NCBI GenBank assembly: GCA_035221665.1
Contig: CM069155.1
Location: forward strand, 29,946,001 to 30,010,000
DNA length: 64,000 nucleotides
Direction of reading: 5' to 3'
Origin: Okamejei kenojei
Taxonomy: Eukaryota
The notes beneath the pieces were generated by a model. It made no database searches and had not been told where the DNA came from. It saw nothing but the letters and a program-made list of their open reading frames with translations. A program made the position numbers and the translations under genes. Positions 1 through 64,000 of the stretch are shown here, one piece after another. Within the stretch, counting starts at the first letter, position 1. Every line of letters begins with the position of its first letter.

Positions 1-131
1 AGCAGAGTGAATATTGTTTTGAATAATAACATGATAATATGGCCTAATTAATCACAAAGAAACCAAAGCAAAATTCTCCATGGAACTGCCAGCATTATGG
101 ATCTGTGAATTCTCCCTTGGTGGAGATTCAA

Positions 132-292
132 TTTCGGGTCGAGATCCTTCTTCAGTCCTAGTCTGAAGAAGGGTCTCGACCCGAACGTCACCCATTCCTT
201 CTCTCCAGAGATGCTACCTGTCCCACTGAGTTACTCCAGCATTTTGTGTCTATCATCAGTTTAAACCAGCATCTGCAGTTCCATCCTACACA
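132..292. repeat. Penelope-end short repeat, partial fold-back dimer
   Basis: tttcgggtcgagatccttcttcag followed by ctgaagaagggtctcgacccgaacgtc...gagttactccagc. Confidence 0.85.
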
Positions 293-2331
293 TTCCTTCT
301 CTACACATCTATCCTTAAATACCTCATAATTCTATCAAAGTAAACTTTGGCATACTTGTTGAAGCAAATATAATATTCCAACAACATTATTTGGATAAAC
401 AATAGGGAATTCATAGAACAACGGTTTAATATGAAGGAAGAAAAATGTTTTCAAATAATTCAAACAGAAATGTATCACATAATACTTGATATCTGGTACA
501 TCATAATTTTAATAAATAACATAAATCCTAAATGATAAAAATATCTTTATACCTGCTTATATTGACAATATTAGGTCCGTCTCCAACACACTGAAACAGG
601 AGAGGAGGTTTGAAGGGCTGATTGATACGAAAGACACACATCAAATACAAAAATCAATTATAGCAATCAGCTTCTGACTGGCCCCTGGGAAATCCTACCT
701 TATTAGATACTGCAAAAATAAATCATAAATCACCGAGCAACTGGGAATGTGTTAACGGCAAAGGTCCTTTGCAATGAAATAATTTGAAATCATGAGAATT
801 TTTGGCACCTTAACACATTCACTTCAGCTACCCCCTGACAAAACCAATGCTGATATGAGAGCCTGAGCTGCACATGCCTACCAGTATATACAACAGTCAT
901 TGGCACAAAGTTTGGAAACAATAGTCCATTAGTGAGTAGGACATAATCTGAGTCCAACCTAAAATCACAAAATCCTGAACTCTATATATCTGTACACTAA
1001 ATGTAGATTTCTGTTAATAATAATAATCTAGTTTTCGCAGTAGCAAACTATGATTTTGGAACAAGATTTACAAAAATCCACTTTCTATTATTGGACTGAA
1101 TTGTAATACATATCATCCCAATGAGCCCTAAACCTCTGGTCCGTGCAGCCATATTTAATAATAACAAGCAAAAGACAAACTGCTGGAGGAGGAGTGACAG
1201 AAAACATTGAATTTGAACCTTTCAAACATCGTCTGTCTCTTTGCCCCCACAGATGCTGCCTGACCAGTTGTGTTCTGCAATGAATACAGTCCAACAACAG
1301 GCACCTGATATCACTTCTCCACAGCTGGCCAAGCAGTGCCTGCATTATAGCTGGTCTGCCAAGTTAAAAGATTGTTGTACTCTGGAAATCATATCCCCCC
1401 TCCTCCTCCAATTCACACCTGCCACGTTATGAAAGAGTGCATTTCCCATTGTGGAGAAGCAGCTCCCAGAACAGGAACTGGAAATCACAGGATGGTTGGC
1501 CAAGTTGACTTGAGACAAGAGGGACCCAAATCCACAAACTAGTTGGACCATATTTAGTCCGAGCTAGAAATTCAAGGAACAGCAGATGCTGGAATATTGT
1601 GCACAGCACAGTGCTGAAGTAACTCAGTGGGTCAGGCAGCATCTCTGAAGGACATGGATCAACGATAATTCAGGTCAGGATCCTTCTTCAAACTGTAATG
1701 AGACGGTGTCTAAAGAAAAGACCCGACCAGAAAAGTTGCCTAGCCATGTCCTCTAGAGATGCTGAGTTACTCCAGCGTTTTGTGTTCTATTCAGTCTGAG
1801 TTTATAAGTTAGTGATACTGTGGATACTATGGCAAGAATGTGCATTACGGACCATGTTCAGGTTCACTGATCAGTTATTGAATATTCAACATGTCAGTCC
1901 AGAGAAAGAGAAACAAGAGACAGACTCAATGCAGCCCTGATTCCCTGCCTCTTGTCAGATTCAAAGCTCCCCCCCAAACTCATGATCCTTCGAGGTGAAT
2001 ATCAGTGGCCCTCCCACCTTCCCATTCAATTGGTCTAACTGGGACAACTTTCTAAAAGGCCACAGCAGGGGAATAACTAACACATCAGCAAGCCAGAGCA
2101 GTAGTGAAGAACCTTAACAGCAGCCACTGAAGGCCAACGCTTTCTTTCTAAAGAAGAAACCGACCTTCATGAGCAGAGAATCCTTGATTTCGGGAGCCCG
2201 GCAATTACATCTATGATTGTCCCAAAAGGGACACGAGACAGATAGTTAGCGCCAAAGTATTGTATGAATAACAGTGATTCCGAGTGTGTGAATACAGCGG
2301 CATTTGCATTGAGATCCAACTTGTATTCTTT

Positions 2332-2565
2332 TGTTTGTCTCCCCGTGACCCGCGTGGGTTTTCTCTGAGATCTTCGGTTTCCTCCCACACCCCAAAGACG
2401 TACAGGTTTGTAGGTTAATTGACTTGGTAAATGTTTTGGGGTTTTTTTTTTTTAAATGTCCCTAGTGGGTGTAGGACAGTGTTACTGTGCGGGGATCGCT
2501 GGTCAGCGTCGACCCGGTGGGCCAAAGGGCCTGTGTCCGTGCTGTATCTCTAAATAAAACAAAAC
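2332..2565 (+). mobile_element. HE1-type V-SINE, 5'-truncated
   Basis: V-domain ctccccgtgacc.cgtgggttttctc...ggtttcctcccacac.ccaaagac; CR1-like tail gggccaaagggcctg. Confidence 0.85.
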
Positions 2566-4706
2566 TATTCTCAGGGCAGCATTTGAACCATAACGTGAGA
2601 CTTGTGGCTAACTGAAAGTTTAGCCATCCCTGCATTAATCAGTTTTCAGGCTCTTTTTGGCATTTTACCAGATGGTGAAGACATGAAAAGTACAAGTGCA
2701 GAGGTGTTCACCCACATCAAAGAAAGCATTTGAAAATGGCATCAGAACTGCTTGGCTCAGTTGTCAAATAATGACAAAGTTGTTGAATCACTGCCCACAC
2801 AGTCTAAAACAAAGTTTAATTTGCAGTACACACTGCACCAGTAATGCTTGGCCCAGAGTGTGCATTGGCAACTCACCACTGGTACACCTGTAAAGTTGGA
2901 ATATCCCTTCAGCCATGAAATGGGGCAGATAAACCACTAATTTTATTCAAAGGCCACGTACAAGCACCAATGAGAATGTATTGTTCCGCCTGAAACCACT
3001 GCGTAGTTTCAATAATAATAATGCAATCGCAGGTGGCTTCTTTTATTCCATAGCTACCTCCTTTTATAGATGGAAATTTATTTGCTTGTGATCCATTAAT
3101 GTTTCTAATTCATTGTTCTCCTTTCACCTTGTGTTTTCATTTCAGAAACACGTTCCACTTCCTGTGCTTATTTGTACAGTTGGATATGGAGCAACAATAA
3201 ATGTTTGGAAGTGTTGTAAAGACATATGATATAATTGAACAGCTGAGGAGTTAAATGGTCTTCAACTGCTTTCAACAAGGTAGATGTTTTCCAATATTAT
3301 ACCATCATCGATTTTCTGGCACCCTTGGTTCCAGAGCCTTTCTGGATTATCCAATTTGCCAGGCCTGTGGAGGTTACGGCCTCAAAGAGGAGTCGAACTG
3401 TACCAGAACAGTCCACCACGGGGCAAATTTGATCCGCTGATCGGCCATGGAAGTCCCGATAAGGTCGAGAATTCACACAGCCATTTTCTCAATGCTGAGT
3501 AATCCAGAAGTTGGTTTAAGGTGAGAGGGGAAATATTAAATAGGAACCCAAGGGGCACTTTTGCGCACAGTCGGTGGTACATGTATGGAACGGGCTGTCA
3601 GAAGAAGTGGTTGAGGTAGGTACAATTACAGCATTTAAAAGACATTTGGACAGGTACTGGATATGAAAGGTTTAGAAGGATATGGGTCAAAGGCAGGCAA
3701 ATGGGACTAGCTCAAATGGGCAATTTTGGTCATCATCGATGAGTTCATAATTCAGAGGTGCAGAGTTAGGCCATTCGATCCATCAAGTCTACTCTGCCAT
3801 TCGATTATGGCTGATCTATCATTCCTCTCAACCCCATTCTCCTGTCTTACCCCCGCAATTTTTGCAACCATTTCTAATCAAGAACCTGTCACTTGCAGCT
3901 TTAAAAATACCCAATTACATGGCCTCCACAGCTATCTGTGGCAATTAATTTCACAGATTCACCATCTTCTGACTAAAGAAGTTCATCCTCATCTCCTTTC
4001 TAAACGTATGCACTTTTATTCCCGAGGCTGAGCCTTCTGGTCCTAGACTCTCCCACTAGTGGAAACAGGATGGGCCGAAGGCTCGTTTCCATGCTGTATG
4101 ACTCCATGACTATGTATCCAGCCTGACTGAATCTAACCAGGTCACTGCTTGCAGTACATTGATCCTTCTATTTAACAAATAAGAGCTTTGCTTTGCCAAG
4201 ATCATGAGAATCAACACAGACATAATATGTCTCATAACCTGGCCTTGCAACCACTTATGGCCATGACTCATTGAGCAGCTGCCACTTAGCACCCCCTGGA
4301 GTTATAAAATTACTGAAAAATCAATCACCAAAGTCATTGCCAAATACTTGCTGCCCACAGTGTTCAGTGACACTACACACAGCTCAAATATTCTGATGCA
4401 ATATCGACAAATACCCTGACTACACCCTCTCCACTTTATTCCAACATATCAGTACTTCCACAACCAATTTACAGAGTTGGTGTTAAGTGAGGCCCCTCTG
4501 TGCTGCGGCAATCTCAAGACAATGGCTTGCGGACCAAACAACCTGCTCTGTTCAGCCTGCCGGCTGCACTCGAGGTCTGTAAAATACCTTGATCATCCCA
4601 TAATGCACATTAAATCAAGAGCAGTGGAAGTCACTGGTTGGAGAGTAAAAAAATCTGTATACCAATGAATTATGCCAAAATGACATCAGGCCCATACAAT
4701 GTGATA

Positions 4707-4750
4707 ACCAAATCTTAAGTAACTGGCACCAAATCTTAAGTAACTGGCAC
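4707..4750. repeat. Perfect 21-bp tandem duplication
   Basis: accaaatcttaagtaactggc x2. Confidence 0.9.
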
Positions 4751-4974
4751 TCTGTCTGTTCCAGCTTTATATTCGAGATAAAACACACATGGGGTCGGAA
4801 ATTCTGGCTGTTGGGGATTATACACAGAATCAGATTTTCTGCAAGGCTGCCGTAGTGCTACATTGGACTGAGCGCAACAATAGGATTTCAAGTGCACATT
4901 TGTTCCTTCATTGTTTCCTAACTGTGCAACATACACTGCAAAACTTTTCAAAGGGTACTGAAATGACCTCTTAC

Positions 4975-5060
4975 CCAGTGTCTAACTGAGCAATGCAAAA
5001 GGGTGTGATTCTTCTCCGTCCGTCAGCTGTCCTAGTTTCAATCTGTTTCTTTAATAAATT
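4975..5060 (-). CDS. HIRA: HIRA coding exon 13, B-domain (NLLKKQIETRTADGRRRITPFCIAQLDTG); gene continues beyond the left edge
   Basis: Hand translation matches the ASF1-binding B-domain; tatAG acceptor and GTAAG donor; 86 bp. Confidence 0.96.
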
Positions 5061-7449
5061 CTATAAAGGGAGAACAAGAGAGAAAGAAAATTCAGATGTT
5101 ATTATCCAGCACACTATTTGCTTCCCATTGGAGGTCTCAATAACATGGCCAAGGCTTTAATTTTTAATAAGCATTACGGTTATTCAGACTGCTTTTTTAA
5201 TGTCACAGACTACAGAAAGTGCAGCATTTCGGAGAAGCCTTCATTCAGAATACAAATCCTTCTATACAAAGGACCAAATGCGACGGTAGTAAAATACCTC
5301 CACAAAACACGATAGGCTGCTACAATTGCCATGCAAATAATTCTTGTGAATGGCGCTCTTGCCATCTTTCAGGGGATTTTTGAAACCCAACACCCCTTGG
5401 AAACAAGCTGCATCATATTACACCAGACATACATAATAGCAGTGGCACAATCAAGACTAACTCTCAGTGCAGGGCAGCAATTAAGTTATTTAATAAAAAA
5501 GTGACAGCCCTTGGTTATAAAAAATCATTTTCAACTACAGATTATTAGCACTTGTATTTCATGCAATATTCGGATCCATTTTGAATAAATGTACAAGTAG
5601 CCACCCCATGTACTCCAGAGTTTAAAACAAAGGATCTTGAAGGGTGTCAAGCCGAAGCGTCACCTATTCCTTTTCTCCAGAGATGTTGCCTGATCCGCCT
5701 AGTTGCTCCAGGTTTTTGTGTCTATCTTCGATCTTATAGTCATGTCTAGTTTGCTTGGTTACTGGTGATCAGTTATATTCTCCACGTTAAAGATAAAGCA
5801 GAGTTGTGGGACAGAATGACAACACTTCTAGAGTGAAGCTAAATGCACCCTGTCAAATGTTCCCAAGGTTCAGGTTTTATTTGTCTTTCTGCATTGAAGA
5901 ATTGTGTGAATAAATCACAGGATTTGCTGGGGGATTAGCTGCCAGATAAGGATGGTAAGGACATGAAAGGATGTTTCCATATCAACTGAATGTAAAGATC
6001 CTGCATGAAGTTAAATTTGACTAACTGCCATTTATTTCTCTTAAAGATCTGCAGCTATAGTTACGCATCAAGAAATCCTGAAAGCACCTCTTAAAACCAT
6101 TACTCCCATTATTAAAGGACACCACCTGCAGATTCCCCTCCGAGCCACATACCAAAACGGACTTGAAAATGCATCATTGTTCTTTTATTATTGCTGGGTT
6201 GAAATTCTCCGACACTATGGAAAGATTTAACCATGTGGTTCAAGGACACGCTATACTTTAGAAATGAGTGATAAATATTGGCTCCGTCAACCGCATTCCA
6301 TTGCTATCAACAGGCTTTTTTTTTTAGAGTAACTGAAACCGAAGACAGTGAAATGTGATGCATTTAGATTTTGGGCCACCTTGGTGAAGAGCAGTTAAAC
6401 AGTGTACCCTATCCTGCAATGAAGAAATCATGGTTTAACTATAAATTTCCCACACCACATAATCAGTGTGGAAGATCACTTGATATCTAAGTAACAGTGA
6501 AAATATAAAATGATTCATGTTCGGCTCATCATTTCTTAAAATTCAAAATTGCACTTGCCTTTTGTTTCTTAATGGTTGATTGGTGAATTAATTGAATAAT
6601 ATAGCATGGAAACAGGCCCTTCAGCCTATCAAGTTCACACTAACCATCAATCACCTGTTCATACCAGTTATATATTATCCCACCATAAAACTGAATCATC
6701 ATCCACCACACCTGTGGTTTAAGGCAGTTTAGCAGCTGCAGTGCTAATCAAGCACTAAATGCATATGTTTTTAGAGCTCCTCCTCCTGTAATCTGCTTGA
6801 CTATTCAGTCAGATGTGGGAAGACTGCACAGCATTGATCTGAACCATTGATTGTAGGATTACATGGTTTCATCTTTTACATACTGTTTTGGTGTGGAGAA
6901 GACAAGTTGTCCTGTGATGAAGCCTCACCAGTCGGCACATGTCAACCACATCTGGTACTACTGGTATCCGGTTCTACCCTTGTCAATACACCAAGGCTAG
7001 TCATCGGCCTCAGGTCTTCAGGACATCAGGTCACAGGTCACAGAATCCTTCAGCATTCAGCCAGCTCAGTCGGGGTGGCAGTAACAAGCCACTCAGGGTG
7101 AGTGAAATTGGGGTATATTCTCTGCCCCTGATATGTTCCATGCCTTTTTCAAATGTTGCTTACCATTGAGGAGTATTTACACAATAGCTGAGGGAGGGTA
7201 GTGGATGATATATCAGGTGCTATTTTACTTCATGGGACTGGAATCAATATTAAGGACAACTAAGGCTCTACTTTGCTGACTGCCCCATACCATATTGCTC
7301 TTTAGTGGTTCCGTACTGGCAATGTGATGGAACAATCTAGGAAATATCCCCAAGAACGTAACTACATCAGACTATTGCTTCAATGGTGTGTGGACAAATC
7401 TACCAATTCAGACCTAACCCAAATGCACATGTGAACTTTGTAAATTGAC

Positions 7450-7660
7450 TGGATCGAGAGTGGCAGCTCTGGAGTCACATTTAGGCCAGACCAGGAAGGG
7501 GTAATAGATTTCTTTACCTTAAAAATATCAGCAAACAAGATGGATTTTTTTAAACCACACTCATTTTTCCAGACCTCCATTGTTAATAATTAAATAATAA
7601 ATTTACCAGCTAACATTATGGGGTCTGAACTCAAGGCCTTGAATTACAAATCTGCACTTT
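7450..7660. mobile_element. Ancient LF-SINE-like / CR1-associated repeat
   Basis: ctggagtcacat.taggccagaccagg.aagg...agatt resembles my recollection of that consensus; not verified by search. Confidence 0.4.
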
Positions 7661-8699
7661 CACCGCTGTTCCCCTATTACTATAGCCGCTTGTAACAATG
7701 TACAACAGATTTAGTCACACTTCCCTCAAATATAACAGTGAACTGGTCCCAGTGATTGCTGGAGTATACAAATGGCTGCTCCCATTTACTAATTCAGGAT
7801 GTGAGAAGCAAACTTTGTGGAACGTTGCTCTGTTCCATTGCACACTGCAAGTTAACTAATAAGACAATAGTCAGCAGCAATTTTGCATATTATTTAAAGT
7901 AATTTCAACTGTAGTGAAAATCAAAAATCTGCAGATGTTGGAAATATAAAACAATTACAGAAAATCTTAAAAATACTCAGCAAGTCAGACTGCATCTGTG
8001 AAGTATTTCCAGCATTTTCTGGTTTTGCTTTTAAGAATTGTATAAAGTTCAAAAGAACTAAAGTAGTCAGTTACAAAACAACCAAGATTGTTTGAGCAGT
8101 TTGCTTTCTCTGTCTGAATAGGATCGGGAGCTGCTTGTTTGCTTCAGCTAGGGAGGGAATTGGTAACAGCCTATTTTAGGAGGATCTGCTAACATCTTGT
8201 AATCCATGCATGACTGAATAACAAGGCTTAGTCCTTGGCGTTACGTCAACAGCAGCATATTTAAATAACAAAAACAAGATAGATAGCATTAAGTTGGGCC
8301 ACTTCAAAGCAGAATTCGTTAACTGATATAAACATTTCCATGCAAGATTCAGGACAGCTCAAGAAGGAAAGGTCAAGGAAGACACCGATGCCTGTCACCA
8401 GTTGTTTCTCCAATCTAGTCTATTAACAATATGTATGTCATGGATTAAGCAGCTGTTCTTCTAGACCTCCTGTTATTCAACTGTCAATATAATCCAGTAA
8501 ATTAATACTAAACTTTAGGCCATTAATTGGTTTGCACACTAATGATTTAATAGTTCTTCCCTTTTATAAAAATAAACTTATTTTTGGAGTCTGGCCATTG
8601 TTGGCAAAGCAGCATTTATTGTCTATCCTTAATTGATCCGAGGTGGTGGTGAATCGGCTTCTTGGAACCCCTACTGTTCCAGAGAGACTCCCATATTGC

Positions 8700-9280
8700 T
8701 GTTGAGTAAGAAGGTCATGGATTTGGGAATATCAAATAGGAGTAGGACATATGCAATAAACAGTTGTGCACTAAGGAATGTTGATGAACATAGAGACGCA
8801 GGGGACCAAGTCTGTAGTTACCTGAAAGTGATAACATGGGTCAATAGGGTGGTAAAGGCAGCAAACGGCATGTTTGACTTTAGCATTCAAGATTTGGAAT
8901 ATTATGTTGTAACTTTGAGATATTGTTTTGGCTGCACTGGAGTATTGATAGTAGTATACAAGATTATGAGAGGCATTGATGGGTTAGATAATCAATTTGT
9001 TTACCCCACAACAACAATAGGGCCTAGTTTCAATACGAGGAGTAGGAGATTTAAAGGGAATGTTAGAGAGTGTGTTTGATATCTGTGGAAAATATTGCTT
9101 GAAGTCTTGATAAAATCAGATACAATTACTACGTTTAAGAGTCAGTAAGGCACACAAATAGTCAAGGCATAGAAGGACATAGCCCTAATGTGGGCAAATA
9201 GAATTGGTGTGCTTGGGCAAAAAAGTTTGTCTGGCTTGGGTAAGGTCAGCCCGTTTCTGTGCTGTACAATTCTGTGACTA
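8700..9280 (+). mobile_element. Old CR1 3' fragment
   Basis: VNRVVKAANGM...VYKIMRGID...TRSRRFK in ORF 8633..9079. Confidence 0.7.
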
Positions 9281-11580
9281 TCTACATTCAAGGATAATGA
9301 ACGAGCAGTAATATACTTCCAAGTCAGGATGGCAAACAGTTTGGAGGGAACATACCATTGTGGTGGTTCCATGGCTTCAGAATCTGCTGAATTAGAATGC
9401 ACCGATGGATTAGCTGAGTATCTGCTCTGAATTTGTGCATTGCTGGCAAAGCACTGTGCACCCACGGACCAGGAAATGAGTGCTCAAGGAGACTGATGGT
9501 CTGCTAATCAAGCAGGCTTCTTGACAGTCACTGGCACTGCACACACCAGGAGCATTCCATCATGCTCACAAGATGACTTGCAGATGGTTAAAACGCGAGT
9601 TGGTCACTGCAGGGTATCCAGCCTTTGCCTGCTCTTGTAGCAACAATATTTATGTTGCTCATCCAGTTACATTTCTGCTCTGTGCTGACTACCAGGATAT
9701 CATGGTGCGGGACTCAGTGATGGCGATGCCATTGAATGTCCAAGGTAAGTTATGTGACTTTCTCTGCTGCAGATGGTCTTTAACTGGCACTTTAGTAGCC
9801 ATTCCTCAGCTCAGGCCTGAATGTTGTCCAGAATTTGCAGACATGAACAGCTTTATTTGCAGAAGTTACAAATAGAGTGTTTTCAATCATCAGCAAGCAT
9901 ATCCTCTCTGATCATGTGATGAAGAGAGGTCACCAGGCAGAAGATAGCTGGGCCTATGACGATGCTCTGAAGAACTCCCACACAGGTGTCCTGTGGCTCG
10001 ATTATTGACCAACTACCTTCTTTTGTGCAAGGTACAATTCCAAACGCAAAAGTATTTTTGCTAGCTTCAGTTTTACCAGGGTATTTTGATGTCACACTCA
10101 GTTTCACTTCACATCTTTGAAACATGGCAGCTCCGTCACTTTACCGAATTGCAAACGATATACATTTTTAGTGGTTCTATCACGACTTATAGTTCCAAGT
10201 ATTTAACGTCATTTGAAGATTTTTTCAAGTAGCATCGGGGTCATGAACACTGTTACCATAGCAACTAATTTGCACCAAGGACCCACAAACTGCATTATAA
10301 TAAAGATGGGAAAACCAGTTTCAGTGAAAATAATTTGGAAGAAAATAATGACCTGGATGCAAGGGAGGATGAAAATAGTGCCATAAGACCTTAAATTCTG
10401 CTTCAAAGGAAAGCCCAACCGGTTTAACATAACATTTTTATAAAAGTGATCAGACAAAGGAATAAAACAGTGACAAATATCGATGGTAGCGTACAGCCTT
10501 CATCTTAGATTCCATTTGGGCAGAGATGAAAAGCAAGTCCAATGAAAGAGGACAAGAATGGAATTTAAAAATATGAATTACTTTGCCTCCAAAATGATAA
10601 GTTAAAACAATTATAGAATAAAATATCAGATTTTGAATGTATGATTAGAACAGGCAATTAAAAAGGGGTGCATTTTACAAGCTACATACAGGAAAAAGAC
10701 ACTTGCTACTCAAGTCTAATTTCCTCCAAAATATTTCAAAAATATTGCATTGATATGAATTCTAAATTAATTGAAATTGCATTAAAGTGCACATGTCTAA
10801 TTTACAGCAGAGAAACAGGCCTTTCAGCCCAACTTTCCATACCAACCTAGATGCCCCATCCAAGCTAGTCCCATTTGCCCACATTTGGTTCATATCCTTC
10901 AAAACCTCTATCCATGTACCTATCCAAATGTGTTCTATATACTAATATACCTGCCTGTTACGTTAATGTTATACGTTATATGTTATATGTTAATGGTATA
11001 TGTTAATATACCTGCCTCAACTATATCCTCTGGCAGTTTATTCCGTATAGCCATCAATTTCTGTGTGGAACAAATTGTCCCTCAGGTTTCTATTAAATCT
11101 TCCCTCTCACCTTACACCTATCCCCTCTAGTTCTTGTTTAAGAACTGCAGATGCTGGAAAAATCAAAGGTAGACAGAAATGCTGGAGAAACTCAGCGGGT
11201 GAGGCAGCATCTATGGAGTGAAGCAATATGCGATGTTTTGGGTCGAGACCTCCAGTTCTTGATTCCCCTATTTTGTGAAAAAGACTATGTGCATTTCCCC
11301 TTCATGATTTTATACACATCTATATGGTCACTCCTCCTCTTTGGGGCACAAAAAGGAGCAGAAGGAAGTGTAACATGTTCTCATGAAACATTTGTGAACA
11401 TTTCCAAAACATTTCAAATAGCAATGATTAATAAGTGGATTCTGTTTCAGGTCCCATAACTGATAACCTCTCTGGGTATCAGTTATAAACCATCCCTGCT
11501 ATATTCAAACCTGTGACCCAAAAACACAAATTGTATTTATTTAAATTTCAATGTTCAAGAGGCTGCTTCTTATCCATTAC

Positions 11581-11793
11581 CTTCCGAATGTCCTCCAAGC
11601 TCTCTCCATTCAGCATATTCGGCACTTTGGTGGCCATCAGTTCCCTGGACCCCAATGCGTTTTTCTGCTCCTGTAACTGCTTCTGCTGCTGTTGGTACTT
11701 AAGCATCTCTGGATTTTCAATGATGGTGGTGGACAGTTGCTGCTCCGTTGTAATTGCTAAGCTTTTGCCATAAGTCTTCTGGTGAATCATATT
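11581..11793 (-). CDS. HIRA: HIRA coding exon 12 (NMIHQKTYGKSLAITTE...NGESLEDIRK)
   Basis: Within ORF 11548..11808; CAG acceptor and GTAAT donor; 213 bp. Confidence 0.95.
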
Positions 11794-13129
11794 CTGCAAG
11801 ACAGACATAGAAAATTTGGGTCACCAGGCAGGTAAAGAGTAATAATTTGCCTTAAAGGGGAATGTTTAATAATCTAATAATCAGATAAATTTCTGCTCAC
11901 AGCGAGTTATGTTCTCTTGACAACAGAAAGCAATCTTATGTAGGTGAGTGTAACATCTGCATGCACTAAAAGATTTCTGCTCTTTTATGGAAACTGTAGC
12001 AATACTAACTCAGCCTAAATTTTACATTTTAATTACCTTTTGAATTGAAATGAATGAAAACCAAACAGTGCACAGCATATGGATATTAAATCTTACCCTG
12101 CCCTAACTTTACTTGTGAAAATACTGGAAACTTGAATGTGCACAAGTTTAACTCTCGTTGTCCAGCATCATTGTTGCAAGTAGGAAACAATTAATCTCCA
12201 AGAACATATTCCAGGTATACATATAAAAAGTATTTGTTTGATGCAGGAGCTAAATGAGCATGCTAATAACAAATTAGTCGGTGCAATTCAGACTAGTATA
12301 AAAAGACAAAAACGTACATAGCCAGTTTGTGAATTTGTTTTTAAACTACTCAAGTTGGGATCTCACCAAATATACATTTTAATAATTGCAGTATACATGA
12401 TGTTGAGTCCTTCTGAACAAACTGCGGGAGAGTTGAGGGTACTCGAGAGAGTACGCGTTTTAATGTAAAGGTATAAATGAGAGTGGTGGGGATTAGTGAT
12501 TACTGCAATATAAATCTCTATCAGTAATGAAGCCTGGGTTCAGTTTAACTGCATTTTTGCAAGCATTTTGATTACTCTTCTTCAGTCATAGTTGGCCAGG
12601 TCATCAAAGGCTATGAATGCTCATGTGCAGCTCTGTGGAAAATGGTGATCTCCTCCAACCTTTCCAATACCAAACAATCCTGCACCAGGGGACCCACTCA
12701 CTTGGTGCCAAAAATATTTACTACCAAAAACTCCAGTGATCCACCATCAAATGGCATCACCCAATAACACGAGGGTACTAAATCACAGCATTTGTCACCT
12801 GGAAATTAACGAACAAGTATTCATTGGATAATTTTTCTAATTATTTTATTTGGAAACCTCATTTTCAAGTAGTAATTCATTTATTTTTCAACTTCTACAT
12901 TTCACCTTCTTATGAGATCACCCCTAACCCCATGAGTAACATTATTAGTTTGGGAAAGTTATATCACATTTAATCCCAGGATACCAAAACCACATCCCTG
13001 CTTGAAGATTATTGTTTCTCTGGTACAAGAACAGACCCACCTGCAAGTAATTTAGTAATTTGCACCAAGTTGAGAATACAAGCACATTGATGTAGTTGCT
13101 GCTGCTGTACTTTAAATTAGCTCAGTTAC

Positions 13130-13235
13130 CTTCTCCTCCTCAGTTAGTGGATCACCCAATTCTTCCTGTGAGAAATCCAGAAATGCCACTGTTCCATCCA
13201 TTGAGCATACCAGCAAACCCAATCCTGTTAAAGTC
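13130..13235 (-). CDS. HIRA: HIRA coding exon 11 (TLTGLGLLVCSMDGTVAFLDFSQEELGDPLTEEEK)
   Basis: Within ORF 13112..13333; CAG acceptor and GTAAC donor; 106 bp. Confidence 0.96.
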
Positions 13236-13512
13236 CTGGTGTAAAATAAAACACAAACTATATTTAACACCTTCAAAGTCAACACGTTCGCTCTCAAATT
13301 ATGAATTAGCTGCAAATTATGATTAGTTCCCAATCAATGAAAAATTCATGGATGACAAGAAGGATCTGCCTTTCAATTAGCATTATTAAATAAATGAGTA
13401 CAATTAACATTTTTTTTTAAATTAGATGCATATAGAAAACTCGTGCTGGGCCAAGAAGAGTTGAAAAGCCGAAGATGGCATTCTAACATTGAAAAAAAAT
13501 GGGGTCAGTTAA

Positions 13513-14203
13513 GCTGCTGTCCCACTTACGTGTCCTTGGCACGCTAATTACGCGACCTTGTGGTCGCGTTGAGGTGCTACGGTCCCGCGAAGGTCGCGCA
13601 CGTCTTCATGCGCCCGCACAGCCGTCTGGAGCGCGTGACGTCATTTGAAGATGGACGCAAAATGCAGGAGTAACTCAGCGGGACCGGAAGCATCTCTGGA
13701 GAGAAGCAATGGGTGATGTTTCGGGTCGAGACTCTTCTTCAGTCTGAAAGAAGGGTCTTGACCCAAAACGTCACCCATTCCTTCTCTCCAGAGATGCTGC
13801 CGGTCCTGCTGAGTTACTCCAGCATTTGTGTCTATCTTCAATTTTCTTGGCCCGCTCTGGGAGTAGGAGTGGGGGCGGATCCGGACCGCAACAGCCGTGA
13901 GCCCCAGGCCGAGCTCAGCGATCGTTTGCCTGCTTCTGCTGCTGTTGGAGGAGATGTTACGTCGCGCCAGGGTCTTGGGCCTGTCCCACTTAGGCCGTCA
14001 GTTACGCGACAGGCCATTGGTGAACGAAGATTTAGTTCCCTACAAAAATTTCGTAGCCCGGCGCGATGTCGCGCACAACTACATACCCCTCCGCGCTTCT
14101 CAGTGGGACCAGCCCCACGCTGCCATACGATGCCCGTGCGCCTCAACGCAACCACGAGGTTGCGTAATTTGCGTGCCAAGGACACGTAAGTGGGACAGGC
14201 CCT
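13513..14203. mobile_element. Non-autonomous TIR DNA transposon (MITE-like), composite
   Basis: About 65-bp TIRs (ctgtcccacttacgtgtccttggcacgc... / ...gcgtgccaaggacacgtaagtgggacag); TTAA on both flanks (13509-13512 and 14204-14207). Confidence 0.85.
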
Positions 14204-16372
14204 TTAAGATAACAAAGAGGAAATAGAAAAGGAAGCTTTGAGATTATTCTGACAAAGATGGGAGGTAATTGTAAGGTATAATCTTAGCTGAGAGTATCAG
14301 GAAAGATAACCCGAAATGGTAGAATTAGTCGCATAAGAAAGGACAAAAGACTCTTTAGGAAAATATCATTAACGTTACAATTAATCAAGAGATAACAGCC
14401 TTGAACACAAGTAATGTAAATGTCCTAGGAGTTTTAACTGGATAAATTGACATTGTAAAAGTAGTTTGAAAAATAATTTCAAATAGTTTATTTGAAACCA
14501 TATCCTGGAGCAATATACATTGGAATCAAACAGGAAACAATTTATCTTTTCTTCTTGGGTAATGAGATTAGTAATTAGTAGTATTAATTAATTAGTAATT
14601 GCATAAAATGACCCTCCAGGAAAGGATTCAACCAAAGTGTGGTTGCATTCAAGAGCCACAAATTTTCAGAGTCGTCTTCATCCTAAATAAATGTATGTAC
14701 ACAAGAACGAGGTGGCAGATTCACAGAGACAAGCGATGTTATTACACTCAAACAGGTCCTTCAATCCACCCAATCCACATTGGCTATCAAGTCCCCACTT
14801 TAGTTACACTATCACATATTCAATTGGAGAATGTACAATGGAAAAATGCATGTTTTCTTGATATGATAGAATCATTAAACTTTGCGGAATAGGAAGTGGC
14901 TTTGCCGGTGAAAGCACTGCTTAAGAACTCTAGAAAACATGGAGCACTTCCCATATCTTCACAGGTGATGTATCGGCAAAAATAAACATCAGTGATGAAA
15001 TTCACCACCATCTTCACTGCACTCACAGAGTCTTTGGTCAAATATGGTAAAAAGGAACCTCTAAACAGGCGAAAAAAATAAATCATGGTCAATAGACAAT
15101 AGGTGCAGGAGTACGCCATTCGGCCCTTTGAGCCAACACCACCATTCAATGTGATCATGGCTGATCATCCACAATTAGTACCCCGTTCCTGCCTTCTCCC
15201 CATATCCCCCGACTCTGGCAATAGTGCTCTCAACCAGGCAATAGTGCTCCCTGTCTTCCCCTGGACTTCCTTCAGCAGACATCTCAAGGATCTGGAACAT
15301 GCACATTCCACACAGATTGTACACAGGGGCATAATTGAACCTGTGGCTCTGCAGCGGAATACTGCACCGCAGTGGGACCCAGGTTATTCTCAGCAATGCC
15401 TGAAGCCCAACTCCTATATTGCAAGATTCGTCATGGGAGGAGATTCCCTGGTGGACAGCAGAAAAGTTGCAAGGACGTGTAGAAAGCTTTTTCAAAGATG
15501 TGCAACACCCTCTTTGACTCATCAAAATGGAGAATGAGCATTTGGATGCTTTTGAGAACCTTGAGGCCTTGCATTGAGAAGCCCCATCTAAGCAATGGAA
15601 GGAGCACACAAACCACAAATGCATCTTCTCCTGCTCCTTTTTTGGAAAGTCTGTGGTTTTCCCCAATGGCCTCATCAGCCACCTCAGAATCCAAAAAAAC
15701 ATAGCTCAAGTAAGTTATCCTTGATCCAGAGGGATTGCTGGAGCAGTCACAGTAGCAAAAGTAGTAGTAGTTTCCATCAAGCTGAGGATTTACCTCAAAC
15801 TCTCATCAGACACTTTTTCTTCATCCATTCTCATTTTCCTCATTACCAGCTGCAAAACAGCAGCTGAACCTGTGGCTCCTGCCACAGAGACAATTATAGC
15901 ATTGTGGAAAGGAGATGTGTTAAGATTGCATCCTATGATCAATTTTTAATGTTCACAATTGATCATACCAAAACAACTAAACCAAAAAATGTTTTCTTTC
16001 ATTTATGGGTCTATGTAAGGGGGAGGGGGGAGTCAATATATAAATTGGTGGAATAATTGCCAGCCAAACCTGATGCTTCAATATTGTGGTTTGGGAATTC
16101 ACAAGCATTGCCAGTTTCTAGTTATGTCACACTGATCCAAGAACAGGTCAGCTCGCATTTTATTCTTGCCCAGCATCAATGAAAAATGTTTGCAAAAGAA
16201 AGATGTATGATTGATTGTAAAATAAAATTGAAACGCAAGAGAAAAGTATTTCCCCTAATTACTGAATTAATTTCAATTCAATAACATATCTATTATAATA
16301 ATATCGATTTCATTCTGATACAAGTATAAGTGTGAAATGGAGCAACATTAGAGAATCCATCACAATCCTTAC

Positions 16373-16443
16373 CAGGAGATATCCATAATAGATTTATCAA
16401 ATAATTCATGGATCACCACCAGAGGGCGTTTCAGGCAAGTAAG
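16373..16443 (-). CDS. HIRA: HIRA coding exon 10 (LTCLKRPLVVIHELFDKSIMDISW)
   Basis: Hand translation; CAG acceptor and GTAAG donor; 71 bp. Confidence 0.96.
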
Positions 16444-16952
16444 CTGTTGAAACAAAGCAACAAGTGAACACTAGCCTGTTTGACTGAAATATGTTGTTTC
16501 TTTCATTCAAGAAGGCCATTTAAGACTCTAGCAAAGCAAATCAAAGCCAAATGCTCATGCACAAAATAAATCAATTCCAATTGAAGGTAGAGGCCTAATC
16601 ATAGGTTATAATGTGTGCCTTAAAGGAGAAACAGACAATAAGCCAGAGAGAATTCATGGATCTACAAGAATTAGAGCATGGACAGGAGAAGATTAATTAT
16701 GTGATCAAAGAAGTGGGCCGCCCCAGAATTGCAGAAATGCACAGCTGTGCATTTACTTCTGTTATGAAGGTCATAACAGAAGTAAATATCAGATGTCTGA
16801 AGGGATTCAAACAGAAGGGTTCAAAGGATCTGAGAGTTAATGTAATTCAGCAATGTGGTGATTACGATATGGAGAAAGAAATACAGATAACATTTTAGAT
16901 CAATTAACTTTATTTAAAATTGCAAAATGTTAGAAATAAATCATGTTTCCAC

Positions 16953-17700
16953 CGGGTGGCGCTGTCAGTGTTGGCAGCCTTGCCAATGGTCTTTCTGTCT
17001 TTTTTATTATTTTTTGTGTTTTTAAAAGTTTGTGTTAATGTTCTCTGGTTTGTTTAATGTGGGGGGGGGGGAACTTTTTTTTCAATCTCTTACCTTGCCG
17101 GAGATGCGATTGTTTTCCGAATCGTATCGCCGGTCGCTCTGCGGCCTAACATCAGGGAGCTGGCAGCCTTGCTCGAGATTGACTTTGAGCCCCACCGCGG
17201 AGCCCTGGACTTAACATCGGAGCCTGTGATCCCTTGCCTGGGATCGACGCTCCAACCCCAGCCTGCGGATTTCACCATTGAGGAGGTCGCAGTCTTGGGT
17301 AAAGACCGATATCGGGAAGCTCCAAAGAGGTTAGACTAGCCCCAACCCAGGGTCCGATCGCCCGGCACAGGGAAGCTCAGATGCCCCGCGATGTGGGAGC
17401 TTGATCACCCCTACATGGAGGGCCCGACCGCCGGCTGCGGGAGCCATGATCGCCCCGTCAATGTAAGGTTCAAGGCCCCCGACCGCAGGAGAAGAAAGGA
17501 AGAGATTGAACTTTTTTTTTTCGCTTTCCATCACAGTGAGGAATGCGGAGGAGTCACTATGGTGGATGTTTATGTAAAAATGTATTTTGTGTGTCTTTTT
17601 GCTTTTTATTGGTATGGCTGTATGGTAAATCAAATTCCTTGTATGTTGCAAAACCTACATGACTAATAAAGTATGATTATGATTATTATTATGATTATGT
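16953..17700 (+). mobile_element. Non-coding GC-rich retroposon with AATAAA and (TATGAT)n tail, probably a non-autonomous LINE partner
   Basis: CpG-rich body; tail aaattccttgtatgt...aataaagtatgattatgatt. Similar head at about 63873 and similar tail at about 63185. Confidence 0.6.
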
Positions 17701-17901
17701 TTACGATACAGAAAAATAATATCTTGAGGGGAAAGAAAGTCAAAGTAAGGGAGCATAGAATCGAGCATGTCTATGACACGGTGAAAAGTCAGTTTATCTT
17801 TCTTGAGATGTCACCCCAAGAACAAGGCAACTAGGTCGACACAAAAAAAAAATGGAGTAATTCAGCGGGATAGGCAGCATCTCTGGAGAGAAGGAATGAG
17901 T

Positions 17902-17929
17902 GACGTTTCGGGTCAAGACCCTTCTTCAG
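17902..17929 (-). ncRNA. Putative minimal hammerhead core in a dispersed Penelope-end repeat
   Basis: CUGAAGA-A-GGGUCUUGACCC-GAAA-CGUC. Confidence 0.55.
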
Positions 17930-17986
17930 ACTAAACCATCATCTGCAGTTCCTTCTTACACAAGGCATCTTGGTCTCTGGACTTAC

Positions 17987-18100
17987 CCAAACAGAGAGGG
18001 ACCGGTCTTTACTCCCCACCGCACAGCAACAGTAAGGACAACTAGGCTTATTGGAGCTCCCATTCCGTGGCTTCTTCTTAAATATCTTAGGGTTAAATTT
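17987..18100 (-). CDS. HIRA: HIRA coding exon 9 (KFNPKIFKKKPRNGSSNKPSCPYCCCAVGSKDRSLSVW)
   Basis: Hand translation; tttAG acceptor and GTAAGT donor; 114 bp. Confidence 0.96.
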
Positions 18101-20339
18101 CTAAAGATGGGAATAGAAGAACAACGTCAGCATCAGATCAACAAAACGCCGCTTTACATCCAACGTATAAAGAAACTGCTCATTCACTCAGTCTTCTGAT
18201 CAGCAGCATATTCAGACACATAGCCCATTTTAAGTGCACACCACTAAATAGAATTTAATGGTATATTGAACCTAATGAAAAGATCACAGACAAATGTTTA
18301 TAATTCACGGTTTTAAATAAACAGATAAACTTGGGCACCGATGTAAGTTGGGACAGCTCTCTGTTCTTATATATTATGTTGAAACTAAAAACTGATCATA
18401 ATTGTTTAAGTTTTTCTATTAGTGCAATAACCAAACTATAATAAATAAGCTTGGCCTATCCTTCTCTTATGTCCAGATGATCCTCTTCCCATCTACAAGT
18501 ATAGGTAACATGTACGCCTGACAGTTGCTGGCAAAGATTATTCCTTTCACTCACGTCATTATTTGCATTAAGCCAAAACCCAGTTTATTATTTATAATGT
18601 CATTAAAGAGTCCATTTCAGTAATAAGAATTGCCATTACATCAATGTTTTCACTTTCAGCATTAGGGCTACATGTAAATGCGCTCCAATGTTTTAAATAT
18701 ATTTCATAATTATGATGAAGTCGATGTTACTCTCATCAGGGAGTAAAGCAACAAGAAAAAGGATAATCACAAAAAAAGCCAAGATGGGAATCTAAAATAA
18801 AAACAGAAAATAGTGAAAACACAACAAATTAGGCAGCAACTGTGAAGAGAGGAAAAACACACCTTATTTTTTAGCAGCATTCACAGAAATCAAAACTAAC
18901 CAGTGTAAAGCCCTGGGGGAAAATGCACAATCTTTCAGCACATTCTGTACTTCATCCGTTCTGTACTTTCCTTAATTGCATGTAAAAACATTCATATTTA
19001 TGACAAACATCCCTTTTTCTCCTATATTGTCTAGAGCCAAGTTGCCACAAACTGGAAATGGCTTAGTGATCAGACCCGCAGCTCAAAGTCTGAAGCTTTA
19101 GCTTTCATCCTATGTCAAAGACTTCAGGGCTTCCTCAATCATCACTCTGAAGTACCACCATGGGAGTTGTGCTCTATTCAAGGCAATATCTTCTGATAAG
19201 ATGTTAGACTAGCGATATAAAAGGTCTCCTGGTGTCCTTGCAAAGTAGTACAAGAGGATTTCTGTAATTTTCTGAAACATATGCTAGATCAGTATTTCCT
19301 TGGTTTCCTCTTCTCATCTTTTTGAATTGACAAAGTGACGATCACAATTTTCCAATTTAAAGAAATTACTGCTGAGGAAAGATAACTATAGTTCGGCCAA
19401 CATTTTTACTACTTCATAAAATTTGAAATGTAGAGCACAGAACAAAGCATTCATCGCACCTGTCCACGTCAAACCAAACTGACCAATGAAGGCCAATCCA
19501 AATCCCAGCTCTTGGGTCATAGCATCTAAAGTTACAACTTGACTATGGTGAAGGTTGCTGCCTGCACGACAGTTTCAGAGTGATCCCATCAGTTTTGGGG
19601 GGGCGGGGGGGGGGATCTTTAATTCACTAACTCTTCTATCAATTACCTTGAAAATATTTTTGAGCTATTGAACATGATGCCAAAGGAAATTGCTGAAACA
19701 ATTTCTATAATTTTTATTTGGCAAATTGCTGTGATGTTAGAGATCAGAATGGAAACATTTGCTCTGCACAACATCCGGAATCCGTGCGATCAGACCAAGC
19801 TATCTTGCAACCACTTGGCTAGTCAAATGGTAAAGTAAAATCCCTGATCAAGAATGCAATTAAAGACTACTATTTGAAAAAATATTTAGAAATTTCCATG
19901 TCCCAACCTTCTGTGGAGTGGTCATAGTTTGTATCAGACTGCTCTATCACCCACCAAATGGAGCTCAGGGCCTGGCAGACATTGACGCAGAGACAACAAC
20001 CCGGCTGCTCAACACCCAGCTTGAGATCTAACTATTTATTTGGTTTATGTTTCATTCGCAAGAAGAAGAAGTTCAAAAAAGTGGAACTACATTACATCCA
20101 CTTCAATGGTACAGCAGGAAACTGTTTTCAGGGAGGTGCATCATTAATGATAACTACAGGATTTTCACATTTACTTGGGCATCACCTATTATCAGAAATT
20201 GCCATAAGATGTTAGGCTCGTTATTATGACAGAAAATTCTTGCCGATTAAACTATTTCCTACTCTTGCTCTCTCCTTGTATAAATCGAAACACTATGCCA
20301 AGTGCTATTCTGCAGGGTTCAAAATGTGAGAACACTTAC

Positions 20340-20507
20340 CACCACCGTCACTGCTTTACGATGACCAACAAAGTCCATATTTGTTTTCCAGCCATCCCGT
20401 TCAATGATCTGGGCTGTGGGGCCCGAGTTGTTCATCGCATGCGCAGATACGAGGTAATGGCCATCTGGGGACCAGCTTAAACGCAGTACGTGCGTCGTGC
20501 CTGCACA
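20340..20507 (-). CDS. HIRA: HIRA coding exon 8 (CAGTTHVLRLSWSPDGHYLVSAHAMNNSGPTAQIIERDGWKTNMDFVGHRKAVTVV)
   Basis: Hand translation; ttcAG acceptor and GTAAGT donor; 168 bp. Confidence 0.96.
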
Positions 20508-20649
20508 CTGAAGGGAGATAATAACAATCTTATGGACCGCTAATGATGCATGACCACGTAAACCAAGAGAACATACACCAAATATCTTAGTAATAATGGA
20601 ACTTAAGACATTGCAAATTTAAAACACTGAACCAGGGGCTTTTTTGTTC

Positions 20650-23600
20650 TTTCAAAAAAGCATTGAAGGCAGAAGGTAGTGGTGACTGGGAGATTCTATG
20701 ATTGGAGGTCTGTGACCAGTAATGCAAGGATCAATACTGCACCTCTGTTGCTTATGATATGTATCAATGGTCTGAATGAAAATGTAAGTGATCTGATTAA
20801 CAAGCTTGCACATAAGATAAAAAATGGGGTTGTTGTTCATAATGAGGAAGGTTATCAAAGGGTATAGCAGAAAATGAATCAGTCGGAATTTAGGTAGCGT
20901 TGGTGAGCACTTCGGGACCAGTGATCACAATACCATTAGTTTCAATATAATTATGGAGAGTCAGAACTGGACCTAGGGTAGAGATTTTTGATCGGAGAAA
21001 GGCTAACTTTGAGGGAATGCGTAAGGATTTTAAAGGAGTGAATTGGGACACTTTGTTTCATGGGAAGGATGTACAAGAGAAATGGAGGACATTTAAAGGG
21101 GAAATTGTAAGAGTACAGAATCTTTATGTCCCTGTTAGGTTGAAAGGAAATAGTAAAAATTGGAAAGAGCCATGGTTTTCAAGGGAAATTGGACACTTGT
21201 TTCGAAAAAAGAGAGATATCTACAATAATTATAGGAGGCATGGAGTAAATGAGGTGCTAGAGGAGTATAAAGAATGTAAAAAAAAAAGGATAACAAGGGA
21301 TAAAATTGGACCATTAGAGAACCAGAATGGACAGCTATCTGCAGAGCCAAAAGAGATGGGGGAGATATTGAACAATTTCTTTTCTTTGGTATTCACCAAG
21401 GAGAAGGATATTGAACTCGGTGAGTTAAGGGGAAAGAGTAGAGTAGCTATGGAAACTATGAGATTCAAAGAGGAAGAAGTACTGACACTTTTGAAAAATA
21501 TAAAAGTGGATAAGTCTCCAGGTCCTGACAGGATATTCCCTAGGACATTGAGGGAAGTTAGTGTCGAAATAGCAGGAGCTAAGACAGAAATATTTCAAAT
21601 GTCATTAGAAACGGGAATAGTGCCGGAGGATTGGCGTACTGCGCATGTTGTTCCATTGTTTAAAAAGGGTTCAAAGAATAAACCTAGCAATTATAGACCT
21701 ATTAGTTTGACGTCAGTGGTGGGCAAATTAATGGAAAGGATACTTAGAGATAATATATATAAGCATCTGGATAAACAGGGTCTGATCAGGAACAGTCAAC
21801 ATGGATTTGTGCCTGGAAGGTCATGTTTGACAAACCTTCTTGAATTTTTTGAAGCGGTAACTAGGGAAATTGATGAGGGTAAAGCAGTGGATGTTGTCTA
21901 TATGGATTTCAGTAAGGCCTTTGACAAGGTTCCCCATGGAAGGTTGGTTAAGAAGGTTAAATCTTTGGGTGTTAATGGCGGAGTAGCAAGATGGATTCAA
22001 CAGTGGCTGAATGGGAGATGTCAGAGAGTAATGGTGGATGGCTGTTTGTCAGGTTGGAAGCCGGTGACCAGTGGGTGCCTCAGGGATCTGTGTTGGGTCC
22101 ACTGTTGTTTGTCATGTACATCAATGATCTGGATGATGGGGTGGAAAATTGGATAAGTAAGTATGCAGATGATACTAAGATAGGTGGTGTTGTGGATAAT
22201 GAAGTAGATTTTCAAAGTCTACAGAGAGATTTGGGCCATTTGGAAAAGTGGGCTGAAAGATGGCAGATGGAGTTTAATGCTGATAAGTGTGAAGTGCTAC
22301 ATCTAGGCAGGACAAATCAAAATAGGACGTACATGGTAAATGGTAGGGAATTGAGGAATGCTGTGGAACAGAGGGATCTAGGAATAACTGTGCATAGTTC
22401 CCTGAAGGTGGAATCGCATGTAGATAGGGTGGTAAAGAAAGCCTTTGGTGTGCTGGCCTGTATAAATCAGAGCATTGAATATAGGAGTAGGGAAGTAATG
22501 TTAAAATTGTACAAGGCATTGGTAAGACCAATTCTGGAGTATGGTGTACAAATTTGGTCGCCTAGTTATTGGAAGGATGTCAACAAAATAGAGAGAGTAC
22601 AGAGGAGATTTACTAGAATGTTGCCAGGGTTCCAGCAACTATGTTCCAGAGAAAGGTTGAACAAGTTAGGTCTTTATTCTTTGGAGCGCAGAAGGTTAAG
22701 GGGGGACTTGATTGAGGTCTTTAAAATGATGAAAGGGATAGACAGAGATGACGTGGATACGTTTTTTCCCCATTGAGGGTAGGGAAGATTCAAACAAGAG
22801 GGCATGACATGAGAATTAAGGGACAGAGGTTTCGGGGTAACGTGAGGGGGAACTTCTTTACTCAGAGGGTGGTGGCTGTGTGGAATCAGCTTCCAGCAGA
22901 AGTGGTGGAGGCAGGATCGATTTTAACATTTAAGAGTAAAGTGGATAGGTATATGGACGTGAAGGGAATGGAGGGGTATGGTCTGAGTGCAGGTAGATGG
23001 GACTAGGGGAAAACAAATGGTCGGCACGGACTGGAAGGGCCGAGAGGGCCTGTTTCAGTGCTGTAATTGTTATATGGTTATATGGTTAGAGAAGAAATTG
23101 AGTTTAATCTGGACGAGAGTGAGGTGTTGTATTTCGGGAGGTTAAATGCAAGATGAAAGTTTATAGTAGATAGCAGCAACATGAGATGCATCGATGTAGA
23201 GAAGGATCTTGGGGTATAAGGAAGGGTCCCAAAACATCACCCATTCCTTCTCTCCAGAGATGCTGCATGTCCCGCTGAGTTCCTCCAGCTTTGTGTGTGT
23301 ATCTTGGGATATAAACCTCTGTACCAAGGAACAGTGAAAAGCTTTAAAGAGGGTGCAGAAGAGATTCAACAGGATGTTCCCTAGATTGGAGAGTATTAGA
23401 TACAAGGAGATGTAGGATTATTTTGGATTATTTTATTCTGGAGGTTGGTGGTTGAGGAACAAATTGATTGAAATATATAAAATTATGAGAGGCACAGATA
23501 GGGTAGATAGTCGGAAATATTTTTTTCCCCCCAGGGTGGAAATATCAAGTATTAGGGGTTGTTGGTTATGTAAGAGTGCCGTTTATTTTAATATAGAGAG

Positions 23601-23770
23601 TGGCATGTCCCTGAAAAACGCTAGAAGGGAAAGTGGTAGAGGAGGCATTTAAGATGCATTTAGACCGACACGAGGAAGCAAGGAGTAGAGGATACAGAGC
23701 ATACAGATGGGATTTGTTATATTGGCTTCATAAACAATGCAAACAGAGAGGATCGAAGGGCCTCTTCAAT
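20650..23770 (+). mobile_element. Older degenerate CR1 interrupted by CR1 copy 1 and by a Penelope-end repeat
   Basis: 20650-20896 and 23089-23770 are colinear, decayed CR1 RT and 3' sequence on either side of copy 1. Confidence 0.75.
20897..23088 (+). mobile_element. Young 5'-truncated CR1-clade LINE, copy 1 (frameshifted RT)
   Basis: ORFs 21017..22156 and 21991..22776 with KSPGPD, NYRPISLTS, DFSKAFDKV, PQGSVLGP and YADD motifs; (GTTATATG)n 3' tail. Confidence 0.96.
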
Positions 23771-24034
23771 GTTATGTGGTCTGGGTATTTGACTATTACA
23801 TTTCCAAATATAAATTTACATTTAATAGACAATTTCAAATAAAGCTACCATAAAGTCTTTAACTCACCTGAAGAACAAGGCGTACAAGTTTCAGGTGACC
23901 AATTCCAACTGTCTGCCACCTGTCCGATGGAATTAGTCCACTTTCCAAATAATACCCGCTGTTGTGCAATACTGTTCTATATCAAGATATTCATGCATCT
24001 CAAGATAATTGCTGATCAGAAAGAAATAGAAACC

Positions 24035-25003
24035 AGGTCCAAAACCAGGGGGGAGGGGGGGACACACACACACACACATCCCTCCCATGTTTTGAGAGGA
24101 GGGGGACAATTCCCCCTCCCCCCCCCCCCCCCCATGTTTTGTAATCCGGAATTTGAAATTCAGTGAAGAAAAATCTATTCAAATCTCCACTTTCCGCGAG
24201 ACAGTGGGGGTGTCACTGTTAAGTGCTTCTTATATGTTTCTATTAACATTGTATTAACACGATGTGTCACCAATTGTGTTTTGACCTTCAAGTGTTACTG
24301 AAGGTGTTCACGGAGAATTTCATAAAACTGTTTGTTGCGGGTACAATTACCATTTGAATTAATTGGCTGTATTGGTGAATGGGAAAGATTTAAACGGGTA
24401 TCGGGTTTAAACGGGTCAGGTCATTAAGGGCTCCGGTCGAACGGGTTTCCTGGCTGGCTTGCAGGTAAGTCCCTCATTCACGGTCACTCATGTTTTTTGG
24501 TTTTATTCCCCCCATCTCTCTCTTCCACCCCCCCAGGTTGGTTCTTCTGTTTGCCTTTATTTGCTTCAGTTTTATTTGTTTAAGTGTTATTTATCGCATT
24601 GTAGCTTTTGAAAGATTCAAGCGGATATCAGACGCTTTCTAAGGGCTGAATTGGCCCGTTCGCAGGGCCTTTCATCGCCTGGTGCGGAATCTTCCATCCA
24701 GCAGTCAAACTGCTGCGTCGAGGCGATCGAGGCTCCCAATGTTAAAGCCCCCGACGGGCGATGGAAGATCCTGCGGCCGATTTTAAGCCGCGCCGGGCGA
24801 TGAAAGGCCCCGCAAACGGGCCGATTGAAGCCCCACGATTCGGGGCGGACGAACCTGCTGTTGCCGGAGTTCGGAGTTGGTCACCAACCAGGTCCAGCTC
24901 CGATGTTACCGGCCAAAGCCCCTGAAGTCTTGCGTGTGTGTGCGCGCGCGCGGCCACCAAGAAATTGTGTGTCCCCATGTTTTGATAGCGATTTCCGCCC
25001 CTG
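24035..25003. mobile_element. GC-rich insertion, possibly an hAT-like non-autonomous element
   Basis: Right end reads CAGGGGCGG...caaaacatggggacacac on the - strand, with a degenerate match at the left end; no TSD found. Confidence 0.4.
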
Positions 25004-25891
25004 CGGTTACCCATGCTAACATACCATTTATGGATGCCTCTTATTAATGTCACACTCCCTTTCAAATATCTCACCACCAACCCCCTGTTCAAAAGCCCAC
25101 CTTTGTCCTCCGTGCCTTGCAAACTAACCCCATTTCCAGCCACTCCTTCCTTTACAAAGTCCTGGGAATGGAGGGGGCAGTACATACCATGTTCATTTAC
25201 TTTAAGTTAATTCTTGTAAAAATACTATTCCAGTATACTATTCCAAATAGTTGTTAATCATACCTGCTGACAATGTTGCTGTAAGTGCTCAAGAATAAAC
25301 TGATGCACACCATCCACTCCTCCCTGCATTTCTAGATAAATGCTGACAGATGTTGCACTAGTGTCTTTCATAAGTTGAATTTAATTAATTCTTCAAACAT
25401 ATATTTTCTGAGTAAATTGGTGTTATCTATTGCAGTTGACTACTCTAGGCCATATGGCCCATCTCACATTGAATTCATCAACTGATGCAGTGTTAAAGCC
25501 TTAATTAATCTAAAACATAGATTCAGGGTGCCATATGTTGAAGAACAAGCAAACAGTCATAAAGTGCTCCAGGAACTCAGTGGGTCAGGGAGCATCTCTG
25601 GAAGGCATGGGTATGTGACGTTTTGGGTTAGGACTTATCCAGCACCAGCACTTTGTGTCCTTTTTATAAACCAGCATCTGCTGTTTCTGTATCAGTGAAC
25701 AAAAGGTCATCTGTTGATCACTTGAAATTGAGTTTGAATGCAGTGGCAGGAGAGCAGGAAGGAAGGGTGCCAGGTTTATGATAACTATAGAAAACCTATA
25801 GTTCCAGAGATATCGACAGGACTTGCGTACATGGCTAAAAACAGAAAGGAATTACTGGACAATAGTTGGGACATTTGCTGCATGTACATAC

Positions 25892-26052
25892 TTCATCAAA
25901 GGGCTTAGTAATGTTGGTCTCCAGCTGCCAATCCATGGTCCTCCACACTTTTAAGCTCCGGTCATCAGCTTGGGATGCAATGTACTTTCCAACAGGGTCC
26001 CAGGTGAGACCCTTTACCAGGCCCGAATGACCACGTAATGTTGCAATGATTT
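25892..26052 (-). CDS. HIRA: HIRA coding exon 7 ([54 protein letters not shown])
   Basis: WD40 repeat in ORF 25835..26080; CAG acceptor and GTATG donor; 161 bp. Confidence 0.97.
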
Positions 26053-26351
26053 CTGTAAGAAAGTGTTGAAAAGCTTTCACAGCTTATTCATCCTTGAAGC
26101 TTACAACGTTTCCAACCAATCGCAACCCCCCATAACTTGTGCAACACCCATAACCTGTATGATCAACTATATTGTTGTTATACTTGAGAGTTCAAATGTC
26201 ATGATAGCAATAGATTCATAGAAAACAAATTCTACATGAACTGGAAACAAGGAATAACTTTGCTGAAAGTGAATTTCACCACTGCCTTGTGAGAGATTCC
26301 TGTGTATACTAGTTTCAGTTTTGTCTTTACACCAATGAACATCAAACTCAC

Positions 26352-26447
26352 CTGGGAACTTCAGGGCATTCCAGATAACAACAGTATTATCAATACTGCA
26401 GGACGAGAGCCAAGCATCGTGGGGTGACCAGGCCAAGTCCATCACAT
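26352..26447 (-). CDS. HIRA: HIRA coding exon 6 (DVMDLAWSPHDAWLSSCSIDNTVVIWNALKFP)
   Basis: WD40 repeat in ORF 26167..26526; CAG acceptor and GTGAG donor; 96 bp. Confidence 0.96.
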
Positions 26448-28435
26448 CTGGAACATACACAGAATCCTCAGTCAGTATACTGTAAATGGAGATGTTGGTC
26501 ATGCAAAGCTTATGGCAATGTTCCACTTCAGTGAACCATTCGTAATTGACAACAAAAAAAATTAAAATACCAACATTTTCTTGGTAAGTTATGGTGGAAA
26601 TTTTGGATGAAGTGCTTAACCATTCTCAAACCTAGAATGAAAAGTGGGTGGGAAGAGTAAAGAAAGAAGTTATGAAGCATATGAAGGAAGGTTAAGAAGG
26701 GGAGAATAAGACTAAAAAGGTACTGACAACTACAAGTATGTTGATATTGAACAATTTGTTGAACAAGGTGAGCTAATCAGGATGAATAGATAGTGGGCAG
26801 TTTGGACAGAATATAACTTTGGACTGCGTGAGATCTGTTGGTAGATAGATTTTGAGAAAGATGGCAAGACCAAAAAAAATGTAAGTTGTAGAAATAGCTT
26901 GGGATAGATGTGGAATTTGCATAATGTTCTCTCCTCACAACTTTGAAAGAAAATTAGTGGAATCTCTGAAAAATAGGATGTAGAAACAAGGAACTTCAGA
27001 TGCTGGTTTACAAAAAAAGACACAGAGTGCTGGAGTAACTCAATGGGTCAGGCAGCATCTCTAGAGAACATGGAAAAGTGACGTGTCAGGTCGGGACTCT
27101 TCTTCAGACTGCATTTTTCTCTGATAACATGAAATGTCCACTATAGACACAAATAGTTTCACTGAGATTTCTGTCAAACTCCTAACCAGCAAATTTGAAA
27201 TCATAATTCCATCCATAGAACGGAAATCCCTACATGATGATCATGACAACATGTGCAATTACTTAGAGCATGAAATAATTGAGGATGACCATTGGATATC
27301 ATTCTGAATGGTTCTCAAATGGTAATAGTACAAATGACGGGACAAAAAAGCGAATTGAAATGGAAATAGTGACATTGAAAATAGACAAATAAAAAATTTA
27401 AGATAAAGGTGGTACACTGGAAATTAGCTCATTTCAGTAGCGGAGATGGGACATCTCGGGTCATTGCAATGTCACAATAAACAATATTAGATTGAACAGA
27501 ATAGGTGCTCTTATATAACCATTTAATTAAGGTAAAAGTTTCGTAGATTCCAATTAGATATAGAATGCAGGTTTGGATTTATTGACAGGAGAGATAAAGC
27601 CAGAAAATAATTTTCCTATACAAAAATGATACAAACTAAAGTTATAAGACAAAGTTAAAAGAATTACAAAGGTTATAGAAAAAAACAAATTAAGAATGTT
27701 TATATTAAGCGTGAAGACAAACTGGCAAAGCATGTAAAATAAGTATTTTAAAAATGCGCAAATGGATAGAAAAAGAGGAGGATCATTTTGACCCAAAGAG
27801 CCAGCTATACTTAAGAATGAAATTCCTGGATATGCTCATTTTATCATTCAAATCGTTTTTGTGGAGGAATCTGAATGCAAGACAGTAGAAAAATGAACAG
27901 GATATAGTAGAGTTAGTATTTAAAATAAATAGGACAATTCACTGAAATTAATTGAAGACGTTCTGAAGTCTTGTTCTGTCCAAACAACAATAGCGCAGTC
28001 ATCCATTCTGATTAGTTCATTTTGTTTCCTACCTCTGTTCAATTGCGTTCTACACTCAGTGATACACAATGATAACTCTGAAATTAGGAGGGGTTGCAAA
28101 TGATCAAACAACATACAAATTTGACAGCTTTCGAGAAGACAACAATGGGTAATTTGTCAAAAGTCAGCAAAGTATCAAAATGAATGGAGGAGAAAGTGTG
28201 AAATATTTCTCAAATCTAGATCTGTAATAATATTAGCCACTTCCCTGAAAATTCATTTATGGAGATCCAATTCAGAGTTTAAATTTAAATAAATAGTAGA
28301 AATGTTTAGATGATGCGTATGAGAAGGACAAGGAGACCAGTCCCATTCCATGATGCAAGAAATGTTTGAAATGGAAAACCATATTTTGCTTCCCCAAATC
28401 GTGAGGACAGATAGAACATGCACTTAAACTCTTAC

Positions 28436-28530
28436 CTCCTGTATGGCTTCTGAGAATAGAAACACACCTCCACTGCTCCACATTAGCTAGCTTGCTACTG
28501 GAGCCAAAGACATTGCTTGGCCCAATATAT
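28436..28530 (-). CDS. HIRA: HIRA coding exon 5 (YIGPSNVFGSSSKLANVEQWRCVSILRSHTG)
   Basis: Within ORF 28272..28565; CAG acceptor and GTAAG donor; 95 bp. Confidence 0.96.
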
Positions 28531-28744
28531 CTGCAGGAAATAGTCACACAGTTGTTATACAACACATCAATTTTAGCTTTTTTTTTAAAACATGTGAATT
28601 TAAAGAATGTTAAAACATTTAATACATTTTATGACAATTTATTAGACACAAAACAATGCCTGATCTCATTTCAGAAAGCAAGTGCACTTGCAGTTTTGTG
28701 TTGCCAGTATTTATTTGGTTATCACAATAAACACAGTAGACTTT

Positions 28745-29801
28745 AGATGGTTACACAAAAAGCTGGAGAAACTCAGCGGGTGCAGCAGCATCTAAGGAGC
28801 GAAGGAGATAGGCGACGTTTCGGGTCGAGACCCTTCTTCAGACTGGTCAGGGATCAGGGAAACGAGAGATATAGACGGTGATGTGGAGAGATAAAGAACA
28901 ATGAATGAAAGATATGCAAAAAAGTATCGATGATAAAGGGAACAAGCCATTGTAAGCTGTTTGTGGTGTGAAAATGAGAAGCTAGTGCGACTAGGGTGGG
29001 GGAGGGAGATAGAGATAGAGGGAATGCCAGGGCCCGAGGGCTGAGGGAGAGGTGGGAGGGGGAGGAGACAGCAGGGGTTAACAGAATTGAGAAAATTCAA
29101 TGTTCAAGCCCAAAGGATGCAGGCTCCCCAAGCGGAATATGAGGTGCTGTTCCTCCAACTTGCGGTGTTGCTCACTCTGGCCATGGAGGAGGCCCAGGAC
29201 CGAGAGGTCGGATACGGAATGGGAGGGGGAGTTGAAGTGCTGAGCGACCGGGAGGTCGGGTTGGTTTTTGCAGACCAAGCGGAGGTGTTCGGCGAAACGA
29301 TCGCCAAGCCTCCGCTTGGTCTCACCGATATAGATCATCTGGCATCTGGAGCAGCGGATGCAGTAGATGAGGTTGGAGGAGGTGCAGGTGAACCTCTGTC
29401 GGACCTGGAAGGACTGCTTGGGTCCCTGAAAGGAGTGGAGGGGGGAGGTGAAGGGACAAGTGTTGCATTTCTTGCGGTTGCAGGGGAAAGTGCCCGGGGA
29501 AGGAGTAGAGCGGGAGGGGAGGGAAGAATTGACAAGGGAGTCGCGGAGGGAGCGGTCTTTGCGGAAGGCAGACAGGGGGGGAGATGGGAAGATGTGGCGG
29601 GTGGAGGGGTCACGTTGGAGGTGGCGAAACTGGCGGAGGACTATCTGTTGTATTTGCCGGCTGGTGGGGTGAAAGGTGAGGACCAGGGGGACTCTGCCCT
29701 GTTTGCGAGTGGGGGAATGGGGAGAGAGGGCAGTGTTGCGGGGTATGGAGGAGACCCTGGTGCGAGCCTCATCAATAGTGGGGGAGGGGAATCCCCGTTC
29801 T
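28745..29801 (-). mobile_element. Penelope-like element, 5'-truncated: RT thumb/linker, GIY-YIG endonuclease and 3' terminal repeat
   Basis: Open frame about 29801 to 29078: RVPLVLTFHP...GTFPCNRKKCNTCP...NLIYCIRCSRCQMIYIGETKRRLGDRFAEH...GLN; terminal repeat with hammerhead-like core. Confidence 0.93.
28814..28841 (-). ncRNA. Putative minimal type I hammerhead ribozyme in the Penelope terminal repeat
   Basis: Minus strand reads CUGAAGA-A-GGGUCUCGACCC-GAAA-CG-UC: both core boxes, helix II, palindromic ACGU helix III and a GUC cleavage triplet. Confidence 0.7.
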
Positions 29802-29999
29802 TTAGATGTATTAGATTAACTGGTAATATAAACCTTACAACATTATGAAAAACCATTCTTTCTGTAAGAGCCGCAGTGTGGTGTAACATTGATTCACTAG
29901 TTCCCTATGCAAATCCACATTTGCCTTTGAATATTTCTTGGACAGCATTATTTTGGATATATCAAAAAGCAGCTAGTTAGGTCTGACTGACATACTTAC

Positions 30000-30090
30000 G
30001 CAGCTCTCTTCCACAACATTATCAGTTTATCATCTCCACCCGATGCCAGGTACAACCCATTATTAGACCAACGAACACAATTTACACAGG
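30000..30090 (-). CDS. HIRA: HIRA coding exon 4 (CVNCVRWSNNGLYLASGGDDKLIMLWKRA)
   Basis: WD40 repeat; ttgcAG acceptor and GTAAGT donor; 91 bp. Confidence 0.96.
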
Positions 30091-31226
30091 CTGCAAATAA
30101 ACAGAGACAAGTTCTGTAATTTACTGTTTGAATACTGCAAGAATACATACAAAACAAATTTTTTTAAAAGTATAGCCAAGTGTTCAGGATATTTACCCTG
30201 TGTGAGTGACTTTACAATGTAGGCCAAGACACTTTCACATTGAATCCCATGTCAGTTGTGATAAAAGAGACCCTCCGATTGTGTTTCAGTGCCCACATTA
30301 CAGAGAAACTAGCCACAATGTGAAATAAAATGACTTTGCTTTCATTTAGTACAATTAAAGATGTCATTTAATCTGATTAACGCACAGTCCGTATGAAATT
30401 GTACAGTGGTAGAAATAGCTATCTCAAAAATTACAGTCTTTTTTTGGTTGGAGAGAATTTAATAACATTTCTTGTCATTCTACTGGGCTAAGAAGATACT
30501 GACATTGAAAAAATATTTTTTTTTAAGTTAAAAATGGCTAGTGAAGTAGCTAACGTATATTTTTTTTAAAACTGCCAGAAGAATTCAGCCAGTCATGCAG
30601 TATGTGGAAGAAAAGGGATAATTGATATTTCAGGTCATGACCCAGCACTAGGACTGAAAGCACAGAGGGAAGAAAGCCAGTGTATAGAAGTGAGAGGTGG
30701 GGTATGAGACAGAGGCTGGTTGGTGATAGCTGAAATTAGATGGTGTGGTGGACAAATGGAGTAGGCAATGGAAAGGAAGAAATTGCTCAGAAAGGGGGTG
30801 GTAGGTGATAATTGTAACCAGAGAAGGGAGGGATAAAGGGTAGATGGGGCCAGGTGGGGAGGGGGATAACTTGGCAATGAGGTTGGAGGAATGGAAAAGG
30901 TGAAGAAAGGTAGCTATACTGGGTAGACTGGTGAGAGTGGGACACAAAGTCTTGGGGAGTTGGTTACCGGAAACAGGAAAATTCAATGTTTATAATCTAA
31001 TTAGTAGCTTTGGCCATATGAAGTGACGGTTTTAATTAGTAGCTGAAGATTTAATAGTAACTCACAAAAAGTAACCAAACACCACAGCAACAAAATAAAT
31101 CAACTTTCCACAACCGTCTGAATGGAGTACCATTTTTGAGGACTGTAATGAGTGAATGATCATTACATATACAGCAATAAATTAGTGAAATTCTAAAGAA
31201 GCTTTCCATGTATATTTTATATGTAC

Positions 31227-31337
31227 CCAGGTGGTTATCCATTTGGCAGAGCATTTTGGGGATAGCTTCGTTCTTCTCATCCTCCTCTCGAACAACTGGT
31301 GGCATATTCCATATGACAACTTTCCCAGAGTCCTCCC
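31227..31337 (-). CDS. HIRA: HIRA coding exon 3 (EDSGKVVIWNMPPVVREEDEKNEAIPKMLCQMDNHL)
   Basis: Hand translation, overlaps ORF 31051..31305; CAG acceptor and GT donor; 111 bp. Confidence 0.95.
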
Positions 31338-31935
31338 CTGCAGACAGAACACAAATATTGAGCTTTCTGTATTTGATAAATTAAGTCTTAAATATAAAAG
31401 AACTCTAGCAAACAATTGTTTGATTTAGGAATGATCAGGAATGACCTTATTGCATGAGAAATGGAAACCTACATCTAGGCCACCTAATCAAATAAACCCA
31501 AATTAAATGCAAGTCGCACTTATTGACCAAGTCATCAAAAATGAAAACCGCAAAATAAAGCATGAAGTGAAACAGTAGAAATAGCACAGCAAGAACCAGC
31601 TTTGTGCTGCTGTACTGCCTGTGCATATCTCAAGAGCCAGTGGGCATTTTAAAGGCCATTGCATATAGTAAAACCATTATTTCCAAAACAAAGTCAAATA
31701 CAGCTGTCAAACAGTAGCACGAAGGCCAGTAAATCCAGTCTACAATATAAGATAAGAAAGAACTAAGTGGAGAAAAATAACCTGTTTCCCAATTAAACAT
31801 GCACACGTGCCAGAATTACAGGAATTGGAATTATCTGCAACTTGAATGACAAAAGATGATAGCAACATCATTTTCACCTCGATGTCAGAGCCTTAATCGC
31901 AATAAATGGTAGGTAGCCTGTGGCCTGGCTCTTAC

Positions 31936-31998
31936 CTTGGCCACCTGTTGCAAACTTGGTTCCATCAGGATGAATGTCCACTGAAAATATTGGCTTAC
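31936..31998 (-). CDS. HIRA: HIRA coding exon 2 (KPIFSVDIHPDGTKFATGGQ)
   Basis: Hand translation; ttccAG acceptor and GTAAG donor; 63 bp; phase consistent. Confidence 0.96.
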
Positions 31999-33027
31999 CT
32001 GGAAGACAAATGAAATCATTGAACAGAATGCCACACATCAGGACGCTATGGCCTTATGTAGAAAAGCCACTTGAGTTTCAAAGCAAAATAAAAAGCAACA
32101 TTCGTTCAATGTATGCCAGTTACATCATCAGAAGCCTGCTTGACAGTTTCACCATGTGAACAGTATCAGCTTGCAAATAGATTATCATTTGTTATTGATA
32201 CTTAACTGGTGTTGGCCATTTTCACCACTTGTGATATCCATTCACCATAATTACTTGTGAATTTGTATCTATTTTTCAATTTCTGATTACTAGCACCCTT
32301 CCTAAGCATGCAATTAACTTGACTGGGTTCATTCTTGATAACAAGCATGTCATTTCAGCATATCCAGCACTTTCAGGTTAAAATAAAACCCAAGTTAGCC
32401 TATGTTTTCCTTTTTTTTTTTTTTGATAAGCTTTGATTGGTACAAGTGTGATCTCCCCTACTCTTCAAGTACTATCATTAGATTATTTACATCTACCCAA
32501 GGGGCTCAATGCATCAGTCAAGAGATAGTATCATTCAGCTGTACCACCATACCTTGAGTGAATCCTAAGAAATTGCTTGTTAGAAAGCTTCCACGCTCAT
32601 AAATTAAGGATTTGGATTCTAATCTTCCAAAACAAAACATAATTAAATACTCTGGAATTCTGGTGAGCACACCACTCCCATACAGACATACCATTATAAA
32701 ATATTTGTCATTTCAAAAGTAGTACAACACAATATTCCAAGAAGACTGCAATTTTACAAATGAGAATATTTGGCACAGTGTGTAGTTGCTCATTGAAAAG
32801 AAGCTACAAAAATATTCCCACTTTCCAGCACCAGGTTTGTCGCTGTGTAGGCAATGGCGCTTCAAATACATCCTATTAATTCTCAATGCAGTGAAGGGTT
32901 ATGCCTTTAACACCCTTTCAGGCAACAATCTCCAAGTTCCATCACCCTTTGGGGGTAAGGTTTTCCTCATATCTCCTGAATCTCAATTTAAATCTATACC
33001 CCTTGCTTCTTGATATCCATGCTATTA

Positions 33028-35352
33028 TAAGGGGCAGTGCTGGACCTCCTGTTAGGAAATGAGGCAGGTCAGGTGACGGAGGTATGCGTTGGTGAGCACT
33101 TCGGGACCAGTGATCACAATACCATTAGTTTCAATATAATTATGGAGAGAGTCAGAACTGGACCTAGGGTGGAGATTTTTGATTGGAGAAAGGCTAACTT
33201 TAAGGGAATGCGTAAGGATTTTAAAGGAGTGAATTGGGACACTTTGTTTTATGGGAAGGATGTAGAAGAGAAATGGAGGACTTCTAAATGGGAAATTGTA
33301 AGAGTACAGAATCTTTATGTCCCTGTTAGGTTGAAAGGAAATAGTAAAAATTGGAATGAGCCATGGTTTTCAAGGGAAATTGGACACTTGTTTCGAAAAA
33401 AGAGAGAGATCTACAATAATTATAGGAGGCATGGAGTAAATGAGGTGCTAGAGGAGTATAAAGAACGTAAAAAGAATCTTAAGAAAGAAATTAGGAAGGC
33501 TAAAAGAAGATTTGAGGTTGCTTTGGCAAGAAAGGTGAAAGTAAATTCAAAGGGTTTCTACAGCAATATTAATAGCAGAAGGATAACGAGGGATAAAATT
33601 GGACCATTAGAGAGCCAGAATGGACAGCTATCTGCAGAGCCAAAAGAGATGGGGGAGATATTGAACAATTTCTTTTCTTCGGTATTCACCAAGGAGAAGG
33701 ATATTGAACTCTGTGAGGTAAGGGAAAAAGTAGAGTAGCTATGGAAACTATAAGATTCAAAGAGGAGGAAGTACTGATACTTTTGAAAAATATAAAAGTG
33801 CATAAGTCTCCAGGTCCTGACAGGATACTCCCTAGGACATTGAGGGAAGTTAGTTTAGAAATAGCAGGAGCTATGACAGAAATATTTCAAATGTCATTAG
33901 AAACGGGAATAGTGCCGGAGGATTGGCATACTGCGCATGTTGTTCCATTGTTTAAAAAGGGTTCAAAGAATAAACCTAGCAATTATAGACATGTTAGTTT
34001 GACGTCAGTGGTGGGCAAATTAATGGAATGGATAATATATATAAGCATCTGGATAAACACGGTCTGATCAGGAACAGTCAACATGGATTTGTGCCTGGAA
34101 GGTCATGTTTGACAAACCTTGAATTTTTTGAAGCGGTTACTAGGGAAATTGATGTGGGTAAAGCAGTGGATGTTGTCTATATGGATTTCAGTAAGGCCTT
34201 TGACAAGGTTCCCCATGGAAGGTTGGTTAAGAAGGTTCAATCTTTGGGTGTTAATGGCGGAGTCGCAAGATGGATTCAACAGTGGCTGAAATGGGAGATG
34301 TCACAGAGTAATGGTGGATGACTGTTTGTCAGGTTGGAAGCCGGTGACCAGTGGGGTGCCTCAGGGATCTGTGTTGGGTCCACTGTTGTTTGTCATGTAC
34401 ATCAATGATCTGGATGATGGGGTGGAAAATTGGATAAGTAAGTATGCAGATGATACTAAGATAGGTGGTGTTGTGGATAATGAAGTAGATTTTCAAAGTC
34501 TACAGAGAAATTTGGGCCATTTGGAAAAGTGGGCTGAAAGATGGCAGATGGAGTTTAATGCTGATAAGTGTGAAGTGCTACATCTTGGCAGGACAAATCA
34601 AAATAGGACGTACATGGTAAATGGTAGGGAATTGAGGAATGCTGTGCAACAGAGAGATCTAGGAATAACTGTGCATAGTTCCCTGAAGGTGGAATCGCAT
34701 GTAGGTAGGGTGGTAAAGAAAGCCTTTGGTGTGCTGGCCTTTATAAATCAGAGCATTGAATATAGGAGTAGGGAAGTAATGTTAAAATTGTACAAGGCAT
34801 TGGTAAGACCAATTCTGGAGTATGGTGTACAATTTTGGTCGCCTAATTATAGGAAGGATGTCAACAAAATAGAGAGAGTACAGAGGAGATTTACTAGAAT
34901 GTTGTCTGGGTTCCAGCAACTATGTTACAGAGAAAGGTTGAACAAGTTAGGTCTTTATTCTTTGGAGCACAGAAGGTTAAGGGGGGACTTGATTGAGGTC
35001 TTTAAAATGATGAAAGGGATAGACAGAGTTGACGTGGATAAGCTTTTCCCATTGAGGGTAGGGGAAGATTCAAACAAGAGGGCATGACATGAGAATTAAG
35101 GGACAGAAGTTTAGGGGTAACGTGAGGGGGAACTTCCTTACTCAGAGGGTGGTGGCTGTGAATGAGCTTCCAGCAGAGGTGGTGGAGGCAGGATCGATTT
35201 TAACATTTAAAAGTAAAGGACGGGAAGGGAATGGAGGGGTATGGTCTGAGTGCAGGTAGATGGGACTGGAGGAAAACAAATGGTCGTCACGGACTGGAAG
35301 GGCCGGGGGGGCCTGTTTCCGTGCTGTAATTGTTATATGGTTATATGGTTAT
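33028..35352 (+). mobile_element. Young 5'-truncated CR1-clade LINE, copy 2 (end of APE domain plus RT, several frameshifts)
   Basis: ORFs 33037..35087 with LDLLL...SDH and YADD; near-identical to copy 1; same tail. Confidence 0.96.
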
Positions 35353-35649
35353 TGGGATAGCACCTTCTTTAAGTCAGCACTCAACATGGTGAAAACAACC
35401 TCATCATATGCAATTTCTTCTCAGAGACAAATTTTTCAAGTCATGGCAAGACCTTTACAAATCTCCTCTGCGTCATTACCGGTGCATCACAAATTTTCTG
35501 GAATTCCGTGTCCAGAACAGTACTCAGAATTCCAGCAAGACACTGTTTACACACCTCATATCACTTCCTTGCAGGCCTCATCCAAAATGTTGTTGTTATT
35601 TTACTAATGAAAACAAAGATTGATATTTGTACAGTGCTCCAACAAACAA

Positions 35650-36525
35650 AATATCCCAGACAACTTCAAGGCAACTTCTGACAATCATCGTGAAGTGCTT
35701 CAAGAGGCTAGTTATGATGTACTTTTACTCCAGCCTCCCAGACAACCTTGATCTATGCCTACAGTTTGCCAACAGACATAAATATCACCAACAATTTGTC
35801 CTGAACCAACCATCTTGAAGCTACGGGTAAGAGAGCACACCAACACCTCTACTTCCTCAAAAGACTAAGGATGTTTGGCATATATCCAACGAATCTTACC
35901 ATCTTCTATACATGCATTGAAGAAAGCATACTGCTGGGTTACATCACAGTCTAGTTTGGCAACAGCTCTGACCAAGACTGCAAGAAATTGCAGAGAATTG
36001 TGGATGTAGCCCAGTACATCACACAGACCCGCCCCAATCCACATTTTTGCCCGTCCATGTCTCCTGCACCCTGGACTAAATCAACGTTTCATGCCGTCCT
36101 AGGAAAACAGCCAAACATAATCAAAGACCTTTTTCACCTTTAGTAATTTCCTTTATCAAGTGGAGATACAAAAACATGAAAGCACAGATCACCAGATTCA
36201 GGAATAACTTCTTCCCTGCTGTTATCAGAGCTCTGAATAATCCTCACATAAACAAGGATGTCATCCGGATCTACCAACCCACTTCATTGCGAACCTTGGA
36301 ATTTTTCTCTGCAACTATTCACTATTACTGTTGTAATACTACATTCTGCACTCTGGTATTTTTCCCTTTGCACTATCTGTGGTACTTGTATGTGGCTTTA
36401 TTTTACTTGTGTATCATTTCATTATCCTATCTGGGACACATGACAATAAACTCTTGACTTGACCGATTAGCTTGCAAACAAAGCTTTTCACCGTGTCTCA
36501 GTACACATAACATTAATAAAGCATC
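35650..36525 (+). mobile_element. Decayed Rex1/Babar-type LINE fragment
   Basis: IVKCFKRLV...LPDNLD..QFA; HLYFLKRLR; TRFRNNFFP motifs. Confidence 0.75.
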
Positions 36526-39500
36526 ACAAATACCAAGAGGAATAGGTCAGATAGAACTAAGAAATATTACTCATAGCTCCTTCTGTAATAATCCAGATTA
36601 ATACTTTGAAATGAAAATATTATTTATGGCCTTTTAAAATCAGAATATTTTTCCTTCTTACTGACAACTCGAAGCAAAGTAGCCAGTACAAAAAGACATC
36701 AACTGATCATATGGGGAAAAAAAACATGCCATTAATTTAGGAAGGCAACAAATACAAACTCTGAAATCCTTGTGAAGCCAGTTTAAGATGCCAACCATGA
36801 TGGAAAATACTAAATCAAACTTTATAAAACACTCATAACAGTCCACACAAAATTCACTGATCCATTTACAACCGTGATTATAAATTGGTCATTCGTTAAA
36901 ATGAGTGTAGCTGTTAACGTTCGGACAATAAACGTTGTTGCCGATGAACATCTAACAACATCCCATACAGAGAAATACTAATACTGGACTACTTTAAGAG
37001 TTTACAAATCAGACCACTTACCAACCAATCACACTTGCCAAGGATGATTAACCAATAACACAAAGCTTGTGCATACAAACAAATGCAGGTAAAATACAGT
37101 GACATTGCCTGAAAATCTACAATAAAATCAATACTTCAGATATCAATCAGCAACAATTAAGGAACAACCTGACAGGAACCTAAAATATCCTTAAACCTGC
37201 AGCAAGGGGTAAAACATTATTTCAAGTTTCATAGACAAATACATGCTGGTGACAAGTTTTAAGCCCAAGGTTGTTGAAACACCAAAGTACAAATAAGAAA
37301 GACTCAGTTTTGTTTAGTCACGTGTACCGAAGTATAGCGAAAAGCTTTCGTGCATTATTATGCTCCAGCTCATTCATACAAATGCAAAACTAATTGTAGA
37401 TGCTACGGAGAGGAAATTAGCAAACAGTAACCATATATATAGGTTGGAAATACTAAAAAAAATTACTTTTACCCACAGCTCACCTGAAAGTATAAGTTCT
37501 CACAGTGCCAAGTATGGCTGTCATTTCTCATTACCTCATCCAAGTAAAAAAAAATCCTCACAATGCAAGCCTCAACAGTGAACTTGGGCTAGGTTTATTA
37601 TTGTCACGTGCACTGAGCTATTGTGAAAAGCTTTTGTTGCGTTATTGTGCTATCAAATCAAATAATACCATGCATGAATATAATCAGGTCAAACTCAAGT
37701 ACAATAGGTCTACACTTGTATCAGATGATAGCAGATCCTTCTCTGAAAAAGTATGCAAAAAGTCACCACTCCTGGAAAGATATTCCACCAAGGTTACTGA
37801 GATAAGAAATCCCAGCTCATTTTGATCGTAACCCAATAACATTTTCAGTACAAATTACTGAAAACTGGAATTGGGGTTTTGGCTGATTTTTTTTAATCCC
37901 CAACTGTCTCCCCACAGTACAGTCCAACACATTCTGACATGAAGACAAATGAAGTTGTGCTCTCATAACCCACTCCAAGTGTGACTTGAACCCACATACT
38001 TTGCTCTCGATTAAGTATCAACAACACAAGATGTTAGTTTGGCTCCGTTGGCAGTTAATTGCATTACTGCAAATTGGTCCCACTAGTGTTACTAATGGCA
38101 GAATTCTAACCAATATTTTGTTCTGGGATTGCAAATCTCAGCCACAGCACATTTTTGACCATGTTCAGGTTGAAACTAAAACGGTGCAAAATTTCAAAGA
38201 TGTCAAATAACAAGAGTTTGCAGCCATGAATATTAATTAATACAGCCTTACAAAGACAATACGTTCAATGTTTATCAGATGGGCCAAAAGCACAAAATTC
38301 AGAGAGCATTTTAAGAACAAACTTGACATGAATTCCAGACCCACCCTTGATTTTGTAACCTTATCCTACCCCATGTGACAATTAACCAGTATTTAGTTTT
38401 CCCTTCTTGAACATTGTACCTTCCTTTACCCCAACTATAGATGCCATGCTTTCAGCATTCTCCTCAAAACACTGCAACCTTCCTGTCTGCTATGAATCTC
38501 CATAAAGCCAAGGTTTGATTGAACTTTTGGGCATCTTTTCTCATGACTCTCTTAGCACGCAACAAAAGCTTTTCACTGTACCTCGGTACACGCGACAATA
38601 AACTAAAACTGACTCTCTTGACTAGACGTCCATACTTTTTTCCCCTTGCACATATGATGAATCTTACAGCACGTCATGTTAAAAGGCAAGTTGTTAAAAC
38701 AACACAGCAACAATAGTCTAGCAAAATAACTACTGCAGAAAACAACATGTTCCAAGTGGAACTTACTTTTTCAATCCTTTTCTGAGGCTAAGCTATAGTT
38801 AACATTAAGCAATAAAGTCAACAACATCAATAATGTGGTTTAAATTGATTTTTAAGCATCAATCCCATCAACAATTTCAAATGCTTCAGAGATTACTAGA
38901 ATCACACTTACTTATTTAGCCATCACGCCCTCAGATTTGGTTATTGTTTGCAATCTTCACGAAGCTATCATGTGCAAGTCTGTTTTGGTTACACTGTCAC
39001 AGGATTTGACTGAACATCAAGCTTCAAATGTTAAATTTCTCTTATCTTCTTGCACAGTTGGGAGTTAAATTAACTATTTGATGCAAGTATTGATTTAAAG
39101 AACGCCCGACATTTACAAACAACAGAGAACCACTAATTTCTCTTCTGTTAGTTCAGCTGTGATGAGTCTGCATTAATTCACTCCATTGGCATGCCTGTTA
39201 ACTAGCATAGTTACTTCAGCTACTTCTAAACCTTTCTGTGCCAAGTCACTCCTGCCATTGTTTGCCTAACACTGCCTTTTCTCCCTCTGCTGCCAATCTG
39301 CTCCTGTTAATCCTACAAAGGAACTGCGCAGTATTCAGAAAAGAAGCACGATGCCGAGATTCAAGTTAATATTAAAATTAAGCAAGTTGAACTGAAAATG
39401 GACAAAGTAAATTTGCAAGTATAGCTCTGCTCCATTTTAACTGTTTTAAATATTTCACAGGTTACCTAAATGTAAAAAATGTCAAAATGTTAAAAGACCA

Positions 39501-39720
39501 AAAGCAAAATCTTAAAGCAATAAAACTAGGATATATCAGCATGCTGATTAAGCTGATGTATAAGTATACATATTAAACCAACAAACTACCTGTCATCACC
39601 AGACACCAAATTCAGACACAAAGATATCCCGTCAAGAACAGAAACCACTGGACAGGTGACAACTCAAGCATCAACTTGGCCGTCAGAACCACACTATGAC
39701 ATCCATCACTCAACATCCTG

Positions 39721-39852
39721 TGTGTAGGAAGGAATTGCAGATGCTGGTTTAAACTGAAGATAGACACAAAAAGCTGGAGTAACTCAGCGGAACAGGCAGC
39801 ATCTCTGGAGAGAAGGAATGGGTGACGTTTCGGGTCGAGACCCTTCTTCAGC
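39721..39852 (-). repeat. Penelope-end short repeat. Further copies at about 1575-1790, 5636-5730, 11142-11253, 17838-17960, 23219-23300, 25560-25690, 26989-27110, 44857-44945, 49200-49320, 58338-58430 and 59860-60080
   Basis: Shared consensus gctggagtaactcagcggg.caggcagcatctctggagagaaggaatgggtgacgtttcgggtcgagacccttcttcag. Confidence 0.88.
39824..39851 (-). ncRNA. Putative minimal hammerhead core in a dispersed Penelope-end repeat
   Basis: CUGAAGA-A-GGGUCUCGACCC-GAAA-CGUC, identical to the core in the Penelope element. Confidence 0.55.
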
Positions 39853-42800
39853 ACTGTTGAACAAGTTGGCCCCTTCAGAACCACCACCATCACACCCCAC
39901 ATGGATTTCCCTGTATTGTGCCAATGGCAGGATCAACCAAATGGAGAGGCCAGTGCAGCATACAATATCTTCATTATGTGGCCTGGCGTTACATCTGTGC
40001 TAAATATGATAGGTTCAGGGGAGATCTAACAAGATAGATACATGAAAGACATTGCTGGTTATGAAATCATATTCTTGCATAATCTTTATTCTCATGGCCT
40101 CAGATGGTCCCCCAATACACCATTATCACATAAAGTCCAAGACCATGCCAGGAGTAGTCAGACAAACCTAAAAATGGCTATTTGCTGAAGTCATCCCACA
40201 GACCACAGCCATGTTAAATAGAGAAAGCAACAGAAGTGAGACAGTGTAAGTGATCATGGAGCCCATGGATCAGATTAATGCTCTGTACACCTGCAAATCC
40301 AGACACGTCACTTGTGCTGGATAACCAAGAACTGTTGAGAAGTATAATCTCAGAATATTACTTTCAGCAACCAACTTCTGCAAGCCTTGTAAATGATCGA
40401 TTGTCCCCATCACAGAAGACAGTGCCCAGCCAATTTACTTGGTCCAGATTATTAATTATAGAAAACATTGAATGCAAATGTTTTGCCCTACAAAAGGTAT
40501 TATGGTCTGGAAATTTTACTGCACATGGCTACAGAATACTTTATTATCTAAGGAACTGTGAATAGAGCCAAAAACTGTGCAATAATTAACAAGCATCTTC
40601 TGTTCCAAAACTTCCATACTATGAAGGAAGGCAGACCACTGATAAAACAGCTGAGTATGTTTGAGCCCATTGCCATTTTGAACACGTGCTTCAATACCCT
40701 GGCACTGAAATTATTTACATCTTTGTCTTTATTTGATTAATGTCATGCCAATAGCCTTCATCTCTGAATTCCACGTAAACATTTGCAACAATAGATCCTG
40801 CCCTTGGAATGCAAGACAATTAAATCCTAACAATTATCATCCCCTCATCAGAATGTGGAAGGTGGCCCATAATTCCCTACGCAGTACTCACAATAAGGTT
40901 TTGTCAGGTCTTACCTCAACCTTGCCCAAAATATAGACAGAACAGTTTCATTCCGAAGACAAGGATGACTATTCTTTAAAAAAAAATCACAACAAAATTA
41001 ACTAAGAATCTGAGAAAATTCTCCACTGGCAAGAATCATGTTGAACACAAAAGAAAATAGGTTATTTAGTTATCGATCATCTTAGCCTCAAGGTACTGAA
41101 CAAAATGTACCAAAGGAAATTGCCCTAGATCCAAGTATCTCCTATTGCTTCAAGACCATCCCTCGGTCATGCGACGTCTCTCATATGAATGTGCATTTAT
41201 TCCGTTTCATTCACAGCTCTTTAGATCACAAGGTAGTTTGCAGCCTTATGCAGCAATACATGGATAACACAAATGCACACTCACCTAATTGCCTGTTTGA
41301 ATAATTCACCTTTTAATAATTTATACAACAGACTGAATAAACTTGTTATACCAATAAGAAGAGCTTCTCAAATTCACACACCAATCGTTGGTTTTCGTTA
41401 AATCACCAATCTTAATTTACAGGCTTGTTGCTAAAACTTGGCAAGTAACATCTGCACCACACAAGCATCAGACAACTATCTTCAATAATAGGGTGTATAA
41501 CATGTCTTCTTGGCTACCATTGTAGACAACAATACCAATAGTATTATTTACTACTATACTACAGCCTCAACCCTCACAATATCTTAACTAGACAAAGAAA
41601 CACCATGGCTCTAATGAACAGATTAGAGGCTGTGAATTCTGAACATGGTGACTCGCTCCCTAACTTAACAAAGCCTTTCCACCATTCACAAAACACAACT
41701 CAGGAATTGAGCGATATATTCTCCTTTTGCCTAGAGATGATTGACATTCATATATCAAAGTTCCACGCCATCCAGGGCAATGCAGAAATCTGTCTGAAAG
41801 ATTCATTCCTTTCACCAAAAGCATAGTGTGTACCATTTACAAGATTTATCACAGATACAAAGATCTCTTTGATAGTACTCTTCTCAAATTTGTGACCTCT
41901 CCCATCAAGGTCAGCAGGTACATGGAATGCCACCTGCAATTTCCTCAAGTCATACAGTCTAAAAAGAAAATGTATCACACCTTCATTACTCCAATAAAAA
42001 CCTTGCAACTCCCTAACAAATCTTTGTAAATATCTTCACAAAACACCTCAGAAATTCCTAAATGATGGTTCATCATCACCTTCGCAAGGATATTTGGCCA
42101 TGACCAATAAATCCAACATATCCCTTATTGGATGAATATAGAAAATACACAATTTAATGAATATCCATAATAGAAAGCATATTGAATTGTTTTCTTAATT
42201 TGGAAAATATCTCCAAGATACTTTATAACCCAAACAGAACATTATAAAAAAATGAGCAAATACATGGTCAAGAGTGTTAAAGTGAGTGAGGAGGAAGATT
42301 TAAAGCAAAATCTTCACTTTCTAATCATTCTCAACTTGGAAATCTGATCAAGTGCATCGTTAAACATAAACATGTAGGCTTTTCTTTGCAGTTATACAGC
42401 CGATTGCCCAATGCGACTCTTGATAGGCATTTGAAATCTTTTGTCACACAAATTAAAAACTCATCATACCAACAAAAAAACTTCCCACATTCACTCATCA
42501 ACTGTTGGATTTATTCTAATCACAAGTCATAATTGCTTTCCTTCGGTTGATCCCTGTGCACACGACTGTTGAGCAATGCACTTCCTTTCATTTGCAAACC
42601 TTCCCACAGTTTACTTCTCCATGGACAATGCCGGTGGATCGCCATGTACTATTCCTTCAGATCCATCGTTACACGAGCCGTGCATTCCCCAGCCCTGAAT
42701 CTTAATGCCGCCGAACCTGGTCAGATTTCCAGACCTTTGCAGTGCCTCCACAGCCCATTGCTAGTCCTCGTAACCCTCTTGGCTCTTGGACCACTCGGAC

Positions 42801-43038
42801 CCCAACGTCCACATTCAGGCTCCCATCGTCGCTTCCCACATCACTCTTTCATCCCGGGCTCCAGTGTCAGGCGCGGTGCTGCTCGCCGCTGACAGGTGGA
42901 CTCACTCGGAAAGTCCTGCAGCTCCGAGGCTCCTATGACTCCCTCCCTCCACTGACCATTCCCAGTCCGAGCTCACACACGCCTTCCAGTCACTGCGCGC
43001 GCCCCCTCCTCACCCACCCCATCCTTGCAGCCGCTCAC

Positions 43039-43075
43039 CATTGTGATGGACCCAAGCAGGTTTAAGCAGCTTCAT
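43039..43075 (-). CDS. HIRA: HIRA coding exon 1 (MKLLKPAWVHHNG)
   Basis: ATG at 43075; peptide matches the HIRA N-terminus (human MKLLKPTWVNHNG); GTGAG donor; 37 bp; lies in a CpG-rich patch. Confidence 0.95.
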
Positions 43076-44573
43076 GCTGGGCCGCGGTACCTGGGACTCA
43101 AGCACCACCCTCTCGGTCTCGGTGTCACTGTCCCAAGGCGACCCGGCCTCTCGCACCGCCGGAAGGGAGCAACACACTCAACGCTCCCCAGAAACTCCGG
43201 TGCCCCCGGCACAACGGCTCGGGAAAAGAATCAAGGTCAAAACAACCGTTCCGAGCGCAAAATAAAACCCAAAAAGTTAGATTTAGTGCATAATTTTCAA
43301 ACTCATCCGTAACTAATTTTAATTTAGAATAACTGAAAGGTCTGTGACCATCAAAACCTTCGGCAACCCGAAATCTCTAGCCTATTATCTGGTTGTAACT
43401 TGGTGAGCATCCAACAATATGAACTATATTGCCAGTGCCCTATTTTCATGACGGATAAGTGTTCGACCAATTGCTGCCTATAATGGATTCTACATTTATA
43501 CTCTTTTTAAAAAATGATTTGCCTTTAACTCAGTATATTCAGGGGACATTAAGCCAAGCAAGTAAATTTTGAAGTGCATCCATAATTTAGAAAGTACAAC
43601 TTCTGAATGTGTGCACGACAAGATTCCAAAGATAAAAGAGAATTGGCGCAGATTATCTGAATTAATGGTTTCGGTCAGGAGGTAAATACCGCCATCACAA
43701 TGTGGACCAAGCTCCTTTATTGTCTGGAAATGTGTAAGTTCACCTGAAAAGTTTAATGTCTCATTTAAATATATTTATTCCAAAAGTACAGCACTCCTAA
43801 ATGATGTCCAACTTACATCTAGTGCTCAATTCACCTAACGTTGTCATTCAGTGATGCATACACTGAAATGCCATATGGAAGATTATGTAATGGGAACAGG
43901 CAACATGACATATGTACCTACTACAATGAATGAACAAGGTAAATTATTCACTACAGCGAATGACTTTGTGGTATAAAAAAAATAGACATAGAAAGCAAGT
44001 AACTGTTGCCTCACGGTGATAAAACTATATTAGTGTCAATGCAAGAAGCTGGCTAATATTAACATAGGGAGTTATCTTGTTCACATGATAGTGTTTTACT
44101 ATTGTATAATTTCTGTTACTTCACTTTGTCCCAGCACTCTTTAAATATTCGTTCTTTCTTTATGAAAGCTCCAAGATAATTCTTCGTTGCTCTCCTTCAA
44201 GCAGTTAAGCAAATTTTATTTTAATGTCATGGCAAATTCTAAAGTCTAATTTCCAAAGCATTTTCATCAAAATTTAGATGCTCTATATTTCGATACAAAC
44301 TTGTCGGTAGCTTCGTTTACAGGTTCAATTATGATGTTAATGTGCTTGTTTTTTTTTTTAAATGAACAAATGTTCAATTGTAAACATACCACTGTTGTGG
44401 TTCTGAACTTTGTCGGGTGGGAACATTAGTAATGACCTGTGTTCGCAAGTGGGACATCATTATGTGGGGAGAAACCGCTGGTCGTGGTGCGCCGCTTTAA
44501 ACTGCTCGGGTTGAGTGGACTGGTTGGAGAAAAGGGTGGCAACGATCTCAAGGTGACTGCGTTCCTGATTAAC

Positions 44574-44608
44574 ATGGCATGGATGGTCCAGCCGCTCCTC
44601 GGCCTGAT
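44574..44608 (+). CDS. MRPL40: MRPL40 coding exon 1 (MAWMVQPLLGL; start of mitochondrial presequence)
   Basis: aacATGG Kozak context; GTGAGT donor; phase 2 matches exon 2; CpG-rich. The presequence is poorly conserved, so this exon is less certain. Confidence 0.7.
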
Positions 44609-45155
44609 GTGAGTACTGACTAAAACGAAGCGGATTTGAGGTGACATTAATCCCATGGATAGGTTATATTTCTATTAACTGGGGAACCAGCACAAAGCGC
44701 CTCGGGGAAACGGTTCCAGGCAGGTAAGTAAGGTCCTCGCATTTATATAAAATGCCTTACAGATCCTGAATTAGCTTTTGTTTATTACAATATTAAATAT
44801 TAACAAATATTAATGTATTGATAAACATAAATAAACATATTTTTGGTGCTGAAAAGGACACAACGTGCTGGAGTAACTAAGCGGGTCAAGCAGCATCTAT
44901 GGGGAACATGGATAGATGACGTTTCGGGTCGGGACCTTTCTTCAGCCAGTATAGTGATGCTTTGTAGGATATTCCAGTCTCTGCCCAATGGCAGAGGAAG
45001 CTTAATTATTGAATATATTCAAGAAAGAGGTGGTTTGTTTTTAGATGTTCAGAAAAGCGCCACCGAGGTAAAAGGTGAACAAAGATTTTAATGAGTGGCG
45101 GGGCAGGTATGAGGGACTGAATGGCCTATTCCTACTTCTGTTTACAGCATTATAT

Positions 45156-46297
45156 ATATATATATATTTTTTTCAAAATATACTTTATTCGAATGATAAA
45201 TATATACAATACATTAACCTTGCGGAAAATCCATCCGACATTTTCGGAGGCTGTACAATAGATCAATACAGTTTAGACATTTCTTTCCTCCAAGTTTCCA
45301 CAAAATCAGGCCACAATGGCGTGGGATACCTTCCCTATATTGAGGGGCGTCTCCACAATACTGTAATGTCCAGCAGCAGAAGGGCCTTAGAACCGAGCCT
45401 TGGCGTTGGCTGCACGAGCTTCAGTGCGTCCCTCAGCACGTACTCCTGCAGTCTGCAGCGGGCCAGTCGGCAACATTCCCTGACGACATCTCGCTTGCTG
45501 GGTGGTGAACAATGCTCGGGCAGACCAAAGGGCGTCTTTTAGTTGATGACCCTCCAGCAGCACTCGATGTCAGTCTCTGAATGTGTCCCTGGGAACAGTC
45601 CGTAAATCACAGAGTCCTCTGTGACGGAGCTGTTCGGGATAAAGCGTACCAGGGACCCTTGCATTTTTCTCCAGACTCTTTTAGTAAACCCACACTCTGT
45701 GAAGAGGTTCTCCTCGCCATAGCAGCCGTCCCGAGGGCAGCGTGCGCTGGTAGTGAGGTTCCGACGGTGCAGGAAGGATCTGACTGGGAGGGCTCCCCTC
45801 ACCGCCAGCCAAGCCAGGTCTTGGTGCTTGTTGGTGAGTTCTGGCGATGAGGCATTTTGCCAGACTAGCTGGGCATCTGATCAGGGAACCACGCCACCGG
45901 GCCCATAGAGTCCTTTCCCTGCAGTGCCTGCAGGACATTCTGTGCTGACCACTGCCCGATGGACATGTGGTCAAAGGTGTTGGTCCGGAAGAACCCTTCC
46001 ACCGACGACAGATGGGGCGGCAATGTCCAGCTGACTGGCACATTGCGTGGCACCTGCGCCAGGCCCATCCTTCTCAACACCGGGGACAGGTAGAACCTCA
46101 GCAGGTAGTGACACTTGACGTGCCTTGGCTCTACACTCCGCCTGATGCAGCCACACACGAAGGTGGCCATCAGAATGAGGGCGACGTTGGGCACGCTTTT
46201 ACCCCCGTTGTCTGCCGACTTATACATTGTAGCCCGTCTCACCCGGTCCATCCTCGACCCCCAGATGAAGTGGAAGATGGCCCGGGTGATCCCTGTG
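45156..46297 (-). mobile_element. 5'-truncated Tx1/L1-clade LINE (post-RT region plus zinc-binding zf-RVT-like C-terminus) in MRPL40 intron 1
   Basis: ORFs 45865..46251 and 45539..45802 (ALPVRSFLHRR...CPRDGC..EE...EC....VW); AATAAA plus A-tail at about 45166-45189; 9-bp TSD GCATTATAT. Confidence 0.9.
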
Positions 46298-46789
46298 GCA
46301 TTATATGGCCTTATCCATTTGAGAGAATGGATTTCTGAATTGAATCTGTTCTGAAGATATGACTCCTAATCGTTCAGCTCCTCCCTTAATGCTACACTGG
46401 TGTAATTCTAGGTTTTGGGTTTGGGAAGTCAACATTGATAACTAATACGTTTTTGATCCCTGCTCTAGATTGATTTGAAGAATGCAAGATTTTGCGATAA
46501 GGAGATCTTGTATTCTGATGAGATTCAAATGAAGTTTTGTCACTGTTGGGTGGAAAAAATGTGATAGTCCAGGAAAGACATATACCTCAGTACAGTACTC
46601 AGTGTCATATCAATATGGCAAAGAAAGAACAGACTGTTTTGAATGACAGTATTATATTGTCTATATGCATTTGCTAAAAGCAACATCCTTTCCAGGATTT
46701 CTTACAGCCAATGTTTTGATTATAAAAGCACAAGATGAATCTGAGTCTTGTAACTAAAAGCTGGAACTAATTTTGTTTTTCTCTCACAG

Positions 46790-46873
46790 ATCGCGTACAG
46801 TGTGGAATGCTTCAATTCGAACCAGCCACTGGCATACGTCCATGTTGGCACTCAGAGAATCCTTGCCAATGAG
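46790..46873 (+). CDS. MRPL40: MRPL40 coding exon 2 (SRTVWNASIRTSHWHTSMLALRESLPMR)
   Basis: Pyrimidine tract plus CAG acceptor; GT donor; ends in PMR, which joins AEPKKKKK of exon 3; 84 bp. Confidence 0.88.
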
Positions 46874-47845
46874 GTACAGTATATGGTACAAGCTTCAGTT
46901 TTTCCATTTCAGCTGCCTAGATCTCTATGGGAAAACATAGAGTACACTCTGAGGATCAGCATTTCTATTGTGTGTGATTTTTTTGGTTGCAACAGCATAA
47001 ACTTAGCTGAACTGCATTTATCCCAGGGTTCACTTAATTGTTTGCAAGTGCCATTAAAATAATTGAAAGATGTAAATTAAAATGTAAATACATCATTATA
47101 GAGAAACGGTACCACTGGAAATGCTGGAAATCTGCAACATAGGGAAAGCTTGTTAGAAATGTGCAACAAGCTGGTGAGCATTTGTGAATGAGTGGGAGGA
47201 AAATGTTAACTTTTTTAAACTGCAGATGTTGGAGATCTAAAATAAAAAACAGAAATGGTTGATAACAGCCGGCAGGTCAGAATGTTTCTGGGGGGAAAAA
47301 AACAGACTCGCATTTCTGGCTGAAGACCCTTTGTTGGAATGTCAATTTATCGTTTTCTTCAGGCCAATTTCAATTGGATTATAACTAAGAGGGGGATCAA
47401 GGCAAAATAAATTGCAACTGTTTCATTTTATAGCAACTATATATACAGTACATTAAGCAGGTCAAGCAGGGAGAAAATGTGGAAATTTAGAGTACATAGG
47501 AAACATTTAAATAAAAAGGCTGACCTAACTGGATGTGCATCAGAATGTTTTGATCCCTTGGTCCTTTTGACTAGAATTCTTGTATCAAATGTGTTTTCTG
47601 GTGTTTTGGAACAAAATTACTCTCGATTATTTTCTCAAGGCTTGATGATTGTTTCTATTAGGTCAGTGAATTAGCTTAAGGAAGGCTGCTCGTCATCATT
47701 GGACTTCTCAATTGCTAGTGGCAGCAGCAGAAGTTGGGAGTTGGTCTACTCGCCATCACATTGCTTGGTAGAGGAGTCTGGGGAATGAATATGCAGACAT
47801 AATTAATCCATACATTTAATAAGTGTGGGTAAATTTATTTTGCAG

Positions 47846-48001
47846 AGCTGAGCCTAAAAAAAAGAAAAAAGTGGATCCCAAAAGAGAGCAGGCAGTAAGA
47901 GACCGTTTGAAAAAAAGATTGAAGAAGTTGGAACGTGTTCCTCCAGAGCTGATCCCAATTGAAGATTTTATAACTCCCACAAAGTTCCTTGATGAATCCA
48001 G
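47846..48001 (+). CDS. MRPL40: MRPL40 coding exon 3 (AEPKKKKKVDPKREQ...ELIPIEDFITPTKFLDESR)
   Basis: ORF 47823..48014 with the mL40 motifs KKKKVDP and ELIPIEDF; AG/GT sites. Confidence 0.95.
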
Positions 48002-49831
48002 GTCTGTGTTCTGAAACATTAGTTCTCAATAGGAAATGTATTTTTTCCCCATTGTTTTCTTACCATTGTATGATTTTCATTCCAAACTGCGGGTAAGAAT
48101 TTATTTTTCATCCTGAATTCTCTTTAGATAATATTGAAATAATGTTGTATTATTGTCCTTATTTATCTTCTTTCAAATGGTAAAAGGGCGATTGGTCCAA
48201 CCTGTGAGAGAGTGTTTATGGTTCAGGGTAAAGGTGAGTGAAAAGAAAACTAAGGTGAGATAAGAGAGGTGGTTAAAACTAGTGAATACAGGTGATGACA
48301 TCAGAGTGGATCCAATGATAAGAATGTATTCATCAGAAAAGACAAGATGTTGATTATACATTTAGCAAGTTTGTAGCAACAGGGAGAGTTTGTATATCAT
48401 GTGTACCCAAATCGGGGACATCTAATGACTGGGCATCAAAATACAAATTAGGAGTAGAAGTAGGTTACTTGAACCTAAACTAGCATTTAATGTGGTTTAT
48501 CTAATTGTTAGCTCAATTCCTTAGTAACCTTTCCTTCTCTTGGTAAACAACTATGTACCTACCTCATTCTTAAATATTCAAAGACCGTGCTCACAGTGCC
48601 CTTTTGGGAAAGAGAGCTCCAAACACTCTTGACCCTCAGAGAAATTTCACCTCATCTGTCTCAATTGGTGAGCCCTTTAATTTTAAATAGTGAGCCCAAA
48701 TTCTGGATTCTCATGGAAGAGAAAACAGTCCCCGTGTTTAACCTTACAAAAACACTCAGTATCTTGTATTTCAATTGGATTTTCTTTTTGCTAATCTAAA
48801 TGCCTGCAGAAGTCTGGCCTTCCAATCTTTCATCATTTGACAAACTGTCCAGTTTGGTTGTTGGTCAAGTAAATCTCTGGATTACTTTCAGCTCATTTAC
48901 ATTCTTCCATAAAAAGGAGACAAATAGGGTGCACAGAACTCCAAATGTGCTTTGTTAATATACTCCTTTATCGTGCTATTTCTTCAAAAGAACACCACCA
49001 ATAGTCAAACATGATTTCCCTCTCTAAATACCATGTTCATACAATTTGAGCAGTTAGTCCATTTGGATGGGGTTCTTTAGACATCATTGGTTTAGTTCCA
49101 AACTGACGGATTAACTGGTAATTTTCACATTATTGTTTGTGAAAGCTTGCAGTGTTCAAAATGACTACATCAACCCTTAAATCATTTTGGAACATGAGAG
49201 ACTACAGATACTAGAATATTGAGCAAAAAAACAGACAGCTGGAGGAGCTCAGCGGGTTAGGCAGCATCTATGGGGGGGAAATGGACAGGTGGTATTTTGG
49301 ATCAAGATCTTTCTTCAAGACACCCATTAAAACATCCCAGTTTCCTAAAACACTTGTGATGTTTGCGTTTTCTTTAAATTATGACATTGAAACAAGACAG
49401 TGAATTCTTCCCCAGACGTACTGTTATTTAAAGAAATAAGTTCTACCTAGACCCGTTGCCTCAGTGGCTGAGACCCAGGTTCAGTCTTGATCTCTGCTGC
49501 TACCTGTGTGGAGTTTGCATGATCTCCCTGTGACCTTGGTACTCCAGTTTACTTTCACATCTGAAAGATGTGTGGGTTAGTAGGTTAATCAGCCATTTTA
49601 AAATTGTACCTTGTGCAGGTATGTGGTCGAATCTGGGGGAGTTGAAGGGATTGTTGGGGAATAAAAATGGTAAGATCAGTACAAATGGATGGTTTGGGAG
49701 AACCTGGTGGGTCAAGTGACCTGTTTCCGTACCGTAGGACTCTCATACTGGAAGCATAAAGTGAACCTCAAGTACTAATAATGACTATGCACATAAAATG
49801 CCCTCAATAACATATTATCTATGGTGCCTAG

Positions 49832-50141
49832 AATTCGAGATCTGCCCAAAGTGACAGAGGAAGAGACAGAGCAGCGAGCGCTTCTGATGAAGGAATGGTC
49901 ACGATATAAACAGAAGGAACATAAAAAGGAAGCTGAAATGATTCATTCCATGATTGAGGCACAGCAGGAAGCGCTACAGGAACTGCGTGTCGAATCAGAG
50001 GACTTGTACCAGGCTGCAATTAAACGGGATCAAGGACTGTTTCCATTGGAGTTACAAGGATGCAGCTATACTCCTCCTATACCTGGCTACCAAGCACCTG
50101 ATGGAAAATACAGAGAAAACACAAAGGTTTATACACAGTGA
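49832..50141 (+). CDS. MRPL40: MRPL40 coding exon 4 to stop (...ALLMKEWSRYK...YTPPIPGYQAPDGKYRENTKVYTQ*)
   Basis: ORF 49821..50141 with a typical mL40 C-terminus; TAG acceptor at 49829-49831. Confidence 0.95.
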
Positions 50142-50197
50142 CGTACATGGGAACCTTTCACTTCTTTCCTGTTATCCTTTCAAGCAGATCTTTTTTA

Positions 50198-50203
50198 AAT
50201 AAA
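50198..50203 (+). terminator. Probable polyadenylation signal of MRPL40
   Basis: AATAAA about 57 nt after the stop codon. Confidence 0.6.
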
Positions 50204-50558
50204 GTAAATATTGTCATAAAACGTATAGTACGTTTATGTGAAATGTACTTCTGATTAACAAGTTTTCAGAAAAGTTGCTATTCCCTCCAATGTTTGTCAA
50301 TGCTTTTAAAAAAGCAGTGTTAAAAATATACATAAGTAAATGTACCAACAATGTTAATTGGCAACTTAACTGGAATGAAAATCATTACAAATCTGCACAA
50401 TTTGTAAATATGAAACAATTGCCAAAAATGCTAGAAATGCTGAAAAGAGAATTAATTAACGTTTCAAGTTGAAGCCAGGTTTGAACTGAGAAAGAGGGAA
50501 AATAAATTGGTTTCAAGTTGCAGAAAAGGTGGGGGTTGAACATGTAGTACAAAGGGAA

Positions 50559-51082
50559 GATAGACATAAAAAGCTGGAGTAACTCAGCGGGACAGGCAGC
50601 ATCTCTGGAGAGAAGGAATGGGTGACGTTTTGGGTTGAAACCCTACAGACTGGTTAGGGATAAGGGAAACGAGAAATACAGATGGTGACATGGAGAGATA
50701 AAGGACAATGAATGAAAGGTGCAAAAAAGTAATGATAATAAAGGAAACGGGCCATTCTAAGTTGTTTGTAAGGTGGAAATGAGAAGCTGGTGTGACTTGG
50801 GTGGGGGAGGAATAGAGAGAGAGAGAGAGAGAGAGAGAGGGAATGCCGGGGCTACCTGGTGAGATAAATCAATATTCATACCACTGGGCTATTCAATGTT
50901 CTTTATCTCTCCACATCACCGTCTATATCTCTCGTTTCCTTTATCCTTAACCAGTCTGAAGAAGGGTCTCGATCCGAAATGTCACCCATTCCTTCTCTCC
51001 AGAGATGCTGCCTGTCCCGCTGAGTTACTCCAGCTTTTTATGTCTATCTTCGGTTTAAACCATCTGCAGTTCCTTCTTACAC
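50559..51082. repeat. Inverted pair of Penelope 3' ends, with (GA)n at about 50813-50838 in the spacer
   Basis: 50559-50713 is the reverse complement of about 50891-51048. Confidence 0.88.
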
Positions 51083-51329
51083 ATTTAGTACAAAGGAAAT
51101 ATCTCTGATAGGGTTACATTGCATTATGGAGATAGTTAGCAAGAGATCGAAAGAAACAAATGCTATAAGATGAGTGGCAAATTACAAAGATTGAAAAGGT
51201 GTGATATGCAGGGCTATAAGACATGTCCGAGAGTCAGATTGTACTAGTGGAGATAAAATAGACAGCTCATAGCACAGCTGGAAAACATAGCAGAAATGGC
51301 CATTTCTGATACTGGCAAAGTGAATTATC

Positions 51330-52140
51330 TGACATTCTAGGAGTTGGGAGTCTGGAAGAATACAATGTGCTTAAATGGAAGATGAGATGCTGTCCCTTAA
51401 ACTTGCATTGAGCATCATTGTAACTTTGCAAGAGGCCACAGACAATTAGTGAAAATTTAGAAATAAATGGCAGGCAGCAGGAAGCTCTGAGTGGCCTCTG
51501 CAAAGCTAACACGTGTACTCCATAAAGCAGTTACCCAATCTGAGTTTGGTTTCTCAAATGTGGAGGAAACCACATTGTAAACACCAAATGCAATAAATAA
51601 GATTTTGTGATTACCGTAAGTGAATTGCTGCTTCATTTGATAGAATTGTTTTGGTCATTTGACAGTAGGATGGAAAAAACATATAATGTCACGAGCTGCA
51701 TTTCTAGTAGTTGACTGGGAACTTAGCATAAGGAGGGGTAATGGTGGTGATGGGAAAATGGATCTTGGGAATCAAAGAAAGCAATATATTCAATATGCTG
51801 AAAGGAGCAGGTTAGGAAGATGTGTCCATAGGTGGGAACTATATGCTGGTGGAAATTGTGAAATATGAACTTAAATGTAGAAGCAGATGTGGAAAATGAG
51901 GACCAGGGGAACCATGTTCTGTTCAGGAGAGGGTGTCAGAGCCAAGATATGGACAGAAACAGATTCAGTCAAGGGTTCTTCAGCCATTATAATGGGGAGG
52001 CCACAATTCAGGCAGGACAGTGTTTTGGAGGCACCTACGTGGAAAGTCTCTTCAATGGATCAAATATGATGAATGTAAAATGGAACTGGAAAATAGAATA
52101 AAGTCCTTACAGGAGGCAGAGTGCAAAGAAGTATAGTTGA
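51330..52140 (-). mobile_element. Old decayed Penelope-like fragment
   Basis: Residual similarity to 29100-29800 (e.g. QHLIFHL in ORF 51267..51512; gaggaccagggga). Confidence 0.6.
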
Positions 52141-52516
52141 AATTCTCATGGTGGCTCTCATTCATTCAACACTTTAAGTTGGTTTGTGTGCCTCATCATT
52201 CAGATTTTCTGCAACTGCCACCATAACAAAAGCATTCCAACAACATGATACTCAGATAAATGAGTAGGCTGAGTTTTTCATTATTGAATACAGCTCTTAA
52301 ATCAAAATTACACCTAGCAATCACATGTCAGTTTGATTCAAGATGGAGGTTGCACCAAATCCAAAAGTGAATCCAGATTTTCAGATGCTATTAAGAATCT
52401 AAGATGTTTTGCGTTAGATTAGCCTAAATCCAATTTTATAAAGAATCAACATAACAAAAGTTATGGACTGTTATCCAACAATATGATAGTTTAACTCCAG
52501 GAGCAGGTAATTTCCA

Positions 52517-52639
52517 TTATTTCTCTTTTCCATCATATAGGGGAAGATGCCATTCAGCTGGTGGATTCTTCCTCATCTCCCAGATTGGATCCCTCTTTTG
52601 TTCTTCTAACCTTTTCTTCTCACTATCACGTAAAGCTTC
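52517..52639 (-). CDS. C22orf39: C22orf39 orthologue exon 3 to stop (EALRDSEKKRLEEQKRDPIWEMRKNPPAEWHLPLYDGKEK*)
   Basis: Hand translation with W..R..PP..W.LPL motif; ttttacAG acceptor; TAA stop. Confidence 0.92.
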   Translation of the reverse strand, partial: EALRDSEKKRLEEQKRDPIWEMRKNPPAEWHLPLYDGKEK

Positions 52640-53054
52640 CTGTAAAATTTAAAACAAACTAACAATTAGAGCTACGTTCAATCAGAAGCTGCTGCTGAAG
52701 CTTATACTGCCTCCTGAAAGAAGGGCTGGGAAGTCTTGCATGGAAGAAATACTTTCCAGGAAGCTTAATATTGTGATTCGGGGCTGGGATACCTTTGCTT
52801 TCCAGCAATTGTCTCCTAAACGTGTGTGTGTGTGTTAATACTGGGTTATTGAGCAATGCTCACCCATTGTTCAAGCTCATGAAAGCCAAGCATAAGTTGA
52901 TAGTGAGCAATCAGAAGCAAGAACTGGTGCTGATATTTCCTGCCCTCTATCCAATGGTATAAGCCCAAACTTGTTTCACAGTTCAAATGAAGATATTCAG
53001 CGCACTAGCAATTTGGGAACAGCCCAATCATGGCTAGTTGTTGTTATTAAGAGA

Positions 53055-53300
53055 CATAGAAACATATAAATTAGGTGCAGGAGCAGGCCATTCGGCCCTT
53101 CGAGCCTGCACCGCCATTCAATATGATTATGGCTGATCATCCAACTCAGTATCCTGTACCTGCCTTCTCTCCATATCCCCTGATCCCTTCAGCCACAAGG
53201 GTCACATCCAACTCCCTCTTAAATATGGCCAACGAACTACTTTCTGTGGCAGAGAATTCCACAGATTCACCACTCTCTGTGTGAAAAACGATTTTCTCAT
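53055..53300 (-). mobile_element. CR1 3'-end fragment. Related copies at about 15093-15215 and 3755-4065
   Basis: ggtgcaggag.aggccattcggcccttcgagcc...atggctgatcatcc shared between copies. Confidence 0.75.
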
Positions 53301-53435
53301 CGGTTTATTTAATCAGAGTTAAATCATTTTGTGACAATCCCACCAAACTGTCAGATTTGAGACGATTGAGTGTTATTCATAATAATACCTCTACACATTT
53401 TCAATTTGCTGTATTTAAAAGGCATAACACTTTTT

Positions 53436-53690
53436 TTGTTTTAGAGATACAGCACGGAAACAGGCCCTTCGGCCCACTGAGTCTGCACAGACCAGCGATC
53501 CCCGCCCAGTAACACTATCCTATACACACTAGGGACAATTTACCCTTATACCAAGCCAATTAACCTACAAACCTGTACTTTAGAGTGTGGGAGGAAACCA
53601 AAGATCTCGAAGCAAACCCACGCCAAGAACGTACACCTATAGTCAGGATTGAACTTGGGTCTCCAGTCTCTGTGCCACCGTGCCGCCCTA
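53436..53690 (-). mobile_element. HE1-type V-SINE
   Basis: Reverse complement of the 2332-2565 type, plus tRNA-like head. Confidence 0.85.
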
Positions 53691-53924
53691 CTTCATTATA
53701 ATCATTTTTACAATGAACCCTGAATGTTTAAAGGACCTCGGATTAAAAGGCCAGGTCAAGTTAAAGCGAGAGCAGGAACTAAGACCTATGCGAATTGAGA
53801 GGACGCATGGGAAGCATCACTTGGTGAACCAAATACCAAAAATCTGGGGTTTCAAACAGTGGGGTAGCAGATTTTTGGGATTCTTTTGTATATATATTTG
53901 GATAACCAGCATTATGGTATGTTA

Positions 53925-54090
53925 ATAGAACTGTCTTTTAAATGCAATTGATGGTAATACGTATAAAAGTGAAGATGTTCGCGTTGTCATAAGAGAACAC
54001 AGGTTCATAATACTGTATCAGCATTGTTTTAGGACAATTTGAACAATCTTTACACTTATTGCCATCAATTGCATTAAAAGATATTTTATC
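53925..54090. repeat. Imperfect long palindrome (old fold-back MITE)
   Basis: tctttaaatgcaattgatggtaata pairs with tattgccatcaattgcattaaaaga; inner arms also pair. Confidence 0.75.
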
Positions 54091-54733
54091 ACGACTTTTC
54101 TGTACTTGAATTCAAATACGTATTATAGTGTGGAGTGAGAATCTCCAATGTCACTAAAATCAATTGAGATTTAACTTTGTACTCTCCAGCTCTCTCATCC
54201 CTGTTCCATCCCAATCAACACATTGGATTAAAGCTCACATCAACTCCATCTACCTGCCACTGTTATTCACCACTACCCTGACCCATCAAAACATAGCAAT
54301 CCCAGTCTCCTTTAAACATTGCCCCTCTCAACTTTAATCTATGCCCTCCAGTCTTTGACATTTCCACACTGGCAAAAAGGTTCTGTATGTCTCTAATCAC
54401 CTAGTGTGCACGCCGACCATTGACCATTGATCACCCGTTAACATTAGCTATCACACTACACACTAGGGGCAATTTACAGAGACTAATTACCCTACCAATC
54501 AGCACGTCTTTAGGATGTGGGAAGAAACTGGAGCACCCGGAGAAAATCCACAAGGTCACAAGGCGAACGTCACACAGACGGCACCGGAGGTTATGATCGA
54601 TCCTGGGTCTCTGGCTCTGTGAGACAGCAGATCTACTGCCGCACACTGTGCTGCCCAAGCTTTCACCAAAAATAATCCTGAGAAAAATAAGTGTTCCATT
54701 TAGCATTTAACATGTTTTCTTCAGAATTCTCAC

Positions 54734-54901
54734 CTTAATTTCTCCAGACTTATATTTTTCCCATTCCCTGCAATTTTTGTAATCTGTTTTCCACTGCTTA
54801 CATGAGGGGAACTCTCCATAGGTGTAGTAATGGTGGAAGCGATTCCTCAGACTCCGACAATGCTTCCATTCACTCCAATAATCATCACATATCCGAGGAG
54901 G
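54734..54901 (-). CDS. C22orf39: C22orf39 orthologue exon 2 (PPRICDDYWSEWKHCRSLRNRFHHYYTYGEFPSCKQWKTDYKNCREWEKYKSGEIK)
   Basis: UPF0545 Cys/Trp pattern in ORF 54707..54925; CAG acceptor and GTGAG donor; 168 bp. Confidence 0.93.
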
Positions 54902-56849
54902 CTGTAATATGATTGTCAATGCCATGTTAGAGCCAGCTGACAGAAGACAAATGTTCTTAAAATATCTTATAGTAAGAATCCTGACAAGTACTGTTTGACC
55001 TTTTTATTATTTAAGCCCAGGAATGAGCATCAGCCATAACCATCATTCAGTGCCCACTTCTATGTGAGGTGGTTACATTGTGTTGACTTGCTACACTGCT
55101 GCATTATGTGGTGAAGGACTTTCAACAGTCCTGTTAATTGGCAACGATAATTACAGAATTACAATAAAGAAACAAAAATATTTCCACCAGATTGATATGT
55201 TACTTGGAAGTAGGGATGAACCCGTGCCTTTGTTCCACTGGTAAGAATCTAGGCTTCTGGAGTTCAACGCTCCTGTGCATGGTCTGAACTAAGATGCACA
55301 ATGCTGAGACTGCCAGAATAGAAGACTACCACATACTGGATGCCAATATAATATCTAAATTGAACCATGTCCTTATTGGCTTTGTGCCTACACGATTGTA
55401 CTGAGAATACACACTATGTGGATGAAGACTACGCTTAGCACATGCCGTGAATTATTAAATACATCTAAAAAGGCATCCAAGTGATACCACATCATGAGAT
55501 TTATATGCAGTTCACTTTTGTAAACATATTGGTCCAAGACAATCATGAGAAACGCTAGCAATTCCACACCAACATTTCTCCATTCGTCCTGTAATTATCA
55601 ACACTGCGGGTCTCCTGTGCAGAAGCTGAAAAGCAGAACTTGCACATGGCACTTTGCTGGCATATTGCCAACTGCACCCCCACTGTTGAATCCAGCGGCA
55701 GAGTGTGATTTCACTGCAATTAGTCTGCACTTACAGTTTAAATCTGGTGCAGAAAAAAGAAGACCCATTATTTTAATGGAGGGAATTAAGTCTAAGTAAT
55801 AAATATTTTACAGCATTTGAAATGTTTATATTTAAAGTGTTTAAATGTTTAATTATGTTTAATGATTTCAATTAATTAAAAAATATATAATTTTAAGTGT
55901 TTAAAAAGCTTCTGACTGCCAGCCAGGGCAGTTACGAAATCAACGAGGCAGTTTGTCAAATAGCTAAGCTTTAGTGTATGGTTCACTCAGCAGTCAGGGT
56001 CAAAGATACCAGAGGAGCTAATATCTTTGGTCAAGTTTTCTCCAACTGCTTTGTGGGCAGGTTCGAATATAAATGCATTGCTCAGAACAAGCTAAATACA
56101 CGCAAAATGTCAAACTGGTAGAAAAGAAAGTGAGGCCTTTTATCGAGCAAGCTGGTGGTGATCACAGGTAGCTCAACGGCCAGAAGTTCCAGCCATTTAA
56201 TGCAGCCTCAACGACATGCATTGCATAGCAAATTCTGGTGCACTGCAATCGAAAATCAATAAACGGTAACTAGTAGAAATTTGAACTAAAAGTGAGGATG
56301 ATGGATGAAGTTCAGCCTGACGAGCAGCGTATTTCCAGCATTTCCTGTTTTCATTCTAGTGTGTTGGCCCAAACACGGGGAGATCTGCACCATTATCAAT
56401 ATCACTTGGTTAATTTGCGCCACTGAATAAACATCAACCTGAAAAGAAACGTGTTCCCTTGCCCCTGCCTCACAAGAAGAAGGGTCTCGACCCGAAGCGT
56501 CTCCCATTCCTTCTATCAAGACATGCTGGCTGTCCCGCTGAGTTACTCCAGCATTTTGTGTCTATTCCCGATTCGAAACGTCTCCTATCCATGTTTTTTC
56601 TCCAGATATGCTGACTGACCTGCAGAGTTACACCAGCAATTTGTGTCTACCTCTTGTTAAAACCCAAAACAGATCAATGTTTTCACCAGACCCGAATCAT
56701 CACCCATCCCTTTTCTCCAGGGATGCTGCCTGTCCCGTTGAGTTACTCCAGCATCGGTGTAAACCAGCATCCTTCCTAGTTCCTACACTTTCCACCAGAG
56801 TGACCTGTCTCTACTGTCGTATTCTGTGATCATGGAGGTATCAGACCAA

Positions 56850-57160
56850 GTGACACGAGTGTAACCGTGCTCCCCCGTGGCAGTGTGACCCTGGAGTTGG
56901 TACTGCAACCTCCCGCAGTCGGGAGCCCGGCCCACACTTACCCTCCACAGATCAACACTCGCCATCCTTGCCCTTCCCGTCTGCACTTCCCCCCCGGACA
57001 TCTGGGTCTGTCAATCACAGCACGTTGCGGAACGACGTCCGAGAGAGGTCCCGCCTCCACGCCGAGACGTCGCTCATTAGCCTATCGTTTACATAACTTG
57101 CATATTCATGAGTGGATCCAGCCAGTCGCTGCAAGAGTGCGGGGAGAGGTTCCCTGCTGA
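56850..57160 (-). promoter_or_regulatory. CpG-rich promoter / first exon region of the C22orf39 orthologue
   Basis: Local CpG enrichment around exon 1 in an otherwise CpG-depleted genome. Confidence 0.6.
56942..56965 (-). CDS. C22orf39: C22orf39 orthologue exon 1 (MASVDLWR); an in-frame upstream ATG lies at 57001
   Basis: aggATGG Kozak context; GTAAGT donor; phase 0; CpG-rich surroundings. Confidence 0.8.
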
Positions 57161-60100
57161 TCCGAAAATAGACGCAAAATGCTGGAGTAACTCAGCGGGA
57201 CAGGCAGCATCTCTGGGGAAAAAACATGGATAGGTGACGTTTCGGATCAGGGTTAGACTCAGCGGGACAGCCAGCATGTCTGGATAGAATGAATGGGTGC
57301 TGTTTCGGGTCGTGACCCTTTTCAGTTTGAGATTCAGGGGAGAGGGAGGCACAGAGATTAAGGAGCAGCGAGAGAGGATGTCGCAGAACTCTTGTCGGAG
57401 GAGCGAACTTCTTCAGAGTAGGCACACCTTGAGGAGATGTTGCAGTGAAAGCACGTTAAAATGTGTAGGAAGGAACTGCAAATGCTGGTTTACACCGAAG
57501 ATAGACACAAATTGCTGGAGTAGCTCTGCGGGACGGGCAGCATCTCTGGATAGAAGAGGTCTGGTGAAGGGTCTCAATGCGAAACATCGCCCATTCCTTC
57601 TACCCAGAGATGCTGCCTGTTCCGCTGCGTTCCTCCAGCATTTTGTGCCTATCGGCGGACAGAGAGGGGCGGATCATTGTTGGTGTTCTCTGCTCTCTAT
57701 ATATTTCAGGATTGTATAGACCAATTCGATACATCTTGAGATTGAGTCTAGTGTTTCCATTTTTTGTACTTTAATAGAGTTTGAGAGGGAGCAGATTGTC
57801 ACTGTTCACATGAGCAAGAACAATCTTTTTAAAGCGGAGATAGACACAAATTGCTGGAGTAACTCAGCGGGTCTGGCAACTTCTTTGGAAAAAAGGAATA
57901 GGTGACATTTCAGGTCAAGACCTTTCTTCAGTGCCAACCTGAAACGTCACCTATTCCTTTTCTCCAAAGATGATGCCTGACCGGCTGAATTACGCCAGCA
58001 TTTTGTTGCTTATCTTCGGTGTAAACCAGCATCTGCAGTTCCTAACTAAATGTTGATTGGCAGCATAAACATGAAATCAGAAAAGTCTATGTGGTCACTT
58101 AAACCCAGTTTCTTTATAATTTATCTTCCCTTTACATTTCTGACCTCCTCAGGACCAGTTCTATCTCATTCCACCCGAGCCTCACATAATCAACTGAAAC
58201 TATGTGTTATCAATTCTTGTGATTCGCTCACAGCCTGTAACTCACTCCTGAGTTTTGTTTTAAAGATATAACATAGAAACAAGCCCTTCAGCTCACCACT
58301 TCTACGCCAACCATCAATCACCCATTCTCACTACTGTCTGAACAAGGGTTCCGACCTGGAACGTCACCCATCCTTTTTCTCCAGAGATGCTGCCTGACCC
58401 ACTGAGTCACTCCCGCAATTTGTCTATCACACATTCTCACTAGTACTGGATTAGTTTCTCATCCAGTCTTTGCACATTAGGAGCCATATACGGAGTGTCA
58501 ATTCACCTACAAACATGAGTGTCTTTGGAATGTGAAAGAAAACCGGAGTGCACATAGGAAACCCGCACAGTAACAGGGAGAACATGCAAACTACACACAT
58601 GAACCCGGTTCTCTGGCGCTGTGAAGCAGGTGTTCCACCAAATGCATTACTGCCCCCCTGCCCGATTAAGTATCATTGTATATATAACTCTACCAAATCC
58701 CTGCATCAGATGTGGAACATACTCACCCATGGCTGAGACCTTCTGTGATCTCTCAGTACAAGACAGCACTGCATCAAACAATTCTCTAACATGTTTGTTT
58801 GTGTGGGCCTCTTCAATGTCTCCTATATTTCCACTTTAACATTAGCAGTAATCTGACAAAGTGATTAGTCTCACCACTTTTGTAACTGCACTAATATGTC
58901 CTCATGTGGCTCAACTTCAATTTTTTTTGGTAACAATAATGCAGAGTGCCCTGATATATTTTGCTAAATCACATGATAGTTGCTATTGTTCTTGGTTCAA
59001 GGTCTTTTCTGCTGTAACTCTCCCACAGCAATCAAAGGAACTTCACTTCAAAACCTGTGCCATGGTTACATTTTGCCCATAATGCCTTCCAGGAAATGTT
59101 AAATCTAATTTAATAGTTCCACTATTCCAAAGAGTTGGAAAATCCTAATTTACTTCTCACACTCCATTCCTTCTGCAAACTTAATCTGTTAAAAGTGTAC
59201 GATTGGCATTACCAAAGCACCATTTAATTAATCTAAGGTCCCCTCCCACTTCTTCCAACTTCAGGACTTTAGGATTTAGGCTTCCTTTGAAATATTTCTC
59301 TTGATAAATGAAGAATTTCTTCTCCTACTCAATGCCTAATCCAGTGGAGTATAAAGGCTACCCACAGGGTGCTCTGGCTCCACAGCTGAGTCTTTCTTCA
59401 AGTACACATTGGCAAGGGGATAACTTTGCTGCATTGCTAAAACCTGAAATTATTCCAAGAAGTACCTTTGATTATTGCGGCTTGTGGCATTCCAGATGTG
59501 GGCAATGTTACAAAGGAAATAGTACAATGAATAACAGACCCACCTTCCCTTTCCTGAATACGGCCTTGCAGTGAATGAGGTTGGTGTTGCAAAGCAACAT
59601 CACAGCAGGATATCGTCTCCATTAAATTTCCTGTATTTAAGTGACCGACTGTCATATTGCAGTAACATTTCACCTTCTCATCGAAAATCCCGTTAATTTG
59701 ATCAACATTTAGGTCACCTAAAAATGGTATAATCTAACCATGTAATTCTTAGAAATTTCGTTGTGACAGACATACAGTCAGGAAATGTGGGTTTCAAATG
59801 CTTCATTTCTACTAAGCTGAGTTTTCTGTTTGTAAGAAGCCAACAAGGTAAAGAGGAGAAACAAGAGACTGTAGATGCTGAAACTTTTAGCAAAACAACA
59901 AACCACTGGAGGAACTCAGCAAGCCAGGAAGTGCTGTGGAGAGAAGTGGATGGATGACATTTCGGATCAGGACACTTTTTCAGATTGAGAAATTAGTCTG
60001 AAGAAGGGTCCCAATCTGAAATGTCCTCTGTCCATTTCCCTCCACAAATGCTGCCTGACTTGCTGAGTTCCTCCAGCAGTTAGTTCAATTCCATTTTCAT

Positions 60101-60727
60101 ACTTATATTACATCACTTATAACAAGTAGTTGCATTTAAATTGGCTCCTATGTTACCAAGAAGCAGCGGTCCAATGGACTAGAAACTTCAAAAACCCTTA
60201 GGAAAACTGTAGTAAGTACCTCAGGTTGAAGAAATAAAGAAGCTTGACGCAGGTGGTTTTGCTAACATTAAATCAAAGGTGAAGAAGGTGGAAAAGTTCA
60301 CACTATTGTGACTGAATATACACTACAGCAGCCCAATAGGAATCCTTCATTCCATTCATCATTACAATAAAGGTGCTCAACTCAGCTCACCAACAACTGT
60401 CTTTCTATCTTTCGATCCATGCCCAATGCACCAGGAGTTCACAGGGACTCTCTTCCCAAATGGGTTGAACTCATATGCCACTTCCAAAATTCCAATGCAC
60501 AAAGGGCACTGGCCATACTGTATTTACATTACTTCTAGTTTAATAAAATTATGCAATATAGGAACTTCTCATTAGAGTATGCACCTACTCTACTCCAACC
60601 AACTGTGGGTAGAAAGGGAATCAATTAACAAAAGGTTAAATTCTCAAGTTTCTAAGTTATGAGCCATAAATATTATGGATGAAGGCAGTAAATGGCTACG
60701 GTTCCAATTTCAGGTATTCATGGTGGT

Positions 60728-61115
60728 GATAGACACAAAATGCTGGAGTAACTCAGCGGGACAGGCAGCATCCCTGGAGAGAAGTAATGGTTGACGTTTC
60801 GGGTCGAGACCTTTCTTCAGACCGAACAAAGTCACGGGAAAGGGAAAAAAGAGATATAGACGATGATAGAGAGAGATATGGAGCAAATGAATGAAAATAT
60901 GCAAAACGGTATCAATGATAAAGGTAACAGGCTAGGTGAGAACGAAAGCTAATGTAACTTGGGTGGGGGAGGGATGGAGAGAGAGGGATTGCAGGGGTTA
61001 CTTGAAGTTAGAGAAATCAATTCTCATTCCCCTGGGTTGTAAGCTGCCCAAGCAAAATATGAAATGTTGTTCCTCTAATTTGAATTTAGCCTCACTCTGA
61101 CAATGGAAGAGGCCA
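60728..61115 (-). mobile_element. Penelope 3' fragment (end of endonuclease plus terminal repeat)
   Basis: Colinear with 28745-29190, including the hammerhead-like core at about 60793-60820. Confidence 0.85.
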
Positions 61116-63257
61116 TTGGCGGTGAAGTCACTTATACATCAGTACCTTTGAAGACTGATTCTATGATCTTCAATGGGCAAGTATAGGTAAAGAGTGCCAG
61201 CTGATAGTCCTTCCTCTGGAAATAATTATTGCCTTTTTTTCACGCGTTCTATTGATTATTTCCAGCTGTTCACCCATTGTTTTTTGCTTTATGCTGCTTC
61301 CAGTAATCGATAGCAGCTTCACCTCAAGTAGTAGTCTGCATCCTGGTGGCTGGCTGCAGAATTTTCACTGGTTAGTAGTATGGCATCTGAAGTACAGTAA
61401 ACTTCTGAAGTTTAATGCATATGATGTTATTTTATGAGATAAAGTTTGATAAAATCCACTTAATAATTGATACTTATTATGTTGGCGATAATGAATACTT
61501 CTTCAATGTCTCACAGAATTGGAGTTATTGCACTCCATTAATACAATTCTGTTGACCTGGAGAATTATAAATTTCATTTCTAGCACAGTTAATGTTCTTT
61601 TCTCTGGGGAGAAATTAATCTTAAATTACCAAAGATTCACCAAGCTGGCATTGTTTGAAAGATAGATATTAGGTTATACAATTATAGTAGACATAACATT
61701 GTTCTAACCTAATCTTGTGTTGCAGCTATGCTAAAAAAAAAACAGCCATAATCTGTTGTACCATGGCTGCCTCAATCATACAAAGTATAAAGAATTAATT
61801 ATATGAATCAATGAATCTTTGTGAAAGAAAACCTGACAAGATCAAAAATGAGCATGAATGAAGGAGAATTCTTTGAGTGTTCTGATGTACAACAAAGTGT
61901 TGAATTTGTAGCCAGCCGCTGTGGTAAATAAATCACATGATTGTCCTGCACCCATTGTTTATTGTCTATTGTATTTTCACATCAATTGATAGGTGTGGCT
62001 TGTGATCAACTCAATTTAAACATTTAAAAATATGAAGCCAAAATCCAACTTGCATTGAACACGACAACTTCTGCTTTTCACACCGGCAGGATAAGGAGTA
62101 GGCAACCAAATTACTGTAATGAGACTGCATGTTTTCATTTTCACTGTTATTAAACAATTTGGGAACCCCACACTTCCAGATTTCTCAATGCCGAAACCAG
62201 ACCACTACAGTATGGCATGTGCCACCTTGCTAAAACCTATGCAACTGTTCAATATCTTTTCTATTTTCAAGCATTGTCCTTATCCAGATGTTGACAGTTT
62301 GGCCAACTTGTAGGTCTTCATGTTGGTTGTTGCCAGATATGAGTTGTTTTTTACAGCAGACCATTCACTATGGAAACAAGTTTACTGCCATACTTTGATA
62401 CACTTATCTTATTTGTCTTAATGATAATTATGTACATGCCCCATTGTACGTACCAAATACATCAATCCAGTCTTCGTGATGTTGCATTAAGTTGTAGGCT
62501 ATATGTTCATGCTCAACGATACAGAATTTTACAACTATGATTCTATTATACATGAAAAGAACAGATTCAAATCAAAATCAAAATAAAATGTAACAGACTG
62601 CAAATGGATCATTGACAAAACAGAGCATCCTGGGTTGTATGTTACAAGGATCAATAATCTATTGGGTCTCTTACACCCAAGAGATGCCACAAAGATAATG
62701 ACAGTAGAGTGACCCAATTCTGCAGAAAGGACAATCATGAGATCAGGGTAATTTGATGTTCTCTTACCCTTGCAATGAGGCTGTAACCCTTTAACAGCAT
62801 CTAAAAATAGATGGTACAGAACGGAGACGAAACAACCTCTTAAAATGTTGTCTCTGTTTTGCTAATGGTGATTCACAAAGAATCTTAATGATTAATATCT
62901 TCACTCATTTTGCTGCATAGTTAACATAATTCCCATTTAAAAAATTACAATGAGGATCTTCATCCCAAAACAGCCAGACATAAAAACAGTTTTTATCCAC
63001 GAGTAGTTGCTCTACTCAACAGCCAAAAATCTGTCGCCTTCCTTTGATCTGGTATTTTGTTGGTTCACGTGCTTGATCAATGGTGTTTTATCATTAATGT
63101 TTTATTATTAATGTTTAGTGTTTTTGGAGTCATTCGTAACTGTCACTGTATGTCATGTTGCTCCTTGTGGGCGGAATCCCAAGGCAAATTCCTTGTATGT
63201 GAATACTTGTGATACGTTTACTTACTTACTTAGTTATTTGAATAGTTAACAACATTG

Positions 63258-63545
63258 AGCGGCACAGTGGCACAGCGGGTAGAGGTGCTGTTCACAGAGC
63301 CAGATCCCTGGTTTGATCCTGACATCAGATGCTGTCTGTGAGGAGTTTGCACATTCCTCCCACATCCAAAAGACATATGGGTTTATTGGTTTATTGGACT
63401 CTGTGAAATTGTACCCCAGTGTATGGATAGTGGTCATAAAAGTGAGATAACATATAGCTAGTGTAAACTGGTGATCGATGGTCAGCATGAACTCAGTGGA
63501 CTGAGGGGGTTGTATCTATGCTTTATCTCTAAAAATAAACTAAAT
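63258..63545 (+). mobile_element. HE1-type V-SINE with tRNA head. Older copies at about 49455-49740 (+), 54410-54657 (-) and 58270-58660 (-)
   Basis: A-box-like gtggcacagcgggtagag; B-box-like ggtttgatcct; CR1-like tail. Confidence 0.8.
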
Positions 63546-64000
63546 AATGTCACATATAAGGATGCTTGGTACAAAGTGAAGAGGTGGGGTATTTTAAATT
63601 TTGCTGAGAGAACTTCATTACTGTTTCATTAAAAATGATCTGCACAAATTGAAACAAATAAGTTCATTTACCATGAATAGTTCAGAGTCAGAGCTGGTAA
63701 GTATAATAATGTATGATCAATTTAGGAACCGGTGTAGTCTGAGGGCATACCTGCATTAGGACTAGGAAAGAAGGGTTTGGATTTACAGTATGTGGCACCT
63801 TTCATGATCTTGAGCCATTTACATAAATCCTTTCAGCTATGGTGAAAGATTTTCTCTCTATATTGTTTGCAGAGTGGCGCCAGCAATGGCTGCCTTGTCA
63901 ACAGTCTGTCTATCCCTTCCTTCTTTTAGATAGTTAGATAGTTAAACAGTTAGATAGGTACATGGATAGAACAGGTTTGGAAGAATATGGACCAAACGCT

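Follow-up and report, generated by a model that had tools for sequence, protein, structure and literature searches.

Analysis of the window, i.e. the whole stretch of 64,000 nucleotides, revealed that segment 28750–29799 (minus strand) is a dead, 5′-truncated and tailless insertion of a Neptune-type Penelope-like element (PLE), sense-oriented within a host intron, and that its pseudo-LTR (pLTR) bears the minimal hammerhead of the family. The terminal module recurs in the window as short copies, which look like miniature insertions of the same family generated by the PLE reverse transcriptase (RT) and endonuclease (EN), and whose 5′ ends cluster at the edge of the ribozyme. We consider it fairly probable that these are run-off cDNAs, copied from uncleaved RNA whose 5′ end lay at that edge.

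The open frame 29803–29078 encodes a product with 58–65% amino acid (aa) identity to elasmobranch PLE proteins along its full length. The longer proteins most closely related to it are annotated in Mobula, Rhincodon, Hypanus, Stegostoma and Chiloscyllium (58–65%), and the host is therefore a cartilaginous fish. The fragment aligns to residues 664–899 of a full-length relative, P0014 (902 aa; RT + GIY-YIG), with 44% identity. The Pfam GIY-YIG match to the focal ORF is weak (E 0.0013, under the curated cut-off); the catalytic motifs are invariant in alignment A1, which places a C-terminal GIY-YIG endonuclease within the ORF, as in EN+ PLEs. Residues C150, C153, H172 and H188 (CCHH) are also invariant. 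A CX2-5CxxC-type linker is given for Neptune and Nematis (PMC8557442), and in A1 it takes the form C107-x4-C112-x2-C115 (C107 and C112 invariant, C115 nearly so). Located between RT and EN, and accompanied by the CCHH residues, this linker, common to Nematis, agrees with the definition of Neptune. A preprint (10.64898/2026.07.22.740005) reports only Neptune and Poseidon PLEs from vertebrates. The PLE RT is missing from the truncated focal copy and from the window, and is present in homologs P0002, P0014 and P0022. The rest of the EN+ PLE anatomy was recognized as well: a pLTR, an optional 30–40-nt tail, an inverted 5′-truncated partner and a target site duplication (TSD).

The intron that received the insertion (28531–29999, minus strand; GT...AG) is flanked by two WD40 exons of a HIRA-like gene, which match the CAF1B/HIR1 propeller profile at positions 73–99 and then 130–161. 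A PDB search yielded no gene name; we take the gene to be HIRA. The next intron upstream contains an old copy of a different subfamily (30570–30990, minus strand) with a pyrimidine-rich UTR of ~340 nt and apparent last ORF codons. Features of the focal element and of other copies are summarized in Table 1.

Table 1. Coordinates of the focal PLE insertion, its hammerhead and other copies of the terminal module in the window
Feature	Position	Strand	Remarks
TSD, 5′ copy	29800..29808	-	CATCTAAAG; exact 9-bp repeat; equal or better background score 0.3–0.5%
TSD, 3′ copy	28741..28749	-	exact 9-bp repeat
Open C-terminal ORF fragment	29078..29799	-	RT thumb end, linker, GIY-YIG endonuclease; no RT core
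C-x4-C-x2-C zinc-finger linker	29456..29482	-	Neptune/Nematis type; alignment A1; definition in PMC8557442
GIY-YIG endonuclease domain	29081..29371	-	LIY...YIG, Arg, His, Glu, Asn; CCHH-like residues
Pyrimidine-rich 3′ UTR / upstream pLTR part	28846..29077	-	missing from most short copies
CAGT, helix I 5′ strand	28842..28845	-	-4 to -1 of C3; hot spot for short-copy 5′ ends
Minimal type I hammerhead	28814..28841	-	
Core	28841-28835	-	
Extra A	28834	-	
Helix II	28833-28822	-	
GAAA	28821-28818	-	
Palindromic CG	28817-28816	-	
UC	28815-28814	-	cleavage predicted at 28814/28813
Post-ribozyme part of terminal repeat	28750..28813	-	up to inner (tailless) 3′ end
Solo short copy, young, tailed	39721..39853	-	complete core
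Solo short copy	58334..58428	+	starts at -4 straight after 11-bp exact TSD
Second long copy	60724..61222	-	endonuclease remnant and UTR
Pair A, head-to-head	131..293		arms meet at ribozyme edge; tail on + arm
Pair C, head-to-head	1570..1790		arms start -4/-2; 12-nt spacer; tail on - arm; possible 13-bp TSD
Pair G, head-to-head	13645..13844		arms overlap in CAG-T-CTG near-palindrome; no tail
Pair H	17838..17959		complete hammerhead copy (-) and tail-only inverted arm; 16-bp TSD, 2 mismatches
Pair J	25551..25689		older, asymmetric
Pair Q	50556..51080		UTR-bearing arms (about -200, -74); tail on + arm; 11–16-bp TSD
Pair T	57461..57654		arm starts -2 and +36
Pair U	57829..58050		arm starts ~0 and +10 to +20
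Pair W	59856..60087		older subfamily; arm starts -4/-3

Metazoan PLE pLTRs, including those of fish Neptune elements, carry minimal hammerheads (Cervera & De la Pena 2014, PMC4209133). The first-pass annotation had reported a GIY-YIG ORF followed by a terminal repeat with such a motif, and both hold: the minus strand from 28841 to 28814 reads CTGAAGA-A-GGGTC-TC-GACCC-GAAA-CG-TC exactly as it had been given, and the focal copy possesses the core boxes, the extra nucleotide, helix II, the palindromic 15.2–16.2 pairs and the NUH. An extra nucleotide before G10.1 is the normal state of PLE minimal hammerheads; an extra A between A9 and G10.1 is also found naturally in the CChMVd(+) viroid hammerhead. 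Helix I is very short, as previously noted, with 2 bp in the focal copy (U-G and G-C; the third pair is A/C), i.e. below the threshold of at least 3 bp, and 2 bp in 3/4 long window copies, in contrast to the 3–6 bp of most invertebrate relatives. Judged from the sequence, self-cleavage activity is uncertain. All 12 core nucleotides are kept in 9/23 window copies spanning the core, and the window contains six hammerhead descriptor matches; most of its copies are probably single, decayed and catalytically inert.

The invertebrate relatives comprised 80 metagenome loci with endonucleases of 38–52% identity, 48 of which had a matched C-terminus and 600 nt downstream. The motif was found in sense in 18/48 loci, 69–192 nt behind the endonuclease, and in antisense in 0/48 (shuffles 0/960). 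A structure alignment of 15 of the 16 motifs (misaligned L003 was left out) had 93% of its cells paired, with 25 two-sided changes (slid controls 17–44%; shuffles 0/500, a test inflated by the relatedness of the sequences). These changes derive mostly from the 11 invertebrate rows, and the helix II changes of window copies are mostly CpG-type decay. Across window copies, the mean identity of 11 non-CpG core columns was 0.916 vs 0.82–0.84 for base-matched downstream columns (p 0.003–0.012), in a comparison mildly biased by a model seeded with core-bearing copies; loop 2 was among the most variable parts (0.57, 0.67). Helix covariation across the family and a core better conserved than its flanks, two points raised in the first-pass annotation, were thus both observed, and the motif together with the family covariation confirms a PLE whose terminal repeat bears a minimal type I hammerhead. 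An Infernal-type model search gave no match: Rfam detected no hammerhead at the gathering threshold in the window, and none near the motif at E≤10, which is not surprising given that helix III is lacking. The only weak Rfam match, Ocean-VII (E 1.5), was dismissed as chance. Minimum-energy folding z-scores were not significant for 6/6 stretches, and the cofold of two copies contained no symmetric dimer, both approaches being uninformative where a motif depends on a partner or protein. Viral contigs, scanned with a degenerate motif, contained none, and among the best 40 of 237 rows of contig variants none lay inside the ribozyme, so these contribute no covariation.

Two of the invertebrate loci have hammerheads of particular arrangement. 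L003:126 is a near full-length element with a hammerhead (6-bp helix I) ~2.4 kb upstream of the endonuclease end; situated just before the ORF start, it looks like the 5′ pLTR of the element. L026:2030 (minus strand), near an element and on its opposite strand, is a canonical-type hammerhead with a 6-bp helix I, a palindromic loop 3 and no extra nucleotide, and is perhaps a coral-type retrozyme.

The recurrence of the terminal 100–150 bp, previously put at about 20 or more, was borne out by an nhmmer search with a short model (33 matches; 0 in the reversed-window control) and with an extended one (37 matches; 4,271/64,000 bases, 6.7%). All 24 segments with a self-BLAST depth of at least 3 belong to the hammerhead end repeat, which is therefore, as claimed, the commonest short repeat of the window. 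Copies are ~95–100 nt (tailless) or 130–135 nt (tailed) long and form several subfamilies of differing age. The focal copy had been named as the likely source of this repeat, which the data do not support: it has no RT core, upstream repeat or tail, groups only with copy 11252- (support 0.93) and is 61–86.5% identical to the others. The contigs agree, as the majority subfamilies part from it 7 nt behind the cut site. No full-length master element was seen. With roughly one fossil insertion of a single family per 2.5 kb, the window points to a very large natural record of template ends; by extrapolation, if the window is typical, family copies would number hundreds of thousands or more.

Positions of 5′ ends were counted from C3 of the core, with the GUC cut at +28. 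In local alignments, 19/37 matches begin at -4 to +5; when the four long copies are set aside and two with short UTR remnants are not counted, the value is 17/33 (binomial p about 5e-10 vs uniform ends). Fourteen of the 37 start inside or behind the ribozyme, and none of the 37 clearly starts at the cut, since two local alignments starting at +28/+32 extend with the profile to +8/+11. Contigs were available from runs X1 and X8 (organism A; X8 is probably DNA, and X1 possibly the window's own source) and X15 (organism C). Loose heterogeneous ends (agreement 0.30–0.40) pile up at 28843–28845 in all three, with 452 and 765 contigs per row in X1, 97, 94 and 216 in X8, and 560, 584 and 1011 in X15, the purine-rich 28845 row partly reflecting UTRs of other subfamilies. 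Eight rows among the best 18 of 3,341 loose-end rows represent these positions, while 28813/28814 accounts for 0/18. No raw reads of run X21 aligned. The first loose letter at 28843/28844 is G on the element strand in 5/5 rows; it may represent an untemplated G originating from a cap or, alternatively, a helix I variant with GGU, and is not clear in window copies. Among the invertebrate loci, the edge is the starting point of 3/20 second copies (a visual count, with 12/80 loci as queries). The edge reads CCAGTCT, which we take to fit the initiator consensus YYANWYY. The idea of a fish-specific initiator-like start is weakened by the three invertebrate copies, which begin at the same point although their helix I sequence is different. 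Among the openly accessible papers searched, none describes 5′ ends clustered at the ribozyme edge.

The 3′ ends fall at two sites ~33 nt apart, at about +95–100 or +130–135. TSDs of 9–20 bp stand out at 6/19 loci tested (background ≤0.007), four of them short units, and are weak at two further loci; 11/19 have no clear TSD. The TSD-flanked copies imply that short units were, at least in part, inserted as such. Nine head-to-head events were distinguished, with a tail on exactly one arm in 8/9 and on both arms in 0/9 (p 0.02). All the junctions differ, and therefore each pair was formed independently; a MITE-like mobile palindrome was ruled out for the same reason. In 2/6 pairs the arms are not close relatives (ranks 8–18 of 31).

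The boundary, the intact ribozymes within copies, the two 3′ ends, the TSDs and the inverted pairs are the observations on which we base the following scheme. The PLE enzyme would nick the target and begin reverse transcription inside the RNA at either of two sites ~33 nt apart, giving tailed or tailless 3′ ends, as suggested by the ends themselves and by analogy with an Anolis element. RT would then run off the template at its 5′ end, usually 2–4 nt before the hammerhead core. Since the copies keep the whole ribozyme, their templates were not self-cleaved. The template 5′ end may mark either where transcription starts within the pLTR or where an exonuclease is halted by a protein-bound ribozyme. 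Where both nicked strands prime, the two cDNAs, usually one tailed and one not, would join head to head – in pair G, presumably within the near-palindrome. TSDs, tail and inverted pairs support the earlier proposal of an abundant short derivative mobilized by PLE RT/EN. Against run-off copying speak the matches that start inside or behind the ribozyme, the loci without a clear TSD, the pairs with distantly related arms, the missing full-length master, the low share of edge starts in invertebrate second copies, and the situation in Drosophila virilis, whose ribozyme edge is a splice acceptor and not an RNA start. The presence of a complete motif, in sense, within a host intron suggests inert or harmless single copies, which fits the absence of monomer activity in PMC4209133.

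The short copies may instead form a self-propagating, non-autonomous SINE-like family, a doubtful alternative that can coexist with run-off copying. A 130-nt ribozyme-to-tail unit would be transcribed from its own loci, through an internal promoter or as protected host-intron fragments, and copied in trans by the PLE protein, internal RT initiation stopping flank carry-over. Both ends of the units are indeed sharp and short units are flanked by TSDs; pLTRs act as cis signals in trans (PMC3846280); the summed contig depth over the ribozyme bin, which is not a copy number, is ~3x that of the next upstream bin and 8–49x that of the 5′-most ORF bin (three runs); and no long window copy belongs to the subtype which, at the divergence point 28807, is represented by most contigs. 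However, the commonest young short subtype is 92–96% identical to long UTR-bearing copies, and truncated products of autonomous masters therefore explain the short copies equally well. Moreover, the edge is identical in subfamilies of very different age, as would be expected if it stemmed from the mechanism itself, and no SINE Pol III head (tRNA/7SL/5S) was recognized, as the tRNA search revealed no tRNA head on short copies and no Rfam family was found in the window. With a single window as evidence, which is too little for showing short-only subfamilies, the separate SINE-like family envisaged in the first-pass annotation is unproven. A different cause of the boundary would be splicing. In D. 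virilis, a 75-nt intron ends within helix I (PMC4209133), and transcription starts 46 nt ahead of this intron; by analogy, the pyrimidine tract and CAG before the core, present in 2 of the 4 long copies printed, would act as a 3′ splice site, and spliced RNAs, if their upstream exon were heterogeneous but always terminated in G, AG or CAG, would give the impression of ends at -2 to -4. The ends do pile up exactly at the three positions to which an exon end would extend, but copy 58334 begins at -4 straight after its TSD, pairs A, G, H and W join 0–7 nt from the edge, leaving no room for an exon, and the flanks of short copies share no common exon-like sequence. We regard this explanation as improbable.

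A retrozyme cycle, in which dimeric GUC self-cleavage frees unit RNAs that circularize and then retrotranspose, appears highly improbable. It would account for the conservation of the core and helix II; one chondrichthyan is reported to have retrozymes (10.64898/2026.07.22.740005), and a 39-nt direct ribozyme duplication (joint 28845 to 28807), which places two hammerheads naturally in tandem with minimal spacing, was observed in X1 (2 contigs), X8 (3) and X15 (9). This joint nevertheless lies 7 nt behind the cut site, no copy clearly starts at +28, and helix I is reduced in most long copies. Non-LTR retrozymes resemble the window copies in being non-coding and pLTR-related and in having a type I hammerhead; they differ in forming tandem arrays with complete, canonical ribozymes in consecutive units and in their circular RNA (PMC7229834; 10.64898/2026.07.22.740005). 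The window copies are dispersed monomers or inverted pairs with the minimal motif, and no tandem array with complete hammerheads was found among them. The retrozyme-like label given previously was therefore dropped, as copies keep an uncut ribozyme instead of starting after GUC. Two direct tandem clusters do occur (56454–56790 and 57156–57358), in a dense patch of 11 repeat matches at 56.4–58.4 kb; their downstream units start at +11 to +19, lack the core, and are probably template jumps.

The association of a Penelope element and a minimal hammerhead has already been published, and an inverted partner and a one-sided tail belong to the usual anatomy of PLEs. The hammerheads of PMC4209133 share with the present one the CUGANGAH core, the extra nucleotide before G10.1, the G10.1-C11.1 pair, the palindromic 15.2–16.2 and the lack of a helix III loop; they too are mostly single motifs tied to truncated PLEs, with opposite-strand pairs. 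In contrast, the alignment rows consulted contain no cartilaginous fish, ~4,000–9,000 motifs per genome are far sparser than six per 64 kb, and the text covered describes no sharp 5′ boundary. In the Poseidon PLE of Anolis carolinensis, the tail is delimited by two internal sites of RT initiation, cutting and extension affect both target strands, and the template is predominantly uncleaved RNA; the protein is a predicted dimer, and RNA-seq showed no cleaved ends (Frangieh et al. 2024, PMC11167929). The two systems have in common two 3′ ends a tail-length apart with the hammerhead upstream, the copying of uncleaved RNA and the use of both strands. The Anolis element, however, belongs to another clade without a zinc linker, and PMC11167929 maps RT starts and not the 5′ ends of genomic copies, whereas no ORF start was mapped here. 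The inverted pLTR insertions known from Penelope (Arkhipova et al. 2013, PMC3846280; Craig et al. 2021, PMC8557442) are likewise head-to-head 5′-truncated copies with a tail at one end, 8–10-bp TSDs, junction palindromes and solo pLTRs. Here, unlike there, the whole insertion often consists of two ~100–130-nt arms meeting at the ribozyme edge, and several solo copies have TSDs of their own, while Penelope solo pLTRs are ascribed to recombination or deletion. Our search of openly accessible papers found none that deals with this repeat in a shark, skate or ray; the family may be listed in Repbase or Dfam.

PLE hammerheads are dispensable for insertion in vitro (PMC11167929). The record of the window indicates that uncut RNA with a 5′ end at the ribozyme edge was copied, and it bears on the origin of head-to-head PLE insertions, for which self-priming on the antisense template has been proposed (PMC3846280). 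Speculatively, and we think this unlikely, the hammerhead of this lineage would have largely ceased to be a nuclease, its helix I having eroded to 2 bp, and would now serve as a bound, 5′-terminal handle of the retrotransposition particle, which fixes the RNA 5′ end, as start site or exonuclease stop, and whose palindromic ACGU stem brings two RNAs together within a dimeric enzyme complex, resulting in head-to-head insertions. If so, any transcribed copy, intronic ones included, could be recopied as a promoter-free 130-nt retroelement, and the family might rank with the most abundant vertebrate repeats of ribozyme origin. Against such a handle, Naiad PLEs make inverted insertions without canonical hammerheads (PMC8557442), and the cofold gave no symmetric dimer.

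Several other elements were distinguished within the window. A separate decayed GIY-YIG fragment (51363–51610, minus strand) is 36–48% identical to homologs, and no terminal repeat was detected with it. Two long RT-bearing non-LTR retrotransposon copies, presumably CR1-like, occupy 20951–22776 (Pfam RVT_1) and 33031–35087 on the plus strand, and fragments at 45072–46365 (minus strand) resemble the ORF of another non-LTR retrotransposon. A CpG-rich island (42251–43500) separates the HIRA-like gene (minus strand) from a mitochondrial ribosomal protein exon (49797–50141, plus strand; Pfam MRP-L28), a head-to-head gene pair that we assume to be the one known from other vertebrates. Finally, two ray proteins annotated as host-gene isoforms, P0003 (DIPK1C) and P0020 (CHID1), contain the same endonuclease as the focal element, and these are either annotation artefacts or exonized PLE pieces.
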